A stretch of 64,000 nucleotides of DNA, taken from NCBI GenBank assembly GCA_038063455.1, contig JBBTVB010000006.1, positions 39,234 to 103,233 on the forward strand, in the 5' to 3' direction. The stretch is from Patescibacteria group bacterium. GTDB taxonomy: Bacteria; Patescibacteriota; Patescibacteriia; PEXW01. Positions 1 to 64,000 of this stretch are shown in pieces. Each line of letters begins with the position of its first letter. Position 1 is the first letter of the stretch. The position numbers were made by a program, and so were the translations under genes. The notes under the pieces are model-generated. The model had not been told where the DNA came from. It ran no database searches and saw only the letters and a program-made list of their open reading frames with translations.

Positions 1-1466
1 CATTCTTCTGCCGGGCACGCTCCGTAGCAATCTCCACCTCTTTTTGCAGTTTAACGTTGAAGAGTCGAATCTCTTCGTACAGTCGCGCCTTTTCTAATGC
101 GCTGGCAAGCTGCGGGCCCAGAAGCTGGAGCAAATTCAGGTCGTCGTTGCTGTAGGGGTCGCCAGAGAGTTTGCCGCCCAGCAGCAGGATTGCAGCGATG
201 CGACCTTCGGTGATAACCGGCGACAAGACTGCGGCATTCAATGTATCGAGCTCAGCTTTTGAACGTTCGAGCTCTGACCTATCGTTTGCATTGGTAGTAT
301 CTTCTATACGTCGCTCAAGCGCTTCCAGAACCACAATACGTTTTTCCCGGCTCAGGTAGCGCACCAGTGAACTTGTATGGTCAAGGACGGTTTCTTTAAC
401 ACTGTCAGGCTTTTCTTGAACAAATATAGTGCCACCTTCATCAGGCAAGAGTATGCGCGCGGACTGGATTTTAAGATCACTATCAAGCCGAGCACTCACT
501 TCGGCAAGGAGCTTCTTCAAATCGATTTCTTTGTTGATTATTTCACTTAGCTGCTGGAGGGCTTTGTCGTAGTCTATGGTGGCTTTGAAAAATATTTTAT
601 CTGATATTTTTGCAAAGCTTCTTTTTAAGGGATCTAAAATGAGAACAACAAGTATACTAATAAGTAATATAGAAATATACTGATACACTTTTTCTTGGAC
701 TAATTGAGGAATTACAAATGAACTTCCAACAATCAGCGCGGAAACAATTAGAACCACTAAAGAATATGTGATTGTACGCAATACGATTAATCGTATTTCC
801 ATGAACCTATGTTTTGTTATCGCATAGGCCGTAAAGCCAACAAAAAATAATGTGGAATAACTCCCAAGATTGCTCAAATCAGAATAACCAAGTAAAGGAA
901 GAAGTAGATTTGTTATTATACCAAAAATAATAGATAATACAGTGCCAAAGAAGAGATACTTTATTTGTATCCTCTGAAGACCACTAGTTTTTCTAAAACT
1001 TGAAGCCAGCAAAAAGATGGAAATAAGAATATAAAAAATAAAGTACGCTACAAAAATGTAATAACCCTGGCTAAATATTGGTGCGATTGGGTGAATATTG
1101 ATATCGCCAACACCTGATATAATCTGATTATTAATCGTCAATAACAGAAGTAGTACTGCGGGAATAAATATTAAAAAAAATGTAAACTTTCGAATTCTTC
1201 TTTGAATTGGGAATGTTGCAGTAAATAGCAATAAAAATGTGGGAATGAAAAATGACCATACAAATGTGAGCTTTGTCCACAATAATGCATTTACATTTGT
1301 GCGCGTTTGGTCGACAATGTAATTGCTTACCGTCCAAAGAACAACAGAGACAACAAAACCAAATAAAACGCGGTTAGCTATACTTTTTTTGTTTCTCAAA
1401 AAAACCAAAAGACCAACAAGAAAATTCAAACCAGCTGAAAGAATTAAAACAAACAAATCAAGCATC
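1..1466 (-). CDS. Sensor histidine kinase, N-terminal ~490 aa only (multi-pass membrane sensor domain + GAF; dimerisation/ATPase core lies beyond the left window edge)
   Basis: Minus-strand frame is open from the ATG at 1466-1464 (MLDLFVLILSAGLNFLVGLLVFLRNKK...) to position 1. About 300 aa of hydrophobic helices are followed by a GAF-like segment (...ELDTLNAAVLSPVITEGRIAAILLLGGKLSGDPYSNDDLNLLQLLGPQLASALEKARLYEEI). A coiled-coil HisKA-like start (RLFNVKLQKEVEIATERARQKN) runs to the edge. The architecture resembles PEP-CTERM-system kinase PrsK (TIGR02916), from memory only. Confidence 0.6.
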
Positions 1467-2249
1467 TTAAGCTATATATTTTTTTTCAAATAAGTCTATC
1501 GCAATTACTTCTGGAATCACAGATGACTTCCGTTTACCTAATAAGATGAAAAATGATTCCGCAATCATGATGCTCGAAGCTAGGGTCTGCGCGAGTGCAA
1601 TATTTGGAATCGCAATTTTTTTCATGACCACCTTCTCTATGGTTTCTTGTTGAATGTAACTAGTTCTGATAGGTGCATATTTTTCTGCTGGAACATTTAC
1701 TGCATTTACTTCTTCTCTGTTCATACCATCTTTTAAGCCAAGGAACTCATTAAATGAAAGACCCCTGGGATCAAATATTAATACGGATGCGCCATAGCCA
1801 ATCGCTTGTGGAGCGAGTACAAATTTGTTCTGTTTACGCGCTTCACTAGTAAGAATGTATGAGTAATACAATTCGTTATAATCAATACAATCGTAAATAA
1901 TGTCGGCCTTTGCAACTATTTCAGATACATTCTTTTCTGTAAGACCTTCCGAGTAAACCTTAATACTCGCGGCAGGATTAATATCATTCAAAGTCTCTCC
2001 GACAACTTCTGCTTTATTTCTTCCTATTGTACTTTTAAATGCACAAAACTGGTTATTGATGTTGACATCGTTATATTTATCAAAATCAGCAATAATTAAA
2101 GACTCGATACCAGACCGTGCGAGTATCTGAGAAGAGATGCTACCCATACCACCACAACCTAATACAGCGACCGCCTTTTTACGTAAAGTTTGTTGTTCAG
2201 TTTCAGAAAAAATTCCAATATTGCGGTCAAACATTTCTTCGTAATTCAT
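1467..2249 (-). CDS. ThiF/MoeB/HesA-family E1-like adenylyltransferase
   Basis: 260 aa. Rossmann motif VAVLGCGGMGS and the E1 signature DFDKYNDVNINNQF (D-x-D-x-V-x-x-N-x-N-R/Q) are present. The length is typical of standalone ThiF-like proteins. Confidence 0.8.
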   Translation of the reverse strand: MNYEEMFDRNIGIFSETEQQTLRKKAVAVLGCGGMGSISSQILARSGIESLIIADFDKYNDVNINNQFCAFKSTIGRNKAEVVGETLNDINPAASIKVYSEGLTEKNVSEIVAKADIIYDCIDYNELYYSYILTSEARKQNKFVLAPQAIGYGASVLIFDPRGLSFNEFLGLKDGMNREEVNAVNVPAEKYAPIRTSYIQQETIEKVVMKKIAIPNIALAQTLASSIMIAESFFILLGKRKSSVIPEVIAIDLFEKKYIA

Positions 2250-2255
2250 ATATTT

Positions 2256-2732
2256 CTAATTAAATAGTGTAAGTATAACTTTCAAACCGCCAGAATAAAT
2301 CATAATCCATACAAGAAAGAATAACACATTGTTAGTAAGAACTAAAATAATTCTTTCTTTGGGTGGAAAATCTACCAAAGATATATAAACCGTTGTTGGA
2401 AGCGGACCAATTGTAACAGCTAAAATTAGGGTCGAAATGACCTTCCCATATTTTACGAAACTTTCACGTTTTCTTAATAACTCTTCTTCTTTCCGTTTTA
2501 TCCAACCCTGAGTGAGTACTACGATCTTATTTCCTGAAATTATTTTATTTTGGTAAAGGTACAATATGAAAAAAGAAAGAAGAATAAAAACTATTGAAAA
2601 AATACAAAAGGTGTAGATACTTCCAATGAGTACAATTGAAGATATCAGAAGACCCTCACCAAAGATTACCAACAGTACAGAGCCAATTATTGCAACTAAC
2701 GTCCCTGAAATTTTTACTATGTATCGTATCAT
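2256..2732 (-). CDS. Small integral membrane protein (4 predicted TM), unknown function
   Basis: 158 aa and highly hydrophobic. There is a 4-nt overlap with the upstream acyltransferase gene and a 6-nt gap to the ThiF-like gene, so it is likely co-transcribed. Confidence 0.45.
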   Translation of the reverse strand: MIRYIVKISGTLVAIIGSVLLVIFGEGLLISSIVLIGSIYTFCIFSIVFILLSFFILYLYQNKIISGNKIVVLTQGWIKRKEEELLRKRESFVKYGKVISTLILAVTIGPLPTTVYISLVDFPPKERIILVLTNNVLFFLVWIMIYSGGLKVILTLFN

Positions 2733-3424
2733 GAAATTGAATACCCCTTCTTTTGCTCATCAAATTTAATTGTCGCGTCTTGTAAATACATAAATAGTCG
2801 AGGATTGTTCCTTTGCAAACTTACTTCGAAATCCTTGACACTCAATATACATGGAAAGGTAAGCCCTTGATACAGACTAGGTTGCCCAATTTTTTTAAAT
2901 GGTATACCTATTTTTAGGACTACTGGAAGTAATCGCTCATCCATCACAGAAAATATATTTTTAATATTGTGCTTCTTTACGTACAAAAAAATCCCCTTTA
3001 TTAAAACCAACATTAGATGATGGCGTCTAAATTCTTTAGCTACGATAAGCCTTGAAATTTCAGCTGACTCATTCCTTTGATAATTGTTAACGTTAATGTC
3101 AATATTGAAATGTTTTTCGATCGGAAACCCATTGGGTGAATCAAGTATAAGTCTTACAGTCGCAGCAATTTCCTTCTTTAAATCTCGAATCACAAAATGT
3201 ACCGAAAAAGAATCCCAATTATCTTTTTCACGACCATTTTCTGAAAGATTTTTGTCAATATACTTATACTCCTCAATATAAACTTGATATCTAAGGCGAT
3301 GAAGTTCATCTAACTCATCAGGGTTTTTGGTGGTATAGAATGTAAATTTTTGATAAAAACTTTTATAAAACCACCAGAATTCAATTTCTCTTCGAATTTT
3401 TTTTACCCAGGGGAAAATTATCAT
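2729..3424 (-). CDS. GNAT-fold N-acyltransferase of the N-acyl amino acid synthase / LuxI-like family (Acetyltransf_5, PF13444-like)
   Basis: 231 aa. The segment LHRLRYQVYIEEYKYID...GREKDNWDSFSVHFVIRDLKKEIAATVRLIL matches the conserved RLRyeVF..E.gw....g.E.D.fD...hHlv.....G..RL core of FeeM/exosortase-associated acyltransferases. This is from recall of the family, not a search. Confidence 0.6.
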   Translation of the reverse strand: MIIFPWVKKIRREIEFWWFYKSFYQKFTFYTTKNPDELDELHRLRYQVYIEEYKYIDKNLSENGREKDNWDSFSVHFVIRDLKKEIAATVRLILDSPNGFPIEKHFNIDINVNNYQRNESAEISRLIVAKEFRRHHLMLVLIKGIFLYVKKHNIKNIFSVMDERLLPVVLKIGIPFKKIGQPSLYQGLTFPCILSVKDFEVSLQRNNPRLFMYLQDATIKFDEQKKGYSIS

Positions 3425-3441
3425 TGTTTTCTATACTTTTA

Positions 3442-4854
3442 TTATATTGCTAATTGCTCATCAGCATTATTTCTTAGTTTCAGCATATTTTCTGACAAAA
3501 TCACCCCTAGTAGAACGGGAATAATTTTCACCTGCGCCTCACGTAAAGATAGAAACAAATCGCTGTCTAACCTAACTTTATTACCGCTTAACAGCGCGAA
3601 ACCCAAAATATCCTCGCCTTTCCCAAATGGGGTAACAATATCAATCTTTTTTGCCTTAAGGTACTTGTAGGCAACAGCACACTCTTTACGCTCGTTAGAT
3701 AGCCCCTCCTCGCTACGCAGGGCTAATTCTTCGGTTACCAATATTTGCCCTGTCCGTTTTAAAATCTTAATGAATACCTGGCTATTATTAATCTTCTCAG
3801 TAGATGAGAAAGCTGTAAAGTTTAAGTTTGTCTTATCGACAAAATATACGACAGAACTACTAAAATGATACTCTTCTCTAAAGATTTTCTCTAGGCCCAT
3901 GATAAATTCTTTTACTGAAGTTTTTTGTACTATCTTAGGCAATACTAACATGGATTCAATCCGCCTCTCCTCGTGTGTTCGTAAAAAGTTCTGTGCCTTG
4001 GAAATAACTGTAGGTATGGTAAGTAATGCAAAAATTGCCGAGAGCGCAGATGGCATCAAGACTCTTATAAATGCATCTTTTGTTGCAACAACAGCATGCA
4101 AAACCATAAAGAGGATAGCGTATGCAATGCCAACCAAAATATACAGCGCCAGCGTAGCAACTGATGTGCGAAAAATTAGACGTATGCCCAAAAAGCGATA
4201 CCGCGTAATTGCATAGGCAGCAAGTCCTACAAAAATACAAGAAAATGTTGAGTCTAGAACATTCACCTGCACACTGTTTGCGAGCATGGGAAGAACAAAG
4301 TCAACAAAAATTACAGGGGCTACCGGCAACAGTAATGCAAGGGTAACTAATCCGAATTGTTTTCTTCTCAATCCATTTTCTCGATGCCATGCTTTTGCAA
4401 TATGATAAATTGCCAGAAGAAGCAGACCGGCCACCCAGAAAGCGTAGATAGAAAATAGCGGCCCTAATTCACCATACGAGGCACTTTCTTGCGCTGTCTG
4501 TAAGAAAGACTGCACCATTAAACCTGGTACAAATGTAAACAGCGCAATCAAAAAGGTTACAACGAGTACGCAAAAAATTAAAAATTTGCTTAGCGGCCGT
4601 TGAATCAACGATCTTATCCAAATATAATTGAATCCGGCTACTAAAGAACCTAACGCAAATGTCAACGCGAGAAAGGTAAATGAATTTACTTGGTATAAAC
4701 TTAAAAAACTCGCAAAAGCCCAGGTGCTTATGGTAAACGCTACCAGTGCAAACCACCTCCTATAGGCCACGCCCTTTGCGCGTGTTGCTACAAAAATACC
4801 TAGACTAAGATTGGCTACACTGGAAAGAAGGGCAAAAAATTGGATGATGTTCAT
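3442..4854 (-). CDS. Multi-pass membrane sensor + C-terminal GAF protein (kinase-less paralog of the histidine kinase at 1-1466)
   Basis: 470 aa with about 8 hydrophobic helices. It ends in a GAF-like stretch (KIDIVTPFGKGEDILGFALLSGNKVRLDSDLFLSLREAQVKIIPVLLGVILSENML), and the stop comes right after the GAF with no HisKA/HATPase. Confidence 0.6.
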   Translation of the reverse strand: MNIIQFFALLSSVANLSLGIFVATRAKGVAYRRWFALVAFTISTWAFASFLSLYQVNSFTFLALTFALGSLVAGFNYIWIRSLIQRPLSKFLIFCVLVVTFLIALFTFVPGLMVQSFLQTAQESASYGELGPLFSIYAFWVAGLLLLAIYHIAKAWHRENGLRRKQFGLVTLALLLPVAPVIFVDFVLPMLANSVQVNVLDSTFSCIFVGLAAYAITRYRFLGIRLIFRTSVATLALYILVGIAYAILFMVLHAVVATKDAFIRVLMPSALSAIFALLTIPTVISKAQNFLRTHEERRIESMLVLPKIVQKTSVKEFIMGLEKIFREEYHFSSSVVYFVDKTNLNFTAFSSTEKINNSQVFIKILKRTGQILVTEELALRSEEGLSNERKECAVAYKYLKAKKIDIVTPFGKGEDILGFALLSGNKVRLDSDLFLSLREAQVKIIPVLLGVILSENMLKLRNNADEQLAI

Positions 4855-4855
4855 A

Positions 4856-6292
4856 CTAAGTTGATACCTGCTTCTGTGCTGCTACAATCGCGTTGTAATA
4901 CATAACCGAGGTTTGAATATGCGGAAACAAATCTTTACGGATTTTGCGCGCAAAGGCAACATCTTCTTCGCTATAAATATTACCACCCTTTCTTTTGCCT
5001 AATACAATTGCCCCAAAAAACTGATCGCCCACTCCAAATGGAATAAGCATGCTTATGTTATTTTTCTCTAAAATTCCATAAATCTTTTGCAAAAGAATTG
5101 CTTCTTCATCATTTAACCCTTCCGCTTCCAGAATTATTTCTTCTGCAATACGTACATCCTCAAATTGTCTTAGGCACTGGAAAAAAGGGTCCTGATACGA
5201 AAACACAGATTTATACGCATGACCCGCAAAAGGCTCTAAAAAACCAGTCTTGCGGTTATACCAAATAAAACCCATCTCTTTAACTTGGAACTGCTTTTGT
5301 ATTTGTGGCAATGCTTCGGCCATAAGCTTTTGTAAGGGTAGCTCGGGCTTCCCTTTAAGGATCGGTGCATCAACTTTAGGTGCTTTATACAGGGGCGGAA
5401 AAATAACAGTTGTAAACAAATACTGAATACCTTGGCGCAGAAGAAACGCCAAACCAATCCCAAATATAAAAAGAATGCTAAATGCAGCCTCACTATTCAA
5501 ACTTACAGTTTCAACAAGGTACCTAAATGTTTGAAGTAAAGATATAAGCAATATTCCACCTGCCCCACCGTAAAAAATTGTGTATACAAATGCTCGACCC
5601 ACTGCTTGTCGAAGGTTCAATAATCTATAGCGGAAAATTGCCCGTATACTAAGTAAGCTAAACAACAAGCCTGTGTTTGAAAAAAATATATACGCATCTG
5701 GGCTAATAGGACTCACTATTGATACGTATGCGCTAAGAATTACCAAAAAAACCATTGGTAACAAAAAACCAAGTGCAACATACTCTAGTTGCTTTTTTTT
5801 AATACCTGTCGAAGCTTTGTAATTTTTAAAAATTCCCATACAACCCAATACTACTATGATGCTTATTCCAGAAATGTAAATCGCGTAGTAACTTGGAGTA
5901 AAGCTCAAAAACTCATCTTTATTTGGAAAAAAATCGGTAACAAATGGTAGTACTATTACAACGCCCGTAACAAAAAACTGTAGGAACGAAAAAAAATTTG
6001 ATTTTATGATTTTAACAGGAAAACGCCAGCTAAATTGTGTGAATGAAAAGGCGACGAGTACAGCTGCGATAAGATCGATGGCAGATAAAATTGAATTCAC
6101 CCTTCCACCGGAGACAACTAGTGCGTCGACATTCACGGACAAAAGCCAAAGGAACGAAAATAATATTACAAAAAAATAATACCTGCCTCCAATATTTTTC
6201 CTCCAACCTTTTATGGCTAAATATCCAACAAACACAAAAAGTCCGACGTTAACGGCGGACAGCAGGTAAATTGCCAGGCGGATTGAGTTCAT
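4856..6292 (-). CDS. Multi-pass membrane sensor + C-terminal GAF protein (second kinase-less paralog)
   Basis: 478 aa with the same architecture. The GAF-like C-terminus reads ISMLIPFGVGDQFFGAIVLGKRKGGNIYSEEDVAFARKI. The gene stops 1 nt before the next gene's start at 4854. Confidence 0.6.
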   Translation of the reverse strand: MNSIRLAIYLLSAVNVGLFVFVGYLAIKGWRKNIGGRYYFFVILFSFLWLLSVNVDALVVSGGRVNSILSAIDLIAAVLVAFSFTQFSWRFPVKIIKSNFFSFLQFFVTGVVIVLPFVTDFFPNKDEFLSFTPSYYAIYISGISIIVVLGCMGIFKNYKASTGIKKKQLEYVALGFLLPMVFLVILSAYVSIVSPISPDAYIFFSNTGLLFSLLSIRAIFRYRLLNLRQAVGRAFVYTIFYGGAGGILLISLLQTFRYLVETVSLNSEAAFSILFIFGIGLAFLLRQGIQYLFTTVIFPPLYKAPKVDAPILKGKPELPLQKLMAEALPQIQKQFQVKEMGFIWYNRKTGFLEPFAGHAYKSVFSYQDPFFQCLRQFEDVRIAEEIILEAEGLNDEEAILLQKIYGILEKNNISMLIPFGVGDQFFGAIVLGKRKGGNIYSEEDVAFARKIRKDLFPHIQTSVMYYNAIVAAQKQVST

Positions 6293-6408
6293 AGGCAGCA
6301 GTTCATCAGAAGTGCCCAGATTTTGGGCAGTCCCCTAACTGGGGAATGGTTGACGTTTGCCGCCTACATTATGCAAGATTTTGGGGGAAAGGGCAAATTG
6401 TAAAACGG

Positions 6409-7134
6409 CTATTGTGAGCCTGTACCCCTACTAACCTGAATTCTTGGAATCGATCCAGAAAAAACGACATGAAGGTTGTGGTAGCTCCCTTTTTCACTCC
6501 TCCAAACATTAAAAAAATTAAACTTACTCCAGGTCCAAACCGCCACTGCATGGCCCTTACAGGCACCATTATCCTGATATGAACCTTCAAGTACAATCAA
6601 ATCATCTTGACCATCTGCATCTGCATCGGTAATAGCCAGCGAACAATTAGGGGTGTCCAAATTTGAAGATTGCCAAGCCGGAAAAAGACCAGTTTCAGTT
6701 ACGTTGTAAACAAACAGGTGATTCTTAACGGAGATATCGTTCTCTTCCTCTTTCACCCAAAATGGCCGCGACGCGCCATAGTCACCTGGCTTCCATATAA
6801 CCATAACAAGTTGCTGGCCCAAACCCATAACATTGCCAAAAGCCATTGCAGTTACTTGCCAATCCTTTGGTGAAGACCATTTTTGAATGCCAGACTCACC
6901 AACGGTAAGTAAACCATTACGCAATGTATACGTTTCTTCTTTGCCATTCCCATTCAGGTCAGCTTGCGTCTTACTAGGTGCAGCCGTTCGATTCCCGGGT
7001 CGTACCTCATGGAATTTTTGTTGAGTGTTGTTCCATTGCCAAGCGGTCTCTTTGGGCTGGGTGCTTGATAGAAAGCGAATCATCAACAGAACAACAGCAC
7101 TTACAACTAGTAAAGGCCATTTTTCGCACGGCAT
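6409..7134 (-). CDS. Secreted FG-GAP/VCBS-repeat protein with N-terminal signal anchor
   Basis: 241 aa with an N-terminal hydrophobic segment. Ca-binding FG-GAP-like motifs DLNGNGKEE and ITDADADGQDDLIVLEG are present. Confidence 0.5.
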   Translation of the reverse strand: MPCEKWPLLVVSAVVLLMIRFLSSTQPKETAWQWNNTQQKFHEVRPGNRTAAPSKTQADLNGNGKEETYTLRNGLLTVGESGIQKWSSPKDWQVTAMAFGNVMGLGQQLVMVIWKPGDYGASRPFWVKEEENDISVKNHLFVYNVTETGLFPAWQSSNLDTPNCSLAITDADADGQDDLIVLEGSYQDNGACKGHAVAVWTWSKFNFFNVWRSEKGSYHNLHVVFSGSIPRIQVSRGTGSQ

Positions 7135-7137
7135 CAG

Positions 7138-9390
7138 CTACTGTGCAGAAATACTCTGCAACCACTTATCAACTGCGGGAACGCTAGATTGATTTTCATA
7201 GCGCTTATTAAGAATTTCTCGCCAAGTCGTATCGGTGAGCCGATCTTTGGCCGGATGAATGAACTCATAGTGCGAGTACACTCCACCCTTTGCAAGCCGA
7301 AGCTTGCCTTCTACCGGGACGACGACATAGATTGATAGGATGTCGCCAGTTGCCTCTTGTAATACTGTGCCATTCGGGTCCGTTGCTACATCAGAAACGA
7401 GTGCCGCGGGATTTTGATCCAAGTAGTTTATTTGATCAATTCCAGCCTTTTTCATCTCCTCGCGGTTTGCTTCAAGCCAAAAGTGCTCCAGAGATCCACC
7501 GAACGTACGGATAAACTCATAATCCTCCTTAGATATTTGAGCGCCATTAAGCTCCTTTTCCGCAATACTCTTAAGACGACGGCTGAGCGTTTCTAATCGA
7601 GTTAGATTTTCCGCAAAGGCAGAGCTTATTAAGCCTCGGATTTGCAGCCCCTCCTTTGTGAAAAGCGCCAGTGAAGCAAGTCGCGCAAAAACTTCGGGCT
7701 CGGGTTCCACGTAACCGCGATCATCGAGTTCATCCGGTGGGCCGCCACCTAGCTCAGAGTACGCCTGCTTTGCGTATAAAACCGTATCATGCTTTAGCTC
7801 TGTCCAACTACTTAAGTAAGTATTCAGATTCTTCCATTGCCACGCAGTGGATCGCATGAAGCTTGGGTAGCCGTAATCACGCTCCAGCGTAAGGGGCTGA
7901 AGCGCATACAGCCAACTCCAGTACAAATTCTGCGTCCAATGCTCAACTCTAATTTTGCTGGTGTAGTCTCGCATAACTTGTATCTGCTCTGGGTACAATT
8001 TGTACTCCGTCTCACCCATGTTCGTCAGCAATTCTAGTGCGGCGTCTGAACCCATAGCTGCGGGGATGTCCAAGGCTTTGGGCAGCATGCGTGATTCTGG
8101 CACATTACCCCCGCACTTCATGGACCCACTTTTTGTGCCGACCTCACGACAGATAAGACGTTGAAAAATGGAGGCATCCAAAGTAAACCGCTGGCCCATG
8201 AAGCGAAAACCTTTAATACTTTCTTCCCGATTACTATTCGGATCTACAGAAGGAGCTAAGATCGGAATGGAGTTAATCTGGGGCGGTGCTAGTTTTTTAG
8301 CGTCGCTAACGAACGCTGAAAATACCGCATCATTTCCGGCTACCTTCAAAATATCAAAAGATTTGTAGTGTTTGTTTATTAGGTTAAAAAAATCAATATA
8401 TGTGATGTCGTCGCTCTCGCCAACAAAAAATTTCGTCGGTTCATAAATTGTGTTCCAGAGTTTTGCATTCTTTTCATCTTGCATTGCTAGAGTTATAAGG
8501 ACGGCCGAACGAACTTCTTCCGGATTTTTTACAAGAAAGGTCAACCGACCGTACCACATCATCGTTTTAAAGTAAGTTTTGAGCAGATCCGTTTTATCAT
8601 AGTGACCTCGGGGAACGTATTGCGTAAAATCCTCCATCGTCGAATTCTGATTGCCAAGCTGCATGACTGCTGAATACCCATCTGCTCTCTCATGCGCTGA
8701 TATACTCTCAAGGTCCGCAATAATGGCGGATGTAGGCGCAGTTGAAGGCAGCGCAGCATTTGAATCGAGCAGGCGGGCGGCTACTCCAAAGAAACCAGCA
8801 TTACGGGTGGCCGCATTTTCCCACCCAGTGCCTTTAAGTTGTGTTGCATATTTGTCGGAGGTGGAAAGAAGGTTCGCGGTAAGTTCTTTTAGCGCCGAAT
8901 GTAGATGATCTTCTTCAACTCTCTTTAGAAGGTAGTCGTAGAAAACGTGGTACGTATGGAGCACCGAATCTGTCGTGACAAAACTGGGGGCATACCCATA
9001 ACGATTTCTTTCATAGATTGGATAAAATTCATCTTGCCCAAAACCCTCTGCGATTACAAAGTCATTCTTTTCAACCAAAGCCTTCTGGGCATCAGAAAGC
9101 TCAAATTGTGTTCTATTAGTAACATTTGTTAAGTCTTTCTCGACTTTATATTCTTTTACAAGCGGTTTTACGTTAGTCGATGTTGGCTTGTAGGTAGCGA
9201 AATTTGATGCCTGTGCTTTTGGAATAGAAAGGGGGGCCGGCTTGGTTATGTTCTCATCTGTAGCCTCCGCTGTTACCGAAGAGCCCTCGCGGGCATCCTC
9301 GTGCTTTAAATAGGAACTCAATATAGAGCCGCCGCTTACTAAGATGAGCAGTACGACAGCTAATAGAAAAAATTTCTTACTTAAGTACAT
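7138..9390 (-). CDS. Large secreted / membrane-anchored protein of unknown function (possibly DUF3160-like)
   Basis: 750 aa. An N-terminal signal anchor (FFLLAVVLLILVSGG) is present. The stop is 4 nt before the downstream FG-GAP gene start. The family assignment is from memory only. Confidence 0.45.
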   Translation of the reverse strand: MYLSKKFFLLAVVLLILVSGGSILSSYLKHEDAREGSSVTAEATDENITKPAPLSIPKAQASNFATYKPTSTNVKPLVKEYKVEKDLTNVTNRTQFELSDAQKALVEKNDFVIAEGFGQDEFYPIYERNRYGYAPSFVTTDSVLHTYHVFYDYLLKRVEEDHLHSALKELTANLLSTSDKYATQLKGTGWENAATRNAGFFGVAARLLDSNAALPSTAPTSAIIADLESISAHERADGYSAVMQLGNQNSTMEDFTQYVPRGHYDKTDLLKTYFKTMMWYGRLTFLVKNPEEVRSAVLITLAMQDEKNAKLWNTIYEPTKFFVGESDDITYIDFFNLINKHYKSFDILKVAGNDAVFSAFVSDAKKLAPPQINSIPILAPSVDPNSNREESIKGFRFMGQRFTLDASIFQRLICREVGTKSGSMKCGGNVPESRMLPKALDIPAAMGSDAALELLTNMGETEYKLYPEQIQVMRDYTSKIRVEHWTQNLYWSWLYALQPLTLERDYGYPSFMRSTAWQWKNLNTYLSSWTELKHDTVLYAKQAYSELGGGPPDELDDRGYVEPEPEVFARLASLALFTKEGLQIRGLISSAFAENLTRLETLSRRLKSIAEKELNGAQISKEDYEFIRTFGGSLEHFWLEANREEMKKAGIDQINYLDQNPAALVSDVATDPNGTVLQEATGDILSIYVVVPVEGKLRLAKGGVYSHYEFIHPAKDRLTDTTWREILNKRYENQSSVPAVDKWLQSISAQ

Positions 9391-9456
9391 AAATAATATT
9401 CATACTACGAAATTTGACTTTGGGGATACTGAATATTCCTCCCATTCCAGAGTTCA

Positions 9457-10065
9457 CTAGTAAAAATTGAAAGAACTGAGAGTTTTATTGTACTCCTCTT
9501 CAAATGTTTCAAAGGCGCTCTTTGCGCCAACACTACCTGTTATTTGAATTGCAACATTTCCCTTCTTAACACTTGCAACAACAAAAGGAAATGTAAAAAA
9601 CTCCGATACTGTGCGTATCGCCTCTTGACCATCAACTACGACCGCTTTTTGAGATCGAATTGTATTGTCCTGCACCCCCTCCGCTGCAAGAGTTTGAAGA
9701 CTTACGCTGGGATCAATGTGTTTGGCGGCTATCGTGAACTTTAGTCCAGCCAGCAATTCAGTATCAACATTTTGTACTGCCGCGATCGGGTCAAGAAAGG
9801 AAATCACTTCGCTGTTTGCGAATGGTTCAAGCGTCCATGAGGCGGGAATGGAAATACTATACCTATAGTTGGTATTTGTTAAAACATTTTTCTCTTTGCC
9901 TATAGAGTACACTACCGATGATACCTGGCTCTCAACTTGAGTTCCCTGTTTATCTTTCTTCGTCAACCAAAAAGCCGTCCCAATAGCACCTATTGCAAAG
10001 AAGGCTGTGATAAGAACATAGTGCACGCTGCGGTATGAGAATGAAAGGTGAAATGTATTTTGCAT
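9457..10065 (-). CDS. Membrane-anchored hypothetical protein
   Basis: 202 aa with one N-terminal TM helix (VLITAFFAIGAIGTAFWL) and a soluble C-terminal domain. Confidence 0.4.
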   Translation of the reverse strand: MQNTFHLSFSYRSVHYVLITAFFAIGAIGTAFWLTKKDKQGTQVESQVSSVVYSIGKEKNVLTNTNYRYSISIPASWTLEPFANSEVISFLDPIAAVQNVDTELLAGLKFTIAAKHIDPSVSLQTLAAEGVQDNTIRSQKAVVVDGQEAIRTVSEFFTFPFVVASVKKGNVAIQITGSVGAKSAFETFEEEYNKTLSSFNFY

Positions 10066-10149
10066 ATGATAGGAGTTGAGTATAGTAATATTTTTAATAA
10101 GGGGGAGGCAATAATGTCTTACCTCCCCTAGTATAGCAAGTGAAGTGAC

Positions 10150-10836
10150 CTACTGCGTACTCATACATAATTGGTTGGATGAGTAGTAACTATTAATTAA
10201 CAGGGGGTCCTTTCCAGAAATACCATTCTGTATCACGGAAGACCCTTTCCTATACACCACAAAATGGATATGCGGTGTAGTGGTTCCAGTATTTCCGACT
10301 TGACCCAAATATTGCCCTTGAGAAACCCATTGCCCAACGCTTACAGCAATACTGAGCATATGGGCAATGCGGTATCTATATCCATTGCCCGCATCTACAA
10401 GGATGAAATGGCCATAACCTGTCCAACCGCGAACAACTTGGATAACAGTGCCATTCGCCGGAGCAGGAATAGCGTGACCATAATCTTGCCAACCAGGCAA
10501 GCTCCAATCAACAGCGTTATAGTCAGACCCCGTATGATAGGATGACCCACCATTAGGCCCATACCCTGCAGAAATGTAGTAACTTCCACAGAAGGGAAAC
10601 TTCCAACCACCAGGATACGCATTGTAACTCGCCGTCGCCATCCCCTGCCGCTGGTCGCGCGTGCCAGTGATGGAATCGGTTGAGGTCTGGGTATTGTCCA
10701 TTGCCGCAGCAACAGACTCGATCGGGTTGGAAGATTTCTCTTCCGAGCAGCCAACCAGCAGGTTAGTTGCGTAGATGCCAGCCACGAGGGCCAGCGTGAG
10801 CACGAGGGTGTTCCTCGATTTCATGATGTAGTCCAT
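10150..10836 (-). CDS. M23 (LytM-type) metallopeptidase lipoprotein
   Basis: Lipobox LLVGCS is present. The M23 motifs are HTGSDYNA (HxxxD) and GNTGTTTPHIHFVVY (HxH), with a conserved GYGHFILVDAGNGYRYRIAHM core. Confidence 0.85.
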   Translation of the reverse strand: MDYIMKSRNTLVLTLALVAGIYATNLLVGCSEEKSSNPIESVAAAMDNTQTSTDSITGTRDQRQGMATASYNAYPGGWKFPFCGSYYISAGYGPNGGSSYHTGSDYNAVDWSLPGWQDYGHAIPAPANGTVIQVVRGWTGYGHFILVDAGNGYRYRIAHMLSIAVSVGQWVSQGQYLGQVGNTGTTTPHIHFVVYRKGSSVIQNGISGKDPLLINSYYSSNQLCMSTQ

Positions 10837-11048
10837 TCTGCAAGCCCTCGAGGCTTGCGGGTGTTGTGTTTGTACTCAGACAGTTGTTTTTCCTCGTGTT
10901 CGCGGTACACGGGCACCGGTGGTAGGTCTGCCAGCCTTTCCAGTTCTAGCAGAATGCACCTCACTTTCTTGGGAATGTACGTTGTGGGTTTATGAGGGAC
11001 TATTCCCTCGGGTGTTTGTTTACAAATGTAGGCTAACACGAATATTTA

Positions 11049-11097
11049 GTGTTTTTTCCTGAGTTATCCACGACAGAACAGCGCCGTCGCGACGGCG
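11049..11097. repeat. Intergenic repeat, copy 1: T-run + DnaA-box-like TTATCCACG + perfect 16-bp palindrome CGCCGTCGCGACGGCG
   Basis: Sequence is gtgttttttcctgagttatccacgacagaacagcgccgtcgcgacggcg. The second copy at 14468-14517 is about 85% identical. It sits between two minus-strand genes. Confidence 0.7.
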
Positions 11098-11133
11098 ACT
11101 ATCCCTCGTCAGTAAAATGCCTAAAGCCCAATA

Positions 11134-11724
11134 TTATCGCTTTTTCCAGCCCTCATCCTGGTCTACCAAGCGGTCTTTAATGACCTTGCGCAGGTAGTCC
11201 GCCTTCTTCAGTTTCGCTTTCTTCGCCCGCCAATCCAGGTAGTCATTGAGCTCTTTGGTTAAGCGGAAGGTAAATTTAATGGTCGGCAATTCCTGCGTCT
11301 GCTCTGCCTCGAGTGCGTTTACAAAATCCGTCACCATTTTTTGTGCTTGATTGCCGCCGTAGCTGTGTACTTTAATTGTGCTGGAGATGTTTTTCCCTTC
11401 CAAAAATTTTAGGACTCCGCGGTTCGAAATGTCTTTATCATACAAGTACAACGTCGGACGGCGCTGGCTTATGGCGTAGGCCAGCAAGTAGCCCAGGTCG
11501 GCATCTGGCGTGGAGCCTTCAATAATGAACGCGTCCATCTTGTCCAGCAAGCTGCCGCCCTTTTCCGCAATTTCATCCATCTCGGCTTTGGGCATGTCCA
11601 AACTATTCTGCCCGTCGTTCGTAATAAAAAAGGTGTGTCGGTCTTTCAGCACACCAAGCAAATCCTGGCGCACATTGGCCAGTCGCTCTTTGCTGCTCGG
11701 AGCTTGGAAGTAGTACACGCGCAT
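11134..11724 (-). CDS. Nucleoside 2-deoxyribosyltransferase-like domain fused to C-terminal ribbon-helix-helix DNA-binding domain
   Basis: The N-terminus has VYYFQAP...DAFIIEGSTPDADLGYLLAYAISQRRPTLYLY, an NDT-like Rossmann core (D..GT.fElGyA...gKP). The C-terminus KFTFRLTKELNDYLDWRAKKAKLKKADYLRKVIKD is a CopG/Arc-type RHH. Confidence 0.55.
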   Translation of the reverse strand: MRVYYFQAPSSKERLANVRQDLLGVLKDRHTFFITNDGQNSLDMPKAEMDEIAEKGGSLLDKMDAFIIEGSTPDADLGYLLAYAISQRRPTLYLYDKDISNRGVLKFLEGKNISSTIKVHSYGGNQAQKMVTDFVNALEAEQTQELPTIKFTFRLTKELNDYLDWRAKKAKLKKADYLRKVIKDRLVDQDEGWKKR

Positions 11725-11726
11725 AC

Positions 11727-12737
11727 CTAGGTGGGGCTAACTACTTCCCCGGCCTGGTCGGCCAGCATGAAGGTCCTCAGCTTAGCCAGGGGTAGTTTTG
11801 CGCCTAACCCCCACATGAGTTTGACCAGCGTCACTTCCATGCTCATGCGGTTGATAAAAACCCGATTTGGGCCAGAGACAGGTGGCGACGACACACCCCG
11901 GCTGTAAATGACAACTGGCACAGACCCATCTATGCGACTATCGAGCATACTGAGAAACCGCAGGAGTGTGCCGAGGTCGGCATACCGCACCACAAAGCCG
12001 TGCGCGCGCTGCAAATCCATACGCTCAAAGGTATGCAAATCTACACCGGGTTGCAGGTCGATAAGCTGCACGCGGTCATCAGCGGCGACTTTAATGGCGG
12101 GTAACGTGGAATTGCGTTTTGGCGCAGTTGGCAGTAAACGAACCCCTAAGGTGAGCGAGCCAACGTACTCATCGCCAAGCGCGTCAAAGAAGTTCGTCGA
12201 CACATCGTCCGAGCGCACAGCCCGTACCGCCTTGAGCAAACGATTACCAAACATAATAAGCACGCCCGAAACATCGAGCGTGGCGGTTTGGATGGCGTTG
12301 AGTAAATGGACTTTATAGCCGAGCTGGCCAAATTGGTCTAAAAATGAATCCAGCTTTACGGCCACTTTCGAAACGAGATTTGCCCCAGAGGCTGTGAGTA
12401 CTACCGGTTTGCCCAACCCGCGGAACATCATGGCCAGCATGCTGCCGGTGTAGGCCATGGTTTCCAGGTCATGGATGACGACAAAACCATCATACCGACG
12501 CAAGCCACTGCGCAACACGCTTCCCAGGCGTACCCAGTTTTCCGCCGACGTTACCGGCCCTTCGGTTGGCACGAATTGTACATCGACATTGGCTAGCACC
12601 TGCAACTCCGCATGTCTTTTTGCCCAGGTGTCTAACACTTGTCGTTTTGGGTTTTTTGTACGTATGCCAAGGTCAGGCAGGATTGAGCTGCCGAATAACA
12701 GAATTGCGACTTTTTTCCGGGCTACGATCTTTGCCAT
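11727..12737 (-). CDS. L-asparaginase-like family protein (catalytic Thr of the TGGTIAG motif apparently absent)
   Basis: 336 aa. VAILLFGSS...YDGFVVIHDLETMAYTGSMLAMMFRGLGKPVVLTAS aligns to the asparaginase/GatD N-domain (HGTDTMaytA...KPVVlTGS). Its stop abuts the start codon of the 11134-11724 gene, with only a 2-nt gap. Confidence 0.55.
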   Translation of the reverse strand: MAKIVARKKVAILLFGSSILPDLGIRTKNPKRQVLDTWAKRHAELQVLANVDVQFVPTEGPVTSAENWVRLGSVLRSGLRRYDGFVVIHDLETMAYTGSMLAMMFRGLGKPVVLTASGANLVSKVAVKLDSFLDQFGQLGYKVHLLNAIQTATLDVSGVLIMFGNRLLKAVRAVRSDDVSTNFFDALGDEYVGSLTLGVRLLPTAPKRNSTLPAIKVAADDRVQLIDLQPGVDLHTFERMDLQRAHGFVVRYADLGTLLRFLSMLDSRIDGSVPVVIYSRGVSSPPVSGPNRVFINRMSMEVTLVKLMWGLGAKLPLAKLRTFMLADQAGEVVSPT

Positions 12738-12816
12738 TGGTATTAGGGTACTGCGACGGCTAGCTGTTGGTCAATAAAATGTATACCTCGGGTATCCCCT
12801 ACGATTTACTGGTTCC

Positions 12817-12871
12817 CTCCCCTCCTTATCTAAGGAGGGGCAAAAAATTACCATTACTTAATGCGTAAGAC
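12817..12871. repeat. Left flank of DUF559 cassette: hairpin CCCCTCCTTA-TC-TAAGGAGGGG plus inverted 9-mer ATGCGTAAG
   Basis: A perfect 10-bp-stem hairpin lies at 12817-12838. 'atgcgtaag' at about 12859-12867 is the reverse complement of 'cttacgcat' at about 13365-13373. Confidence 0.6.
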
Positions 12872-12917
12872 TTTTTCTGCGACTACTCTGCTCACCGTCA
12901 AGCTCCTGGGGTGGTAA

Positions 12918-13325
12918 CTACGGACAAGGGTGTTGCAACGCACAACGTATGTAGTCTAAAGCGCCGTACTGGTTAACGCTAATCGATCGGGCAGAGAGGC
13001 GTATTACACGAAGCCCGAGTTGCTCCAAATATCGGTCGCGCAATCTGTCTTTTTGTATTTTGCCTGGCTCTCCGTGCTGGTCACCATCAACTTCAATGAC
13101 GAGGCGTTTTGCTGGACAATAGAAGTCAACAATATACCTGCCAATACTATGTTGACGTCTAAATTTTGCACCGAGTCCTTTGCCTTTGAGATGCGCCCAA
13201 AGTACAACTTCTGGCGGCGTCATATTTTTGCGCAGTTGCCTGCGGTACATTGCTAACCGGGTATGATTATGTATAGCTTGGGTCATAATAATTACCACCC
13301 CGGCTCCCGCTGTGGCGGGATCCAC
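12918..13325 (-). CDS. DUF559 / Vsr-like (PD-(D/E)xK) endonuclease-domain protein
   Basis: RRQHSIGRYIVDFYCPAKRLVIEVDGDQH fits the DUF559 core. The true start is probably one of the internal Met codons at 13286 or 13250. Confidence 0.6.
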   Translation of the reverse strand: MDPATAGAGVVIIMTQAIHNHTRLAMYRRQLRKNMTPPEVVLWAHLKGKGLGAKFRRQHSIGRYIVDFYCPAKRLVIEVDGDQHGEPGKIQKDRLRDRYLEQLGLRVIRLSARSISVNQYGALDYIRCALQHPCP

Positions 13326-13329
13326 CCCT

Positions 13330-13375
13330 CCTTATGCAAGGAGGGGAAGGGTAAGTTACATCCAAATAGCTTACG
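13330..13375. repeat. Right flank of DUF559 cassette: hairpin CCCCTCCTTA-TG-CAAGGAGGGG plus 9-mer CTTACGCAT
   Basis: Same hairpin stem as at 12817-12838, with a 2-nt loop difference, followed by the inverted 9-mer. Confidence 0.6.
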
Positions 13376-13379
13376 CATA

Positions 13380-13799
13380 CTACTTAGTACGCAAATGCAT
13401 CGTTCGACGAAAAATATCTTGTACTAGGACGAGGATAAAACCGGTTAGCCATGCGGCGATTACGATTATGAGTCCAAACCAAGGGTAAAGAGCATCCATG
13501 TCATAGCGGCTATAGGCTGATCCGGCGGGTGTCGTTTGTGTCACCCAATACTTGAAAGCGAATGGGGAAAGAGCACTCAAGATGACGAAAAAACTTCCCA
13601 GCATTATTCCGAGCCGAAAGAATTTTTGCTTCATCGTGCCAGATATGAACGCAAAGACCACGGCAAGGAGAACTGGCAGGATGACCTGGGCGAATGTTTT
13701 TACTGTTCCGGTATCGCCAATGTCCTTACGGAAATAGATGAGCGCTGCAGACAGTATTGCACCGAACACGCCTATGACGATGGGGAAATATTTTTTCAT
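13380..13799 (-). CDS. Small integral membrane protein (4 TM), unknown function
   Basis: 139 aa and hydrophobic, on the same strand as its neighbours. Confidence 0.45.
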   Translation of the reverse strand: MKKYFPIVIGVFGAILSAALIYFRKDIGDTGTVKTFAQVILPVLLAVVFAFISGTMKQKFFRLGIMLGSFFVILSALSPFAFKYWVTQTTPAGSAYSRYDMDALYPWFGLIIVIAAWLTGFILVLVQDIFRRTMHLRTK

Positions 13800-13887
13800 A
13801 CTCGAGGGATAAATTGAGATGCCGCCGCGTCCTTTAGGGAGTTGACTGGCATAGAAGGTCGTCCAAAAGTATGGACGACCCGAAGAA

Positions 13888-14361
13888 CTAGTACTGCAAA
13901 CGGTAGCTGCTCGGACTACTTGTACAGGCGGCGGGTATTTTGGTACCCATAAATATCATGATGCGAAAACCTGATGAGGTCCAGCGGGCATCATGCAACT
14001 TAACTAAAGGGTAACCAAATGGCTGCCACTGCCCGGTACGTAATCGACCATAGAAATACACGGTCCCAGGATTGTACGGAAGGTAGAATACGGCCATCCA
14101 GTCGTCATCCCCTTCGATGTTGTCATGCCACGGGATAACCCCATATGCGTGCGTCGCACCCAAGACTGTGGCTTCGGGTCGAGGGCGTTCCTGATGACCG
14201 ACGGTATCAACCACGCCAAGGACGATAGGCTCGGTAACCATACCTGCCAGTGAATCAGACTGGTTTGTGGTCCCAGCTGAAGTGGGCTGTACCGGTGAGG
14301 TATTACACCCCACCAACCCCATGACGAGCAATACTGCTGCAGTTGCGAGAATCCGTTTCAT
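13888..14361 (-). CDS. Lipoprotein, unknown function
   Basis: The likely start is MKRILATAAVLLVMGLVGCN, a signal peptide with lipobox LVGC. The ORF-track start at 14388 is 9 codons further upstream. Confidence 0.5.
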   Translation of the reverse strand: MKRILATAAVLLVMGLVGCNTSPVQPTSAGTTNQSDSLAGMVTEPIVLGVVDTVGHQERPRPEATVLGATHAYGVIPWHDNIEGDDDWMAVFYLPYNPGTVYFYGRLRTGQWQPFGYPLVKLHDARWTSSGFRIMIFMGTKIPAACTSSPSSYRLQY

Positions 14362-14467
14362 GGGATTCTCCTTTCTTTGAAAGAACATTATGGATTGTGC
14401 TACTCACCTCCTTTCCAGGTTAGATGAATAGCGTTTGTTGTTAGTTACAGGCTACCAGGTATTTTTG

Positions 14468-14517
14468 GTGTTTTTTGCTCACTTATCCACGACAAAAGCG
14501 CGCCGTCGCGACGGCGC
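14468..14517. repeat. Intergenic repeat, copy 2: T-run + TTATCCACG + palindrome (GCG)CGCCGTCGCGACGGCG(C)
   Basis: Sequence is gtgttttttgctcacttatccacgacaaaagcgcgccgtcgcgacggcgc. It lies 24 bp downstream of the DUF2207 gene stop. Confidence 0.7.
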
Positions 14518-14543
14518 TGGTTTCATAAAAAACCTCTCAATTG

Positions 14544-16238
14544 CTACCACCCTCCTCCCCCGCCTCCGCCAAACCCACCCCCAGAGAAGCCACCCCCGCC
14601 CGCCCCAGAACTGCTCGGAGCGGTTGCGAGTGCACTGTGTACGTCGCTAGAAAAACCGCCAATGCTGTTGGCAAAGAGTAACGCGTTAAAGGTCCCTAGG
14701 TTGTCGCTATACCAGCCCGGTTGCGGAATAGCCAGGTCTGCAAACTGCCCTGCCCACTCTTTTTCCACGCCTAGGGCCACGGCGTAGGGCAAAAATTCCA
14801 TAAACTGCTCGGGCTTGCGCGCTGGGGCATTGTGAAACTTTAAGCGTTCGGCTTCCGTCACGGAGAGAAACCATGTAAACCCTTGGACCTCTTCCAATAT
14901 CTCTGCGCCTAGTTTGGTACGCGCTGGCATCAGCAGGCCATAGATGACGACAATAAGCGCCGAGCCTAATGCCGCCAAGAATGGCACGACAAGCAGCGTC
15001 CCTTGTTGCAGGATGGCAAAGAGCAGGCATGTGCCTACCCCAAGCAAGCCCAGACCTATGCTGGCCGCTTGCACCATGCGCGGGTCGCGTGCGTAGACAC
15101 CTTGCGTTACCAATTGGTTGCGGGCATCAGCGATGACGGCTTGATACGTTGTGGCAAATTTGTATTTTAGCGATTGCGTTGTTACTACGGTGCCGTCTTT
15201 GAAGAGCCCTTCGAGTAAAGTTTTTTCGTATGCCTGCAACTGCTGGTCTGGCGCCTTACGCCGCGTGAATTCATAGTTGTGTTTGTTCCCTAGCATGCCG
15301 GCTTGGCCCAGGTCTTGTATGCTTAGGTAGCCGCGGATGGCAAGGTGCAGGATAGTCGCAGCAAACTCTTTAGCGCCAACTTGGTTGTCGGCAACCGCAC
15401 CAACCACCGCCGGGAACATGCCGCGCGGACTTTCGTACTGCGGAATTACGGTGCCCCGGCCTTTGGGGTCCCGCCCGCGTTTGTGCCACTGCCAGTGCAT
15501 AATGATGAGTGCCAGCAATGGCAAGAGCACAATCCAGTTGTCTTGCACAAAATAGCCAACGCGGGTTTGCGTGGTTTCCGTGGCAACGGTTCCTGCCGGG
15601 AGCCGCGCCGCTATGGTTAGGCCTTCACCGGTCGCTAGCGCTTCCGCGGAAAATGTGACGACGCTATGCTCGCCAGCCTTTACCGTACAATCCTGCGCGG
15701 TGGAACTCAGCACGCCCGTGTAGCAGGAAGGCTGAAGCGCCTCGGCATCATTGTGTAGCGTGAGGGTTGCTGAGGCAACAGCAATCGGCACATCCCACCC
15801 ATTACCAGTTACATTCCAGTACACTTCATCCTGCCCATCAAACTGGGGCAACGCACGTTTAACTGTGTACTGAATAATGTACGTGTGCGCTCCAGTTACA
15901 GTTACGTCAGGATCGCCAATGCGGATGCGTAACTGGCCGCTCGGGTGTTGAAGTTTATAGGGCTGCGGTGTTGACACACCATCGGTCACCCTCTGTATGT
16001 CGTAACGGACAGTAAATCGCTGGCCGCTTTTTTTGTACGTCACTGGCAAGTCGCGGTAGATACCATGGTGGGACACGTTCGCAAAATCGTACGCAATATG
16101 CTCGACCACCTGGATGGTGCGGTCAGGCCGCACGGTAAGCTCTGCCCGGAAGTTGGTAATATGCTCACCACCATTCCCTTGAGCCAGCGCTGGCCAAGGG
16201 AACAGGATAAACGCAGCAATAAGGAGCCAACGTCGCAT
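14544..16238 (-). CDS. DUF2207-family membrane protein with C-terminal Gly-rich tail
   Basis: The likely start is MRRWLLIAAFILFPWPALAQG (signal). It has an extracellular domain, TM helices and a terminal GGGGFSGGGFGGGGGGGW tail typical of DUF2207. The ORF-track start at 16505 adds 89 poorly conserved codons. Confidence 0.65.
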   Translation of the reverse strand: MRRWLLIAAFILFPWPALAQGNGGEHITNFRAELTVRPDRTIQVVEHIAYDFANVSHHGIYRDLPVTYKKSGQRFTVRYDIQRVTDGVSTPQPYKLQHPSGQLRIRIGDPDVTVTGAHTYIIQYTVKRALPQFDGQDEVYWNVTGNGWDVPIAVASATLTLHNDAEALQPSCYTGVLSSTAQDCTVKAGEHSVVTFSAEALATGEGLTIAARLPAGTVATETTQTRVGYFVQDNWIVLLPLLALIIMHWQWHKRGRDPKGRGTVIPQYESPRGMFPAVVGAVADNQVGAKEFAATILHLAIRGYLSIQDLGQAGMLGNKHNYEFTRRKAPDQQLQAYEKTLLEGLFKDGTVVTTQSLKYKFATTYQAVIADARNQLVTQGVYARDPRMVQAASIGLGLLGVGTCLLFAILQQGTLLVVPFLAALGSALIVVIYGLLMPARTKLGAEILEEVQGFTWFLSVTEAERLKFHNAPARKPEQFMEFLPYAVALGVEKEWAGQFADLAIPQPGWYSDNLGTFNALLFANSIGGFSSDVHSALATAPSSSGAGGGGFSGGGFGGGGGGGW

Positions 16239-16323
16239 GCGAACAGTATAGCTTGCAAACAGCGAAAACAAAAAAGGCCGTACTGTATGTACGACCCTTG
16301 TGGAAAATCTACTCCCAGCTGGG

Positions 16324-16491
16324 CTAGGGCCGCAGCATAATATGCTTGCAGCCTGGGCAGGTAAAGGTGGTTTTTTGGTCTGCCTGTATTCCGCAGCGGG
16401 TATCAAATGTTGCATTACATTCGATACATTTAAAGTACTTAAGCTCATCGGTAACTGCCCGGCAGTGTACACAGGGGCCATGCTGCGGCAT
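16324..16491 (-). CDS. Small zinc-ribbon protein (Cys pairs CVHC...CIEC...CPGC)
   Basis: MPQHGPCVHCRAVTDELKYFKCIECNATFDTRCGIQADQKTTFTCPGCKHIMLRP. An alternative upstream start at 16599 would include the tandem repeat as coding. Confidence 0.4.
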   Translation of the reverse strand: MPQHGPCVHCRAVTDELKYFKCIECNATFDTRCGIQADQKTTFTCPGCKHIMLRP

Positions 16492-16545
16492 AGGGATAGC
16501 TGCACCGACTGGCCCTTCAGCAGCTGCTACGAGAAAGTTAGGCAT

Positions 16546-16591
16546 GCGCTCGGGTGCAAAGTCAGGCATGCGCGCGGGTACAAAGTAACCT
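16546..16591. repeat. Tandem direct repeat, 2 x ~23 bp (aggcatgcgctcgggtgcaaagtc / aggcatgcgcgcgggtacaaagta)
   Basis: It lies in the divergent region between the zinc-ribbon gene (-) and the DedA gene (+). Confidence 0.5.
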
Positions 16592-16688
16592 TTACTCACA
16601 AAAAGTCCTTTCGCTTTGGTGTATATGTTTTGTAATACCAGAGTCTATACGTCTGCTCGGTGAATGTCAAGCAGTGTATACTGCCCCT

Positions 16689-17348
16689 ATGGCAAAAACT
16701 ATCCGGGCACAGGATATTGGCATCATCATTTTTACCTTGGCCGCCGCTATCCTGTTTGTGGTGTGGGAACCCACACTGCCATCGCAGGCTACGGTAACGC
16801 AGTGGGTGCAGCGCTTTGGCGCAGCGGGCCCTTTAGCAGTTATTGGCCTGGTGGTGGTTGAAGTAGTTATTGCGCCTATCCCCGGCAGTTTTATTCCTAT
16901 TACCGTCGGCGCGCTCTTCGGCGTCTGGCCGGGCGTGCTCTATACCTGGGTCGGCAATGTCATTGGCGCGGTGATTGCTTTTTGGCTGGCGCGCCGCATT
17001 GGCCGGCCGCTCGTGATCCACTTCGTCAAACCTGCCACCCTCGATCGCTTGGATACCTTTATCCACCGAAACCCGCGCTTGCTCTGGTTGGTCTACATCC
17101 TGCCGGTCTACCCCATTGACCTCATAACTTTTGCCGTTGGGCTTTCCAGAATGAGTTTCAAGCGCTTTATGGTTATGATGACCATAAGCTTCTCTTTGCA
17201 CCAGCTCATTCTTACGGCAGTGGGCGAAAGACTCTTGGCAGCCACTGGCGGCACTCGCATCCTGATAGCGAGCTTGGCCGTGCTGCTGGTGCTTGGCACT
17301 CTAGGGGTGGAACGGCACTTTACGACAAAAGAAAAAACCACCGGCTAA
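16689..17348 (+). CDS. DedA/TVP38-family membrane protein
   Basis: PIPGSFIPITVGALFGVWPGVLYTWVGNVIGAVIAFWLARRIGRP matches the DedA core. The start is chosen at MAKTIRAQDIG; the ORF track begins at 16554. Confidence 0.65.
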   Translation: MAKTIRAQDIGIIIFTLAAAILFVVWEPTLPSQATVTQWVQRFGAAGPLAVIGLVVVEVVIAPIPGSFIPITVGALFGVWPGVLYTWVGNVIGAVIAFWLARRIGRPLVIHFVKPATLDRLDTFIHRNPRLLWLVYILPVYPIDLITFAVGLSRMSFKRFMVMMTISFSLHQLILTAVGERLLAATGGTRILIASLAVLLVLGTLGVERHFTTKEKTTG

Positions 17349-17363
17349 ACACCTCCGAGGTTT

Positions 17364-18650
17364 TTATATCCAGGGCCGGTACTGTCGCGTCAGCAACTCC
17401 CCCGCCCGTTCAGGCTCCGCCATTATTTCTTTTATCACTTTTTCGCAGCGCGTACCTTGCGAGGCTTTTACCAGGATCAGGTCGCCGGGGTGCAGTCGGT
17501 CTTGCAAGAAGTTACCGACGCCTTCGGGTTTGTCAAAACTGAATACCGTATCCTGATTCATACCCGCGGCTGTGGCAGTGTTAGCTATGTGCTTGGCTTG
17601 CTCCCCCACGGTTATCAGGATGTCAACTTTGCCCACAACATACCGCCCAATTTTTTGGTGCTCAGCATCGCTCACACTACCCAGCTCGCGCATGTCGCCG
17701 AGGATTGCATACTTTCGGCCGGCGGTGTGGAGCTCGTGGAGTGTATCCAGCGCCGCCACTGCTGCGGCGGGTGAGGAGTTGTAGGTGTCGTCAATAATCA
17801 CGGTCTGCTTGATGCCTTTGATAATCCGCATGCGCCCGGCTGGTGGTTGGTAACTTGCCAGCTGGCCAGCCACTGCCGCTAGGTTGAGCTTGAGCGCGTG
17901 TGCCACACCAAAGGCTGCACCAACGGCAGTTAATGAATGGCGGCCGAGCGTATCTCGTATCACTATAGGTAAGGTGCTGCCAGCGACTTCCACTTTCGCA
18001 GTAATGCCCTGCACATCTTGCGCTGTTGAGCCAAGAATTGCCGCGTGGGTAAGTTGCACGTCGGCCGATTGTACCTGGCTAAAGGTCACTACCTTGCCAG
18101 GGGCGGAAGCTTTTGCCGAAAGCACTTCGGGGTCGTCCGCGTTGATAACCGCAGTTGCCGTTGCGGGCAACAAAGTGACCATCTTTCGCTCTTCCTCGGC
18201 CGCGGCTTGCACGCTCCCAAAAAATTCCACGTGCTCCACGGTGGCGGCCGTCAGCACGCCCACCGTTGGGTGGATCCACGCGAGGAGTCGGTCAATATCC
18301 CCTACCTTGTCTGCGCCCAACTCCAGCACGAGCAGGTTCGGGTACGTAGCGTTGCGGCGACCAAAAGCTAGTAGCCAGCCGCGCTGCAAAATGCCGAACC
18401 ATTTCCAGAGTGATCGATAGCCGGTCTCTTCCCGCAGGATAGAGAGCGGTACGCCAAGCTCTTGGTTATAGCTCCGCAAGGTTTGACCCACGCGGTAATC
18501 CTTACCCAGAGCTAAGGCGATTGCTTGGACTGCCGAGGTCTTGCCTACCGAGCCAGCCACGCCAACAATGACCGGCGCGTAGCGCGCCAGGACGCGCTTG
18601 GCCAAAAAGGTGAGTTTCCACTGGAGGATGCGAAGGGCAAGAGTTTTCAT
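17364..18650 (-). CDS. murF: UDP-N-acetylmuramoyl-tripeptide--D-alanyl-D-alanine ligase (Mur ligase family, MurF-like, short N-terminus)
   Basis: It carries the Mur ligase P-loop VIVGVAGSVGKTS plus central and C-terminal Mur ligase domains. It sits next to ftsI in the dcw cluster. Confidence 0.75.
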   Translation of the reverse strand: MKTLALRILQWKLTFLAKRVLARYAPVIVGVAGSVGKTSAVQAIALALGKDYRVGQTLRSYNQELGVPLSILREETGYRSLWKWFGILQRGWLLAFGRRNATYPNLLVLELGADKVGDIDRLLAWIHPTVGVLTAATVEHVEFFGSVQAAAEEERKMVTLLPATATAVINADDPEVLSAKASAPGKVVTFSQVQSADVQLTHAAILGSTAQDVQGITAKVEVAGSTLPIVIRDTLGRHSLTAVGAAFGVAHALKLNLAAVAGQLASYQPPAGRMRIIKGIKQTVIIDDTYNSSPAAAVAALDTLHELHTAGRKYAILGDMRELGSVSDAEHQKIGRYVVGKVDILITVGEQAKHIANTATAAGMNQDTVFSFDKPEGVGNFLQDRLHPGDLILVKASQGTRCEKVIKEIMAEPERAGELLTRQYRPWI

Positions 18651-18687
18651 ACACAGAAGCTAGCAGGGATTGTGCGGATTGTCAGGT

Positions 18688-20433
18688 TTAGTTCAAGCTG
18701 CGAGTCGGTGCCACGTCGTAGTATTTCAACAGGAAGTCCATCACGTCGCCAAACAGCGGCGCCGCCGAACTCTCGGCAAACTGGACATCTTTAGGCACGT
18801 CGATGCGCGTCAGCATGACAAACCGCGGGTGTTCGACCGGTGCAAAGCCGGCAAACGAACCAATAGTTTTGTGGGCGTCATACCCGCTGCCGGTGGTGGC
18901 GCGTATCTGTGCGGTTCCGGTTTTGCCCGCCACGTAGTAGCCCGCTACGCCGGCGCGCTTGCCATGGCCTTTTTCTACGACATTCACCAGCATGGCAGCC
19001 AACGTGGCGGCCGTATCTTGCTGCAGCACTTGCCGCACCACTTGCGGCTCGTGGACTTCTTCCCGCCCGTCAGGGTAGTCCACGCGTTCCACCATGTACG
19101 GGTGCATCAGCTTGCCGCCGTTTGCAATGGCGCCAAACGCCGCCACCAGCTGGATGGGCGTCGCCGTAATCCCCTGCCCGAACGATGCGGTGGCCAGAAA
19201 AATATCGCCACTCTTTTGCAGCGCCGCCAAGTTCCCGCCGACTTCGCCAGACATCTCTACGGCCGTTTTTTCGCCAAACCCAAAGTTGTGCACGTAGCGA
19301 CTGAACGTTCCCAACCCCACCTGCTGGGCCGCATGCATTGCCCCGGTGTTGAGGGATTTTTCCAACACGTCATTCATGGTTTGCCGGCCGTGGGCTTCTA
19401 GGTCGGAGTTACGGATAGTAAAAGCGCCAATTTTTTCCGCGCCGGTGTCCACGTACGTGCTCTGCGGTGTTACCTTGCCTTGGTCCAGGGCGGCGGCCAT
19501 GGTTATAGGTTTAAAAATCGAACCGGGTTCGTATGCCCCAAAAACTACCGGATTGTTAAACGCACTGGGGTTTTCGGTTTTGGCGTAGGTGTTGGGGTCA
19601 AAGTCTGGCTGGCCGCACACGGCCAAGAGTTTTCCGGTCTGGACTTCCATAATGACCAGCGCGCCACCATCCGCGCCGTGCTTGGCAACCGCGTCTTTGA
19701 GTTTGCTGCAGGCTTGGTACTGCACCGTGTGGTCAAGGGTGAGCGTAACGCTGGCGCCATTGGTGGCTTCGGTTAAAAAATTCCCACCCACCGAGACTTT
19801 ACCCTGGTTGCCCGAACCTAAGTTAAGCTGACCCTTTTTCCCGGCAAGCGCGTCGTTGAGCGCAGCTTCCACGCCGTACAGGCCGCGCTTCTCATCACCG
19901 CTGTAGCCCACAAAACCCACGGCGTGGCTGGCAAACGCACTCTCGGGGTAGTAGCGCCACTGTTCGTCTTCAAAACGAATGCCCGTCAGTTTGAGCGCTT
20001 CAATCGCGGCCCGCTCCTCAGGCGTCAGTCGCCGCTTCAGCACTTCGTACACATCTTTATCCTTGGTGAGTTTTGGCAGCAACTCCTCGGGGGTTAAACC
20101 CAGAATCGGGCTCAGCGCGCGGGCCGTGCCTGTGGCATCGGTAATGGCTTTTGGCACAGCATACACCAGCGGCTCGTTGCGGTTGGTGGCCAGCGGGAAT
20201 TTCACACTGGTGCTGGCATGGTCACGCACGAAAATGTCACCCCGCTTCGGGGTGAGCTTGGCGGCCAGGTTGTACTGATTTTCGGCCACTGCTGCGTAGG
20301 CCTTGTGCTGCACCACTTGCAGGATGAACAAGCGGATAACCAACCCGCTGGCAAACGCAACCACGACCGCCTGGATTACCCAGAGTCGGTCGCGGGTGCG
20401 AGTGGTGGGCCGGGGTCGCGTCCGGTGCACCAT
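18688..20433 (-). CDS. ftsI: Peptidoglycan D,D-transpeptidase FtsI / class B penicillin-binding protein
   Basis: N-terminal TM, SxxK (GSIFKPIT), and KTG (AGKTGTAQ) are present. It lies downstream of ftsL. Confidence 0.85.
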   Translation of the reverse strand: MVHRTRPRPTTRTRDRLWVIQAVVVAFASGLVIRLFILQVVQHKAYAAVAENQYNLAAKLTPKRGDIFVRDHASTSVKFPLATNRNEPLVYAVPKAITDATGTARALSPILGLTPEELLPKLTKDKDVYEVLKRRLTPEERAAIEALKLTGIRFEDEQWRYYPESAFASHAVGFVGYSGDEKRGLYGVEAALNDALAGKKGQLNLGSGNQGKVSVGGNFLTEATNGASVTLTLDHTVQYQACSKLKDAVAKHGADGGALVIMEVQTGKLLAVCGQPDFDPNTYAKTENPSAFNNPVVFGAYEPGSIFKPITMAAALDQGKVTPQSTYVDTGAEKIGAFTIRNSDLEAHGRQTMNDVLEKSLNTGAMHAAQQVGLGTFSRYVHNFGFGEKTAVEMSGEVGGNLAALQKSGDIFLATASFGQGITATPIQLVAAFGAIANGGKLMHPYMVERVDYPDGREEVHEPQVVRQVLQQDTAATLAAMLVNVVEKGHGKRAGVAGYYVAGKTGTAQIRATTGSGYDAHKTIGSFAGFAPVEHPRFVMLTRIDVPKDVQFAESSAAPLFGDVMDFLLKYYDVAPTRSLN

Positions 20434-20451
20434 GGCAAAAGAAGGTTACGG

Positions 20452-20796
20452 TTAGCGCCGCGCCACGTCGGCGGTCGGCGAAGTTAGGTACTCCACATTG
20501 GTGCTAGCCACCAATTGCGAGACCACGGGCGAGGCTTCCAAGTTCGTCAGTGCGGTAAGTTCGGCTTGCTGCAACTCCAAATCCCGCCGCTGATCCATGA
20601 GCGCGTCATGCTTTTCGACCAACGCCCGCACGGTAAAGTGCTTGGTGGCACTGCGGTTTACCTGCACCAGGTAGGTTGCGCCGAGCAGCACAATCAGCGC
20701 GCCAAGCACCACCGGCAAATTTGACGGTGATACGACCCGCTGTCGATGCTGAGTTTTTTCGGCCGAGCGTTTGAAGAATTGAGAGAACTTTGACAT
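20452..20796 (-). CDS. ftsL: Cell division protein FtsL-like (single TM + coiled coil)
   Basis: 114 aa with a TM helix PVVLGALIVLLGATYLV followed by a coiled coil. It is located between rsmH and ftsI. Confidence 0.6.
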   Translation of the reverse strand: MSKFSQFFKRSAEKTQHRQRVVSPSNLPVVLGALIVLLGATYLVQVNRSATKHFTVRALVEKHDALMDQRRDLELQQAELTALTNLEASPVVSQLVASTNVEYLTSPTADVARR

Positions 20797-20802
20797 ATGT
20801 TT

Positions 20803-21792
20803 TTAGAGTTTTTTTAGGGCGCGGAGTTTACCGCTGCGCGCTCTGGGGTTGTGTTGAATTTCTTGGGGTGAAGGTGAGAGGGGTTTGCGGGTAAGCAGTT
20901 CAGCCGCCGGGATGCGGTCGCACGTACACTGCAGTTGTTCGGGCGGGCAGGAGCAGCGCTTGGCCAGCTGCTGGAAGTACTGCTTTACTAAGCGGTCTTC
21001 CAACGAGTGGAACGAGACAATGGCGAGCCGGCCGCCAGGGGCCAAGAGTTCGAACGCTTGCGGCAGCAATGCTGCTACTTGCCCAAGCTCGTCGTTGACG
21101 GCAATGCGTAAGGCTTGGAAAGTGCGCGTGGCCGGGTGCAAACCCCGCTGCAGCCAGAGCTTGCGCCCAGCAGGTGCCCGTAAGATGCTACGGTACGTAT
21201 CATCAATCAGCTGGACCAATTCGCTGGTGCGAGTCAGCGGCTGCTGGTCGCGCTTTACGACAACTGCTTGTGCAATAGCTCGGCTGTGTGGCTCTTCGCC
21301 AAATTTTTTCAAAAGGGTTTCCAGCTCGCGTTCCGACATGTGGTTCACTAGGTCGGCAGCGGTCTGCCCTTGCGACTGGTCCATCCGCATGTCCAGCGGA
21401 CCATCCTGTAAAAAACTGAAGCCGCGCGCTGGTGCGTCGAGGGCAACGCTCGAGAGTCCAAGGTCCGCGACGATGCTATTGGGTCGGGGAAAATCCTTGG
21501 CCACACTCGCGAGCGTTGCGAACGAGGCATGCACACCCTGGAAGCGCTGGCCGTACTGAGCAAGTTCGGCTTTGGCAAGTTCCAGCGTTTCGGCGTCGCG
21601 GTCAATGCCCAGCAATCGGCCGTCGGGAGCAGTGGCGTCCAGGAACTGGCGGGCGTAGCCGCCCATGCCCAGCGTGCAGTCGATAACCGCGTCCCCTGGT
21701 CGCGGGGCCGTGGCGTGCAAAACAGCTTCTAAAAGAACCGGAGTATGGCCAGGTGCAGCAGGTCCTTGGCGACGGAGAGTATGAGTGTCCAC
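20803..21792 (-). CDS. rsmH: 16S rRNA (cytosine1402-N4)-methyltransferase RsmH (MraW)
   Basis: SAM-MTase motifs are present (IDCTLGMGGYA, DLGLSSVALD). The probable GTG start (VDTHTL...) is 8 nt after the mraZ stop, and the ORF-track extension would overlap mraZ. Confidence 0.8.
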   Translation of the reverse strand: MDTHTLRRQGPAAPGHTPVLLEAVLHATAPRPGDAVIDCTLGMGGYARQFLDATAPDGRLLGIDRDAETLELAKAELAQYGQRFQGVHASFATLASVAKDFPRPNSIVADLGLSSVALDAPARGFSFLQDGPLDMRMDQSQGQTAADLVNHMSERELETLLKKFGEEPHSRAIAQAVVVKRDQQPLTRTSELVQLIDDTYRSILRAPAGRKLWLQRGLHPATRTFQALRIAVNDELGQVAALLPQAFELLAPGGRLAIVSFHSLEDRLVKQYFQQLAKRCSCPPEQLQCTCDRIPAAELLTRKPLSPSPQEIQHNPRARSGKLRALKKL

Positions 21793-21799
21793 ATGGGTG

Positions 21800-22231
21800 C
21801 TAGACGCCAAGCGAACCGAGTGCTTCAGCAATCGTGGCAGAAGACTTTTCCGTGCCGGTGCGGTACTTGGCCCAGGCCGCGGCATCCCAAATTTCCAAGC
21901 GGTTGTAGAGTCCGGCAATAACCACTTTTTTCTTGACCCCGGCGTAGCCGCGCAAGTAGTCCGGCAAAATGACGCGGCCTTGTTTGTCTACTTCCAACTC
22001 CATGGCGCCGGCGAGCATGAGGCGGGCAAACGCCCGGGTATTCGCTTGGGCTATTGGCAGTTTCGCCAGCTTGTCTGCCAGCTGGGCCCAATCGCGTGCC
22101 GGGTACACGCTCAAGCAGCGGTCGAGTCCCCTGGTGACCACCGCACCGTGGCTTAAACGTTCACGAAACTTTACCGGGATGGCTACCCGGCCTTTGTCGT
22201 CTATTCCGTGGTGGTATTCACCGATGAACAT
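21800..22231 (-). CDS. mraZ: Transcriptional regulator MraZ
   Basis: 143 aa starting MFIGEYHHGIDDKGRVAIPVKFRERL, with duplicated MraZ/SpoVT-AbrB-like halves. It is the first gene of the dcw cluster. Confidence 0.85.
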   Translation of the reverse strand: MFIGEYHHGIDDKGRVAIPVKFRERLSHGAVVTRGLDRCLSVYPARDWAQLADKLAKLPIAQANTRAFARLMLAGAMELEVDKQGRVILPDYLRGYAGVKKKVVIAGLYNRLEIWDAAAWAKYRTGTEKSSATIAEALGSLGV

Positions 22232-22295
22232 ATTCTTCTTTACTTTGAGGGCTGGCCGTGGATCCGAGTCCCGCCTAGCGGGACGAGAGGTTCAC

Positions 22296-22466
22296 GGTTA
22301 TCCACAGGACTAAAGGCTTATCCCCACTTTTATCCACTTTTCACCGTGTAAAGCCATTTTACACCACTTTCCTACTCTGGTCAACCACTTGGCACAAAGC
22401 GGGCTTACGAAAGGCACAACAAAAGCAGGCCTTTTTGGCAAGGCTTGTACTGGGTTGTGGATAAAT
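22296..22466. promoter_or_regulatory. Cluster of DnaA-box 9-mers upstream of mraZ: TTATCCACA (22298-22306), TTATCCCCA (22318-22326), TTATCCACT (22330-22338), and TTATCCACA on the minus strand (22456-22464)
   Basis: These are direct matches to the consensus DnaA box TTATCCACA. Two are perfect and two have one mismatch, all within about 170 bp of the mraZ/HD-gene intergenic region. Confidence 0.6.
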
Positions 22467-22467
22467 C

Positions 22468-22500
22468 AAAAACCCCACACTCGTCGCATGGGGTTTAAAA
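22468..22500 (-). terminator. Rho-independent terminator of the HD-domain gene
   Basis: On the minus strand the hairpin AAACCCCA-N11-TGGGGTTT is followed by TTTTGATTT. Confidence 0.6.
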
Positions 22501-22504
22501 ATAG

Positions 22505-23794
22505 CTAGGAAACTCTCACCTGGGCTTTGGGCAGCAACTCGCTCTCGAAGTATCCAAGAAAATCAAATTGCGCACACTGCTCAGCGTAGCCTGGGTCCAC
22601 CGCCACCCGGATAAAGAACCCGCGTTGGCGTGCCTCTTGCAAAGTACGCAAATGACTAGGCACTCGGTCAAACAGCGATGTAAACCGCTTTTCGTGAACG
22701 GAAAACAAAGCTACGTCTTTTGGCAGAATTGAATCGTAGCCGTTTGGCTGGACAATTGCCAAATGATGGCGCGGAATGTGCAAATAATTCTCCAGAGCTT
22801 CTTCAGCCGCCAGGACGCGTTGAGGGTCATCAAGGTATGCACTCAGTACCCGTACTGCTTCTTCTGGCAAACCCATGACCGAGTAATAACGGTGAGCTAT
22901 CCGTTCTTCGCGCTCGCATCCTTCTACTTTCAACACCCAAGTCGTTTTGAAGAGCCTACGATCATGTAGCCGAAGCATGAGGGGATGGTGAGCAAGGAGG
23001 GCCATTACCTGGGTATCGGTCATGCCCCAAATGCTTCCACTATCCTCGGGATGCTCCAGCAAATGTTCGGTTAACGCTCGCTGGTACAAGCGAGCCAGTT
23101 GTTTGGAGGTCTTATCCAAGTACACCCTGAGGTACATAGTCAAAAAGCTGTGCTGGAATCGAATGACCTCCTCTTTAACTTTTTCTTCCACGCCCAGCGT
23201 TGTACCGTCAAATTGTAGGTAGGTTAAGATTGTGCTGGTGTTCAAACCTAGCTCATACCCGGTGTGGTGTGCGTCACGCGCCAGGTAATCAATCTTGTCC
23301 GCGCCCAAGTTCTTATCATGCACTAGCGCGCTCAGCGGGTCGCGCTGGGTAAAGAGCGCTTCCACCAGGTCGAAGTCAGCAACCTGGCTAATGACCGAAC
23401 GCATGTCGTGCAAATGTCGGCGGCCAATGTCCTTGTGATTCTCTTGTAAGACTTGTTCAGTCTCATGAGAGAATGGGCCATGACCGTGGTCGTGGATAAA
23501 GGCGTGTACCTCAAGTGCTCGAAACAACGCCGGGTCCTGAATGCCTAGGCGCTGTGCAGCCAAACGAACGTTATGCAATACGCCTAAGGCATGTTCAAAA
23601 CGCTTATGAGCGCCGCCCGGTTTAACCCGCCAGGCCAACCCAAGTTGCGCGGTGTCGAGTAACCGTTGCGAGTACGGATGGTTGATGAGCGGAATGAGTT
23701 CACTCACATCCACTCTGCCCGCAAGCGGTATGAGAATCGCCTTTGCAGGCACGTACAAACCCTTTGTGGCGCGAGGTCCGGCTTGTGTAGCCAT
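22505..23794 (-). CDS. HD-domain phosphohydrolase (dGTPase-like family)
   Basis: The HD motif is KRFEHALGV...HAFIHDHGHGPFSH...DKIDYLARD. Confidence 0.7.
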   Translation of the reverse strand: MATQAGPRATKGLYVPAKAILIPLAGRVDVSELIPLINHPYSQRLLDTAQLGLAWRVKPGGAHKRFEHALGVLHNVRLAAQRLGIQDPALFRALEVHAFIHDHGHGPFSHETEQVLQENHKDIGRRHLHDMRSVISQVADFDLVEALFTQRDPLSALVHDKNLGADKIDYLARDAHHTGYELGLNTSTILTYLQFDGTTLGVEEKVKEEVIRFQHSFLTMYLRVYLDKTSKQLARLYQRALTEHLLEHPEDSGSIWGMTDTQVMALLAHHPLMLRLHDRRLFKTTWVLKVEGCEREERIAHRYYSVMGLPEEAVRVLSAYLDDPQRVLAAEEALENYLHIPRHHLAIVQPNGYDSILPKDVALFSVHEKRFTSLFDRVPSHLRTLQEARQRGFFIRVAVDPGYAEQCAQFDFLGYFESELLPKAQVRVS

Positions 23795-23884
23795 TGCTTC
23801 TCCTTATGGTAAAAAATTTTTCATGTACAATATTTCCCTCACCTTAGGTAAGGCGACGGTTACTGTCAAACGATCGGGGTTAGG

Positions 23885-24304
23885 CTACCGCTTCCCTTGA
23901 ATCACCTGCACAATCTGCGAATCCGGGCGCAGGTCTTGCACGTACAGAATATGCTCGCGATTTATGAAGAGCTTATCCTGCGGGCCAGTCGCCTGCTCGC
24001 TCAATTTCACTAGCAGGAATTTCGGCTGGGTCGTATCTTTGGTTGCGGTATCGCTCGCCGCTTGGGCGTAGTACACGTCCGTGAGGAGCACTTCGTTGTG
24101 GCCCCACGAGCGCAGGTGGCCATAGTACACTTGGTCGTTCGTTAGAAACACTGCCTGGTAGTATTGCCGACGCTGGTGCTTTTGCCAGGCATGCTGGAGG
24201 CACAGCGAGCCGAGACTCAGGACAATGACTACGAGCAGCAAAAACACGAGCCAAGGTAAGCCGAGTGGCTTTTTCGATGATGCAGGATTTGCAGAAGGTT
24301 CCAT
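23885..24304 (-). CDS. Membrane-anchored hypothetical protein
   Basis: 139 aa with one TM helix (LPWLVFLLLVVIVLSLGSLCL) and a soluble C-terminal domain. Confidence 0.4.
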   Translation of the reverse strand: MEPSANPASSKKPLGLPWLVFLLLVVIVLSLGSLCLQHAWQKHQRRQYYQAVFLTNDQVYYGHLRSWGHNEVLLTDVYYAQAASDTATKDTTQPKFLLVKLSEQATGPQDKLFINREHILYVQDLRPDSQIVQVIQGKR

Positions 24305-24673
24305 AACGGAATCGTACCAACTCTGTTTCCCTTTGTCACCTTGCTACTACTTGCGCAGGCTGGAGAGCCTGCACTCGGCCTGCGAGCAGGAGCCCTGCGC
24401 AGTCCCGCCTATGCGGGACGGAGCAGTCGTGGCCAGGGTAGGGGGTGCCGGAGCTGGAAACCGGACGAGGTTTCCAGCGGGGGTGGCCTTCGAAACTCTG
24501 AACCCCCTGGCCCCTGGTGGAAAAACGTGACTGACCGACGGGATCAGAATAAATGTGACTTCGTTGTCACGAAAAAATGCGAGATTCCTCGCGGAGTTCA
24601 TCCCGCCCGGTGGCGGACTCGGAATGACAAGGTGGACAAAGCAAGCTCTGCCCCTACGCTCGGTAGTAAACCT

Positions 24674-25825
24674 CTACAACTTCCCTTTCGGCTTCCAGGC
24701 GTAGGACACGCCGTACGCAATAATGCCGACCAGCAGAATGATGACCGACGTAAACAGTAGGTGCTGGAGCAACTGGTTGCCCAAGTTGCGGCCAACTGGT
24801 TCAAAAATACTCAACATAGCCTGCCCGAGTTGGTCGGCAGGTTGCGGTAGGTCACTCTTCATCAGCGAGCGTGCTTCCAAGGCAAGCACGACGTTCAGCA
24901 GGCCGGCAATAGCAACACCCACGCCGAACCAACGGAAGCTCGAACGTAATCTCGGCAGGAAGATAAGGAACGCGCCCAAGAAAAATGCCGCTGAAAGCAA
25001 AGTGAGCAAGAGGTGGAGTTGGAAACCAGTAGCCAGGCCATCCTGCGCTTGGTTCAATTTTGCCGCAATGTCTGGCGGAGCCTCGCACGACGTCGTATTG
25101 GTGACGCTATTGGTAAATGCCGTTGCCTGGAACTGGCCACTTGGGCAGGGCTGCTGCTTGTCCGCGGACTTTTTGATTTCCGCCACCAGGTCGATGGTAT
25201 CGGGTACAGCCTTGGTAATTTCCCGGACAGGCACGGAGGCCGTAACCAACGCTCGCACGTCCAGGCCTTTGGGCTTGCACGGCGGCAGCGCACCATCTAA
25301 AGCTTTGCGCTGCTCGTAGGCTTTGCTCTGTGCATCGGTGCAGGTGGGCAACGCTTGAACCTTTTTCATCAGCAAGTCTTGAGCTTCAATTGGCGCGCGC
25401 CGTTTTATATCCTGCAGCGGCACCACCAGCGTAGCATTGGCCCACTGGGTTTCGTTACGGACCAACATGAACGCCAAATCCAAACTGCGCTCAACCGTGT
25501 CTTGTAGCAAGCTGGCCGGCACAATGGCCTGCACCGCCCCAGCCATATCTGCGGCAGAAAGCGGGGTGGAGGCAATGGCCTGGCCCAAGTCTTTTTGATT
25601 GCTCAAAATAACCACGGGCAACTCGTCCAGTGCTCGCTCGTAGACGCGCGCCTCAACCAACGCGGCCTTCCAGGGCTGGCTGGTAAGCAACGTACCGCGA
25701 ACCGACCATAGCACCAGTACAGGCATGCTGGTTAACACGCCAAGCATAATCAAGATAACCCCCAAGAATTTACGCATGGCTATAGTGTATCGCTGGTTGA
25801 ACCGCTTGACTAGCACCCTGTACAA
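24674..25825 (-). CDS. Integral membrane protein, unknown function
   Basis: 383 aa with an N-terminal TM, a large extracytoplasmic Cys-containing domain and C-terminal TM helices. Confidence 0.45.
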   Translation of the reverse strand: MYRVLVKRFNQRYTIAMRKFLGVILIMLGVLTSMPVLVLWSVRGTLLTSQPWKAALVEARVYERALDELPVVILSNQKDLGQAIASTPLSAADMAGAVQAIVPASLLQDTVERSLDLAFMLVRNETQWANATLVVPLQDIKRRAPIEAQDLLMKKVQALPTCTDAQSKAYEQRKALDGALPPCKPKGLDVRALVTASVPVREITKAVPDTIDLVAEIKKSADKQQPCPSGQFQATAFTNSVTNTTSCEAPPDIAAKLNQAQDGLATGFQLHLLLTLLSAAFFLGAFLIFLPRLRSSFRWFGVGVAIAGLLNVVLALEARSLMKSDLPQPADQLGQAMLSIFEPVGRNLGNQLLQHLLFTSVIILLVGIIAYGVSYAWKPKGKL

Positions 25826-25869
25826 GCCTACAGTCTAAAAAAATACACTACACTAACAGAAAGGACACC

Positions 25870-26586
25870 ATGTTCCTGCACCTGCTCTTTCCCATTCTTA
25901 TTTGCATGACGCCAGAACTCAACGGCGAAAGGATTAATTCTACCCTTGGACCTCACGCAAACAGCCTTATTGCATCTTTACCACGAACGGACAGTACGTA
26001 CTTCACGTTAGGGTCACTCTTTGCCAACCGGGTCTTTGTGAAAGAATCCACAAACAACAAACAGGATGCCGACTCTGCGATCTACTACTTAGGCAAAGCA
26101 AAGGTGCTTTGCCCGAACAATGCCGTCATTGCTGCGTACATTGCCATTGCAACAGCCATGCGAGCCAAGGAGACTGGCCTGTTCCAATTTATTTCTGGAA
26201 AAATGGTAGAAAATGGACATGTTGCATTTGTATGCATGGACTCGGTGCGAAAAGCCAACCCGGAAAATCTGGCGGTACAATTCTTAAGCGCGAGTTTATT
26301 TGCTGAAGCTTCTGCATTCTTCAGCGATAAAAAAATGTTCCGCTTGCAAAGCATGTCAACTTTCCAGTCGCTTCACCTGCAGGCAATTGAGGGTAGCAAC
26401 CCGACATTTTTTCAAGATGAAGTGCAAGCACACATTCTGCTGAGTCTGGCTTTACTCGAAAAAAAACTTGATAACAGGAGGGAGAGTAGGGCTCTTCAGT
26501 GCCAGTACTTTGAACAAATCCAAATAGCATACAAAGAGACGGCAGCTGCTCGCTTCGTAGAGAGAAAAAAGTTAGCCTGCAATTAA
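25870..26586 (+). CDS. Hypothetical protein (lower-GC gene on opposite strand to neighbours)
   Basis: 238 aa. It is followed by a hairpin + T-run terminator at about 26590-26625. Confidence 0.4.
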   Translation: MFLHLLFPILICMTPELNGERINSTLGPHANSLIASLPRTDSTYFTLGSLFANRVFVKESTNNKQDADSAIYYLGKAKVLCPNNAVIAAYIAIATAMRAKETGLFQFISGKMVENGHVAFVCMDSVRKANPENLAVQFLSASLFAEASAFFSDKKMFRLQSMSTFQSLHLQAIEGSNPTFFQDEVQAHILLSLALLEKKLDNRRESRALQCQYFEQIQIAYKETAAARFVERKKLACN

Positions 26587-26619
26587 GTTTCCTCAGTGTC
26601 TACCAATCTACGGTAGGCG

Positions 26620-28116
26620 CTATTTTTTTACCCGATATTTTTCCGTGACGTTAAAGCCCAGGTACTTGCCCAGCATCAGCCGGGTAAGCGCTTCGGTAGC
26701 CGGGATGGAACCAAACGCCACCATGGTAATGGGAAACACTAGCCACTGCACGAACATGGTTACCCAGTGCCAGCGCGGCACGCTCGCTGGGCGCTTCGGC
26801 ACCAAGGTTAAGCTCAACACGGCGGAGGCAACCAAACCAATCAGTGACACGGTCATCATGACGGACAAGATGTAGGGCGTGTCCTGCACCAGTGCTGACG
26901 TGATCCCCTGATGGTTAGCGACCGCAATGGGCAGCCGACCCAGGATGAAAATGAGAATAGGCGTGGTGCACCACGAGAACGAACCTTCCAGCTGGTTAAA
27001 CAGGTAGCGTAATTTTTTTAACCTTGGAATTTTCGGGTTGCCCCAAAAATTCCAAACCATAAACGGAAAATTCTCAATGCCGTAGGCCCACCGACGTTGC
27101 TGCTTGTACTGGTTCTTCAGGCTCTGCTTCAGAGTTTGGCTCATGACCGTGTCCATAGACAAAGGAATAAAGAGCGGCACCACCCGGTAATCCCCGTCGT
27201 ACTCTATAAGACCCTGCACGAAAATCCGGGAATCCTCGGTGACAATATCGCTCTGCCAGAAGCCCACGTCGACCAGGGCTTTAAACGGCATAGAGTGGGA
27301 AGAAAACGTGAACAAGCGCTCGGGCCGCATCTGCTCGGTCATCAGCCAAAAGGTGGTGGACATGGCCACCACGCGCATCAAAAATGGTGACTCCCAGACG
27401 TTATTGTTGTACACCGCCAGTGGCTGGTAGCTGGCGCGGGTGGGGTTGGGCACGGTTAGGTAGTGGTACGCGAGGCAGGCAAAATACTGGGGGTGCACCA
27501 CGGTGTCCACGTCAAAACTCGATACGACAATGTGTTCGTACGGAATGCCGAGCGCGTCGATCTCCTGCTTGGCTAACCGTCCTGCGTAAGCCGTATTTGA
27601 ACCTTTACCGGTTACTTCCCCTGGCACGTTGGCCGGGTGCACGGTAACCAAAAACTTGAAAAACTTGTTCCCATACTGCGCTTCCATCTTGGTTGCAATT
27701 GTCCGAAAATTCGCTTCGTCTTTTGCTTCGCCGCACAGCACCACAAAAAGCTTTTCGGCCGGGTACTGCACCTGAGTTAAGCCTTCCAAGGTTTGAGCAA
27801 TTACCGCTTCAGGCTCTTTATAGGTCGGCAGGAAAATGAGATGCACCAGGTCCTGAAAACCTGGCTGCGCCTTGGCCAGAGCGTACCAATCTTTGCGGCT
27901 ATCCCGGTGGTGCCGCCGGGCCGACACCAACAGGTACACTAAAAGGTACGAAATCCGAATAAGCCACAGCGTATCGAACACGATAATGAAGCCAATAACC
28001 CACAGTGGCTGAAAAAAAGACAAAATAATAGCCAGCGCAAAAGCCGTCCACACCAGCGCACCCGGAATTATTTCCAGGAAACGATAGAGGCGGTAATCGG
28101 CGCGGGAAGCAGACAT
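26620..28116 (-). CDS. Family-2 glycosyltransferase, processive type (cellulose/chitin-synthase-like) with QxxRW motif
   Basis: The D,D,D / QQRRW motif is present (NQYKQQRRWAYG) and TM helices flank the GT2 domain. Confidence 0.7.
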   Translation of the reverse strand: MSASRADYRLYRFLEIIPGALVWTAFALAIILSFFQPLWVIGFIIVFDTLWLIRISYLLVYLLVSARRHHRDSRKDWYALAKAQPGFQDLVHLIFLPTYKEPEAVIAQTLEGLTQVQYPAEKLFVVLCGEAKDEANFRTIATKMEAQYGNKFFKFLVTVHPANVPGEVTGKGSNTAYAGRLAKQEIDALGIPYEHIVVSSFDVDTVVHPQYFACLAYHYLTVPNPTRASYQPLAVYNNNVWESPFLMRVVAMSTTFWLMTEQMRPERLFTFSSHSMPFKALVDVGFWQSDIVTEDSRIFVQGLIEYDGDYRVVPLFIPLSMDTVMSQTLKQSLKNQYKQQRRWAYGIENFPFMVWNFWGNPKIPRLKKLRYLFNQLEGSFSWCTTPILIFILGRLPIAVANHQGITSALVQDTPYILSVMMTVSLIGLVASAVLSLTLVPKRPASVPRWHWVTMFVQWLVFPITMVAFGSIPATEALTRLMLGKYLGFNVTEKYRVKK

Positions 28117-28160
28117 GTAAAGAAAGCTGACCTTAGGGCATCCGGGTCAGGCGGTCAATG

Positions 28161-28565
28161 CTACTCGTAGGTAAACCCATCCTGCAATGAGGAGGTTGGG
28201 CCGGTTTCGTTCTTCAGGGTAATATCAACCTTCCCCTTCGTGCCGGCTGGAGCAGTGACGGTTATTTCCTTCGCACTCTTTACCTGCACGTCCTTACCTT
28301 CGGTTTGGCCAAAAAGCACTTTGGGAGAGCCGGTAAAACCTTCACCGGTTATAGTAAGTTTGGTGCCGCCGGCAACAGGCCCTTTGGCCGGCGTAACATT
28401 AAAAATAAGCCCGGGGTTTGCTAGGGCGTTCACCAGCGTACCCTGTACGTTGGTAGTTGTAGTATTCGTATTCGCCGCATCCTTCTTGAATACAAAATAC
28501 CCACCCGTCCCAAGCGCGAGGATAACGAGTGCAATAATGATGAAAATGTTGCGTCGCATACGCAA
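28161..28565 (-). CDS. Membrane-anchored IPT/TIG-domain protein
   Basis: N-terminal TM followed by GPVAGGTKLTITGEGFTGSPKVLFG (IPT/TIG). Confidence 0.55.
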   Translation of the reverse strand: MRMRRNIFIIIALVILALGTGGYFVFKKDAANTNTTTTNVQGTLVNALANPGLIFNVTPAKGPVAGGTKLTITGEGFTGSPKVLFGQTEGKDVQVKSAKEITVTAPAGTKGKVDITLKNETGPTSSLQDGFTYE

Positions 28566-28576
28566 GTACTATACCA

Positions 28577-28903
28577 CTACAAGTAGTAGTCCACCAGAAA
28601 CTGCCCTAACTTCTCGTCAAAGGTGGCTTTGGTGGCTTCGGCCTTTTCCTGCTGCTGTTTAGAAAGCTCGGTCGGGAAGGCAAAAGTAAATATCAGGTTT
28701 CTGTTCACGTCTTCGGCATACCACAACTCCGCTTTTAACTCGTCGCCAGTTGCGGCAGGAACAATATAGCGTTTTACCTCGCCGGCTAGTGCGGTACGAA
28801 TGTCGGCCTCGGTCGGTGGCCGGCGTTCAACAAGCCCAACAACATCGGCAAAAATGCCGTACACGTCGTCTACTATTTTCTGGTTGAGATCGAACAAAAT
28901 CAT
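28577..28903 (-). CDS. Hypothetical protein
   Basis: 108 aa. It overlaps xseB by 4 nt, suggesting translational coupling. Confidence 0.35.
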   Translation of the reverse strand: MILFDLNQKIVDDVYGIFADVVGLVERRPPTEADIRTALAGEVKRYIVPAATGDELKAELWYAEDVNRNLIFTFAFPTELSKQQQEKAEATKATFDEKLGQFLVDYYL

Positions 28904-29109
28904 TCGCCGGTTTTGTACTTGGCTTTAATGGTCTCGACTTTCTGTTCGACGTTCTTTAGCCGGTCCTTGAGCTGCTTAGCCAAAGCCATCCCCCGTTCAA
29001 AATCGGCTAAGCCTTCTTCCACGTCAAACGCGCCGGCCTCAAATTTCTGGGCGAGCTTTTCCAGTTCGGCAAAGTCTTTGGCAAAGGTGGATGAGGTTTT
29101 CTTGGGCAT
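28900..29109 (-). CDS. xseB: Exodeoxyribonuclease VII small subunit
   Basis: 69 aa. FEAGAFDVEEGLADFERGMALAKQLKDRL matches the XseB helix pattern. It lies directly downstream of xseA. Confidence 0.75.
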   Translation of the reverse strand: MPKKTSSTFAKDFAELEKLAQKFEAGAFDVEEGLADFERGMALAKQLKDRLKNVEQKVETIKAKYKTGE

Positions 29110-29118
29110 AGACTTTAC

Positions 29119-30276
29119 TTAGGTAACAGTGGAGTCAATAGTGCCACGCTTTAAGCGGGTGTGCAAGCGGCTGCCCTTTTTTACGCTGGCTGCATCTTTT
29201 ACCACCGTATTTCCAACCATGGTTAGCGAATAGCCGCGTTCCAGAGTTGCCGTGGGCGACAGGGTTTGGACGAGCTTTGCGGCATTGAACAAATCCGTCC
29301 GCGTGCGCTCCAGAGCAAAAATAAATGCCTGCAAAAGCTGTTGGCGCAGGGATATTACGCGCTGGACTGTCCCCTGCACCACGTCCGCCAGGTCGCGGGT
29401 CAGGTGATGCAAGCGGTCATGCAGTTCGCCTAAGAGTTGTCGCCAGCCATCGTCAAAAAATCCTGCCAGCATGTCGATGTTCATTTGCACCTGGCCAATA
29501 TCCGGGCTCACGAGCTCGGCGGCATTGCTGGGCGTAGCGGCGCGTACATCAGCGACAAGGTCGGCAATGGTCCAGTCCCGTTCATGACCCACACCGCACA
29601 CGATTGGTACGGTGCACGAGAACATTGCTCTCGCCACCAGCTCACTGTTAAACGCTTGCAAATCTTCTAAGCTCCCGCCGCCGCGCGTCAAAATGACAGC
29701 GTCTAGGTCATAGTGGATGCACCTTTCTAGTGCGCCAACAATACTGGCGATTGCCCCACTCCCCTGCACGCCCACGGGGAAAAAGACGATGGTGGCAAAC
29801 GGCCAACGGTTTTTCAGCACGCGCAACACATCGGTCCGCGCCGCCGCATCCGCAGAGGTGATAAGTCCAATCCGCTCTGGATACGCCGGTAACGTACGCT
29901 TTCGTTCCGTTGCAAATAGACCTTCGGCTTCCAATTTTTTCTTGGTTTTTTCTAAGGCCTGCTGCAGCGCGCCTTGGCCAACCAATTCGATCTTGTTCAC
30001 GCGCAAGTGCAGCCCGCCGTTCTTCACGAAAACTGACGGCGTGCCGGTCACGCGCACGGCCAAGCCATCGGCCAAGTCGCAATCCAATTCGTGCGCCAGC
30101 ATGAAACAGCGCAACCGGCTGCCTTCATCTTTGATCTCAAAAAAGACCAGGGTTTCTCGGCTAAACCCCCGAAAATCCGCAACCTCCCCTTCCACCACAA
30201 CTTCACCCAGCCGGCCTAAATGGACTTTGAGGGTCTGGACGAATTCCGAAACGGAAAAGATGGGTTGGTCGCTCAT
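29119..30276 (-). CDS. xseA: Exodeoxyribonuclease VII large subunit
   Basis: OB-fold N-terminus, the catalytic region GLITSADAAARTDVLRVL...IVCGVGHERDWTIADLVADVRAATPSNAAE, and a coiled-coil C-terminus are present. Confidence 0.8.
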   Translation of the reverse strand: MSDQPIFSVSEFVQTLKVHLGRLGEVVVEGEVADFRGFSRETLVFFEIKDEGSRLRCFMLAHELDCDLADGLAVRVTGTPSVFVKNGGLHLRVNKIELVGQGALQQALEKTKKKLEAEGLFATERKRTLPAYPERIGLITSADAAARTDVLRVLKNRWPFATIVFFPVGVQGSGAIASIVGALERCIHYDLDAVILTRGGGSLEDLQAFNSELVARAMFSCTVPIVCGVGHERDWTIADLVADVRAATPSNAAELVSPDIGQVQMNIDMLAGFFDDGWRQLLGELHDRLHHLTRDLADVVQGTVQRVISLRQQLLQAFIFALERTRTDLFNAAKLVQTLSPTATLERGYSLTMVGNTVVKDAASVKKGSRLHTRLKRGTIDSTVT

Positions 30277-31190
30277 CTGCCTCCCGCCATCAGCCACGCA
30301 CCCAATGCCGGACGCAGCTTTGGCCGCACAAACTGGACCTTTGGCGCAGCCTTCCGCACGACCTTATAAAAGTGGGCAGGCAAAACAATGGGGCACTTAA
30401 AAATCCCGCCAACGGTAACCAGCGGAAAAACCTTATGTTGCAAACCGCTCTTTTGTATAATCGTAGTGGCAAGTAAGGCGAGTTCTTTGGCTGCATCAAG
30501 AAGAATATTTTTCGCCACTGCATCCCCTCTTTCCGCCGCAAACTGGACGTAGGGTGCGAGCGCCGCAATCTGCGGTTTTCCGAACGCCGGTTCGTACACA
30601 ATCGGAATAAGCCCATCTATGTTACGAATCTTAAAGTGTTCCAGAACGTATTTCGTTAACAACGTTTTTGGCCCGCGACCATCTGCAGCTTTGGTCACGG
30701 CATGCAGCGCAACACTGCCCTGCGCAAAACCCGAACCTTCATCGGCTAAGCGATGCCCACGGCCCCCTGCCCGCGCAATGCCCTTTGGTCCACGAGCATA
30801 AGCATTCGATCCTGTTCCAGAAATAATGACTGCCGCGTGTTTGGCGTCGGTGCCAGAACGTAGCGCAATGATAATATCGTTTACCAGCTTCCAGCCCGGC
30901 GCCACAATCCCGCGCAATTCTTTGGTGAGGGCACGACGCATGGTGGACACATCCTTGGGCGTATCCATGCCTGCCAAACCAATGACTGCAGGATACGGCC
31001 GCTTACGACCGAGTTGTCGTTCTGCAGCGAGAATTGCCGCTTTGACATTTTTTGCGGCAGCAGCAACTCCGACGGCATGCGGGTTTGAGGGGCCAGCTTT
31101 GCCCCAGACGAGATTTTTTCCAGCGCCAAGCAGGGCTTCGGTTTTCGTGCCGCCACCATCAATGCCAAGAAACCACTGTGTATGTTGCAT
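30273..31190 (-). CDS. BadF/BadG/BcrA/BcrD-type ATPase (N-acetylglucosamine kinase-like)
   Basis: The N-terminal motif is LGIDGGGTKTEALL (ASKHA phosphate-1). It is 305 aa. Confidence 0.6.
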   Translation of the reverse strand: MQHTQWFLGIDGGGTKTEALLGAGKNLVWGKAGPSNPHAVGVAAAAKNVKAAILAAERQLGRKRPYPAVIGLAGMDTPKDVSTMRRALTKELRGIVAPGWKLVNDIIIALRSGTDAKHAAVIISGTGSNAYARGPKGIARAGGRGHRLADEGSGFAQGSVALHAVTKAADGRGPKTLLTKYVLEHFKIRNIDGLIPIVYEPAFGKPQIAALAPYVQFAAERGDAVAKNILLDAAKELALLATTIIQKSGLQHKVFPLVTVGGIFKCPIVLPAHFYKVVRKAAPKVQFVRPKLRPALGAWLMAGGR

Positions 31191-31797
31191 ACCAATAGTG
31201 TAGCACTAAGCGATTTTGGATAAAAAAAATAGGGGCACATGCAAGCATGCACCCCTAGAGAAAATCGGTAGTCTGGACATCAGCCGTGAAGCTGGAAAAG
31301 AGTGGGCAGGCAATCCTACCTGCTAGGCATCGATACTTGATCAATGAGCGATTACGCAGGTTCCTTTCGGAGCCGGCAAGCAACTGATCGGTGCACGGTA
31401 TCTAATCGTGCGTATGAGTGCTCTAGGAGCCAGGGTCCTTGCGGTGAGGCAAGAGCTTTGCGGGATTGGTGCAGCTTTCTGCGGGAACGTGTCGACACGT
31501 AGATGACCATGTTATGGTCGACTTGCTGCGCCCTTACTCACAGAACTACCGAGTTTTCAATTTTGCCTCTACTAGAGAGGCTTTGTACGAAAGTACTTTC
31601 TTTTTGTTGGATTGCAATCTTAGCACGTATATCACGGCTGTCAAGGGTACTTGTCCACATTTCCTTGATTTTTAAGCCAAAGAACTTCTAAAAAATACTG
31701 CTTATTCGCTATGTTGAGCCAAAAAGTTATCCACACCCATAAAATATTCAATGCATAAATCTTCTATAAACCCCAGGAAAAAGTGGGTGGGCATGTT

Positions 31798-31826
31798 GCA
31801 TTTCGGCTTTCCTTCGGGTATAATCC
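31798..31826 (+). promoter_or_regulatory. Sigma70-like promoter of lexA: TTGCAT-N17-TATAAT
   Basis: Sequence is ttgcatttcggctttccttcgggtataat, about 10 bp upstream of the lexA ATG. Confidence 0.5.
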
Positions 31827-31834
31827 CCTGACCT

Positions 31835-32455
31835 ATGCCCCCTATCCTCCACAAGCAAAAACGCGCCATCCTCAAATTCCTGCAAGAATACATCCGGGAA
31901 AATGGGGCTGCGCCAACGCTTACCGAAATCGCCAAAGTTTTTAAGCTTTCTTCGTTAGCCACAGTTCACGAGCACTTGGCGTTTTTAGAACAGGCCGGTT
32001 TTATTAAACGGGACCGGAACAATACGCGCGGAATAGAACTAGTTGAACCTGAGCAGGACACAGCCTTCACCGCTGCCTCCATGCTGTTGCCTTTGGTTGG
32101 CACCATTGCGGCTGGCTCCCCTATCGAAGCCGTAGAAGACAAGCAAGAAATGATTTCTGTGCCGCAAGAATTAGTTGGCAAGAAAAACGCTTACATTCTT
32201 AAAGTCCGCGGCGACTCGATGATTGAAAGCTTGGTTGCAGACGGCGACTACGTGGTGGTGGAAAAGAGCGAGTTAGCACACGATGGCGACATGGTGGTGG
32301 CGATGCTCGATGATGGCACGGCAACGCTAAAAAAGTTTTTCCGAAAGAAAAATTTTATTCGCTTGCAACCGGCCAATACCAACTACAAACCCATTGATGT
32401 AAAGAACGTTACGATTCAGGGTAAAGTTATTGGCGTGATTCGGAAATACGCCTAA
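31835..32455 (+). CDS. lexA: LexA repressor
   Basis: It has a wHTH N-terminus, the AAG autocleavage site (GTIAAGSP) and the S24 peptidase Ser/Lys dyad (GDSM ... K). Confidence 0.85.
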   Translation: MPPILHKQKRAILKFLQEYIRENGAAPTLTEIAKVFKLSSLATVHEHLAFLEQAGFIKRDRNNTRGIELVEPEQDTAFTAASMLLPLVGTIAAGSPIEAVEDKQEMISVPQELVGKKNAYILKVRGDSMIESLVADGDYVVVEKSELAHDGDMVVAMLDDGTATLKKFFRKKNFIRLQPANTNYKPIDVKNVTIQGKVIGVIRKYA

Positions 32456-32466
32456 GTACACCCAGC

Positions 32467-32549
32467 ACCACCTATGAAGCGAAACCTGCACAGTAATACT
32501 CAACCCTCAACCACGGATCTATTGGTAGGTGGTGCTGGGTAAATTTTTT
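32467..32549 (+). terminator. Long-stem hairpin (16-bp stem ACCCAGCACCACCTAT / ATAGGTGGTGCTGGGT) followed by AAATTTTTTT
   Basis: It lies directly after the lexA stop. It may terminate or attenuate read-through into the next gene. Confidence 0.5.
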
Positions 32550-32579
32550 TACTTTCCTCTTTCGGTTTTATTTCGGCTC

Positions 32580-33386
32580 ATGCACTTCTTCACTAAACTT
32601 TTTAAAGACCACCAGCACAGCGGCACAAATGTAGCGTACGTACGGCTGTGGCACATGGTGGCTAGCGTAGAGCAGGCAGTGCAACCTACGTTGCGCAGCG
32701 CGCCATTTATAGTTACTGATGCCCGACACACTCCCCTGCGCATAGTGGATGCCAATGAACTTGCACGCACACTTGGCATAAAACCCGGCATGGACGTGCA
32801 GCACGTTCGTCGTCGCTTCCCGCACGTCCAAGTGCGTGGACTCAATGTAGAGCGGCTGCAAGGCTTCATCAGCGCCTTCCACTGCATTGCCAAAAAGTGG
32901 GGCCGTGTTACCAGCACGACGCAAGATGGCCAAGGGCTAACTGTCTTGATACCGGCCGTGGATGCGCTGCAACGCGCGGCTGTCTTCCTACATATCCAAG
33001 AAGCTTGCTGGAAAGAACTGGAATGTAACGTGGCAGTGGGCGTTGGGCCTAGCGTAGATTTTGCGCACCTGGCAGCCATGGCTTGCCCCGAGCCGGGTTT
33101 CCGCTACCTAGACCGGCAGGAGCAGCAGAGCTTGAACACCTTACCTGTAAGTATTATCCCAGGTATTGGCAAACGCACTGCAAGAGCGCTCGTGGAGCTG
33201 GATGTCGCCACGGTCTGGCATTTTATGCAGCTTGATCTAACCACCATTGGTGAACTGGGCGGCCGGTCACTGGTGCGCATTGCCAACCGCTACATACCGG
33301 CGGCAAGTCTGCCACTCACCCCACAATATCAAGTCCCTGGCCAGCTCGTGGGCTTAAACGTATTTGCGGCAAATCACAACCTTTGA
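32580..33386 (+). CDS. Y-family DNA polymerase-like protein lacking catalytic Asp residues (ImuB-like)
   Basis: YVRLWHMVASVEQAVQPTLRSAPFIV aligns to the DinB N-terminus (hvDMDcFFAsVE), but Val/Trp replace the catalytic Asp residues. The HhH motif IPGIGKRTARAL is present. It is only about 270 aa. Confidence 0.5.
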   Translation: MHFFTKLFKDHQHSGTNVAYVRLWHMVASVEQAVQPTLRSAPFIVTDARHTPLRIVDANELARTLGIKPGMDVQHVRRRFPHVQVRGLNVERLQGFISAFHCIAKKWGRVTSTTQDGQGLTVLIPAVDALQRAAVFLHIQEACWKELECNVAVGVGPSVDFAHLAAMACPEPGFRYLDRQEQQSLNTLPVSIIPGIGKRTARALVELDVATVWHFMQLDLTTIGELGGRSLVRIANRYIPAASLPLTPQYQVPGQLVGLNVFAANHNL

Positions 33387-33518
33387 TACCCTTTTCGTAG
33401 TAATAAGCTCTTTTCGAATCCGCAGGTAGAGGTGCATTGCGACTCTTATCTGTACCAAGGGACCTCCTGGCTGTTATCTGGGAGGTCTTTTTAATTTATG
33501 TATTCCTAATGTTACGCA

Positions 33519-34373
33519 CTAGGCTTTTCGCAGGCCACGGCGGTGGAGAATATCTGCCGCTCGCCGAATAATGGGCAAGAGGTCTGGGTAAATATGACCA
33601 TTTTTCTGCGCGCGCTCTGGGTTAAGCCAGAGATTTTTTAGGTTACGCACTTCGCTAGTAGCAGATCGTTTTACCGTAGCCTTGCTGCCGCGCAGGAATA
33701 AAAAATTGTGCTGCTTTTTCTCGTGCAATTTTGCCTGCTCGGCAAAGCGGAAGGTGATGCTGTCGAGCGTGGCAAGAAACGTAAGGTTGGTGATGCCGGT
33801 TTCCTCGGCAATTTCTCGCTTGGCCGTTTCGATGAGTGTTTCGCCTTTTTCTTGGTGGCCTTTGGGCAGGCCAATACGCTTGGAATCGAGACGCTGGATG
33901 AAAAGAAAAGCATCTTGGCTGCGGTCGTACACAATGCCGCCAGCAGTGGTGTGGTACTCGGCTACCTGCTTGCCGGGTTTGGTAATGTTCGGCTTAGCCA
34001 AGTAGTGCGGCGCAGCCCAACGTGGGTGGGGTTTACGCGCGGCAGCCAGGCCAGCGGTAATAAGCGCATGCGCATCGAGCACACCACCCGTGACTGGAAC
34101 TTGCACCACCGGGCAGCCGACGACGGCACTTAAAGCGTTGGCGGTGGTAAGCAGCGCGCGCGTTTGTGAGAACGATGGCACATGCACGGCCACGACAATA
34201 AGCCGCAGTTCGTGCAAGCGCGGCGGCGGGGCTACCCGCGCAACAGCCGCAAGCAGCCTCGAATCGCGTTGCACGTGCAACGTCAATTTTGCCAGTGCAA
34301 TGCGGCGGTCATACTGGCAGGCCACCAGTGCGTCGCTCCCGCTGGCGGCGATGAGTAACGTAGGGCTAGTCAT
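33519..34373 (-). CDS. Fusion protein: TsaB/YeaZ-like (inactive Kae1 paralog) N-domain + NUDIX hydrolase C-domain
   Basis: The N-terminus MTSPTLLIAASGSDALVA... is TsaB-like. The C-terminus carries the NUDIX box LPKGHQEKGETLIETAKREIAEETGI. Confidence 0.6.
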   Translation of the reverse strand: MTSPTLLIAASGSDALVACQYDRRIALAKLTLHVQRDSRLLAAVARVAPPPRLHELRLIVVAVHVPSFSQTRALLTTANALSAVVGCPVVQVPVTGGVLDAHALITAGLAAARKPHPRWAAPHYLAKPNITKPGKQVAEYHTTAGGIVYDRSQDAFLFIQRLDSKRIGLPKGHQEKGETLIETAKREIAEETGITNLTFLATLDSITFRFAEQAKLHEKKQHNFLFLRGSKATVKRSATSEVRNLKNLWLNPERAQKNGHIYPDLLPIIRRAADILHRRGLRKA

Positions 34374-34930
34374 TTTTTGTACTTGTCGACCAGTACGATT
34401 TTTCGATTTTCCAAAATATCGTACAGAAAACGATCGGTAATGTCTTTACGGTACTGGTATTCTTTTTGCGTCAGCACGGTGTAGCGCAGGTCATGGTCCA
34501 TTTCCCGCTGGAACCGGCGCACCATGCGGCGCAGCTTCAATCGGTTAACGGTGCCGACTATAAAAATGTCTGTGCGGGCTTCGGGCACGTTGGTAAAGAA
34601 GCCGGTGAGAATGGCCAGGCGCACTCGGCCAATAGTTTGAATCTTCTTGCCAAAGTCGTACTCGGTAAGAATTTGGGCTTTTAAAAAGAGCGCGCGGAGT
34701 TCGGGGAAGAGTTGGGCGTTCGGGTTCATTCGAAAAGTCCGCACGCCGTTTTCTTCCTGCTGCACGAGCAGCCCAAGGGGCGCCAAGCGTCGTAATTCTG
34801 CTCGCAAGGTTTGCGGCCGGATGCGGGTTTTCTTGCCTACCTCCGCCAGCGTGTAGACCCGGTCGGGATTGAACACGAAAAGCCGCAGGAAAGCGTAGCG
34901 AATTTCTGAGCCAAGGAGTGCGTCCAGCAT
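34370..34930 (-). CDS. Winged-helix transcriptional regulator-like protein
   Basis: The likely start is MLDALLGSEIRYAFLRLF..., with a wHTH (YTLAEVGKKTRIRPQTLRAELRRLAPLGLL). The ORF-track start at 35077 would overlap the divergent gene. Confidence 0.4.
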   Translation of the reverse strand: MLDALLGSEIRYAFLRLFVFNPDRVYTLAEVGKKTRIRPQTLRAELRRLAPLGLLVQQEENGVRTFRMNPNAQLFPELRALFLKAQILTEYDFGKKIQTIGRVRLAILTGFFTNVPEARTDIFIVGTVNRLKLRRMVRRFQREMDHDLRYTVLTQKEYQYRKDITDRFLYDILENRKIVLVDKYKK

Positions 34931-35002
34931 AGGTTTTCCGCCTCGTGTCTGAGGGGTGGCTGTAGTATACTGTGAGCATTTGCTGGACTCAAGGAAACCT
35001 GC

Positions 35003-37255
35003 ATGTCGAGTATAGAAAAACTTCTCATTTTCGATGCCACGCGGAGCCGGACGACCACCCACGTCTTCATTGGTCACCCTAGTCCTGCCGAAGAACGGAG
35101 CCTGGGAAAGCTCGGTTTTGTTGCGGAAATTGCCGGTAGCGACCGCATCTTCCAGGAATTACTGAGCCGGTTGCAGGAATTTGTGAAGACCGCCTACTAC
35201 ACCTCGCCCGAGGCCCATGCCGACGTGGCGTTTGAACACACCATCCAAGCCACCAACCGCTACCTCAGCGAACTGGTGGGTGATTTTGGGGCAGGCTGGG
35301 TAGACCGGTTCTCCATGGTCCTCTTCACGTTTCGCGACGGCGAGGTGCACTTTGCCGATGTCGGGCAGCTTGTCGGCTTCCTGTTTCACGAGAAACAGGT
35401 GGTGGAGTTGCTCGCCGGACGCCAGCGCACCAGCCGGGTAAACCCGCTAAAAATGTTTACCTCGATTGCGACGGGCACTATCAAAGGCCAAGACGCTATT
35501 GTTTTTGGCACGGCCAACTTGCTCGACTACTTCTCCGTCGACAAGCTCCGTCGAACCGTGGTGGAAATGCCATTGGGCGGCGCGGCCCGCCAGTTGGAAC
35601 TAGCGTTACGCAACGACCCTACCCACGCTGCCTTTGCCACGGTCATCTTGCAGACCCAGGCAGTGCCGGTGCAACCCGTGCACTACGAACCCGTACGGCA
35701 ACCAGCAACCCCCGGCGCGCCACAGCGCTCACTCGACAACATGCTGGCGCAGACTGCTCAAACCCAAGCCTTTCTCACCCCCTCGCTGTGGCCGGCAATC
35801 CGCCGAACCCTCAAGCGTGGCGGCCGTCGCGGCTTCGTGCTTTTCCGTGCCTTCGTATTACGAAAGCCCACCCGCGTTTCGCCCGTGCTAGAAAAAAAGA
35901 ACGATGATTTGGACGGGCCGGTGCAACCGCGCGGCTCGAATGTCGTCACTCCGCGCTCACGCGCTGTACAGCTGCTCCCAAAAGGCACGCTCCAAAAAAT
36001 CCCCTCGTTCTTGTGGCAGCGCGGCCAAGCTGTGCTCAAGGCGACCCCTGCTATTGTCGAACGGCTTCGGACTGCTACCCAACGGCTACGCCAAGCCCCC
36101 CGAGCGCTGCCGGCGATTGTGGAAGAGCGCGTCCAAAATGTGCGAGGACTGCCCCAGCGTAACCGCTTGTACTTCTACGGCGCGGCGGGCCTGGCCGTAC
36201 TCTTTGCCATAACCCTCATCGGCGTTGGCATCCAGCGCAACCATAGCGCCACCACCAAAACCCGAGCCGCAGCCATTACAACCATCGAGGAAAAAGTTGA
36301 CCAAGCAGCATCGAGTGTTATCTATGGCGATGAAGACCGCGCCCGCACTTTGCTGCAAGAAGCCCAAACGGCAATTAGCGCCTTGCCAGACAAATCGAAA
36401 AACGACAAAGCCACCCGCAGCCGCCTGATCGGATCGGTAGAAGCCGCCCAAGCGCAAATCCGCCACATCGTTACTACTGCGCCGAGCCCACTCGTATCTC
36501 TGGCCGCAGAGGCTCAACCGGTCGGCCTGGTTTTGCTCGGGTCAGCGCTCTACACTGTTGATACCAAAACCAATGCTTTGCTCAACATCAGCACGAACGA
36601 TAAAAAAGTAACCATTGCAACCACGCTCCCAGGCGACCCGGGCGTGCAAGCCTTAGCCACGTACGGCAGCGGCACGCTCATGGCCTTGGCCGCCAACTTG
36701 GACATCATCGAGCAGCGGCCAGCAGCCAAAACTGGCACGCGATCCGCGCTCGCCACCCCAAGCAGCAACCCCAACCTGGTCGGGTTAACCACCTACAATA
36801 GTGCTGTCTACGTTGCCGATGTGGCTAACAGCGCCCTATTGCGTGCCACCAAACGTGGCGCGGTTTTCCAGGCTGCGGCTTGGCTCAAGCAATCCGCCAC
36901 GCTCAGCAACGCCGTTGACCTGGTGGTCGATGGCTCTATTTACGTGGTTGCCAGCGACGGCACAGTCCAAAAGTTTACCCAGGGCCGGCGCGACCAGTTC
37001 GTCCTCTCGCCCGTTGACCCCGCCCTTAGCAGTGCCACCAAAATTGCCGGGGACGTGAACCTGCAGAACCTGTACATCCTCGACACGGCCAGCAAACGCA
37101 TTGCGGTCTTTACCAAAACCGGCAAGTTCGTTAACCAGTACGTCCACGACAGCCTGCAAAATGTAAGCGCATTTACCGTGGACGAGCGGACGCAAAAAAT
37201 ATACCTGCTTATCGGGAACGAGGCACACGTCTTGGCTATCCAAAAAACCAAATAG
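35003..37255 (+). CDS. Large membrane protein with extracytoplasmic beta-propeller (NHL-like repeats)
   Basis: 750 aa with a central TM (LYFYGAAGLAVLFAITLIGVGI). The C-terminal repeats read ...SAVYVADVANSALL..., ...SIYVVASDGTV... and LYILDTASKRIAVFTKTGKF. Confidence 0.45.
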   Translation: MSSIEKLLIFDATRSRTTTHVFIGHPSPAEERSLGKLGFVAEIAGSDRIFQELLSRLQEFVKTAYYTSPEAHADVAFEHTIQATNRYLSELVGDFGAGWVDRFSMVLFTFRDGEVHFADVGQLVGFLFHEKQVVELLAGRQRTSRVNPLKMFTSIATGTIKGQDAIVFGTANLLDYFSVDKLRRTVVEMPLGGAARQLELALRNDPTHAAFATVILQTQAVPVQPVHYEPVRQPATPGAPQRSLDNMLAQTAQTQAFLTPSLWPAIRRTLKRGGRRGFVLFRAFVLRKPTRVSPVLEKKNDDLDGPVQPRGSNVVTPRSRAVQLLPKGTLQKIPSFLWQRGQAVLKATPAIVERLRTATQRLRQAPRALPAIVEERVQNVRGLPQRNRLYFYGAAGLAVLFAITLIGVGIQRNHSATTKTRAAAITTIEEKVDQAASSVIYGDEDRARTLLQEAQTAISALPDKSKNDKATRSRLIGSVEAAQAQIRHIVTTAPSPLVSLAAEAQPVGLVLLGSALYTVDTKTNALLNISTNDKKVTIATTLPGDPGVQALATYGSGTLMALAANLDIIEQRPAAKTGTRSALATPSSNPNLVGLTTYNSAVYVADVANSALLRATKRGAVFQAAAWLKQSATLSNAVDLVVDGSIYVVASDGTVQKFTQGRRDQFVLSPVDPALSSATKIAGDVNLQNLYILDTASKRIAVFTKTGKFVNQYVHDSLQNVSAFTVDERTQKIYLLIGNEAHVLAIQKTK

Positions 37256-37285
37256 CTCTACTGCTCGGTCGGTACCCAGCACCAG

Positions 37286-38521
37286 TCACTCCATTCCGGT
37301 GCTGGGCGGGAGAATATCCACGCCGACGGTTTTGCGGAACCCAATGCGGTCTGGCGCATGGTGGTCATCCAGGCGCAGCAACTCGCCCTCCACAATCGTC
37401 TCCTCGCCATACTTGTTGTTAATGGCATCCATAGCGCGCGCCAGGGTGCTGGACTTTGGCTGGTGAAAAAGTGAGAGTTGGTTGGTTACCGTTCGCAAGC
37501 GAAAAAGCCCCACAGCATAAAATGTCGGGCAATCGTGTTCCACCCCCGGCTGGAGCATCTGCCACACTGCCCGAAACATCGCCCGTGTACTTGTTAAACC
37601 ATCACCAAGTTTTTTGCTGCCGCCAATGTTACCACGCTGTTCCAAACGAGCATGCCCGTACACGCCGTGGGCTTCTAGGCCGAGCTCCCGCAAGCGCCGA
37701 CCGGCCCGCTCGCACAGCCGCGCCACCAGACCTTTGTGGTAGTGCATATCCCGCGTCCGCAGCCGCAGCACGTGACTGTGGCCAATAGACTTTGGTTGTC
37801 GCGGCGTTTCCAGCTCACCCATTTCCACACCGTTTACATTGGCCCACAGCTCATAGCCCCGAATACCCAGGCTCTCCAGCATATTTACCGGCGACGCAGC
37901 CATGAGCTGGTCCAGAGTAAAAATGCCGAGCGCATGTAACCGGGCAGCTGTGGCCCCGGCAATCCCCCAAGCTTCCTGCACGTCACGGCCTTTCAGGTAC
38001 GCGGCAATATTCCCGCGGTGCAAAATAACCAGGTCGCCTTTCGGCGCAGTGTCACCACCAAATTTCGCCAACCAGCGCGTAGTGGCCACACCCATAGAAC
38101 ACGTCAGCCACTCACCTACTTCATCTATAATCCGCTGCTTGATTTCATAGCCGAGTTGGGCCGCGGCTTCCAGCGATGGGACCGATCCGGTGAGGTCAAG
38201 AAAGGCCTCATCAATGGAATAGGCTTCCATGGCTTCGCTATACTCGGCCAGAATCTGAAAAATCCGCTTGGTGGTGCTGCGGTACTTAGCTGGGTCGACT
38301 TCGACAAATTTTATGTGCGGGCAGCGCTGCCTTGCTTCATCGGCCCGCACCCCCGTACGGATACCAAAGGGTTTTGCCTCTTTTGAGGAAGCAAGCACGC
38401 AACCTTGCACGGTCATAGTGGCGAGCACCGCCACCGGCTTGCCACGCAAAAATGGATTCGCCTGCTGTTCCACCGAGGCGAAATATGAATTCATGTCTAA
38501 ATGGAGGATGACACGTTGCAT
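37286..38521 (-). CDS. dinB: DNA polymerase IV (Y-family, catalytically intact)
   Basis: The N-terminal motifs HLDMNSYFASVE, SIDEAFLD and the HhH motif identify it. It is 411 aa. Confidence 0.8.
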   Translation of the reverse strand: MQRVILHLDMNSYFASVEQQANPFLRGKPVAVLATMTVQGCVLASSKEAKPFGIRTGVRADEARQRCPHIKFVEVDPAKYRSTTKRIFQILAEYSEAMEAYSIDEAFLDLTGSVPSLEAAAQLGYEIKQRIIDEVGEWLTCSMGVATTRWLAKFGGDTAPKGDLVILHRGNIAAYLKGRDVQEAWGIAGATAARLHALGIFTLDQLMAASPVNMLESLGIRGYELWANVNGVEMGELETPRQPKSIGHSHVLRLRTRDMHYHKGLVARLCERAGRRLRELGLEAHGVYGHARLEQRGNIGGSKKLGDGLTSTRAMFRAVWQMLQPGVEHDCPTFYAVGLFRLRTVTNQLSLFHQPKSSTLARAMDAINNKYGEETIVEGELLRLDDHHAPDRIGFRKTVGVDILPPSTGME

Positions 38522-38605
38522 AGGCTATGCTAGCTTATAAGTAACCCTGTCTTTCACGGGATACCCTTGAACGGGTTGGGGGTCTGCATTCTACGGAATG
38601 CAGAC

Positions 38606-38640
38606 CTATTTTATTGGTCACAACCCCCCATCAAGAGCTA
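38606..38640 (+). terminator. Plus-strand hairpin GGTCTGCATTC-TACG-GAATGCAGACC + TATTTTATT (orphan terminator-like)
   Basis: It is a perfect 11-bp stem. No plus-strand CDS lies upstream. Confidence 0.4.
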
Positions 38641-38764
38641 CCCCAGTGCTCGCATTTGTACTATACTTTCTTTATAAAGCTCTTCCGTACTACCGGGAAA
38701 ACTTGAGTATCTTAACGAGGGGAAGGATCCTCAACAAACAACTTTAGTCAGGGAAGACGTGGCG

Positions 38765-38800
38765 TGGATGCAATTGTGTCCACGCCTTTTTTATTGGCCC
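38765..38800 (+). terminator. Plus-strand hairpin GGCGTGGA-N10-TCCACGCC + TTTTTTATT (orphan terminator-like)
   Basis: It has a strong U-tract, and no plus-strand CDS lies upstream. Confidence 0.45.
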
Positions 38801-39099
38801 TGCACCTCCTCCAGTATCCACTCCAGGCTTTCGGGGTTGTAGGCCAGCACGTAGCTATTCGCTGCATCTGACACGGCAAAGCACCAGTCATAGCCCTTTC
38901 CCCGCCGCCGCTGGTACACCAGGTTCACGCTAGCCACGTCGTAGCGCCGGCCACCCCAAAAGAAAGCTTTGGGCTGGATCTGCTTGCCGTTGAAGTCAAC
39001 GAAGACCCGAACCGGCGCATGGGGTTGTTCGTGGAAAACCAGCATATATGTGCCTTCTAGCATAACCGAATAAAAGCCGAAAGTCAAGAATAACAACAT
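38791..39099 (-). CDS. Hypothetical protein
   Basis: 102 aa ORF with an N-terminal hydrophobic segment. Confidence 0.3.
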   Translation of the reverse strand: MLLFLTFGFYSVMLEGTYMLVFHEQPHAPVRVFVDFNGKQIQPKAFFWGGRRYDVASVNLVYQRRRGKGYDWCFAVSDAANSYVLAYNPESLEWILEEVQGQ

Positions 39100-39207
39100 T
39101 ACTCCTAAACCCCAGAAAAAAATAAAGTAACTCGCTAAAAATCTAGACTATTGCTACTATTGAAGCAAATAGACAAGGCCAAAAATCTTTGAAAAGGAGT
39201 GTTATGA

Positions 39208-39678
39208 ATGAAACCTGAACGAGGCTTATTAGTTATTCCCTACTGGCTATATGCCCTGGTAGAGGCTGGCGGTTACTGGCTATTTGGATTCACGATCCTC
39301 GCCTCAATTTCGTTAGTGCCAGATTTTAACGCATGGCCCGCGGGGCCCTCAATAGGAGAAGGAGCTACTCTCTTATCGGTTTCGGGGCTGATGGCTCTAG
39401 GGTTTATTGGGCCCCCAATGATCGCGGGACTGCTTGTGGAGAAAGTTCTTCAAACCAAAAATGTGTGGTACTACAGACTAAGAAAAATAGTATTGCTAAT
39501 ACTATTTTGTATCTGTGCGTGTGTTTGGCTACTACTCATAGGTCATGATCCCATCGACATTAATTTTTTGATGCTGAGGGGGCTGATCACATTGCTTATT
39601 GGCATTTTCATGACAGGCAGACTACTACGCCTTATGGTGCCAGACCAAGGTTGGAGAGCTTCTATTGCTATTTTTTAG
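39208..39678 (+). CDS. Integral membrane protein, unknown function
   Basis: 156 aa with 4-5 TM helices. The RBS is aaaaggagtg. Confidence 0.45.
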   Translation: MKPERGLLVIPYWLYALVEAGGYWLFGFTILASISLVPDFNAWPAGPSIGEGATLLSVSGLMALGFIGPPMIAGLLVEKVLQTKNVWYYRLRKIVLLILFCICACVWLLLIGHDPIDINFLMLRGLITLLIGIFMTGRLLRLMVPDQGWRASIAIF

Positions 39679-39682
39679 AATC

Positions 39683-39715
39683 AAAAAGCCATCTCTGTAT
39701 GAGATGGCTTTTTCT
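39683..39715. terminator. Bidirectional rho-independent terminator (AAAGCCATCTC-N5-GAGATGGCTTT + TTCTATTTG)
   Basis: It lies between convergent genes 39208-39678 (+) and rplL (-). Confidence 0.6.
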
Positions 39716-39729
39716 ATTTGACGGAATAC

Positions 39730-40140
39730 TTACTTCAGCGTTACTGTGGCGCCGGCTTCTTCGAGCTTCTTCTTCAGCTCGTCAGCTTCTTCCTTGGTAG
39801 CATTCGCTTTCACGACCTTCGGCGCGGCGTCGGCCATGTCCTTGGCTTCTTTCAAGCCCTGGCCCGTAGCTTCACGGAGCACCTTGATGACGGCAATCTT
39901 GCTGCCACCGGCGCTGGTGAGCTCCACATTGAACGTGGACTTCTCTTCGCCAGCTTCAGCAGCTGCACCACCGGCGGCCGGCATAGCACCCATCATCATG
40001 GGGGCGGCAGCGGACACACCAAACTTCTCTTCCAGCACTTTCACGAGTTCAGAGAGGTCTAGCACGGAGAGCTTTTCAATTTGCTCTACCAGGGCTTTGA
40101 ACTTCTCCGGCACTTCGACGACTTTCTGTTCATCGGACAT
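39730..40140 (-). CDS. rplL: 50S ribosomal protein L7/L12
   Basis: It has an Ala/Gly-rich hinge and a C-terminal domain (...[27 protein letters not shown]...). Confidence 0.9.
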
Positions 40141-40176
40141 ACGAGTATGGGTTAATGAGTGAATGAATGAGTAAAA

Positions 40177-40701
40177 TTATGCAACCTTCTCCGCTTTGCC
40201 CTTGAGCACCTGAACAAACCCGCGCATGGGGCCAGCCAGCACATTGGCAAAGCTGGTGAGCGGCGCCTTGATGGTCCAGACAACTTTGGCAATGAGTTCT
40301 TGCTTGCTGGGTAGCTTGGCCAGACTCGTCACTTGCGCGGCGGTCATCCAGCTGCCGTTGAGAATACCGGCAACAAACTTGAGACTCTTGTTGGTCTTGG
40401 CAAAGGCGTGCAGGATGCTGGCGGGCTGGACTTCGTCTTCCACCCCGAAAGCGACACCGACGTTGCCACGGAAAGCCGCGAGCGGCGCGACATCCAGCTT
40501 CTGCGCTTCCAGTGCTTTCTTAAGAATGGTTTTCTTTATCCCGATAAAGGTAATATTTGCGGCGCGCAGATTCTTGCGCAGCACGGTAATATCTTTGACC
40601 GTAATACCATCAACCGCGGTGAACACGGCAACTTTCATGCTACCAAGATTGTCTTGGAAGACCTTGAGGCTGACTTCTTTTTGCTGGCGGGATTTTGCCA
40701 T
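40177..40701 (-). CDS. rplJ: 50S ribosomal protein L10
   Basis: It is the L10 family, upstream of rplL, with the start chosen at MAKSRQQKEV. Confidence 0.85.
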   Translation of the reverse strand: MAKSRQQKEVSLKVFQDNLGSMKVAVFTAVDGITVKDITVLRKNLRAANITFIGIKKTILKKALEAQKLDVAPLAAFRGNVGVAFGVEDEVQPASILHAFAKTNKSLKFVAGILNGSWMTAAQVTSLAKLPSKQELIAKVVWTIKAPLTSFANVLAGPMRGFVQVLKGKAEKVA

Positions 40702-40997
40702 AGTGTGGGATAAAAAAATCTGGGGTTGGACCACAGACGTTGTAACAAGCCGCCCTGAGGGTGGCTCGTGGCATGTCCTGCGTAGGATTTCCGCCCCTTT
40801 TCTCTGGGGCTACCGTACGGTCTGTGGCTGCCAAAAAGACTGTACCAGGTGTTCCAGCGACTGTCAAATAATGAGCCCCCGCTTACATGCCGAACCTTAA
40901 TTGCATGCAGCCAGGGGCTTACCTGTTATTGCAATAAACAGGTACGTTCGTAGTGAACGCACCTCGAGCCTAACATACACTACAACAGGGTCAAGCA
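40702..40997 (-). promoter_or_regulatory. rplJ 5' leader (candidate L10 autoregulatory leader)
   Basis: About 290-bp noncoding leader upstream of rplJ. By analogy to L10(L12)4 leaders in other bacteria; the structure was not verified. Confidence 0.3.
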
Positions 40998-41690
40998 TTA
41001 CTCAATAGTTGTCCCTTTGGCGGGCTGCCCAACAAAATGTTTCTTCAAGTTTGCCAGGTCTGAACCCCGGGTAATAATCACCTTCATCCCCCATTGGGCG
41101 GCCCACTTGCTGGCCACGGGGTCAAACGGCACATGTGCGCCTGGGTCCCAGTGCGTGCCCACGAGTTTGACCAAGGTCTTCCAGCTCATGCGCTTGATAG
41201 GCTTGGCATTTTTTTTCTTGCGCGGGTCGGCATCGTAGACCCAGTCGATATTCGATAGGTTTAAAATAGTCTGCGCGCCATAGGCTTTGGCCAGCAGGAC
41301 GGCATCGTAGTCGGTTGATGAACCTGGCTTAAAACCGGCGGCAACAATTATTTCCGAGCGAATTTTTGGATTAATTTTTTTACGGTCCGTAATAATCTGC
41401 GGGTAGGCATGTTTGCGAAAAATAGTACGCAACAAGTGGGCGTTAAGCCGCGTGGCGTGGATGCCGAGCCAGTCTAAATCGATAGGCGTAAGCGTGCTAA
41501 TTTTTCGCGCTGCATGCTGGTAGCGCCGGGCCGTGCGGCCGCCGCCGATGATGAGGATAAAGCGCTGACCGCGCCGCAGCTGCTGTTCAATCAACTTTTT
41601 AAAAGCCTTCAGAAAACCTACTTCGATCTCTTCCGGCACGACAAGTGAGCCGCCCAGGGAAATGACAATCGGTGGTTTTGGTGTTGGCAT
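40998..41690 (-). CDS. Amino-acid-kinase-family protein, UMP kinase (PyrH)-like
   Basis: IVISLGGSLVVP...ILIIGGGRTARRY...IVAAGFKPGSSTDYDAVLLA has the AAK fold characteristic of uridylate kinase. Confidence 0.55.
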   Translation of the reverse strand: MPTPKPPIVISLGGSLVVPEEIEVGFLKAFKKLIEQQLRRGQRFILIIGGGRTARRYQHAARKISTLTPIDLDWLGIHATRLNAHLLRTIFRKHAYPQIITDRKKINPKIRSEIIVAAGFKPGSSTDYDAVLLAKAYGAQTILNLSNIDWVYDADPRKKKNAKPIKRMSWKTLVKLVGTHWDPGAHVPFDPVASKWAAQWGMKVIITRGSDLANLKKHFVGQPAKGTTIE

Positions 41691-41692
41691 AG

Positions 41693-42718
41693 TTATTGCA
41701 AGTACTTACGCTTATTGACTAGGTGCTCCTCGTAGGTTTTGCTAAAAATTGTTTCGCCTTCCGGAGTCGTAAGAAAAAACAGGTAGGCCGACGCCTGGGG
41801 GTTTGCCGTGGCACGAATGGCGGACAGGCTGGGGTTGCCAATTGGCCCCGGAGGCAGACCTCGATGTTTGTAGGTGTTGTACGCCGAATTTGCCGAAAGG
41901 TCTGCAAGGGTTGGCTGCAGCGCCTGTTTGCCGGTAACGTAGTTGACCGTGGCATCGGACTGCAAGGCAATGCCCAGGCGCATGCGCTCCAGGAAGATAC
42001 CGGCGGCGATGCGTCGGTCAACATCTGTGCGGACCTCCTGGTCCACGATACTGGCCAGGGTAAGGACGTCAAAAATCGTCCGGCGTTGGGTGCGAATATC
42101 TGCCAGGATGGTGCTGGAAACTTTGGCTTCAAAATTATCCAGAAATTTGGTCACGACGTGCGCCGCCGTAGCATCGGTGAAAAAACGGTAGGTATCGGGG
42201 AAGAGATAGCCCTCCAGGGTTGCACTGGCGGGTTTATCGCGTAGGAAATCGTAGGTGCGGTCGGGCGCCACGGTGCGCGAGTCGGTAGTTTGCACCGCAG
42301 CTAAAAAATCGGCAGCTGGAAGCACGTCGGCTTTTTCCAGCAGGACGGCAACTTCCTTGGCGGTAGCAGATTCCGGCACACGCACGCTCACTTCTTCGGC
42401 AGCGGGCGTTGTAGTCAGCAGGTTGATGATAGCGCGCGTGCTGGCAGCCGGCGGGATGGTAAAGTCCCCGGTGAGAAAATTGCTGCGCGCCCCATCGAAA
42501 TACACGTGGGCTTTAAAAATAGTTATGGAACGAATAAGCTTCTGGCTTTCTAGACGTTTGGCAATGTCGGTCACACTTTCGCCGCTGGCAATAGTAAACG
42601 TGGTTGGTGCGGCGCTAGCGCCCGGCGCGTCAACCAAGCGGAGAAAACCAATAACAATCAGCGCAAAGAGTATGAGGAGAGTGTACGAGAGGTGAAAAAA
42701 AACGCGCTTGGCGGTCAT
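41693..42718 (-). CDS. mltG: Endolytic murein transglycosylase MltG (YceG-like)
   Basis: It has an N-terminal TM and the C-terminal motif YNTYKHRGLPPGPIGNPSLSAIRATANP. Confidence 0.75.
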   Translation of the reverse strand: MTAKRVFFHLSYTLLILFALIVIGFLRLVDAPGASAAPTTFTIASGESVTDIAKRLESQKLIRSITIFKAHVYFDGARSNFLTGDFTIPPAASTRAIINLLTTTPAAEEVSVRVPESATAKEVAVLLEKADVLPAADFLAAVQTTDSRTVAPDRTYDFLRDKPASATLEGYLFPDTYRFFTDATAAHVVTKFLDNFEAKVSSTILADIRTQRRTIFDVLTLASIVDQEVRTDVDRRIAAGIFLERMRLGIALQSDATVNYVTGKQALQPTLADLSANSAYNTYKHRGLPPGPIGNPSLSAIRATANPQASAYLFFLTTPEGETIFSKTYEEHLVNKRKYLQ

Positions 42719-43788
42719 AGTAGTTTTTTCAGTTTCCGTGCCTTCAGCTCATCAACCAGCTTCTTCACATCCTGCGCGCGGTCAGCCGGGACCACCAGCA
42801 AGGCGTCGTCCATATCCACGATAATCAAATCTTGCACGCCGGCGGTGGCGATAATCCGTTTGGTGTAGCTGTAAATAAGCGAGTTTCTCGCCGTGCCAAT
42901 GTGGTTGCCACGAATGACGTTGACCTTCTTGCCACCTTGCAGCACGTCGCGCACGGTGCGCCAGTGGCCCACGTCGGCCCAGCCCAAATCTACCGGCAGC
43001 ACGTACATGTGCTTGAGTTTTTCCATAATGCCGTAGTCAATGGAAATGGGTGCCATCTTCGGGAACTCACGCTTGATGACAGCCGCCTGGCTGGGTGTGC
43101 CAAGGGCCCTCTGGATGCGCATGAGCACGGCGTAGTGCTTGGGCAAGTGCTGCTGGAAAAGGTCGAGCAAGGTTTGCGCGCGCCAGACGAACATAGCCGG
43201 ATTCCACAAGTACTCCCACTGCTTCAAATATTTTTGCGCGGTTGCCAGGTCAGGTTTTTCAATAAATGCACCAACGTGAAACACTTCCTGCTTGCCCACG
43301 CGCATGGCCGAGCGACCCATTTTAATGTAGCCGTAGCCCGTCTCGGGGTAGGTTGGGTTCACACCCAGCAGCGTCACCGTGTGCGGGTGGGCCCGGACGA
43401 CCTTTTCTGCCGCCTTGAGTGCAGCATGGAAGGCGGCGTCTTTTTCGATGTAGTGGTCGACGTTGGCGGTAACAAAAATGGCTTCGGGGTTCCGCTTGGC
43501 CAGCCAGGCCGCAGCTAAGCCAAGTGCTGGCGCAGTATCACGCTTGGCTGGTTCAATAATGTAGTGGCTGGCTGGGACCTTGGGCAGCTGCCGGGCAATG
43601 AGCTTTTGCTGGGTGCTATTGGTCGAAACAAAAATATGGCTTGGCCCAAAACCTTTGCGCATGCGCTGGTAGGTTTTTTCGAGCAAGGTGTGCTTGCCCA
43701 AGAACGGCTGGAACTGCTTGGGGTTTGCCGTGCGTGAGACGGGCCACAACCGCGTGCCGCCGCCGCCGGCGAGTATAACAACGTCCAT
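42715..43788 (-). CDS. Mannose-1-phosphate guanylyltransferase (NTP-transferase family)
   Basis: MDVVILAGGGGTRLWPVSRTANPKQF gives the sugar-nucleotidyltransferase G-rich loop. The ORF-track N-terminal extension is not conserved-looking. Confidence 0.7.
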   Translation of the reverse strand: MDVVILAGGGGTRLWPVSRTANPKQFQPFLGKHTLLEKTYQRMRKGFGPSHIFVSTNSTQQKLIARQLPKVPASHYIIEPAKRDTAPALGLAAAWLAKRNPEAIFVTANVDHYIEKDAAFHAALKAAEKVVRAHPHTVTLLGVNPTYPETGYGYIKMGRSAMRVGKQEVFHVGAFIEKPDLATAQKYLKQWEYLWNPAMFVWRAQTLLDLFQQHLPKHYAVLMRIQRALGTPSQAAVIKREFPKMAPISIDYGIMEKLKHMYVLPVDLGWADVGHWRTVRDVLQGGKKVNVIRGNHIGTARNSLIYSYTKRIIATAGVQDLIIVDMDDALLVVPADRAQDVKKLVDELKARKLKKLL

Positions 43789-43792
43789 AAAT

Positions 43793-44425
43793 TTAGAGGT
43801 GATGGTCGTGGGAGACGAGCGGGACGAATTGAAAACCCGGGTGATGCTCTTCGTGCAAGGGGCCGTTGTCTGGCTTGGTAACCACCACCAAATCTTGCAG
43901 GTCGCCCCCGATAGGAATGACGAGCCGGCCACCGCGCACCAACTGCGCGGTGAGCGCCGAGGGCACACTCGGCGCGGCGGCCGACACAATGATTCGGTTG
44001 TAGGGGGCATGCCGCGGCAAACCCTGCCAGCCGTTCCCCCATCGCACATCGACGTTCTTCAGGTGGTAGGGCTGCAAGTGCTCTTTGGTAAGATCGACGA
44101 GTTCTGGCAGCACGTCAATGGCATACACTTGCCCGGTGGTGCCGGCCAGCGCGGCGAGGAGCCCGGTGAGCCACCCTGACCCGCAGCCAACTTCGAGAAT
44201 CCGATCGCCAGGTTGCACCTGCAGCAGCTCCAGCATTATGGCCACCGTCGATGGCTGGGAAATTGTTTGGTTGTAGCCAATTGGCAGCGGTGCATCTTCG
44301 TAGGCATTAGCTTGCAATTCTTCATGGACAAAGTCATTGCGCCGAATGCTGTTGAACGCGGCAATAACCGGGTCGGTGTGGAGCACGCCCTGGCCAATGA
44401 GTTCGCGAACAAGCTTCTCTTGCAT
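43793..44425 (-). CDS. pcm: Protein-L-isoaspartate O-methyltransferase
   Basis: NQTISQPSTVAIMLELLQVQPGDRILEVGCGSGWLTGLLA are the PCMT motifs. The start is chosen at MQEKLVRELI. Confidence 0.8.
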   Translation of the reverse strand: MQEKLVRELIGQGVLHTDPVIAAFNSIRRNDFVHEELQANAYEDAPLPIGYNQTISQPSTVAIMLELLQVQPGDRILEVGCGSGWLTGLLAALAGTTGQVYAIDVLPELVDLTKEHLQPYHLKNVDVRWGNGWQGLPRHAPYNRIIVSAAAPSVPSALTAQLVRGGRLVIPIGGDLQDLVVVTKPDNGPLHEEHHPGFQFVPLVSHDHHL

Positions 44426-44513
44426 GAGGGCAGTATACCATGCGGATATTGACGCCAAGATACACTTGTAATACTGCTGATTGTTCGTTACACTCCTATC
44501 GCACAATTCCTAC

Positions 44514-44587
44514 TCCGGGATCGTCTAATGGTAGGACATGGGCCTTTGAAGCCCAGTATCTTGGTTCGAGTCCAAGTCCCGGAACCA
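44514..44587 (+). tRNA. tRNA-Gln (anticodon UUG)
   Basis: Cloverleaf: acceptor TCCGGGA/TCCCGGA, anticodon stem-loop TGGGC-CTTTGAA-GCCCA, T-arm CTTGG-TTCGAGT-CCAAG. CCA is encoded. Confidence 0.8.
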
Positions 44588-44675
44588 AGACAATTGACCT
44601 CTACACATTTAGAGTGCAATCGCCTTGATACAACAGAAACCAAAAAAACTCAAAAAATGGAGGGGAGAAAATTGA

Positions 44676-44924
44676 GTGAGCACAGATCAAGAAAAGATCA
44701 ACCTAGAATTATCACACCTGGACGAAAATCAAAAACGCTTATATGCAGAGGCTCTTGCTGAGGGCTATAAAGACAAAGTGTGTTCAGAGTGCGGGATAGT
44801 GCTACTGGCTTTCCATCATTTCATAAGATGCGGGTCAGAAACTTGTCCGGAAAAAATTCGTGGTGCTGATGGAAAGGCGCAAAGCTTACTAGATATGGCT
44901 TTGAAACCTGATGCAAAAAGCTGA
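44676..44924 (+). CDS. Small Cys-containing hypothetical protein (low-GC gene adjacent to tRNA-Gln)
   Basis: 82 aa with a GTG start after the RBS GGAGGGG. It has CxxC...C..C. Confidence 0.3.
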   Translation: MSTDQEKINLELSHLDENQKRLYAEALAEGYKDKVCSECGIVLLAFHHFIRCGSETCPEKIRGADGKAQSLLDMALKPDAKS

Positions 44925-44944
44925 TAAACCAAAAACATAGAAGC

Positions 44945-44975
44945 GAGACCCGCGATAGCATCAAGGGTCTTTTTT
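44945..44975. terminator. Hairpin GAGACCC-N13-GGGTCTT + TTTTTAC
   Basis: It lies between convergent genes. Confidence 0.45.
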
Positions 44976-44992
44976 ACGAGATGAAAATGGAC

Positions 44993-45919
44993 CTACACTT
45001 TCAAGTACCGCCGCGTGGCAATGGTCGAACTTAGCGTGCTCAACAGCAAAGCACCCAAGAATTGCCAGCCGACAATAGACCACAGGTTCTGCTGCAGCAC
45101 CGTGCCCAAGTTGACGGTGGTATCTTTGAAAAAGAATGCATGCAGCGCGGGGGCTGCGCTTTGCCAAATAAGCACGATAACGGTAATGGCAATGCCTGCG
45201 CCGATAATGCTGTAGAGAATACTTTCGATGATGAATGGTGAGCGAATGAAGGCGTTCGACGCGCCTACCAGACGCATGATGCCAATTTCTTCGCGATGGG
45301 TGTAGATGGCAATGCGAATGGTGTTGAAGACGACGATAAGCGAGAGGAAGGCAAACACACTACTGACCAGCAGGCCAATATCACGCACGCGATTGGTTAA
45401 GGTGGTCAGCTTTTCAATGACCAGTTGGCTATCTTTAAAATCTCGTTTGCTGTCGGCAACCAACTTGGCATTCTCGTCCAAATCCACGAATGCGAGAATA
45501 CTGTCGTAATTGGCAATATTCTTCGCCTTCAGGGTCACACTGGCAGGCAGCGGGTTGTCCGTGAGCTCAGCGAGCAAGTTTTGAATATTCGGGTCGCCGG
45601 CATGATTTTGCTTGAACGTCTCAAGCGCGTCGACCTTGCTCTGGTACACCACGCTCGCTACGAGGGGCTGCTCTTGCAGGCGTTCGATAAATGCCGTCGT
45701 ATCTGCGTCCGAAATATCCGGGACCAGCTCCAGGGTGACGTCAACCCGCTGCTCAACCGTTGCGAGCGCTCGGTGGCCAAGCACGTTGATGGCCGCCACC
45801 AGGCTAACGGAAAACACCGCCACCGCCACAATGATAATAGTCATGATGGACAGCCAGAGATTCCGTCGGAAATTCTGGAGGGCAAACCGGAAGGCGCGCG
45901 TAGTTTGGAGCAGGATCAT
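44993..45919 (-). CDS. ftsX: Cell division permease FtsX
   Basis: It has 4 TM helices with a large periplasmic loop. It overlaps ftsE by 4 nt. Confidence 0.85.
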   Translation of the reverse strand: MILLQTTRAFRFALQNFRRNLWLSIMTIIIVAVAVFSVSLVAAINVLGHRALATVEQRVDVTLELVPDISDADTTAFIERLQEQPLVASVVYQSKVDALETFKQNHAGDPNIQNLLAELTDNPLPASVTLKAKNIANYDSILAFVDLDENAKLVADSKRDFKDSQLVIEKLTTLTNRVRDIGLLVSSVFAFLSLIVVFNTIRIAIYTHREEIGIMRLVGASNAFIRSPFIIESILYSIIGAGIAITVIVLIWQSAAPALHAFFFKDTTVNLGTVLQQNLWSIVGWQFLGALLLSTLSSTIATRRYLKV

Positions 45920-46596
45920 AGGCGGTACTTCCCAGTAGCTTGGTCGGACACGAGGTGGCCGCGATCCAGGGTGATAACACGCTTGCGCAAGCTATTCACG
46001 ATTTCCCGGTTATGCGTCACCAGCACCACCGTGGTGCCAAAGGAATTTATTTTAAGCAGGAGTTCAATAATCTCGTTGGCGTTAATAGCGTCTAAGTTGC
46101 CCGTCGGCTCGTCGGCGAGGAGAATTTTTGGTCGGTGCACTAGGGCGCGGGCAATAACCGTACGCTGCTGCTCGCCGCCGCTTACCTCCCGCGGGAAACG
46201 ATGCATCTTCTGCTCCAGCCCGACAATCTTGAACACCTGCGGCACAATCTGCTGGATTTTTGAGGGCAGCGCGCCAGACACTTCAAGGGCAAACGCGACA
46301 TTCTCGAACAAGGTTTTCTGGGGCAAGAGTTTGAAATCTTGAAAAACCACGCCAATCTGCCGGCGCAGCAACGGCACGTCGGCCATGGGAATATTCGTAA
46401 TGTCCCAGTCACCAATAATCACGCGTCCTTCGCTGACGTGTTCTTCGGCAATAATCAGTTTGGCAAAGGTAGTCTTGCCTGTCCCCGACTGGCCAACAAT
46501 GGACACAAACTCACCCGCCTCAATACTCACGCTCACATCTTTAAGCGCGTTGACCCCGTGCGGGTAGAATTTTGAAACGCGCTCAAAAGTAATCAT
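45916..46596 (-). CDS. ftsE: Cell division ATP-binding protein FtsE
   Basis: ABC ATPase motifs: Walker A GQSGTGKTT, signature LSGGEQQR, Walker B ILLADEPT. Confidence 0.9.
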   Translation of the reverse strand: MITFERVSKFYPHGVNALKDVSVSIEAGEFVSIVGQSGTGKTTFAKLIIAEEHVSEGRVIIGDWDITNIPMADVPLLRRQIGVVFQDFKLLPQKTLFENVAFALEVSGALPSKIQQIVPQVFKIVGLEQKMHRFPREVSGGEQQRTVIARALVHRPKILLADEPTGNLDAINANEIIELLLKINSFGTTVVLVTHNREIVNSLRKRVITLDRGHLVSDQATGKYRL

Positions 46597-48560
46597 TTGA
46601 GGTTTGCAAAACCAATGCTAAGGGCTTTTTCTGTGTCTGCATACTGTTTCGCTGCCGATGCGGCACCCAGCACGACAGTGACGATTGTTCGGCCCGTGGT
46701 TTTACCTTTTACTTGTGTAATTAAGCAATTACCAGACTCTTCGATGTAGCCGGTCTTAATGCCCGTAACCTGCCAGTCAGTCTCCAGCATTTTATTTCGG
46801 TTCTTAATGGTGTGGGCTTTTTTCGTATTGAGCGTACTAAAACTGTAACTGGTTTTTACTGCGACTTTGGCAATCTGTGGCTTACTCAAAGCTATTGCAG
46901 CCAGTTTTGCCATATCGGCCGCCGACCCTTGGTTGGCAGGGTCGAGACCGGTTGGGTCGGCAAAGGTGAGTGAATCGAGTCCTAAGGCTTTGGCCTTATC
47001 GTTCATGAGCTTCACAAACTGCGCTTCGGTAAGCTTCGTCGAGCGAGCCAGTGCCCGGGTAGCATTGTTTGCCGAACCAATAAGCATGGCATGCCACAAG
47101 TCGTTGGTAGTCATGGTTTCGCCCACGCTCACGTACAGGCACGAACAAATGGCGCCGTCGGTCTTTTGGTAGGTAACAATATTTTTAAACGATGGGTTGC
47201 GATCAAGGTAAACCAATGCCGTCATGAGTTTCGTTAGGCTGGCTACTGGGTGTCGCTCGTCAATATTTTTGCCTGCCACCACCATACCTTTGTCGACATC
47301 GTAGGCAATGGCCGCTGTGCTACTTACGGGCAATGCTACTAGAGCAGTGCTACCGGGATCCGTCGGTGGTAGGGTCGGCTGCGAGGCATCAATCGATTCT
47401 CCTAAAACTTTAGGATCTACGACAGCCACCTTCACCTGGGCTAAGCCGCCATTCTTGCCCTTAATCTTTTTAAAGGCTGTGGAGACAAGGTCAATCACCC
47501 GCCCGCGGACGTACGGCCCGCGCGAAACCACCTTGACCACGGTGGATTTATTATTCTCTAGGTTAGTAACCTTGAGCTTCGTCCCCATGGGGTAACGGTT
47601 GTGCGCCACGCCGTCCGGGTACTTGCGGCTAGCGTACCAGCTGGCAATCCCAATTTCCTCGCCCAGGTCATCCACCACCACCACGTAACCCGCAACGTAC
47701 ACCGTGTTGCCTTGCGTGAGTTCCCACACCTTCTTGGCTGGATTGTAGAAGAGTACGCGCTGGCGCAAAAAACCTTTTTGCGAAACTTTGGGTTGTATAA
47801 CCGCGCCCTTGGCCATCCGCATTAGCACGCCTGCATCTGTGCGAAATGCCAAGAATGCTGCAGGGCTTCTTTGGCTGTAGCGTATTGGGAGTGGTGCCGG
47901 TAGCGCTAGGTCGGGAGTCAAAATAAAAGCCGCTGGTTCAACCAAGGCTTGTGCCCGTAGCGTGTAGGTTGCGGTTGCAGTCGCGGTGCTCATGGCTAGC
48001 GAACCCACGGGTACGGGCAGTATTTGCGTTTGAGGCGTAACCGCAACATCCGGCCCAAGCGCACTGGGCGCCGTTGCGGTGTCAGTAACCGGGACCAGCG
48101 TGGTGTGGAGCCAGCGTGTCGTGCCAATCATCATGTTGGCCGCATCAAGTTTTGTGCCTACAATATTCCACATGTTTGCCACTGGGTCGTACCCCAGCAA
48201 AACCGTAGCGGTGCTTGGCACCGGCGTAGCTTTTACCTTTAGCCAAAGTGTGTTACTCGCTTGGGTTTCGGAGGCGACAGTATCAATCTGCAAACGAAAG
48301 ACCGTCCCGGCTGCAAGGTAGCGCGCGGGCAACGGTATAGGAAGGGGCGCATCTGGCGTAATGGTAACGTTTGCCGGCGCGCTAAAAAGGTTGGGGCGCA
48401 AGCCAAGAATAAACTGGTCGCCCACCCGAACTTCCGTACCCTTGGAGGCGTAGTCGGTGGTCAGCTCCCGCACTGTCGGCTCGGCAGCACTGGCTGGCAG
48501 CGCAACTGCAAGCAACGCGAGGAGACTAAGTGTTATGATAATTTGCGGTCTACTTGTCAT
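46593..48560 (-). CDS. Secreted fusion protein: RlpA-like double-psi beta-barrel domain + D-alanyl-D-alanine carboxypeptidase (S11) domain
   Basis: It has a signal peptide. The RlpA-like core is IGIASWYASRKYPDGVAHNRYPMGTKLKVTNLENNKSTVVKVVSRGPYVRGRVIDLS. The S11 motifs are SLTK (SxxK), SAN (SxN) and KTGY (KTG). Confidence 0.65.
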   Translation of the reverse strand: MTSRPQIIITLSLLALLAVALPASAAEPTVRELTTDYASKGTEVRVGDQFILGLRPNLFSAPANVTITPDAPLPIPLPARYLAAGTVFRLQIDTVASETQASNTLWLKVKATPVPSTATVLLGYDPVANMWNIVGTKLDAANMMIGTTRWLHTTLVPVTDTATAPSALGPDVAVTPQTQILPVPVGSLAMSTATATATYTLRAQALVEPAAFILTPDLALPAPLPIRYSQRSPAAFLAFRTDAGVLMRMAKGAVIQPKVSQKGFLRQRVLFYNPAKKVWELTQGNTVYVAGYVVVVDDLGEEIGIASWYASRKYPDGVAHNRYPMGTKLKVTNLENNKSTVVKVVSRGPYVRGRVIDLVSTAFKKIKGKNGGLAQVKVAVVDPKVLGESIDASQPTLPPTDPGSTALVALPVSSTAAIAYDVDKGMVVAGKNIDERHPVASLTKLMTALVYLDRNPSFKNIVTYQKTDGAICSCLYVSVGETMTTNDLWHAMLIGSANNATRALARSTKLTEAQFVKLMNDKAKALGLDSLTFADPTGLDPANQGSAADMAKLAAIALSKPQIAKVAVKTSYSFSTLNTKKAHTIKNRNKMLETDWQVTGIKTGYIEESGNCLITQVKGKTTGRTIVTVVLGAASAAKQYADTEKALSIGFANLK

Positions 48561-48599
48561 ACGTGCAATGATTGGTTACACTCGATTTCGCGGTACCTG

Positions 48600-48673
48600 C
48601 GGGTATAGTACAGTGGTAGTATGCGTCCTTCCCATGGATGAGATACGGGTTCGATTCCCGTTACCCGCTCCAG
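48600..48673 (+). tRNA. tRNA-Gly (anticodon CCC)
   Basis: Acceptor GCGGGTA/TACCCGC, anticodon loop TTCCCAT, T-arm ACGGG-TTCGATT-CCCGT. CCA is encoded. Confidence 0.8.
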
Positions 48674-48743
48674 AGGTAAGCTTGCCAATTTGGAGTCTTA
48701 GACTGAACAGAGGTTTATACTTTGAATAGACAGAGGGAATCGA

Positions 48744-48857
48744 ACGGGTGCGACCCATTGGGAGCACCCCGGCCCACAGGGCGATTCCCGTTACCCGCTC
48801 CAGCTCGTTTCGCGCTTCGTGCTCGCGTACGCTGCGCACCTGTCGCGCGGGGACCCC
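48744..48857. repeat. Degenerate tRNA fragments: inverted copy of motif GGGGTGCTCCCRATGGGTCGCACCCGT (48744-48770), then a duplicated tRNA-Gly 3' end (T-arm + acceptor + CCA) fused to a truncated trailer element ending GGGGACCCC
   Basis: gattcccgttacccgctcca at 48783-48802 repeats the tRNA-Gly 3' 20 nt. The following ccagctcgtttcgcgc...cgcggggacccc parallels the trailers after the other tRNAs. Confidence 0.6.
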
Positions 48858-48878
48858 AGGGGAAAGTTTGAAAGATGT

Positions 48879-48954
48879 GCCGATGTAGCTCAGCTGGTAG
48901 AGCAATGCTTTCGTAAAGCATGGGTCGGAGGTTCGAATCCTCTCATCGGCTCCA
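48879..48954 (+). tRNA. tRNA-Thr (anticodon CGU)
   Basis: Acceptor GCCGATG/CATCGGC, anticodon loop TTCGTAA, T-arm GGAGG-TTCGAAT-CCTCT. CCA is encoded. Confidence 0.8.
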
Positions 48955-49097
48955 GCTCGTTACGGGCGTCGGGTTCCGCGTCCCCGCATCCGCGAGGCCG
49001 CTGCACCCTCAACCCGCAACTTCGCTTGACCCCACGACCGCGTGCTCGTCGTCCCGCGCAAGCGCGTGACTCCTGCGCGCCACGCTCGTGGGGACCC
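48955..49097 (+). repeat. Conserved tRNA 3'-trailer element, copy A (core 49023-49097: CGCTTGACCCCACGACCGCGTGCTC...GCGCGCCACGCTCGTGGGGACCCC)
   Basis: It starts immediately after the CCA with GCTCGTTACG. Copies also follow tRNA-Trp and tRNA-Thr(GGU), and there is internal dyad symmetry (CCCCACGA...TCGTGGGG). Confidence 0.65.
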
Positions 49098-49104
49098 CGG
49101 GAAG

Positions 49105-50214
49105 CTATTCCTGCGTGTTTGTATTTGCGTCAGCTTCAGGGTCACAGGCAGGCTCGGTTTTTGCTTGCACGCCGCACTCGGCTTCCCACCGGAATCGGGG
49201 TTCGAACAGCATTACCCGGCTTTCCTTCACTTTCGTATTTACCGTATCTTGTAGCCAGGTGTTAAAGTTGGGGGCTTTCAAAATTCGGCGCAGCGTGTAC
49301 ATCGTGCCATCGGCCTTCTTGGCGGCAGCTTCGGTTTTTTCCACCTGTACAATTTCGTAGCCGCGTGTGGTTTCCAGCACCTCGCTCACCTGCCCGGCCT
49401 TTAAGGCTTTCAGGGCTGTTGCTGCATCCCCGTACGCTTCTTCAAGCTGCTTGGTATTCAAAGCATCGAGCAAGCCACTCTTGGCTGCCGAGGCATCGTC
49501 GCTCTTCGCTTTAGCCACATCACCAAAAGTCTTGGCGTCTTTGGCAACGCCGTCCCGAATCCCCTGCGTTTCTTTCTTGGCGTCTGCATAAAACCCCGCC
49601 GCAATCTTATCCTGCACCACTTGCGGTTTTATGAGTTTGGCTTTGAACTGTGCCACGTCCCAGCCGTAAAGCTGCTGGATGTACTTTTCAACCTCCGTGG
49701 CATTGCCCGACTGCTCGACATAACTGTCGTAGGTTGCATCAATATCGGCTTGCGTAACGGTAATATTTTTTTCCTCAGCAATTGTGTTAAGTACGCTTTC
49801 CCCGACCATCTTATTTAAAATAATCCGGCGCGTGTATACATCCTGGCTCAGACCCAGTTTATCGGCAGCGTCAGGGGCAGCATTGCGTTCCAAAAAGCTA
49901 GAAATGTTTGGCACGTCGGTCTGGTATTCGTGGTACGACAGCCAATCCCCGCCCACCACGGCCACCGGGAATGGGATGTACTTGGCTAGCCACAGCAATG
50001 CATCATTTTGCCAGCTAAAACGCATGTAGCCTACGGCAAAAACCAAAACAATTGCCACAATACCTGCCCCAACCCACAGGCCAATACGCTTGAGCCAATG
50101 AATGTGTGGCGGGGGCAGTTGCTTGAGTTCTGGGTGGGCAGGATTTGGCAGCTCATGCTCTGGCTTGCTGAGTTCGCTGCGGACGGCTTCGTGATCGGGG
50201 TGGATGTCTGGCAT
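49105..50214 (-). CDS. Membrane-anchored SurA/PrsA-like chaperone-domain protein
   Basis: It has an N-terminal TM (IGLWVGAGIVAIVLVFAVGY) and a SurA-N-like helical domain. The assignment is weak. Confidence 0.4.
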   Translation of the reverse strand: MPDIHPDHEAVRSELSKPEHELPNPAHPELKQLPPPHIHWLKRIGLWVGAGIVAIVLVFAVGYMRFSWQNDALLWLAKYIPFPVAVVGGDWLSYHEYQTDVPNISSFLERNAAPDAADKLGLSQDVYTRRIILNKMVGESVLNTIAEEKNITVTQADIDATYDSYVEQSGNATEVEKYIQQLYGWDVAQFKAKLIKPQVVQDKIAAGFYADAKKETQGIRDGVAKDAKTFGDVAKAKSDDASAAKSGLLDALNTKQLEEAYGDAATALKALKAGQVSEVLETTRGYEIVQVEKTEAAAKKADGTMYTLRRILKAPNFNTWLQDTVNTKVKESRVMLFEPRFRWEAECGVQAKTEPACDPEADANTNTQE

Positions 50215-50219
50215 GGGAA

Positions 50220-50630
50220 TTAGTTACGGGCGGGCCTAAAGAAGAATTTCCACCAACGCTGAGAGTTCGACGTACCGCCAGCATCGGTGTGAGTTGCAAC
50301 TTCGGAATCGGTTGTAGAAAGTTGTCGGGTTTCGGGCAAGATGAGCAGGGATTCCCCGGGGCGCTGCACGTTCAGCCGCTTGCGGGCTTCCCGCTCGCGA
50401 AAGCTATCGGTGTTAATCGAGGCGACGTACTCGCCTAACGTTCGGTTTTGCGCTTCCAACTCGGCGATCTGCTGTTCCAGGGTAGCAACTTCTTCTCGAA
50501 GGGAAAGCCTGCGCACCACTTCTTTGGTAATGCCGACCACCAAAAAAGCGATAAGCAGTATTTCAAAAACGATCACGCCTCGAGACGTCAGCGCGCGCCG
50601 TAATGCTCGTTTGCGTTCTTGATTTCTCAT
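50220..50630 (-). CDS. Septum formation initiator FtsB/DivIC-like
   Basis: 136 aa with one TM (VIVFEILLIAFLVVGI) then a coiled coil (LREEVATLEQQIAELEAQNRTL). Confidence 0.55.
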   Translation of the reverse strand: MRNQERKRALRRALTSRGVIVFEILLIAFLVVGITKEVVRRLSLREEVATLEQQIAELEAQNRTLGEYVASINTDSFREREARKRLNVQRPGESLLILPETRQLSTTDSEVATHTDAGGTSNSQRWWKFFFRPARN

Positions 50631-50713
50631 GGCAGGACATTGGTTTTACGCTTGTACATTGTCACACAATCGTCTGTGTTCGTCAACCCAGGACCACTTT
50701 GCACCTGTTACAA

Positions 50714-51397
50714 CTAGACTATTTCCTCACGCGTAACCTCGCGTGCATCACCGGGGGCGAGCGCACCAAGCACAAGCCTGTTAATACGCACTCGAGTAAG
50801 ACGCAGAACATCCACCTGGACCCGCCCAAACATGCGACGGATTTGCCGCTTCCAGCCCTGGTGTAAAACCACGCGATAGGTCTTTGGTCCGACCTCTTCT
50901 AGCTTGTCAAAATAGGCCCGACCCTCTTGGAGCTTTACCCCTTGCCGCAGCTCGGCCAGTGCATCAGCATCCAAATGGTGCGACGTGCCAATTTCGTACT
51001 CTTTTTCGTGCTGGAAGCGCGGGTGGGTTAGCTCATTTGCAAGCGCGCCGTCATTGGTCAGCAGCATGAGCCCCTCGGAGTCCTTGTCGAGGCGGCCGGC
51101 AATAACTAGGTCGCGCACGCCTGGGATGATGTCATAAATGGTTCGCTCACTTTTGTACTGCGCCCGCGTCGAAACCACGCCAACAGGTTTGTTGACGGCA
51201 AGATACCGAAACGTCGTAGGTGGTTTTAAGTCGATCCCATCCACCCGCACCGTATCTTTTTCCGGGTCAATACTGGTGCCGAGCTTGGCGACTTGCAAGC
51301 CATTTACAAAAACTTTCCCAGCCGAAATCAGCGTCTCGGCTTTCCGCCGTGACACTATGCCGGTACTGGCAATGAATTTATGGAGACGGGTCAACAT
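50714..51397 (-). CDS. Pseudouridine synthase, RsuA/RluB family
   Basis: It has an S4 domain (KFIASTGIVSRRKAETLISAGKVFVNG) and the catalytic motif GRLDKDSEGLMLLTNDG. Confidence 0.8.
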   Translation of the reverse strand: MLTRLHKFIASTGIVSRRKAETLISAGKVFVNGLQVAKLGTSIDPEKDTVRVDGIDLKPPTTFRYLAVNKPVGVVSTRAQYKSERTIYDIIPGVRDLVIAGRLDKDSEGLMLLTNDGALANELTHPRFQHEKEYEIGTSHHLDADALAELRQGVKLQEGRAYFDKLEEVGPKTYRVVLHQGWKRQIRRMFGRVQVDVLRLTRVRINRLVLGALAPGDAREVTREEIV

Positions 51398-51407
51398 AGC
51401 TATGCTT

Positions 51408-51541
51408 GGGGTCCCCGTGAGCGTGGCGCGCACGAACGCAGTGAGGAGCACGCGGTCATGGGGTCAAGCGAGGCTTCGTCCCCGACTGCGGAGCGGGTTC
51501 GGCGCTGGCGGATACGCGGAGCGAAGAGGGGCGAAACGAGC
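51408..51541 (-). repeat. Conserved tRNA 3'-trailer element, copy B (downstream of tRNA-Trp)
   Basis: On the minus strand the sequence after the CCA reads GCTCGTTTCGCCCC...CGCTTGACCCCATGACCGCGTGCTC...GCGCGCCACGCTCACGGGGACCCC. Confidence 0.65.
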
Positions 51542-51616
51542 TGGCGGGGGCACTAGGATTCGAACCTAGAATAACGGTTTTGGAGACCGTTGTGATAACC
51601 GTTTCACCATGCCCCC
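51542..51616 (-). tRNA. tRNA-Trp (anticodon CCA)
   Basis: Minus-strand cloverleaf: acceptor GGGGGCA/TGCCCCC, anticodon loop CTCCAAA, T-arm CTAGG-TTCGAAT-CCTAG. CCA is encoded. Confidence 0.8.
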
Positions 51617-51622
51617 AAGTTG

Positions 51623-51868
51623 TTAAGCAATAGCGAGACGTTTCTTCAATGCTTGCAATGCGGAGCCATATGCTTTCAATTTCTGTTCTCGCACCCTTGC
51701 CAAAGCTTCGTTATTATAAGCTTCATAATACACCAGCTCTGGCTTATCCATGTGGCGCGTTGTTTGCGTCTGACCTTGCGCGTGTTCAGCGAGGCGACGC
51801 TGAAGATTGTTGGTCGAGCCAATATAATTTCGACCCTGTGCATCCTTTAGTAAATAGACGTAATACAT
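51623..51868 (-). CDS. GIY-YIG nuclease-domain protein (UPF0213-like, ~81 aa)
   Basis: MYYVYLLKDAQGRNYIGSTNNLQRRLAEHAQG is a textbook GIY-YIG motif (YxVYxL...G..YIGsT.NL.rRL.eH). The ORF-track start at 51937 lies inside an upstream hairpin. Confidence 0.7.
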   Translation of the reverse strand: MYYVYLLKDAQGRNYIGSTNNLQRRLAEHAQGQTQTTRHMDKPELVYYEAYNNEALARVREQKLKAYGSALQALKKRLAIA

Positions 51869-51939
51869 AGTGGTTTTGGACCCAGCCCTTCGCGAAGGGC
51901 TGGGTAGAGACCGCTGCCTGCCCAGCCATGCGCGCATGG

Positions 51940-51965
51940 CTGGGTGATAGCCGTTTCACCATGCC
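51940..51965 (-). repeat. Duplicated 5' fragment of tRNA-Trp (acceptor 5' strand + D-arm; 24/26 identical) upstream of the GIY-YIG ORF
   Basis: The minus strand has GGGGGCATGGTGAAACGGCTATCACC, against GGGGGCATGGTGAAACGGTTATCACA in the intact gene. Two GC-rich hairpins follow. Confidence 0.65.
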
Positions 51966-51995
51966 CCCATAGGGTGTAAACGCGTTGTAAAGACG

Positions 51996-52151
51996 TTATT
52001 TCGTTTCCTTATGCAACGTATGCTTGCCGCACCAGGTGCAGTGTTTCTTCAACTCTAAGCGACCCTTGAGGGTCTTCTTATTTTTTTTCGAATGGTAGTT
52101 TACGTGCTTGCAAACTGTGCACTCGAGATTTATCAGGTTGTCTTGGGACAT
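51996..52151 (-). CDS. rpmG: 50S ribosomal protein L33
   Basis: [51 protein letters not shown] shows the Zn-ribbon L33 pattern. Confidence 0.8.
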
Positions 52152-52190
52152 ACTATTATGAGTAATGAAGAAATGTATTAAATATTTCGC

Positions 52191-52266
52191 TGGAGCCACC
52201 CGTCGGATTCGAACCGACGACCTTCGCTTTACAAAAGCGTTGCTCTACCAGCTGAGCTAGGGTGGC
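52191..52266 (-). tRNA. tRNA-Thr (anticodon UGU)
   Basis: Acceptor GCCACCC/GGGTGGC, anticodon loop TTTGTAA, T-arm GTCGG-TTCGAAT-CCGAC. CCA is encoded. It lies 39 nt upstream of rpmG. Confidence 0.8.
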
Positions 52267-52287
52267 CTAGGTTCTGGTAACCGAGGT

Positions 52288-52360
52288 GCCGGAGACCCCG
52301 CCGTGGCGGGGCGACCTTCGCTTTACAAAAGCGTTGCTCTACCAGCTGAGCTACTCCGGC
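52288..52360 (-). pseudogene. tRNA-Thr(UGU)-derived pseudo-tRNA: own acceptor stem (GCCGGAG/CTCCGGC), intact D- and anticodon arms identical over ~42 nt to tRNA-Thr(UGU), T-arm replaced by GC hairpin CCCCGCC-GTG-GCGGGG
   Basis: Minus-strand read: GCCGGAGTAGCTCAGCTGGTAGAGCAACGCTTTTGTAAAGCGAAGGTCGCCCCGCCACGGCGGGGTCTCCGGC. There is no TΨC loop. Confidence 0.55.
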
Positions 52361-52440
52361 AAGATTTTGAAGAACTACGAGGATCCCGCGTCCGCCTCCA
52401 TAGTAGCAGCAAACGGGCGGGACAAAAGCGTTGCTCTTCC

Positions 52441-52557
52441 GGGGTGCTCCCGATGGGTCGCACCCGTCCCGCCTACGGCGGGACCCAGCTGAGTCCCGAC
52501 ACCGCGTTGCGGTGTCGCGGATCCTCGCCCCGACGATGCTACGTCGTGGGCGGGACT
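52441..52557. repeat. Composite repeat block: GGGGTGCTCCCGATGGGTCGCACCCGT motif, hairpin GTCCCGCC-TAC-GGCGGGAC, and ~65-nt element GAGTCCCGAC-hairpin-GGATCCTCGCCCCGACG...CGTCGTGGGCGGGACTA (second copy at 52887-52950)
   Basis: All motifs recur elsewhere in the window: 48744-48770 (inverted), 22268-22284, 24402-24419 and 52887-52950. Confidence 0.6.
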
Positions 52558-52622
52558 ATCCCGGCAAATTTTGAAAGTCAGTTGAGTGACATAGTCGTAC
52601 TTTTCAAGAATCTTCTCGGGGA

Positions 52623-52763
52623 TTCCCCACGAGCGTGGCGCGCAGGAGTCACGCGCTTGCGCGAGACGACGAGCACGCGGTCGTGGGGTCAAGCGAGGCT
52701 TCGTGCGATGGGCGCAGTGGGCTGCCGAATGGCGGCACACGGAGCTCGGAGCGCGAAACGAGC
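52623..52763 (-). repeat. Conserved tRNA 3'-trailer element, copy C (downstream of tRNA-Thr GGU)
   Basis: Minus strand after the CCA: GCTCGTTTCGCGC...CGCTTGACCCCACGACCGCGTGCTCGTCGTCTCGCGCAAGCGCGTGACTCCTGCGCGCCACGCTCGTGGGGAATC. It is about 97% identical to copy A over the 75-nt core. Confidence 0.65.
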
Positions 52764-52839
52764 TGGAGCCGATGGCCGGAATTGAACCGGCGACCTACTC
52801 CTTACCATGGAGTTGCTCTACCAGCTGAGCTACATCGGC
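52764..52839 (-). tRNA. tRNA-Thr (anticodon GGU)
   Basis: Acceptor GCCGATG/CATCGGC, anticodon loop ATGGTAA, T-arm GCCGG-TTCAATT-CCGGC. CCA is encoded. Confidence 0.75.
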
Positions 52840-52886
52840 ATAATGTTTGGAAAACGTTTGTCAGGTTCAAGGTGCAAGGCCTCGCT

Positions 52887-52950
52887 GAGTCCCGACCCCG
52901 TAGGGGTCGTGGATCCTCGCCCCGACGCTGCTGCGTCGTGGGCGGGACTA
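52887..52950. repeat. Second copy of the GAGTCCCGAC-hairpin-GGATCCTCGCCCCGACG...GGGCGGGACTA element, followed by a duplicated 13 nt of the tRNA-Thr(GGU) 5' end (CTACATCGGCATA)
   Basis: Compare 52491-52557. ctacatcggcata also occurs at the 5' end of the tRNA-Thr(GGU) gene (52829-52845). Confidence 0.6.
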
Positions 52951-52980
52951 CATCGGCATATAGATTGGGAACCTACGACT

Positions 52981-53871
52981 CTACAATTCTTTCACGGCTT
53001 GTGCAAGTTCCTCAAGTTTTTGATTCTCTGGGTTAGCGGCTTGTAGTTTTTCGAGTGCTGCTTTTGCGAGATTTTTTCGTTTGCTAGTTAGTGCAAACTG
53101 GAGCAACGCATCGAGATACTTTGGGTTTGCCGGTTCCAGTTTAACGGCTTCTTGGTACGCAGTCTCGGCTTTGTCGATGTTGCCCAGGTTTTCTTCGGTG
53201 ACACCCAGTTCATAGTGCGTACCTGCAGTGAGGGCGTTGAGGCTCACAGACTTTAAATAGTCGGCTTCCGCTTCGGCAAACTTCCCTTCCTGGGTGTCAA
53301 TATTACCCAACCGCGCGTAGGCAACATCGCTATCTTGCTGCAACTTGAGTACGAACTTCAGAGCTTCGCGAGCATTGACGTAATCTTTGCGGGCAGTTGC
53401 AGCATCGGCCAATCCCAGGTACGCGTCAATATTCTTAGGGTCTAAGCTGACGACATCCACAAAGTGCTGCTCGGCCCGGGGCCAATCCCCTGCCGCAACC
53501 GCAGTTTGCGCTTCGGTGAGGGCGGCGGCAACTTTTGCGCGCAGCGCATCCGGGTCGTCAATGGCTTGCTGCACCACAATCTTCCGACGATACTCGCGTT
53601 CTAACTGCGTCAATTTTGTAAAAATGTTTTGTCCGGTGGTGCGCACGCCGCGGAAAAAACTAGCAAACCCCTTGGCAATAACCGCTTCCACATTCCCGAG
53701 CTTCTGCTGCAGGCGCTTATCTAAAATTTGCTGTTTGCGAAGTTGATGCTGGTGCTTCGGTATAGCTTCAATGCGGATGCTAGCCAACTGCGGCAGCTTA
53801 CGCCACACAACCACCGCGCAGGCAGCCACGCTAGCGGCAAACACTCCTAGTAAAATCCAATCAACAAGCAT
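52981..53871 (-). CDS. Membrane-anchored TPR-repeat protein
   Basis: It has an N-terminal TM and multiple TPR units (AYLGLADAATARKDYVNAREALKFVLKL..., AYARLGNIDTQEGKFAEAEADYLKSV..., THYELGVTEENLGNIDKAETAYQEAVKLEP). Confidence 0.6.
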   Translation of the reverse strand: MLVDWILLGVFAASVAACAVVVWRKLPQLASIRIEAIPKHQHQLRKQQILDKRLQQKLGNVEAVIAKGFASFFRGVRTTGQNIFTKLTQLEREYRRKIVVQQAIDDPDALRAKVAAALTEAQTAVAAGDWPRAEQHFVDVVSLDPKNIDAYLGLADAATARKDYVNAREALKFVLKLQQDSDVAYARLGNIDTQEGKFAEAEADYLKSVSLNALTAGTHYELGVTEENLGNIDKAETAYQEAVKLEPANPKYLDALLQFALTSKRKNLAKAALEKLQAANPENQKLEELAQAVKEL

Positions 53872-53872
53872 A

Positions 53873-54457
53873 CTAGACCGTCACCCGCACAAATTCTTTC
53901 ACCTGAATATTTTCACCCATACGCTGGACTGCTTCATGCACCACCGAGGCTACGGTCTTGGAATCATCCTTGAAAAACTTTTGCTCCAGCAGGCAGTTGT
54001 CCTCCGCAAATTTCTTAACCTTGCCTTGCACAATACTCTCTACAATATTTGCAGGCTTGCCGGCAGCCTGGGTGCGGGCAATCTCCTCTTCTTGGGCCCG
54101 AACCTCGGCAGGAATGTCTTCGGCCGCTAAATACGTTGGGTTGGCCGCAGCCACGTGCATGGCCAGGTCGTGGGCCAAGGTTTGGAAATCCTCGGTCCGA
54201 GCGACAAAGTCGGTTTCACACGCCACCGATACCAGTGTTACCAATTTCTTGTTGGAATGTTCGTACACCCCCACCACCCCTTCGTGCGTGGCGCGGCTAG
54301 CCTTTTTGTCGGCAACTTTCTTACCGCCCTTGCGCAGTGCCGTGATGGCCGCTTCAATATCGCCGCCACTTTCTTCGAGCGCGCGTTTGGCATCCATCAT
54401 GCCAACGCCGGTACGCTCACGCAGCGTTTGAATATCGCTCACGGGAATATTCGCCAT
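53873..54457 (-). CDS. tsf: Elongation factor Ts (short form)
   Basis: UBA-like N-terminus (IQTLRERTGVGMMDAKRALEESGGDIEAAITALRK). It lies directly downstream of rpsB. Confidence 0.85.
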   Translation of the reverse strand: MANIPVSDIQTLRERTGVGMMDAKRALEESGGDIEAAITALRKGGKKVADKKASRATHEGVVGVYEHSNKKLVTLVSVACETDFVARTEDFQTLAHDLAMHVAAANPTYLAAEDIPAEVRAQEEEIARTQAAGKPANIVESIVQGKVKKFAEDNCLLEQKFFKDDSKTVASVVHEAVQRMGENIQVKEFVRVTV

Positions 54458-54461
54458 ATGT

Positions 54462-55223
54462 TTATGCTGCGGGGGTTACGGGGGCTGCGGGTGGGGTTTG
54501 GGTAGCTGCCGGGGCAGTCGCGGCTTTATGCTTGATACCTGCACTGATTGCTTCGGCCAGGAAACCAGCAATAAAGTCGACAGACTTCGTGGCATCGTCA
54601 TTGGCAGGAATTGGGTACTGCACTAAATCCGGATTGGTGTTGGAGTCGCAGAGCGCGATAATCGGCACTTTCATAGTCCGTGCTTCACGAATAGCCGTAC
54701 GCTCCTTAGCGGCGTCAATAACGAACAAGGCCTGCGGAATCTTGTCGACCATTTCTATACCGCCAATTTCGGTTTGCAGTTTTACAATCTCTTTCTGAAT
54801 GCCCACCTGCTCTTTCTTGGTGTAGCGGTCCAGCAAACCAGCGGCTTGCTCGCTCTTCAGGCGGCGCAATTTTTTAATGAGTTCATGAATGGTGGTGAAG
54901 TTCGTCAACGTGCCACCCACCCAGCGTTCGGTCACAAACGGCATGCTGCAGGCTTCGGCGTGCTTGCGCACAATCGCTTTCACCTGGCGCTTGGTGCCCA
55001 CAAACAAAATCGTGCCGCCGGCTTGGGCCGTGGCTTCTGCAAACTGCACTGCAATGGCGAGCTTGTCCCGCGTCGCCTCCAGGTTCAAAATGTGCACCCC
55101 GTTGCGGGACGTAAAAATGTAGGGCTTCATCTTTGGATTCCACCGAGATTCCTGGTGGCCAAAGTGCACGCCCTTTTGGAGCATTTCGAGCAAAGAAACT
55201 TCACGCATATATGGTCCTTTCAT
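54462..55223 (-). CDS. rpsB: 30S ribosomal protein S2
   Basis: LLEMLQKGVHFGHQESRWNPKMKPYIF...ILFVGTKRQ is the S2 signature. Confidence 0.9.
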   Translation of the reverse strand: MKGPYMREVSLLEMLQKGVHFGHQESRWNPKMKPYIFTSRNGVHILNLEATRDKLAIAVQFAEATAQAGGTILFVGTKRQVKAIVRKHAEACSMPFVTERWVGGTLTNFTTIHELIKKLRRLKSEQAAGLLDRYTKKEQVGIQKEIVKLQTEIGGIEMVDKIPQALFVIDAAKERTAIREARTMKVPIIALCDSNTNPDLVQYPIPANDDATKSVDFIAGFLAEAISAGIKHKAATAPAATQTPPAAPVTPAA

Positions 55224-55533
55224 TAATTGCCGCTACGTCGGTTACGGCGCGCAGGGTGCTGCAGGGCAGGACCAGGATGCGCGTCGTTTTCCTGCAGTGC
55301 AGGAATGGGACGTATGTGAGATAGAGAACCCGATGACTGTACCATAGGGAGAGTAATTGGGCAAGGGTATGGAAGCAGGTGAGGTTATAGGGTTTATGGT
55401 ATGGAGGCTAGTTTGGTCAAAGGGTTTGGAAACCAGTAAGCAGACTTCCTCAGACCCTCCTTCCACACCCAAACCAGCCTCCATACCCACATCCTATTGA
55501 CTTATTTTCATTCCATGGTATAGTTTCCGAACT

Positions 55534-55791
55534 ATGAAAGTCTCAATCCACCCCGCCTACCACCACGACGCTACCGTTACCTGCGGTTGCGGCAACCACT
55601 TCGTTACCGGCTCGACCATGCAGGACATCCGCACGGAAGTCTGTTCCAATTGCCATCCGCTCTACACTGGCAAGCAGAAAGTCATGGATAGCCAGGGCCG
55701 CGTCGACCGCTTCAAACGCCTTAAAGAAAAGTCTTCGGCCAAAGTAACAGCGAAGCTGACTACCAAGAAAGCGAATAAAGTTAAGAAGTAA
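55534..55791 (+). CDS. rpmE: 50S ribosomal protein L31
   Basis: [49 protein letters not shown] is the L31 Zn-ribbon type. The promoter TTGACT-N16-TATAGT lies at about 55496-55525. Confidence 0.85.
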
Positions 55792-55832
55792 ACGCTTTTC
55801 GAACTCCCCTGGCCACCCAGGGGATTTTTCGT

Positions 55833-56891
55833 ATGGACATCCACACCCTGAAGGCCAAACTCGAACAGCTCGAACACCAACTGCAAACTGCGGCCGGTGC
55901 GGGTGATGCTGCGGAATTGCAAAAACTCTCACGCGAGCACAAACACCTTACCGAGCACGTCACGCTGCTGCAGCAAAAAATGGACCTAGAGAAGCAGCTT
56001 GTCGAAGCCAAAGCCGCCCAGCAGGATGAAGACCCCGACATGCTGCGCCTGGGGCAGGAAGAAGAAACGCGCGTGCGAGCAGAATTAACCGACGTCGAAG
56101 CCCGACTTATGGATATTGAGAAACCGCGCGACCCCATGGACTTTCGGAACGCGCTGGTTGAAATTCGGGCAGGCGCAGGGGGCGACGAATCTGGCCTCTT
56201 CGCCGCCGAACTGGCCCGTATGTACACCCGCTACGCCGAACGCCGCGGGTGGACCGCCGTGATTGTGGAGGCCAGCCGCACGGGCATTGGCGGCTACAAA
56301 GAAGTGATATTTGAAATCCATGGTGACGGTGCGTACGGCAGCTTACGTAGCGAGTCCGGTGTCCACCGTGTGCAGCGCGTGCCAGAGACGGAAAAAAGCG
56401 GGCGCGTGCACACCTCCACGGCCACGGTCGCGGTCATTCCCATTGTGGAAGAAACCGACATTGTTATTAAACCGGAAGACATTAAAATCGAAGCTACTAC
56501 CTCATCTGGCCATGGCGGCCAGTCGGTGAACACCACGTACTCTGCTATCCGCATGACCCACTTGCCAACCGGCGTGATGGTGAAAATGCAAGACGAGCGT
56601 TCGCAAAAGCAGAACAAAGCAAAAGCTATGGATATTCTCCGCGCCCGGGTATATGCCCTGGAGCAGGAAAAAAAGATGCAAAGCGCCTCCGTGCTACGGA
56701 AGAGCCAAATTGGCACCGGCGACCGCAGTGAAAAAATTCGGACGTATAACTTCCCCCAAGACCGCATGACCGAACACCGGCTCAAAGAGAACTACCACAA
56801 TCTATCCGCGATTATGGATGGCGACATTGAGCCGCTTATCCAAGCGCTGGCCAAAGCCCGCCGTGATGCCGCTGCGCAAGCAACAGTCTAA
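55833..56891 (+). CDS. prfA: Peptide chain release factor 1
   Basis: It has the GGQ motif (SSGHGGQSVNTTYSAIRMTHLPTGV), a PCRF domain and an RF1-type tripeptide region. Confidence 0.9.
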   Translation: MDIHTLKAKLEQLEHQLQTAAGAGDAAELQKLSREHKHLTEHVTLLQQKMDLEKQLVEAKAAQQDEDPDMLRLGQEEETRVRAELTDVEARLMDIEKPRDPMDFRNALVEIRAGAGGDESGLFAAELARMYTRYAERRGWTAVIVEASRTGIGGYKEVIFEIHGDGAYGSLRSESGVHRVQRVPETEKSGRVHTSTATVAVIPIVEETDIVIKPEDIKIEATTSSGHGGQSVNTTYSAIRMTHLPTGVMVKMQDERSQKQNKAKAMDILRARVYALEQEKKMQSASVLRKSQIGTGDRSEKIRTYNFPQDRMTEHRLKENYHNLSAIMDGDIEPLIQALAKARRDAAAQATV

Positions 56892-57702
56892 TCTTGCTGA
56901 ACTACTCCTAAAGGCAAGACTCGACCCGCGCGAGAGCCGAGACCTTTTGGCTTTTGTGCTCCAAAAATCAACGGCCTACTTGGTGGCCCACCCCGAAACG
57001 CAACTCTCCCCTACTCAACAAAAAACTTTTCGGGCACTCGCCGCCAAACGTCGCCGCGGCGTGCCCTTTGCGTACCTGACTGGCCGCCAAGGTTTTTACG
57101 GTTTAGATTTTTTCGTTTCCAACGCCGTCCTTATCCCCCGCCCCGAGACTGAACAATTGATTGATTGGACACTGGCAAACATTGACCGAAAAAATCCTAC
57201 AACGATTGTTGACGTTGGTACCGGCTCCGGGTGCATTGCCGTAACGCTCGCAAAATACCTGCCGGCTGCAAATATCATTGCCTCAGACGTAAGCGACAAA
57301 GCGCTAACCGTGACCAAGAAAAATGCCAGGCTACACAAAGTATCAAACCGCATTACCTTCCGCCGCGGCTCCCTGCTATCAGTTCTCAAACCCAGCGAAC
57401 AGCCGGACATTGTGGTTGCTAATCTCCCCTACCTTACCAAACCCCAACTTAAAAATGTCCCGCACGAACCCAAGCTGGCCCTGCATGGCGGCACGCGGGG
57501 GCTGGAACTTATTGAAAAACTTATTCAACAACTTGCTGAACGAGGAATTTCTCGGGCTATTCTCGAAATCGATCCGCAGCAAGAACGGTGGCTTACGGCA
57601 ACCGCTTACCGCCTGAAAAATTACCAGTACGAAATCCTTAAGGATCTAAGCGGGCGGGCACGATTTCTTACGCTCAACCAGCGCGTAGCCAGGATTCCCT
57701 AA
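56866..57702 (+). CDS. prmC: Release factor glutamine methyltransferase PrmC (HemK)
   Basis: VDVGTGSGCIAVTLA is the SAM motif I and VVANLPY a variant of the NPPY substrate motif. The start is chosen at MPLRKQQ, a 26-nt overlap with prfA. Confidence 0.75.
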   Translation: MPLRKQQSNLAELLLKARLDPRESRDLLAFVLQKSTAYLVAHPETQLSPTQQKTFRALAAKRRRGVPFAYLTGRQGFYGLDFFVSNAVLIPRPETEQLIDWTLANIDRKNPTTIVDVGTGSGCIAVTLAKYLPAANIIASDVSDKALTVTKKNARLHKVSNRITFRRGSLLSVLKPSEQPDIVVANLPYLTKPQLKNVPHEPKLALHGGTRGLELIEKLIQQLAERGISRAILEIDPQQERWLTATAYRLKNYQYEILKDLSGRARFLTLNQRVARIP

Positions 57703-57835
57703 TCCTGGCCTGGCGGGAATAGGGATTCCCGCCTACGCAGAAGGATTGTAGTGACTAACCATTGACAGTCCTACGACGATCCATTCACAAAAATTCCTAG
57801 CGACTTAAGTCGCGTAGAACAAACAGGGCAAACTT

Positions 57836-57870
57836 TGACAAAGAAAGAAGTCCCCTGTTAAAATTTGCAC
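57836..57870 (+). promoter_or_regulatory. Near-consensus sigma70 promoter TTGACA-N17-TAAAAT upstream of small membrane-protein gene
   Basis: Sequence is ttgacaaagaaagaagtcccctgttaaaat. It is followed by the RBS GGAGG and a GTG start at 57913. Confidence 0.5.
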
Positions 57871-57912
57871 AAAGAAAATGGGACCTAACAAAAATAGAGA
57901 AGGAGGCCTAAA

Positions 57913-58173
57913 GTGGACATTGAAATCATTGGACTCATAGTTCTATCATTAGTAATTGCTGCTCGGGTGTTGTGGGTTCGGCGCCCATTCAAAAGGAATG
58001 AACGAGTAACGTTCCGTAGTGATAAGGATTTTGATACCTACGGTATAAAACCTACGGACTTCATGTTCATTACGCGCATCATCATGGGGAATGGACCCAT
58101 GGCAAAAATTGAAGGTATTAAAGAGTACGTACCTGTAAAAAAATTGAAACGATGGCCGAGTTGGAAAGTATAA
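57913..58173 (+). CDS. Small membrane protein, unknown function
   Basis: 86 aa with an N-terminal TM (IIGLIVLSLVIAARVLWV) and a strong RBS. Confidence 0.4.
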   Translation: MDIEIIGLIVLSLVIAARVLWVRRPFKRNERVTFRSDKDFDTYGIKPTDFMFITRIIMGNGPMAKIEGIKEYVPVKKLKRWPSWKV

Positions 58174-58180
58174 AGTAAAG

Positions 58181-58210
58181 ACGTGCCCATCGGCACGTCT
58201 TTTTATTATC
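58181..58210 (+). terminator. Rho-independent terminator AGACGTGCC-CATC-GGCACGTCT + TTTTATT
   Basis: A perfect 9-bp stem, directly after the 57913-58173 gene. Confidence 0.65.
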
Positions 58211-58240
58211 TACGCCTTCCGCTCTGTAAGTATCAAAATT

Positions 58241-58501
58241 TCAAAATATGGGTGGCATTAGAAGTGCTACGAGCACAAAGCCTAGTGCGTACAAAAATAG
58301 AGTGAGCCAGGTAGCTCCAAACGACTTCCATAACCCGACATGTTTTCTCATTATCCAAACTGTAAGTATTACCGGTGATAAAATTGCTACAGTTAAAGTA
58401 ACTATTGCACTACTTTCTTGGAAACTGTACACAAGTAGCGCACTAACTACCCCGGAGATAAATCCTACATATGTGAAGATTCTAATAAGTCTCATAATCA
58501 T
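58241..58501 (-). CDS. Small integral membrane protein
   Basis: 86 aa with 3 TM helices, in an AT-rich context. Confidence 0.35.
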   Translation of the reverse strand: MIMRLIRIFTYVGFISGVVSALLVYSFQESSAIVTLTVAILSPVILTVWIMRKHVGLWKSFGATWLTLFLYALGFVLVALLMPPIF

Positions 58502-59015
58502 AGTAATGATGCTCGCAAATTGTATCTGGTTCTATAATAAATGCTGCTTGATCTAAATCTGATCTAAAAACAGGTCGTTTTAGGGATCTTCGGCATTTTT
58601 GATAATCATATTTGTATGATATCCACCTATGACACGAGCCTAAAATATAGCCGTCTGTAGAAACAAGAGGTTCTTTTAGAACAACAACTGGTCTAAGTCT
58701 ACTAAAAATTAATTTTCCTGTTGGATCACATATTTTAGTAGTACATTCACTGTTTTGCTTGCACGCTACACCTGCATCAGGAGCCAATTTGCTACATGCC
58801 GCAATCGAGGGTGAGAAAGACTTACCTTGAAGAGGGCAGAAAACTTTCTTGAGTATCCCTACCCGAATTGAACTAGTCGGGTTAGCTATACTAAAGGTCA
58901 GATAAAATACTGCAATCACCGGTATAGCAGACAAAAAAACTACTAGTGCTATTCTAAAAAACTTACTTTGCACTTTTGGCTGCGGATTACTTGGTTGTGA
59001 TTTGGGTGTCTCCAT
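58482..59015 (-). CDS. Membrane-anchored Cys-rich secreted protein
   Basis: 177 aa with an N-terminal TM (FFRIALVVFLSAIPVIAVFYLTF) and about 10 Cys in the ectodomain. Confidence 0.35.
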   Translation of the reverse strand: METPKSQPSNPQPKVQSKFFRIALVVFLSAIPVIAVFYLTFSIANPTSSIRVGILKKVFCPLQGKSFSPSIAACSKLAPDAGVACKQNSECTTKICDPTGKLIFSRLRPVVVLKEPLVSTDGYILGSCHRWISYKYDYQKCRRSLKRPVFRSDLDQAAFIIEPDTICEHHYYDYETY

Positions 59016-59027
59016 AGATCAATTTTA

Positions 59028-61490
59028 TCACGCCTTCCGCTCCGCCACCATGGGTGGTGGCGCGGCCACGCCGAGCTGGGAGCGGTCTAAGATTTCTTGT
59101 TCAACTTCGGCCCGAACTTTACCGTATTGCTGGCGCGATTGCTGCACCAGCTGCTCGGCTAGGCCGGGCGTGGGCGAGGCTAACGGCAGGGTCTGCATGG
59201 TAAATGGCTTGGATGCCGTATTGTCGATGAGAAGTTTAACAATGGCCTCGTACTTCTCGATATTCGTCACATCGTACTGGCTAAAGGTTGGTGCAAAGGC
59301 CTGGGCAAAAATTTCGGCATCTTCCACGCCCACGCGGAAGGCGGCAATAGTACCCACGTTGCCAAACACGGCATCACGAATCTTTGTGTCTTGCTTCTCG
59401 ACCAGCTGGCCCACGTACTGGTGCGCAATGGTCAGGTTGAGTCGGTACTTTCGCGCTTCGGATAAAATCGTTGCCACGGAATCGGTGACGAAATTCTGGA
59501 ATTCGTCCACGTACAGGAAAAAGTCTTTGCGCTGCTCTTGAGGCAGACTCGCCCGGCGCAAGGCCGCCATTTGGAGTTTGGCAACGATAATCAAACCAAG
59601 CAGATTGGCATTCACCTCGCCCGTGCTTCCCTTGGCCAAGTTCACAAGGAGGATTTTGCCGTCATTCATTATCTGCTGGAAATTGAAGCCGCTCTTGGAC
59701 TGGCCAATGACGTTGCGCATCATGCTGTTTTCCACGAAGCGGCCAACTTTGCTAATGAGGTAGCCGAGCATTTCGGACTTGTGGAAGTCACTGGTCTTGG
59801 CCATTTCTTTTTCCCAGAACGCACGGACAATGGGGTCGGTGACTTTGGCGACCTTGGCCTTTTGGAACGCCGGGTCGGTAAACATGCGCGGGATCTCCAC
59901 AATCGTGCCCGGGTTTTCCCGGTCCGCCATGAGCGTGAGCATGACGTTGCGCATGTTGTGCTCGAACATCGGGCCGATGACTTCGGGCGGGAAAAGCTTC
60001 ATGAAAATGGCAATCATTTCCTGCACCGCAAAATCCTGCGCGTCTGGTGTTTCGGCATCCAGCATGTTGAGGCCTACGGGAAACTCAACGTCGGATGGAT
60101 TGAAGTGGATAACATCTTTCCAACGATGTTCAGGGATGCGCGCCAAAATATCTTGGATGAGATCACCGTGCGGGTCCACCACGCAGACGCCGTCGCCATT
60201 GGCAATATCCTGCAACGCCATATTGGCAATGAGCACAGACTTGCCGACGCCAGATTTCCCAATGACGTACACGTGACGACGACGGTCTTCCCGGCCGATG
60301 CGAATTTGGGTTTCCGCTCCGCGGAAATTACTGACACCCATGAGCACGCCTTCCTTGGGTGCGTTGACCGGTGGGGGCGCACTGCGAGACATGACCCAGG
60401 CGATGTTCGGTGTTTCGGTGCTTGGTAAAGGCAAGTGCCACAAGCTGGCTACCTCTTCCACGCTCAACACAGAACTGCGACCACCATCAAACGCGCGATA
60501 GATGAAGTCGTGAATGAGTCGGTCTTTTTTAAACGGGTCTTTCCGTTCAAAACCGTTACCCGTGTCAAACGCATTGTACTGGCCAAAGGCATCCTGAATA
60601 TTTTTGAGACGGATAAGCGCCGCTTGTTGCGTGGCGCTAGAAACCACAATACGGACATTCACGTCCAACCCCGCCTTGCTATTTTTCTCTTGCACGCGTT
60701 GCACCAGCACCTCCTGGGCGGGGTTCAACTGCTTGGGCATATCTGACATGGCGTCTTTCTTCTTACCGCTGCTAAAGAACATGCCAAAAATTTCTTTGGC
60801 AATATTTTTGGCCATGGAGTTGGAAACTGTGCCGCCGCTGCGCAAGCTGTGAATAGTACTGGTGGCACGGCTATGCCAGCGCGGGTTGGAAGACCGGCAG
60901 ACGTACTGGATGACCGCACCTTCTTCCGGGCTCAATTTGGACAGTGCATTGGTTAGGCCGGAAAGCGGATCCACGTCCATGCGCCGGTACGACAAGATTG
61001 GTAGCACCGTATTTTTCTTAAGTCGCAAATTCGCCGCCACCACGTGCGAGGTTGGCCGAAAGGGGTTGTACTCGGTGGTCTGGGTAATGTCGGAGGATGG
61101 GTACTGGGCGTGCAGCTGCTGCTCCATGAACTCGCGCATGGGTTCGGGCACGATAATGTAAAAACGAATTTCCCCGCGGTCCGCAACGATTTCTAACGTA
61201 AAGTGGTCGTCCCGCCCGCGGCCGAGCGTTTGGTACCAGCGTTGCGCCCGCATATTGCCCAAAAATGACAGGAATGATTCGCCAACGCTAATCTGCTCTT
61301 GCAGCTGCTGGATGCGCGACGCGCCTTGGCCGCTCTCTTCTTCCTGCTGCTCTTTGGGCAGCATCACCTGGAGGCAGACGTGCTGCACCGGGGCTGCGCT
61401 TCGACTTCGCTTCCGGAACACAAGCATAACCGCCGCGCCGATAACCAGCAGGCCGAGGGTTGCGAAAAGGATAATAGAGATGAGCGGCAT
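59028..61490 (-). CDS. Membrane-anchored FtsK/HerA-superfamily ATPase, TraG/TraD/VirD4 coupling-protein-like
   Basis: It has an N-terminal TM (MPLISIILFATLGLLVIGAAVMLV) and an N-terminal domain of about 400 aa of unknown function. Walker A is VIGKSGVGKSVLIANM and Walker B is FFLYVDEFQNF, the TraG/TraD-type DEF motif. The start is chosen so its ATG sits 1 nt after the upstream gene's stop. Confidence 0.55.
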   Translation of the reverse strand: MPLISIILFATLGLLVIGAAVMLVFRKRSRSAAPVQHVCLQVMLPKEQQEEESGQGASRIQQLQEQISVGESFLSFLGNMRAQRWYQTLGRGRDDHFTLEIVADRGEIRFYIIVPEPMREFMEQQLHAQYPSSDITQTTEYNPFRPTSHVVAANLRLKKNTVLPILSYRRMDVDPLSGLTNALSKLSPEEGAVIQYVCRSSNPRWHSRATSTIHSLRSGGTVSNSMAKNIAKEIFGMFFSSGKKKDAMSDMPKQLNPAQEVLVQRVQEKNSKAGLDVNVRIVVSSATQQAALIRLKNIQDAFGQYNAFDTGNGFERKDPFKKDRLIHDFIYRAFDGGRSSVLSVEEVASLWHLPLPSTETPNIAWVMSRSAPPPVNAPKEGVLMGVSNFRGAETQIRIGREDRRRHVYVIGKSGVGKSVLIANMALQDIANGDGVCVVDPHGDLIQDILARIPEHRWKDVIHFNPSDVEFPVGLNMLDAETPDAQDFAVQEMIAIFMKLFPPEVIGPMFEHNMRNVMLTLMADRENPGTIVEIPRMFTDPAFQKAKVAKVTDPIVRAFWEKEMAKTSDFHKSEMLGYLISKVGRFVENSMMRNVIGQSKSGFNFQQIMNDGKILLVNLAKGSTGEVNANLLGLIIVAKLQMAALRRASLPQEQRKDFFLYVDEFQNFVTDSVATILSEARKYRLNLTIAHQYVGQLVEKQDTKIRDAVFGNVGTIAAFRVGVEDAEIFAQAFAPTFSQYDVTNIEKYEAIVKLLIDNTASKPFTMQTLPLASPTPGLAEQLVQQSRQQYGKVRAEVEQEILDRSQLGVAAPPPMVAERKA

Positions 61491-61491
61491 G

Positions 61492-62001
61492 CTAGCGCGG
61501 CGGCAAAAGGCTGACGAGTTTTTGGGCTTTGATCTTTGCTTCTTGTTCCACAAAAAATTTGTTCACGCCGGGAATCGATGAGAGCCAGCGCCGGATGACA
61601 TCGACGATGGCCGAAACCTTCACTTTGACCTGGCCAAGTAGGTTGTTGACTTCTTGCGCAGCCTGCTCCCCTGCCACTTTGAATTTCTGCTGCTCGGCCG
61701 GCGGCAACGCTTTAAAAATATCTTCCAAGCCTTCGGCCAGCACCTGCTCAACCTGCTGCAACTGCTGCTCCGTGGCGTTTATCGGCAAGGGCATGGCGGG
61801 CACTGGCGGTGCCACAGCCGGTGTTTCTTTTACCTGGCTTGGCACTTCGGGATGTTGCTCAAAACGCTCACCGTGTTTTTCTAAGGCTTCGCGGACTTTT
61901 TCGGGCCGTACTTCGGGCGGTCGTTCGGGTGCCCGATCGACAAGCTCAAAAATATCGATGGGTTCTTGCTCGGGTTTGGGGGCGGCGGGTTGCGCGGTCA
62001 T
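61492..62001 (-). CDS. Hypothetical protein, Pro-rich N-terminus (possibly partner of the TraG-like ATPase)
   Basis: The start is chosen at MTAQPAAPKPEQE. Its stop codon abuts the ATG of the ATPase gene (TAGCATG on the minus strand). Confidence 0.4.
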   Translation of the reverse strand: MTAQPAAPKPEQEPIDIFELVDRAPERPPEVRPEKVREALEKHGERFEQHPEVPSQVKETPAVAPPVPAMPLPINATEQQLQQVEQVLAEGLEDIFKALPPAEQQKFKVAGEQAAQEVNNLLGQVKVKVSAIVDVIRRWLSSIPGVNKFFVEQEAKIKAQKLVSLLPPR

Positions 62002-62049
62002 GCTCGTAGTATACCACTGTATTACGATTATTTGTGCTACTATACGCCA

Positions 62050-63186
62050 ATGGAAAAAATCACACCGACACCAGCGAAGGCCCCCATGAACGCAAAAATA
62101 TTTGCGGTGTTCTTGCTGGTCTTTACCGGCATCCTGGTTGCCTTGCACATTGCCTTGGCAATCGGCTGGGTATGGACGTTTGAAGTTGAAAACGCCAGGC
62201 GGACCTGGCTGATTTTTATCCTGCTGGGCATGAGCTTCCCAGTTATGTCGGCGGTGGTATTCTGGCGGGAAACCCGCTTTACCAATAGCCTGTACACCCT
62301 CACTTCGGTGTGGCTGGGCTTCTCGCTCTACGTGGCCATAGCAGTTATCCTGGGCGTGCTCGCCGGCATTGCCGAACTACTCTTTGGCTGGCAACTAACG
62401 CTTGGGAACATTATGATCGGCCTGCTGGCACTGGCCACTGCCTACGCCAGCTACGGCTTGTGGAATGCCTGGCACCCGGTGGCAAAAAGAATTACGGTTC
62501 AGATTCCCAATTTGCCTACAGCTTGGCAAGGGAAAAGAGTAGTCCAACTTTCGGATATCCACCTTGGGCCAATCCATCGGGAGCGCTTTGCCAGCATGGT
62601 GGTAAAAATGACGAACGCGGAAAACCCGGCCGCGGTCTTTGTAACCGGCGATTTGTTTGACGGGGGCGGCTTGGAACTGCATAAACTCGCTGACCCATTG
62701 AATGGCTTGCAAAGTGAACACGGCACCTTCTACATTACCGGCAACCACGAAACCTATGTAGGGGTTGACCGCTCGCTGGAAGCCCTTAAAAATATTCCCA
62801 TGAAAATCCTGCGGGATGAAAAAGTCGACGTGGCAGGACTGCAGATCTTGGGTATTGAATACCCCCTGCCCAACCAGAAAAAAGACGTCGCCCCCGCGCT
62901 TGCCCTCCTGGACCGGAACCGGCCGAATATTGTACTGTACCACGAACCCAAGTTTATCAATGAATTCCGCGCGGCCGGCGCACACCTGGTGCTCTGCGGC
63001 CACACGCACGTGGGACAAATGTGGCCGTTTAACTACATCACCCGCAAAGTGTACCGCGGCTATGACTACGGCCTGCACACCGAAGGGACCTTCAACCAGT
63101 ACACCTCTTCTGGCGTGGGCACCTGGGGCCCGCCCATGCGTACGGGCAACCGACCAGAGATTGTGGTGATTACGCTGGAAGCATAG
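62050..63186 (+). CDS. Membrane-anchored metallophosphoesterase (calcineurin-like)
   Basis: It has 5-6 N-terminal TM helices and MPP motifs D-x-H (LSDIHLGP), GDLFDGG, GNHE and GHTH. Confidence 0.75.
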   Translation: MEKITPTPAKAPMNAKIFAVFLLVFTGILVALHIALAIGWVWTFEVENARRTWLIFILLGMSFPVMSAVVFWRETRFTNSLYTLTSVWLGFSLYVAIAVILGVLAGIAELLFGWQLTLGNIMIGLLALATAYASYGLWNAWHPVAKRITVQIPNLPTAWQGKRVVQLSDIHLGPIHRERFASMVVKMTNAENPAAVFVTGDLFDGGGLELHKLADPLNGLQSEHGTFYITGNHETYVGVDRSLEALKNIPMKILRDEKVDVAGLQILGIEYPLPNQKKDVAPALALLDRNRPNIVLYHEPKFINEFRAAGAHLVLCGHTHVGQMWPFNYITRKVYRGYDYGLHTEGTFNQYTSSGVGTWGPPMRTGNRPEIVVITLEA

Positions 63187-63203
63187 TTGAACGGGTGGGG
63201 ATG

Positions 63204-63230
63204 AGAAAAAACCCCACGAAATTTCGTGGG
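63204..63230 (-). terminator. Rho-independent terminator for the 63249-63644 gene (CCCCACGAAA-TTTCGTGGGG + TTTTTTCT on minus strand)
   Basis: A perfect hairpin with the U-run on the minus strand. Confidence 0.55.
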
Positions 63231-63248
63231 GTCGTAGTCATGCAGCTG

Positions 63249-63644
63249 CTACACAATGTGTTTCAAGATACAATTTCTGACCTTTTCGGAAATATCATCT
63301 CCATTAAAGGCAAGGGAGTACCTAATATCCACAAGATAACTTCTTAAGGTAATCGAGACTATGCCCTTAATCCGAAAAAGTTCCTGTACGATTTTCGGTT
63401 GTTTTTCAACTTGATGATTTGGACCACCGAAAGTCAGAACATCATAGGTGGTTATGAGCTCGCTTAGATGGAATTCCACTGAACCATCAAAACACTTTTT
63501 GATAACGACGGTTGGCGCATGGACTTTTGATCCTTCTTCGATAGCAAAATCCATTCTTGCTTTTTTGAGCAACCACATGGCAAATCTTTGCATCAGTGTT
63601 GCCTGCTGTGGAACCGTGAATCTCATCGTTTGTGAAAGAGACAT
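63249..63644 (-). CDS. Hypothetical protein (AT-rich gene)
   Basis: 131 aa with no recognisable motif. Confidence 0.35.
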   Translation of the reverse strand: MSLSQTMRFTVPQQATLMQRFAMWLLKKARMDFAIEEGSKVHAPTVVIKKCFDGSVEFHLSELITTYDVLTFGGPNHQVEKQPKIVQELFRIKGIVSITLRSYLVDIRYSLAFNGDDISEKVRNCILKHIV

Positions 63645-63952
63645 GTACCTCCGTGCCTTGCGTTGTTGGTTGGTTGGCTATCTTTTCGCAAGGCGGCGCA
63701 TTGGGCAAGATAGATAAATCCCAATGGCCATATTTCTACAACCCCAGCCTATGGGCATTACCGTGGAATGTCAATAGCAAGTACTGCCCACTAAACGCGA
63801 GACAGAAGCACTAAAATAATACCAGCACCGGCTGAAGATTGTGCCAATTACAATTACCAGCTAGGGCGGTTTACAAGGCTTGACAAGACTCCTATTTGAG
63901 GTAAGCTTGGGCGAAATTGAACTTTACAAACCTAGGAAAGGGTTGAAGAAAT

Positions 63953-64000
63953 GTATGTGGGAAAACGTGAAAAACTGCGGATGCAGTTTCAACGAGAACA
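63953..64000 (+). CDS. Possible start of a plus-strand gene running off the right edge
   Basis: An ATG preceded by AAGGG (MYVGKREKLRMQFQRE...). Only 16 codons are visible. Confidence 0.15.

What the first reader, a model, noticed from the sequence alone, without database searches (positions are those of the whole stretch)
52267..52980. tRNA-Thr array decayed into pseudo-tRNA and shuffled tRNA fragments
Seen in sequence: between tRNA-Thr(UGU) and tRNA-Thr(GGU) lies a tRNA-Thr(UGU) copy with its own perfectly paired acceptor stem and an intact D/anticodon region, but with the T-arm replaced by a GC hairpin (52288-52360). There is also a 20-nt anticodon-arm fragment (ACAAAAGCGTTGCTCT, about 52420). 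A 65-nt element is present twice (52491-52557 and 52887-52950), the second followed by a duplicated 13 nt of the tRNA-Thr(GGU) 5' end. The motif GGGGTGCTCCCGATGGGTCGCACCCGT also appears inverted beside tRNA-Gly at 48744. Inference: repeated duplication and recombination among tRNA genes, perhaps driven by the trailer element and hairpin repeats. The pseudo-tRNA could yield a T-armless tRNA-like RNA, since it is folded enough for RNase P/Z recognition at the acceptor stem.
Basis: seen in the sequence. Interest (0 to 1): 0.55.

Follow-up and report, generated by a model that had tools for sequence, protein, structure and literature searches.

The report
Relic tRNA-Thr genes riddled with hairpins
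Between two working threonine-tRNA genes of an uncultured groundwater bacterium lie three broken tRNA copies stuffed with GC-rich hairpin inserts, one local example of an apparently undescribed habit in this group of replacing tRNA genes by placing new copies inside or beside old ones.

Summary
All five by-eye matches are confirmed, with E-values from 1e-5 to 1e-17, and two independent assemblies carry the same sequence.

On the tRNA strand the pieces are collinear, not shuffled:
- a 16-nt 5' stub of tRNA-Thr(GGU);
- a 5' half of tRNA-Thr(UGU);
- a full-length tRNA-Thr(UGU) copy whose T arm is replaced by a hairpin.

The stub and the half each carry the same 58-62-nt double-hairpin insert at position 10/11. 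All inserts belong to one family of GC palindromes bounded by TCCCG...CGGGA.

The T-arm-less copy is the ortholog of the working tRNA-Thr(UGU) of two related genera. A second allele does the job in this window. Relatives show the whole range, from clean arrays to complete tRNAs nested up to three deep inside split older ones, often flanked by inverted arms. The window's tRNA-Trp gene (with a mini GIY-YIG gene) and tRNA-Gly gene show the same scars.

Best reading: these are relics of tRNA replacement, later colonised by palindromic mini-elements and exchanged between lineages. Function of the relics is not excluded, because their pairing is kept by compensatory changes. No mobilising enzyme was found, and I found no description of this in the candidate phyla radiation (CPR, the Patescibacteria) in the literature searches.

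The parts
52948..52957 (-). Pseudo-D part 1: GCCGATGTAG, positions 1-10 of tRNA-Thr(GGU). The leader bases next to it are also duplicated, out to 52961.
   Evidence: Direct reading; repeat I12. The same stub with the same breakpoints is present in L004.
52890..52947 (-). Double-hairpin element copy 1 (TCCCGCC...CGAGGATCC...GTCGGGA), inserted between tRNA positions 10 and 11.
   Evidence: Fold -43.2 kcal/mol, z -6.6. 98% of cells pair, and 5 of 16 pairs show compensatory changes among 4 copies.
52884..52889 (-). Pseudo-D part 2: CTCAGC, tRNA positions 11-16. Homology to the tRNA ends here.
   Evidence: L004 ends at the same point.
52764..52839 (-). Functional tRNA-Thr(GGU).
   Evidence: ARAGORN; Rfam 71.1 bits.
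52618..52763 (-). 146-nt structured trailer that starts directly after the CCA. Other copies lie at 48955-49104(+) and 51400-51541(-), with a short form at 48804-48857(+).
   Evidence: nhmmer finds it only in this species and L005, plus a weak hit in L087. It forms two long hairpin domains; 17 of 39 pairs have compensatory changes.
52556..52565 (-). Pseudo-A part 1: GCCGGGATAG, positions 1-10 of a B-type tRNA-Thr(UGU). It is preceded by the leader ttcaaaattt, which resembles the leader of pseudo-B.
52494..52555 (-). Double-hairpin element copy 2, at the same 10/11 position.
52485..52493 (-). Pseudo-A part 2: CTCAGCTGG (D arm and D loop).
52440..52484 (-). D-loop insert made of two hairpins: GTCCCGCCGTAGGCGGGAC (52466-52484) and GGGTGCGACCCATCGGGAGCACCCCG (52440-52465).
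   Evidence: The second hairpin recurs beside tRNA-Gly at 48744-48772 in the same orientation relative to the tRNA. The same ...CCCCGGAA|GAGCAAC junction occurs in L007. D-loop inserts at the same site occur in L108, L110 and L119.
52423..52439 (-). Pseudo-A part 3: GAAGAGCAACGCTTTTG (D-stem 3' side and anticodon stem, running into the anticodon). The 3' half of this tRNA is absent.
   Evidence: Repeat family D4.
52361..52422 (-). Hairpin TCCCGCC...GCGGGA (52384-52422) plus leader TCCTCGTAGTTCTTCAAAATCTT (52361-52383).
   Evidence: 92% identical to L004, and the ends are conserved in L099 and L108. In L004 and L099 the leader has an inverted partner downstream of the tRNA.
52287..52360 (-). 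Pseudo-B: a full-length tRNA-Thr(UGU) copy of the GCCGGAG allele. Its T arm is replaced by GCCCCGCCACGGCGGGGT (52295-52312) and its CCA has changed to CCT.
   Evidence: Rfam 44.9 bits; fold. Its 5' 49 nt are 98% identical to the intact L004 tRNA. Alignment.
52191..52266 (-). Functional tRNA-Thr(UGU) of the GCCACCC allele. This allele is the only Thr(UGU) gene at this locus in L087 and the only intact one in L007.
51866..51968 (-). 5' fragment of tRNA-Trp directly upstream of the GIY-YIG start codon. It carries two CCCAGCC...GGCTGGG hairpins (51921-51944 and 51880-51905), the second in the anticodon loop.
   Evidence: (D6). The homologous hairpin shows compensatory changes in L086 and is identical in L119.
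51623..51865 (-). 81-aa GIY-YIG nuclease gene, lying between the tRNA-Trp 5' fragment and the intact tRNA-Trp (51542-51616).
   Evidence: Pfam PF01541, 2.5e-13. The same arrangement occurs in L086, L103 and L116. Homolog P0008 sits just upstream of tRNA-Trp in L167/L168, but no 5' fragment was looked for there.
48673..48803 (+). 108-nt insert after the intact tRNA-Gly(CCC) (48599-48672), followed by an exact 22-nt duplicate of the tRNA's 3' end starting in the T loop (48782-48803). The insert ends with GGGAATCGAAC, an inverted copy of the T loop, plus two hairpins.
   Evidence: Repeat family D2; (100%, 22 nt); fold. The same unit lies next to tRNA-Trp in L004 and next to tRNA-Tyr and tRNA-Trp in L007.

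Best explanation
The interval is a graveyard of superseded tRNA-Thr genes. Only 52764-52839 (GGU) and 52191-52266 (UGU) are working genes.

Proposed sequence of events:
1. A resident tRNA gene is broken, or recombines, inside one of its conserved loops (D loop, anticodon loop or T loop).
2. A complete replacement tRNA becomes installed inside or next to it. It is often a different allele and is often bracketed by inverted arms beginning TCCCG. Function is never lost.
3. The orphaned 5' and 3' pieces persist, and direct repeats partly collapse.
4. A family of GC-rich palindromic mini-elements accumulates in the loops of the orphans, where insertion is harmless. These elements are bounded by TCCCG...CGGGA and range from a simple hairpin, through the 58-62-nt double hairpin, to longer hairpins. 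In some orphans a hairpin replaces the T loop.
5. Array segments move between related lineages by recombination anchored in the conserved tRNA sequence.

In this window the stub before Thr(GGU), the 5' half (pseudo-A) and the T-arm-less copy (pseudo-B) are such orphans. Pseudo-B is the inactivated GCCGGAG allele. The GCCACCC allele has taken over.

What is shown: the anatomy, the homologies, the nested architectures in relatives, the enrichment of the palindromes, their compensatory changes, and the patchy distribution.

What is inferred: the breaks, the nuclease responsible (possibly GIY-YIG type), the mobility of the palindromes, and the lack of function of the relics.
For: Anatomy on the tRNA strand.

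Orthology and alleles.
- Pseudo-B is the ortholog of an intact tRNA in L004 and L005.
- The functional copy is the allele carried by L087 and L007.

Range of states in relatives.
- L005 and L087 have clean arrays.
- L004 is the closest relative of L087 by EF-Ts (88%), yet it has a homologous scrambled array. There the other allele is the dead one, and its T arm is replaced by the same hairpin.

Complete tRNAs nested inside split older tRNAs with matching acceptor halves.
- L108, L119 (its Thr(GGU) nest has matching halves, its Thr(UGU) nest does not), L110, L118 three deep, and L086 for tRNA-Trp.
- Inner and outer copies are usually different alleles.

Inverted arms. Arms of at least 8 bp abut 10 of 183 tRNAs, against about 0.06% in shuffles.

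Palindromes.
- The TCCCGC...GCGGGA hairpin occurs 5 times in the window against 0.15 expected.
- GC hairpins are 8-fold denser within 150 nt of tRNAs or fragments.
- The double-hairpin element keeps its pairing through compensatory changes.

Exchange between lineages. The hairpin-plus-leader-plus-B segment is 95% identical to L004 over 122 nt. The coding and flanking DNA that aligns between the two is about 75-78% identical.

The same scars occur at tRNA-Trp and tRNA-Gly in the window.

Precedent for breaks inside tRNA genes. The phage GIY-YIG nuclease SegB cuts within tRNA genes at RAWTSGAAC, which is the T-loop sequence read on the other strand. It drives recombination-dependent duplication of tRNA segments (PMC13096335; PMC2330249, listed in the search).
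Against: - No transposase, integrase or recombinase was found among about 67 ORFs of the window.
- No target-site duplications were seen.
- The inverted arms of different cassettes share little beyond a C-rich start (TCCCG, or CCCC in L118).
- The local GIY-YIG protein is only 81 aa, with no DNA-binding domain. Three of its homologs sit between ordinary genes far from any tRNA.
- The stub with its double hairpin has the same breakpoints in two genera. Several relic features recur in distant lineages with their pairing maintained, including the D-loop insert site and the conserved ends of the hairpin-plus-leader module. That could mean selection for a function rather than junk.
- The hairpin enrichment near tRNAs is confounded with being intergenic.
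- There are no expression data.
Confidence: 0.55

Rival explanations
1. The relics and hairpins are functional. One version has them acting in cis, as processing stems, terminators, insulators or promoter-proximal elements for the neighbouring tRNAs, or as leaders for the GIY-YIG mRNA. Another has them acting as stable tRNA-like RNAs; for example, a T-arm-less decoy could present the Thr(UGU) anticodon arm without entering translation.
For: - Pairing is kept by compensatory changes in the double hairpin, the trailer, the Trp anticodon-loop hairpin and the inverted arms.
- The stub and the hairpin-plus-leader module are retained in two or more genera, in small genomes.
- The hairpins stay GC-rich even in relatives with 33-39% GC.
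- Pseudo-B keeps a perfect acceptor stem and scores as a tRNA.
Against: - L005 and L087 do without any of it.
- A complete T-arm-less copy exists only in this species. Its ortholog elsewhere is an ordinary tRNA, and its CCA is lost.
- DNA palindromes can keep their symmetry without any RNA function.
- Nothing in Rfam matches.
- The promoter and terminator scans were uninformative.
Confidence: 0.22
2. This is purely local tandem duplication, slippage and decay of tRNA genes. No mobile palindromes and no horizontal input are involved, and the hairpins are ordinary intergenic secondary structure.
For: - Direct repeats of 42 nt lie 94 nt apart.
- In L118 the innermost and outermost copies are identical.
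- In L007 the duplicated tRNA-Trp 3' end carries its trailer along, as a tandem duplication would.
- No mobilising gene was found.
Against: - The same palindrome family sits at several unrelated sites in the window (13305, 22269, 24403).
- It sits at the same tRNA loop positions in different tRNAs and genomes.
- Inner and outer copies are usually different alleles.
- Identity to L004 is 95%, against about 75-78% for aligned flanking and coding DNA.
- The sister lineages L004 and L087 differ completely in array state.
Confidence: 0.13
3. The inserts are intron-like and are removed from the RNA, in the manner of archaeal bulge-helix-bulge introns or split tRNAs. On this view the interrupted copies are real tRNA genes.
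For: - In L118 the outer copies become perfect tRNAs once the inserts are removed.
- The inserts sit in loops and are bounded by paired arms.
- The 5' halves end, and the 3' halves begin, with complementary GC stretches.
Against: - In the window, pseudo-A has no 3' half and pseudo-B has no T arm even after removing the hairpin.
- The acceptor halves of L004 do not match each other.
- Bacteria are not known to have a tRNA splicing endonuclease (general knowledge).
- No group I core was detected in the window.
Confidence: 0.04

Closest known systems
Disrupted tRNA genes in Archaea, especially the Caldiarchaeum subterraneum tRNA-Thr(GGU) locus (Sugahara et al. 2012, PMC3293823)
   Same: A 5' fragment of tRNA-Thr(GGU) lies upstream of an intact copy. 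The authors explain it by integration and recombination of mobile DNA. There is heterogeneity between related genomes.
   Different: - This case is bacterial.
- No recombinase ORF lies between the fragment and the gene.
- The inserts are GC palindromes, not bulge-helix-bulge introns.
- Complete tRNAs nest inside old ones.
SegB, a free-standing GIY-YIG homing endonuclease in the tRNA gene clusters of T-even phages (PMC2330249, seen only as the title and abstract listed; PMC13096335)
   Same: A GIY-YIG gene is embedded among tRNA genes. SegB cuts within tRNA genes at a T-loop motif and causes recombination-dependent segmental duplication of tRNA-containing DNA. In the window, breakpoints fall in T loops and T loops are replaced.
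   Different: - The protein here is 81 aa, a bare catalytic domain, and sits in a cellular genome.
- Cleavage is untested.
- Several homologs are not linked to tRNAs.
- The Thr array itself contains no nuclease gene.
Integrase-mediated insertion into tRNA genes, with duplication of the tRNA 3' end at attL/attR (general knowledge)
   Same: tRNA-Gly is followed by an exact 22-nt repeat of its 3' end starting in the T loop. tRNA-Trp 3' fragments occur downstream of intact genes in L007 and L086.
   Different: - The insert is only 108 nt, and no integrase is present.
- Upstream 5' fragments are not what integrases normally leave.
- In L007 the trailer is duplicated too.
Short selfish GC-rich palindromes: REP/BIME elements, Rickettsia palindromic elements, yeast mitochondrial GC clusters and fungal double-hairpin elements (general knowledge), and the palindromic repeats of Volvox organelle genomes (PMC2670323, seen only as the title and abstract listed)
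   Same: These are short, GC-rich, multi-copy palindromes with conserved ends and variable interiors. They are tolerated inside non-essential RNA-gene sequence and stand out in AT-richer genomes.
   Different: - The ends are different (TCCCG/CGGGA).
- They concentrate in the loops of tRNA relics.
- Some members enclose a whole tRNA gene.
- No associated transposase is known.
T-arm-less mitochondrial tRNAs of nematodes (general knowledge)
   Same: A cloverleaf that lacks a canonical T arm.
   Different: - In those tRNAs a short replacement loop stands in for the T arm, and specialised EF-Tu proteins are needed.
- Here a stable 7-bp GC hairpin replaces the arm in a redundant copy whose ortholog is a normal tRNA.

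Membership tests
Functional bacterial tRNA (for pseudo-B, 52287-52360) | Score above the Rfam tRNA gathering threshold, with acceptor, D and anticodon arms present | tested here: met
   44.9 bits against 29; fold.
Functional bacterial tRNA (for pseudo-B, 52287-52360) | T arm with a 7-nt T loop (TTCRANY) | tested here: not met
   It is replaced by a 7-bp stem with a 4-nt loop, GCCCCGCCACGGCGGGGT. ARAGORN does not call the gene.
Functional bacterial tRNA (for pseudo-B, 52287-52360) | Encoded 3' CCA, as in the other Thr, Trp and Gly tRNAs of this window, or evidence of processing and charging | tested here: not met
   The 3' end reads ...CTCCGGCACCT, whereas the orthologs read ...CTCCGGCTCCA. Processing cannot be tested with these tools.
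GIY-YIG homing endonuclease of the SegB type | GIY-YIG catalytic domain | tested here: met
   PF01541, 2.5e-13, residues 1-65.
GIY-YIG homing endonuclease of the SegB type | C-terminal DNA-binding domain that gives site specificity | tested here: not met
   The protein is 81 aa and has no second domain.
GIY-YIG homing endonuclease of the SegB type | Consistent linkage to its target genes, with presence/absence polymorphism at the site | tested here: inconclusive
   The gene lies between L33 and tRNA-Trp in the window, L086, L103 and L116, and a homolog lies just upstream of tRNA-Trp in L167/L168. It is absent from that site in L004, L005 and L087. Homologs P0028, P0014 and P0096 lie between ordinary genes.
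GIY-YIG homing endonuclease of the SegB type | Cleavage of tRNA-gene DNA | not testable with these tools
   This needs biochemistry.
Integrase-type island in a tRNA gene | Direct repeat of the tRNA 3' portion flanking the insert | tested here: met
   For tRNA-Gly, 22 nt at 100% identity: 48652-48673 and 48782-48803. There is no such repeat in the Thr array.
Integrase-type island in a tRNA gene | An integrase gene and cargo between the repeats | tested here: not met
   The insert is 108 nt. No integrase was found among about 67 ORFs.
MITE / REP-like mobile palindromes | A multi-copy family with conserved termini and more copies than chance | tested here: met
   TCCCGC...GCGGGA occurs 5 times against 0.15 expected. 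The double hairpin occurs twice in the window and twice in L004. Related hairpins recur across loci.
MITE / REP-like mobile palindromes | An associated transposase (for example RAYT or TnpA) or target-site duplications | tested here: not met
   No such gene is present in the window. No target-site duplications are seen at the junctions. The rest of the genome was not available.
MITE / REP-like mobile palindromes | Insertion polymorphism at orthologous sites | tested here: inconclusive
   The arrays differ between genera. Three assemblies of the same species are identical.
Group I intron in a tRNA | Ribozyme core detectable by a covariance model | tested here: not met
   There is no Intron_gpI match in 48400-53100 even at E up to 5. 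The inserts are 18-62 nt.
Archaeal-type split or intron-containing tRNA | Halves or exons that reconstitute a complete cloverleaf with matching acceptor strands | tested here: not met
   In the window, pseudo-A lacks a 3' half and pseudo-B lacks a T arm. This feature is met for the outer copies in L118, L108 and L110.
Archaeal-type split or intron-containing tRNA | A bulge-helix-bulge motif at the junctions and a splicing endonuclease in the genome | not tested
   Only 64 kb of the genome is available. The junctions were inspected by eye only.

The most novel reading that the evidence does not exclude
Patescibacteria harbour an undescribed class of DNA parasites specialised on tRNA genes. One part consists of self-replacing cassettes: a complete tRNA gene bracketed by inverted arms beginning TCCCG (CCCC in some relatives), sometimes with a mini GIY-YIG gene. 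These cassettes home into the loops of the resident tRNA of the same identity, so insertion is harmless and the cassette then becomes indispensable. The other part consists of derived cargo-less palindromes that target the same loops. The window's Thr array would be an old, partly collapsed nest of such events.
Probability: 0.3. Interest if true: 0.8.

Novelty: new variant of a known kind. Interest (0 to 1): 0.62.

Why it matters
Disrupted, nested and fragmentary tRNA genes have so far been discussed almost entirely for Archaea, where they feed ideas about how tRNA genes evolve.

This work shows a bacterial counterpart in the candidate phyla radiation:
- old tRNA genes split in their loops, with complete replacement tRNAs inside them;
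- relics sealed by one family of GC palindromes;
- a small GIY-YIG gene repeatedly wedged into tRNA-Trp.

If the mechanism holds, it would be a way for selfish DNA to invade an essential, single-copy gene without cost. It would also explain several practical problems:
- assemblies of these genomes break at tRNA arrays. The same-species assembly breaks exactly at trailer repeats, and the contigs of four relatives end about 1-2.5 kb beyond tsf, within or next to the array;
- tRNA finders miss or over-call genes there;
- anticodon repertoires inferred from metagenome-assembled genomes may be wrong.

It also yields testable substrates for a possible tRNA-gene-cutting nuclease.

Tried and rejected
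- Exact look-up of the L33 protein found nothing on record.
- Split-tRNA reading: the acceptor halves of pseudo-A and the L004 3' fragment do not pair, and the T arm is missing. Rejected for the window.
- Group I intron: there is no Rfam signal in the window, even at permissive E-values. Relatives L098 and L110 do have ~195-nt group-I-like inserts, but these are unrelated to the window's hairpins.
- Integrase, transposase or RAYT as driver: none found among about 67 ORFs.
- Phage origin: there is no GIY-YIG relative and no T-arm-hairpin pattern in the viral contigs.
- General linkage of this mini GIY-YIG family to tRNAs: rejected. P0028, P0014 and P0096 sit between pyrB/pyrC, next to a PemK toxin gene, and between ybaK and scpA. 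Only a subset sits at tRNA-Trp.
- I first read the repeats at 22290-22345 as DnaA boxes of a replication origin. Rejected: the neighbours are mraZ/rsmH and an HD protein.
- The promoter and terminator scan of the array was uninformative.
- The trailer as driver of the rearrangements: no evidence. It is restricted to this species and L005 (with a weak hit in L087), whereas scrambled arrays occur in lineages with other trailers.
- A loose regex census for T arms replaced by hairpins gave mostly false positives in GC-rich Actinobacteria. Only the cases read by eye are used.
Full report
**Source and reality of the sequence.** The window comes from an uncultured Patescibacteria (candidate phyla radiation, CPR) genome.
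- The proteins flanking the array are ordinary housekeeping genes: a TPR protein, EF-Ts, S2, L33, RluB-type pseudouridine synthase, DivIC and a PpiC-type isomerase.
- Contigs CAYIMS010000002.1 and CAYIMS010000007.1 of assembly GCA_964364675.1 match the window at 100% identity.
- They abut exactly at 52623/52624, and the second contig ends at 49095.
- Both breakpoints are the edges of a 73-nt, 98.6% identical inverted repeat, 49022-49094 against 52624-52696.
- An ENA contig from a Hainich groundwater sample spans 52817-51249 at 99.94% identity.
- The array is therefore real and is the kind of sequence that breaks assemblies.

**Checking the observation.**
- ARAGORN finds tRNA-Thr(UGU) at 52191-52266 and tRNA-Thr(GGU) at 52764-52839, both on the minus strand.
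- Rfam additionally scores 52287-52360 as a tRNA at 44.9 bits, against a gathering score of 29.
- That sequence folds as a cloverleaf with a perfect acceptor stem, a D arm and an anticodon arm. A 7-bp stem with a 4-nt loop stands in place of the T arm.
- No repeat partner lies outside 48.6-53.0 kb of the window.

**Anatomy on the tRNA strand.** Read 5' to 3' on the minus strand, the pieces are collinear.
1. Pseudo-D: GCCGATGTAG | 58-nt double hairpin | CTCAGC. A 44-nt spacer follows, then the intact tRNA-Thr(GGU) and a 146-nt trailer.
2. Pseudo-A: GCCGGGATAG | 62-nt double hairpin | CTCAGCTGG | two hairpins | GAAGAGCAACGCTTTTG. This is a 5' half that stops in the anticodon.
3. A 39-nt hairpin TCCCGCC...GCGGGA and a 23-nt leader.
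4. Pseudo-B: full length, with a hairpin replacing the T arm and CCA changed to CCT.
5. A 20-nt spacer, then the intact tRNA-Thr(UGU), then rpmG.

All inserts sit in tRNA loops: position 10/11, the D loop, the anticodon loop and the T arm. All begin with (G)TCCCGCC or a close variant.

**The inserts are one palindrome family.**
- TCCCGC-N-GCGGGA occurs five times in the 64-kb window, against 0.15 expected. Three copies lie far from tRNAs, at 13305, 22269 and 24403.
- The double-hairpin element has a conserved skeleton, GTCCCG ... CGAGGATSC ... CGA...TCGG. GTCCCG pairs with CG.AGGAT.
- Among its four known copies (two in the window, two in L004), 98% of cells pair and 5 of 16 pairs show compensatory changes. 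Versions with the partner slid by 1-3 columns pair at 30-47%.
- Across the related loci, perfect GC hairpins are about 8-fold denser within 150 nt of tRNAs or fragments than elsewhere (1.08 against 0.13 per kb).
- That contrast is partly one of intergenic against coding DNA.

**Comparison with relatives.** Relatives were found through EF-Ts (genome collection) and L33 (metagenomes).
- The contigs of the four closest EF-Ts relatives (L003-L006) end about 1-2.5 kb beyond tsf, inside or right beside the tRNA array.
- L005 and L087 have clean arrays: Thr(GGU), a trailer, one Thr(UGU), rpmG, Trp. They carry different Thr(UGU) alleles: acceptor GCCGGAG in L005 and GCCACCC in L087.
- The window carries both alleles. 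GCCGGAG is the T-arm-less pseudo-B, and GCCACCC is the working gene.
- L004 also carries remains of both, but the other way round. GCCGGAG is intact, with its anticodon mutated to GGT. Only a 3' fragment of GCCACCC remains, and its T arm is replaced by GTCCCGCCACGGCGGGAC, the same hairpin.
- L004 also has pseudo-D with identical breakpoints, and a pseudo-A.
- L004 is the closest relative of L087 (EF-Ts 88%), while the window is 74-76% from all of these. Array state therefore does not follow relatedness.
- The hairpin-plus-leader-plus-5'-half segment is 95% identical between the window and L004 over 122 nt. The coding and flanking DNA that aligns between the two is 75-78% identical.
- The ends of this module are also conserved in L099 and L108, whose interiors have become AT-rich.

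**Nested tRNAs.** More distant relatives show what the window's fragments probably derive from.
- In L108 an older tRNA-Thr(UGU) (GCCAGCG...CGCTGGCTCCA) has a D-loop insert and an anticodon-loop insert, and its T arm is replaced by GTCCCGCGGCCGCGGGAC. It is split in the anticodon stem by a complete tRNA of another allele.
- L119 shows the same thing for both Thr(GGU) and Thr(UGU). L110 shows it for Thr(UGU).
- L118 has three Thr(GGU) genes nested inside one another. The two outer ones become perfect tRNAs if the inserts are removed.
- L086 has a tRNA-Trp whose 5' fragment and 3' fragment pair with each other but are separated by a GIY-YIG gene plus a complete tRNA-Trp of a different type.
- The inner tRNA is often abutted by perfect inverted arms, for example TCCCGACTGA|tRNA|TCAGTCGGGA and TCTCCCGCCACCTCT|tRNA|AGAGGTGGCGGGAGA.
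- Arms of at least 8 bp occur at 10 of 183 distinct tRNAs, against about 0.06% of shuffled flanks.
- Overall, 30 of 85 loci hold tRNA fragments outside called genes. A few of these are truncations at contig ends.

**The same scars at the other tRNAs of the window.**
- tRNA-Trp (51542-51616) is preceded by an 81-aa GIY-YIG gene (Pfam 2.5e-13).
- Upstream of that gene lies a 5' fragment of tRNA-Trp carrying two CCCAGCC...GGCTGGG hairpins, one of them in the anticodon loop.
- The arrangement 'hairpin-bearing 5' Trp fragment, GIY-YIG, intact tRNA-Trp' recurs in L086, L103 and L116.
- A further homolog lies just upstream of tRNA-Trp in L167/L168; no fragment was looked for there.
- The anticodon-loop hairpin differs between the window and L086 by compensatory changes around a constant TCGCGA centre, and is identical in L119.
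- Other homologs of the protein lie between ordinary genes with no tRNA nearby, so the family as a whole is not tRNA-specific.
- tRNA-Gly(CCC) is followed by a 108-nt insert and an exact 22-nt copy of its own 3' end beginning in the T loop.
- The insert ends with an inverted copy of the T loop (GGGAATCGAAC) followed by two hairpins. The first of these is the motif also found in pseudo-A.
- The same unit flanks tRNA-Trp in L004 and tRNA-Tyr and tRNA-Trp in L007. In L007 the tRNA-Tyr junction is a literal palindrome, GGTTCGAATCCCATGGGATTCGAACGG.

**The trailer.** The 146-nt sequence after the CCA of Thr(GGU), Thr(CGU) and Trp, with a short form after the tRNA-Gly duplicate, is a separate family.
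- nhmmer finds it only in this species and L005, with a weak partial hit in L087.
- It folds into two long hairpin domains, and 17 of 39 pairs carry compensatory changes.
- L099 has a different, about 240-nt trailer shared by its tRNA-Gly and tRNA-Thr(GGU).
- I found no evidence that the trailer causes the rearrangements. It does cause assembly breaks, and it may allow inversion of 49095-52623.

**Mechanism.** Two things are shown.
- Relics of older tRNA genes sit next to, or around, complete replacement genes.
- One family of palindromes occupies their loops.

The rest is inferred.
- The events may start with breaks or recombination inside conserved tRNA loops.
- The precedent is phage SegB. 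This GIY-YIG enzyme cuts within tRNA genes at RAWTSGAAC, the T-loop sequence on the other strand, and drives recombination-dependent segmental duplication of tRNA DNA (PMC13096335).
- T-loop breakpoints, fold-back palindromes at T loops, and T loops replaced by hairpins in redundant copies all fit such a nuclease.
- Against this, the local GIY-YIG protein is a bare 81-aa domain and is untested.
- No transposase, integrase or recombinase was found among about 67 ORFs of the window.
- Who moves the palindromes, if anyone does, is therefore unknown.
- The archaeal model of Sugahara et al., a tRNA-Thr(GGU) 5' fragment left by mobile-element integration, is the closest published parallel (PMC3293823).

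**Could the relics be functional?**
- For: pairing is maintained by compensatory changes, relics are retained in small genomes, and GC-rich stems persist in AT-rich relatives.
- Against: close relatives manage with clean arrays, and a complete T-arm-less copy is unique to this species. Its ortholog is an ordinary tRNA, its CCA is lost, and palindromic DNA can keep its symmetry without any RNA role.
- I put about 0.2 on a cis or trans function and about 0.55 on relics plus selfish palindromes.

**Novelty.** Six full-text searches found nothing describing tRNA fragments, nested tRNAs or tRNA-linked palindromes in CPR bacteria. A CPR ribosome paper read (PMC9297842) reports only rRNA insertions and introns for the group. 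The components have known relatives: tRNA-targeting mobile DNA, GIY-YIG genes in tRNA clusters, and selfish GC palindromes. I therefore file this as a new variant of a known kind.

Noticed in passing
window 49022-49094 and 52624-52696: A 73-nt, 98.6% identical inverted repeat, formed by the trailers of tRNA-Thr(CGU) and tRNA-Thr(GGU), brackets a 3.5-kb segment. It coincides exactly with the contig breakpoints of assembly GCA_964364675.1. The segment could be invertible.
   Followed up: partly
window 12819-13346: A DUF559 / Vsr-like endonuclease ORF (12918-13286, minus strand; Pfam 5.9e-28) is bracketed by direct copies of a 22-nt hairpin, CCCCTCCTTAT..AAGGAGGGG, at 12819-12840 and 13325-13346. 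A TCCCGC...GCGGGA hairpin lies at 13305-13320. It looks like another small nuclease cassette.
   Followed up: partly
window 22232-22504: The hairpin GTCCCGCCTAGCGGGAC (22268-22284) lies upstream of mraZ, beside three GTGGATAA / GTGGGGATAA repeats. This looks like an MraZ operator. I first mistook the repeats for DnaA boxes.
   Followed up: partly
window 24305-24673: A GC-rich, hairpin-dense intergenic stretch that includes TCCCGCCTATGCGGGA at 24403-24418. It has no Rfam match. It could be an unannotated RNA or another cluster of palindromes.
   Followed up: no
window 31835-38521: LexA lies next to two Y-family polymerase genes (32580-33386 and 37286-38521) and an unannotated 750-aa ORF (35003-37255). 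This is an SOS-mutagenesis-type cluster.
   Followed up: no
L098 2020-2220 and 2320-2513; L110 719-913: tRNA-Thr(GGU) and tRNA-Tyr of relatives are split in the anticodon loop by inserts of about 195-200 nt. The tRNA-Tyr inserts carry group-I-like motifs (GAGACTAGATACCGG...AAGATATAGTCC). Rfam does not report them at the gathering threshold. L003's tRNA-Thr(GGU) also seems interrupted after GGTAA.
   Followed up: partly
L118 3359-3735: Three tRNA-Thr(GGU) genes are nested inside one another, each inner unit bracketed by inverted arms. The outermost and innermost copies are identical in sequence.
   Followed up: partly
L004 12017-12092: The intact copy orthologous to pseudo-B has anticodon GGT where relatives have TGT. 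That locus therefore carries two Thr(GGU) genes and no Thr(UGU) gene.
   Followed up: no
L099 301-540 and 3380-3655 (minus strand); L108 3900-3960: Relatives have their own long structured trailers shared by different tRNAs. These end in a CCCCAAATTT...AAATTTGGGG hairpin. tRNA trailers seem to evolve in concert within each genome.
   Followed up: partly
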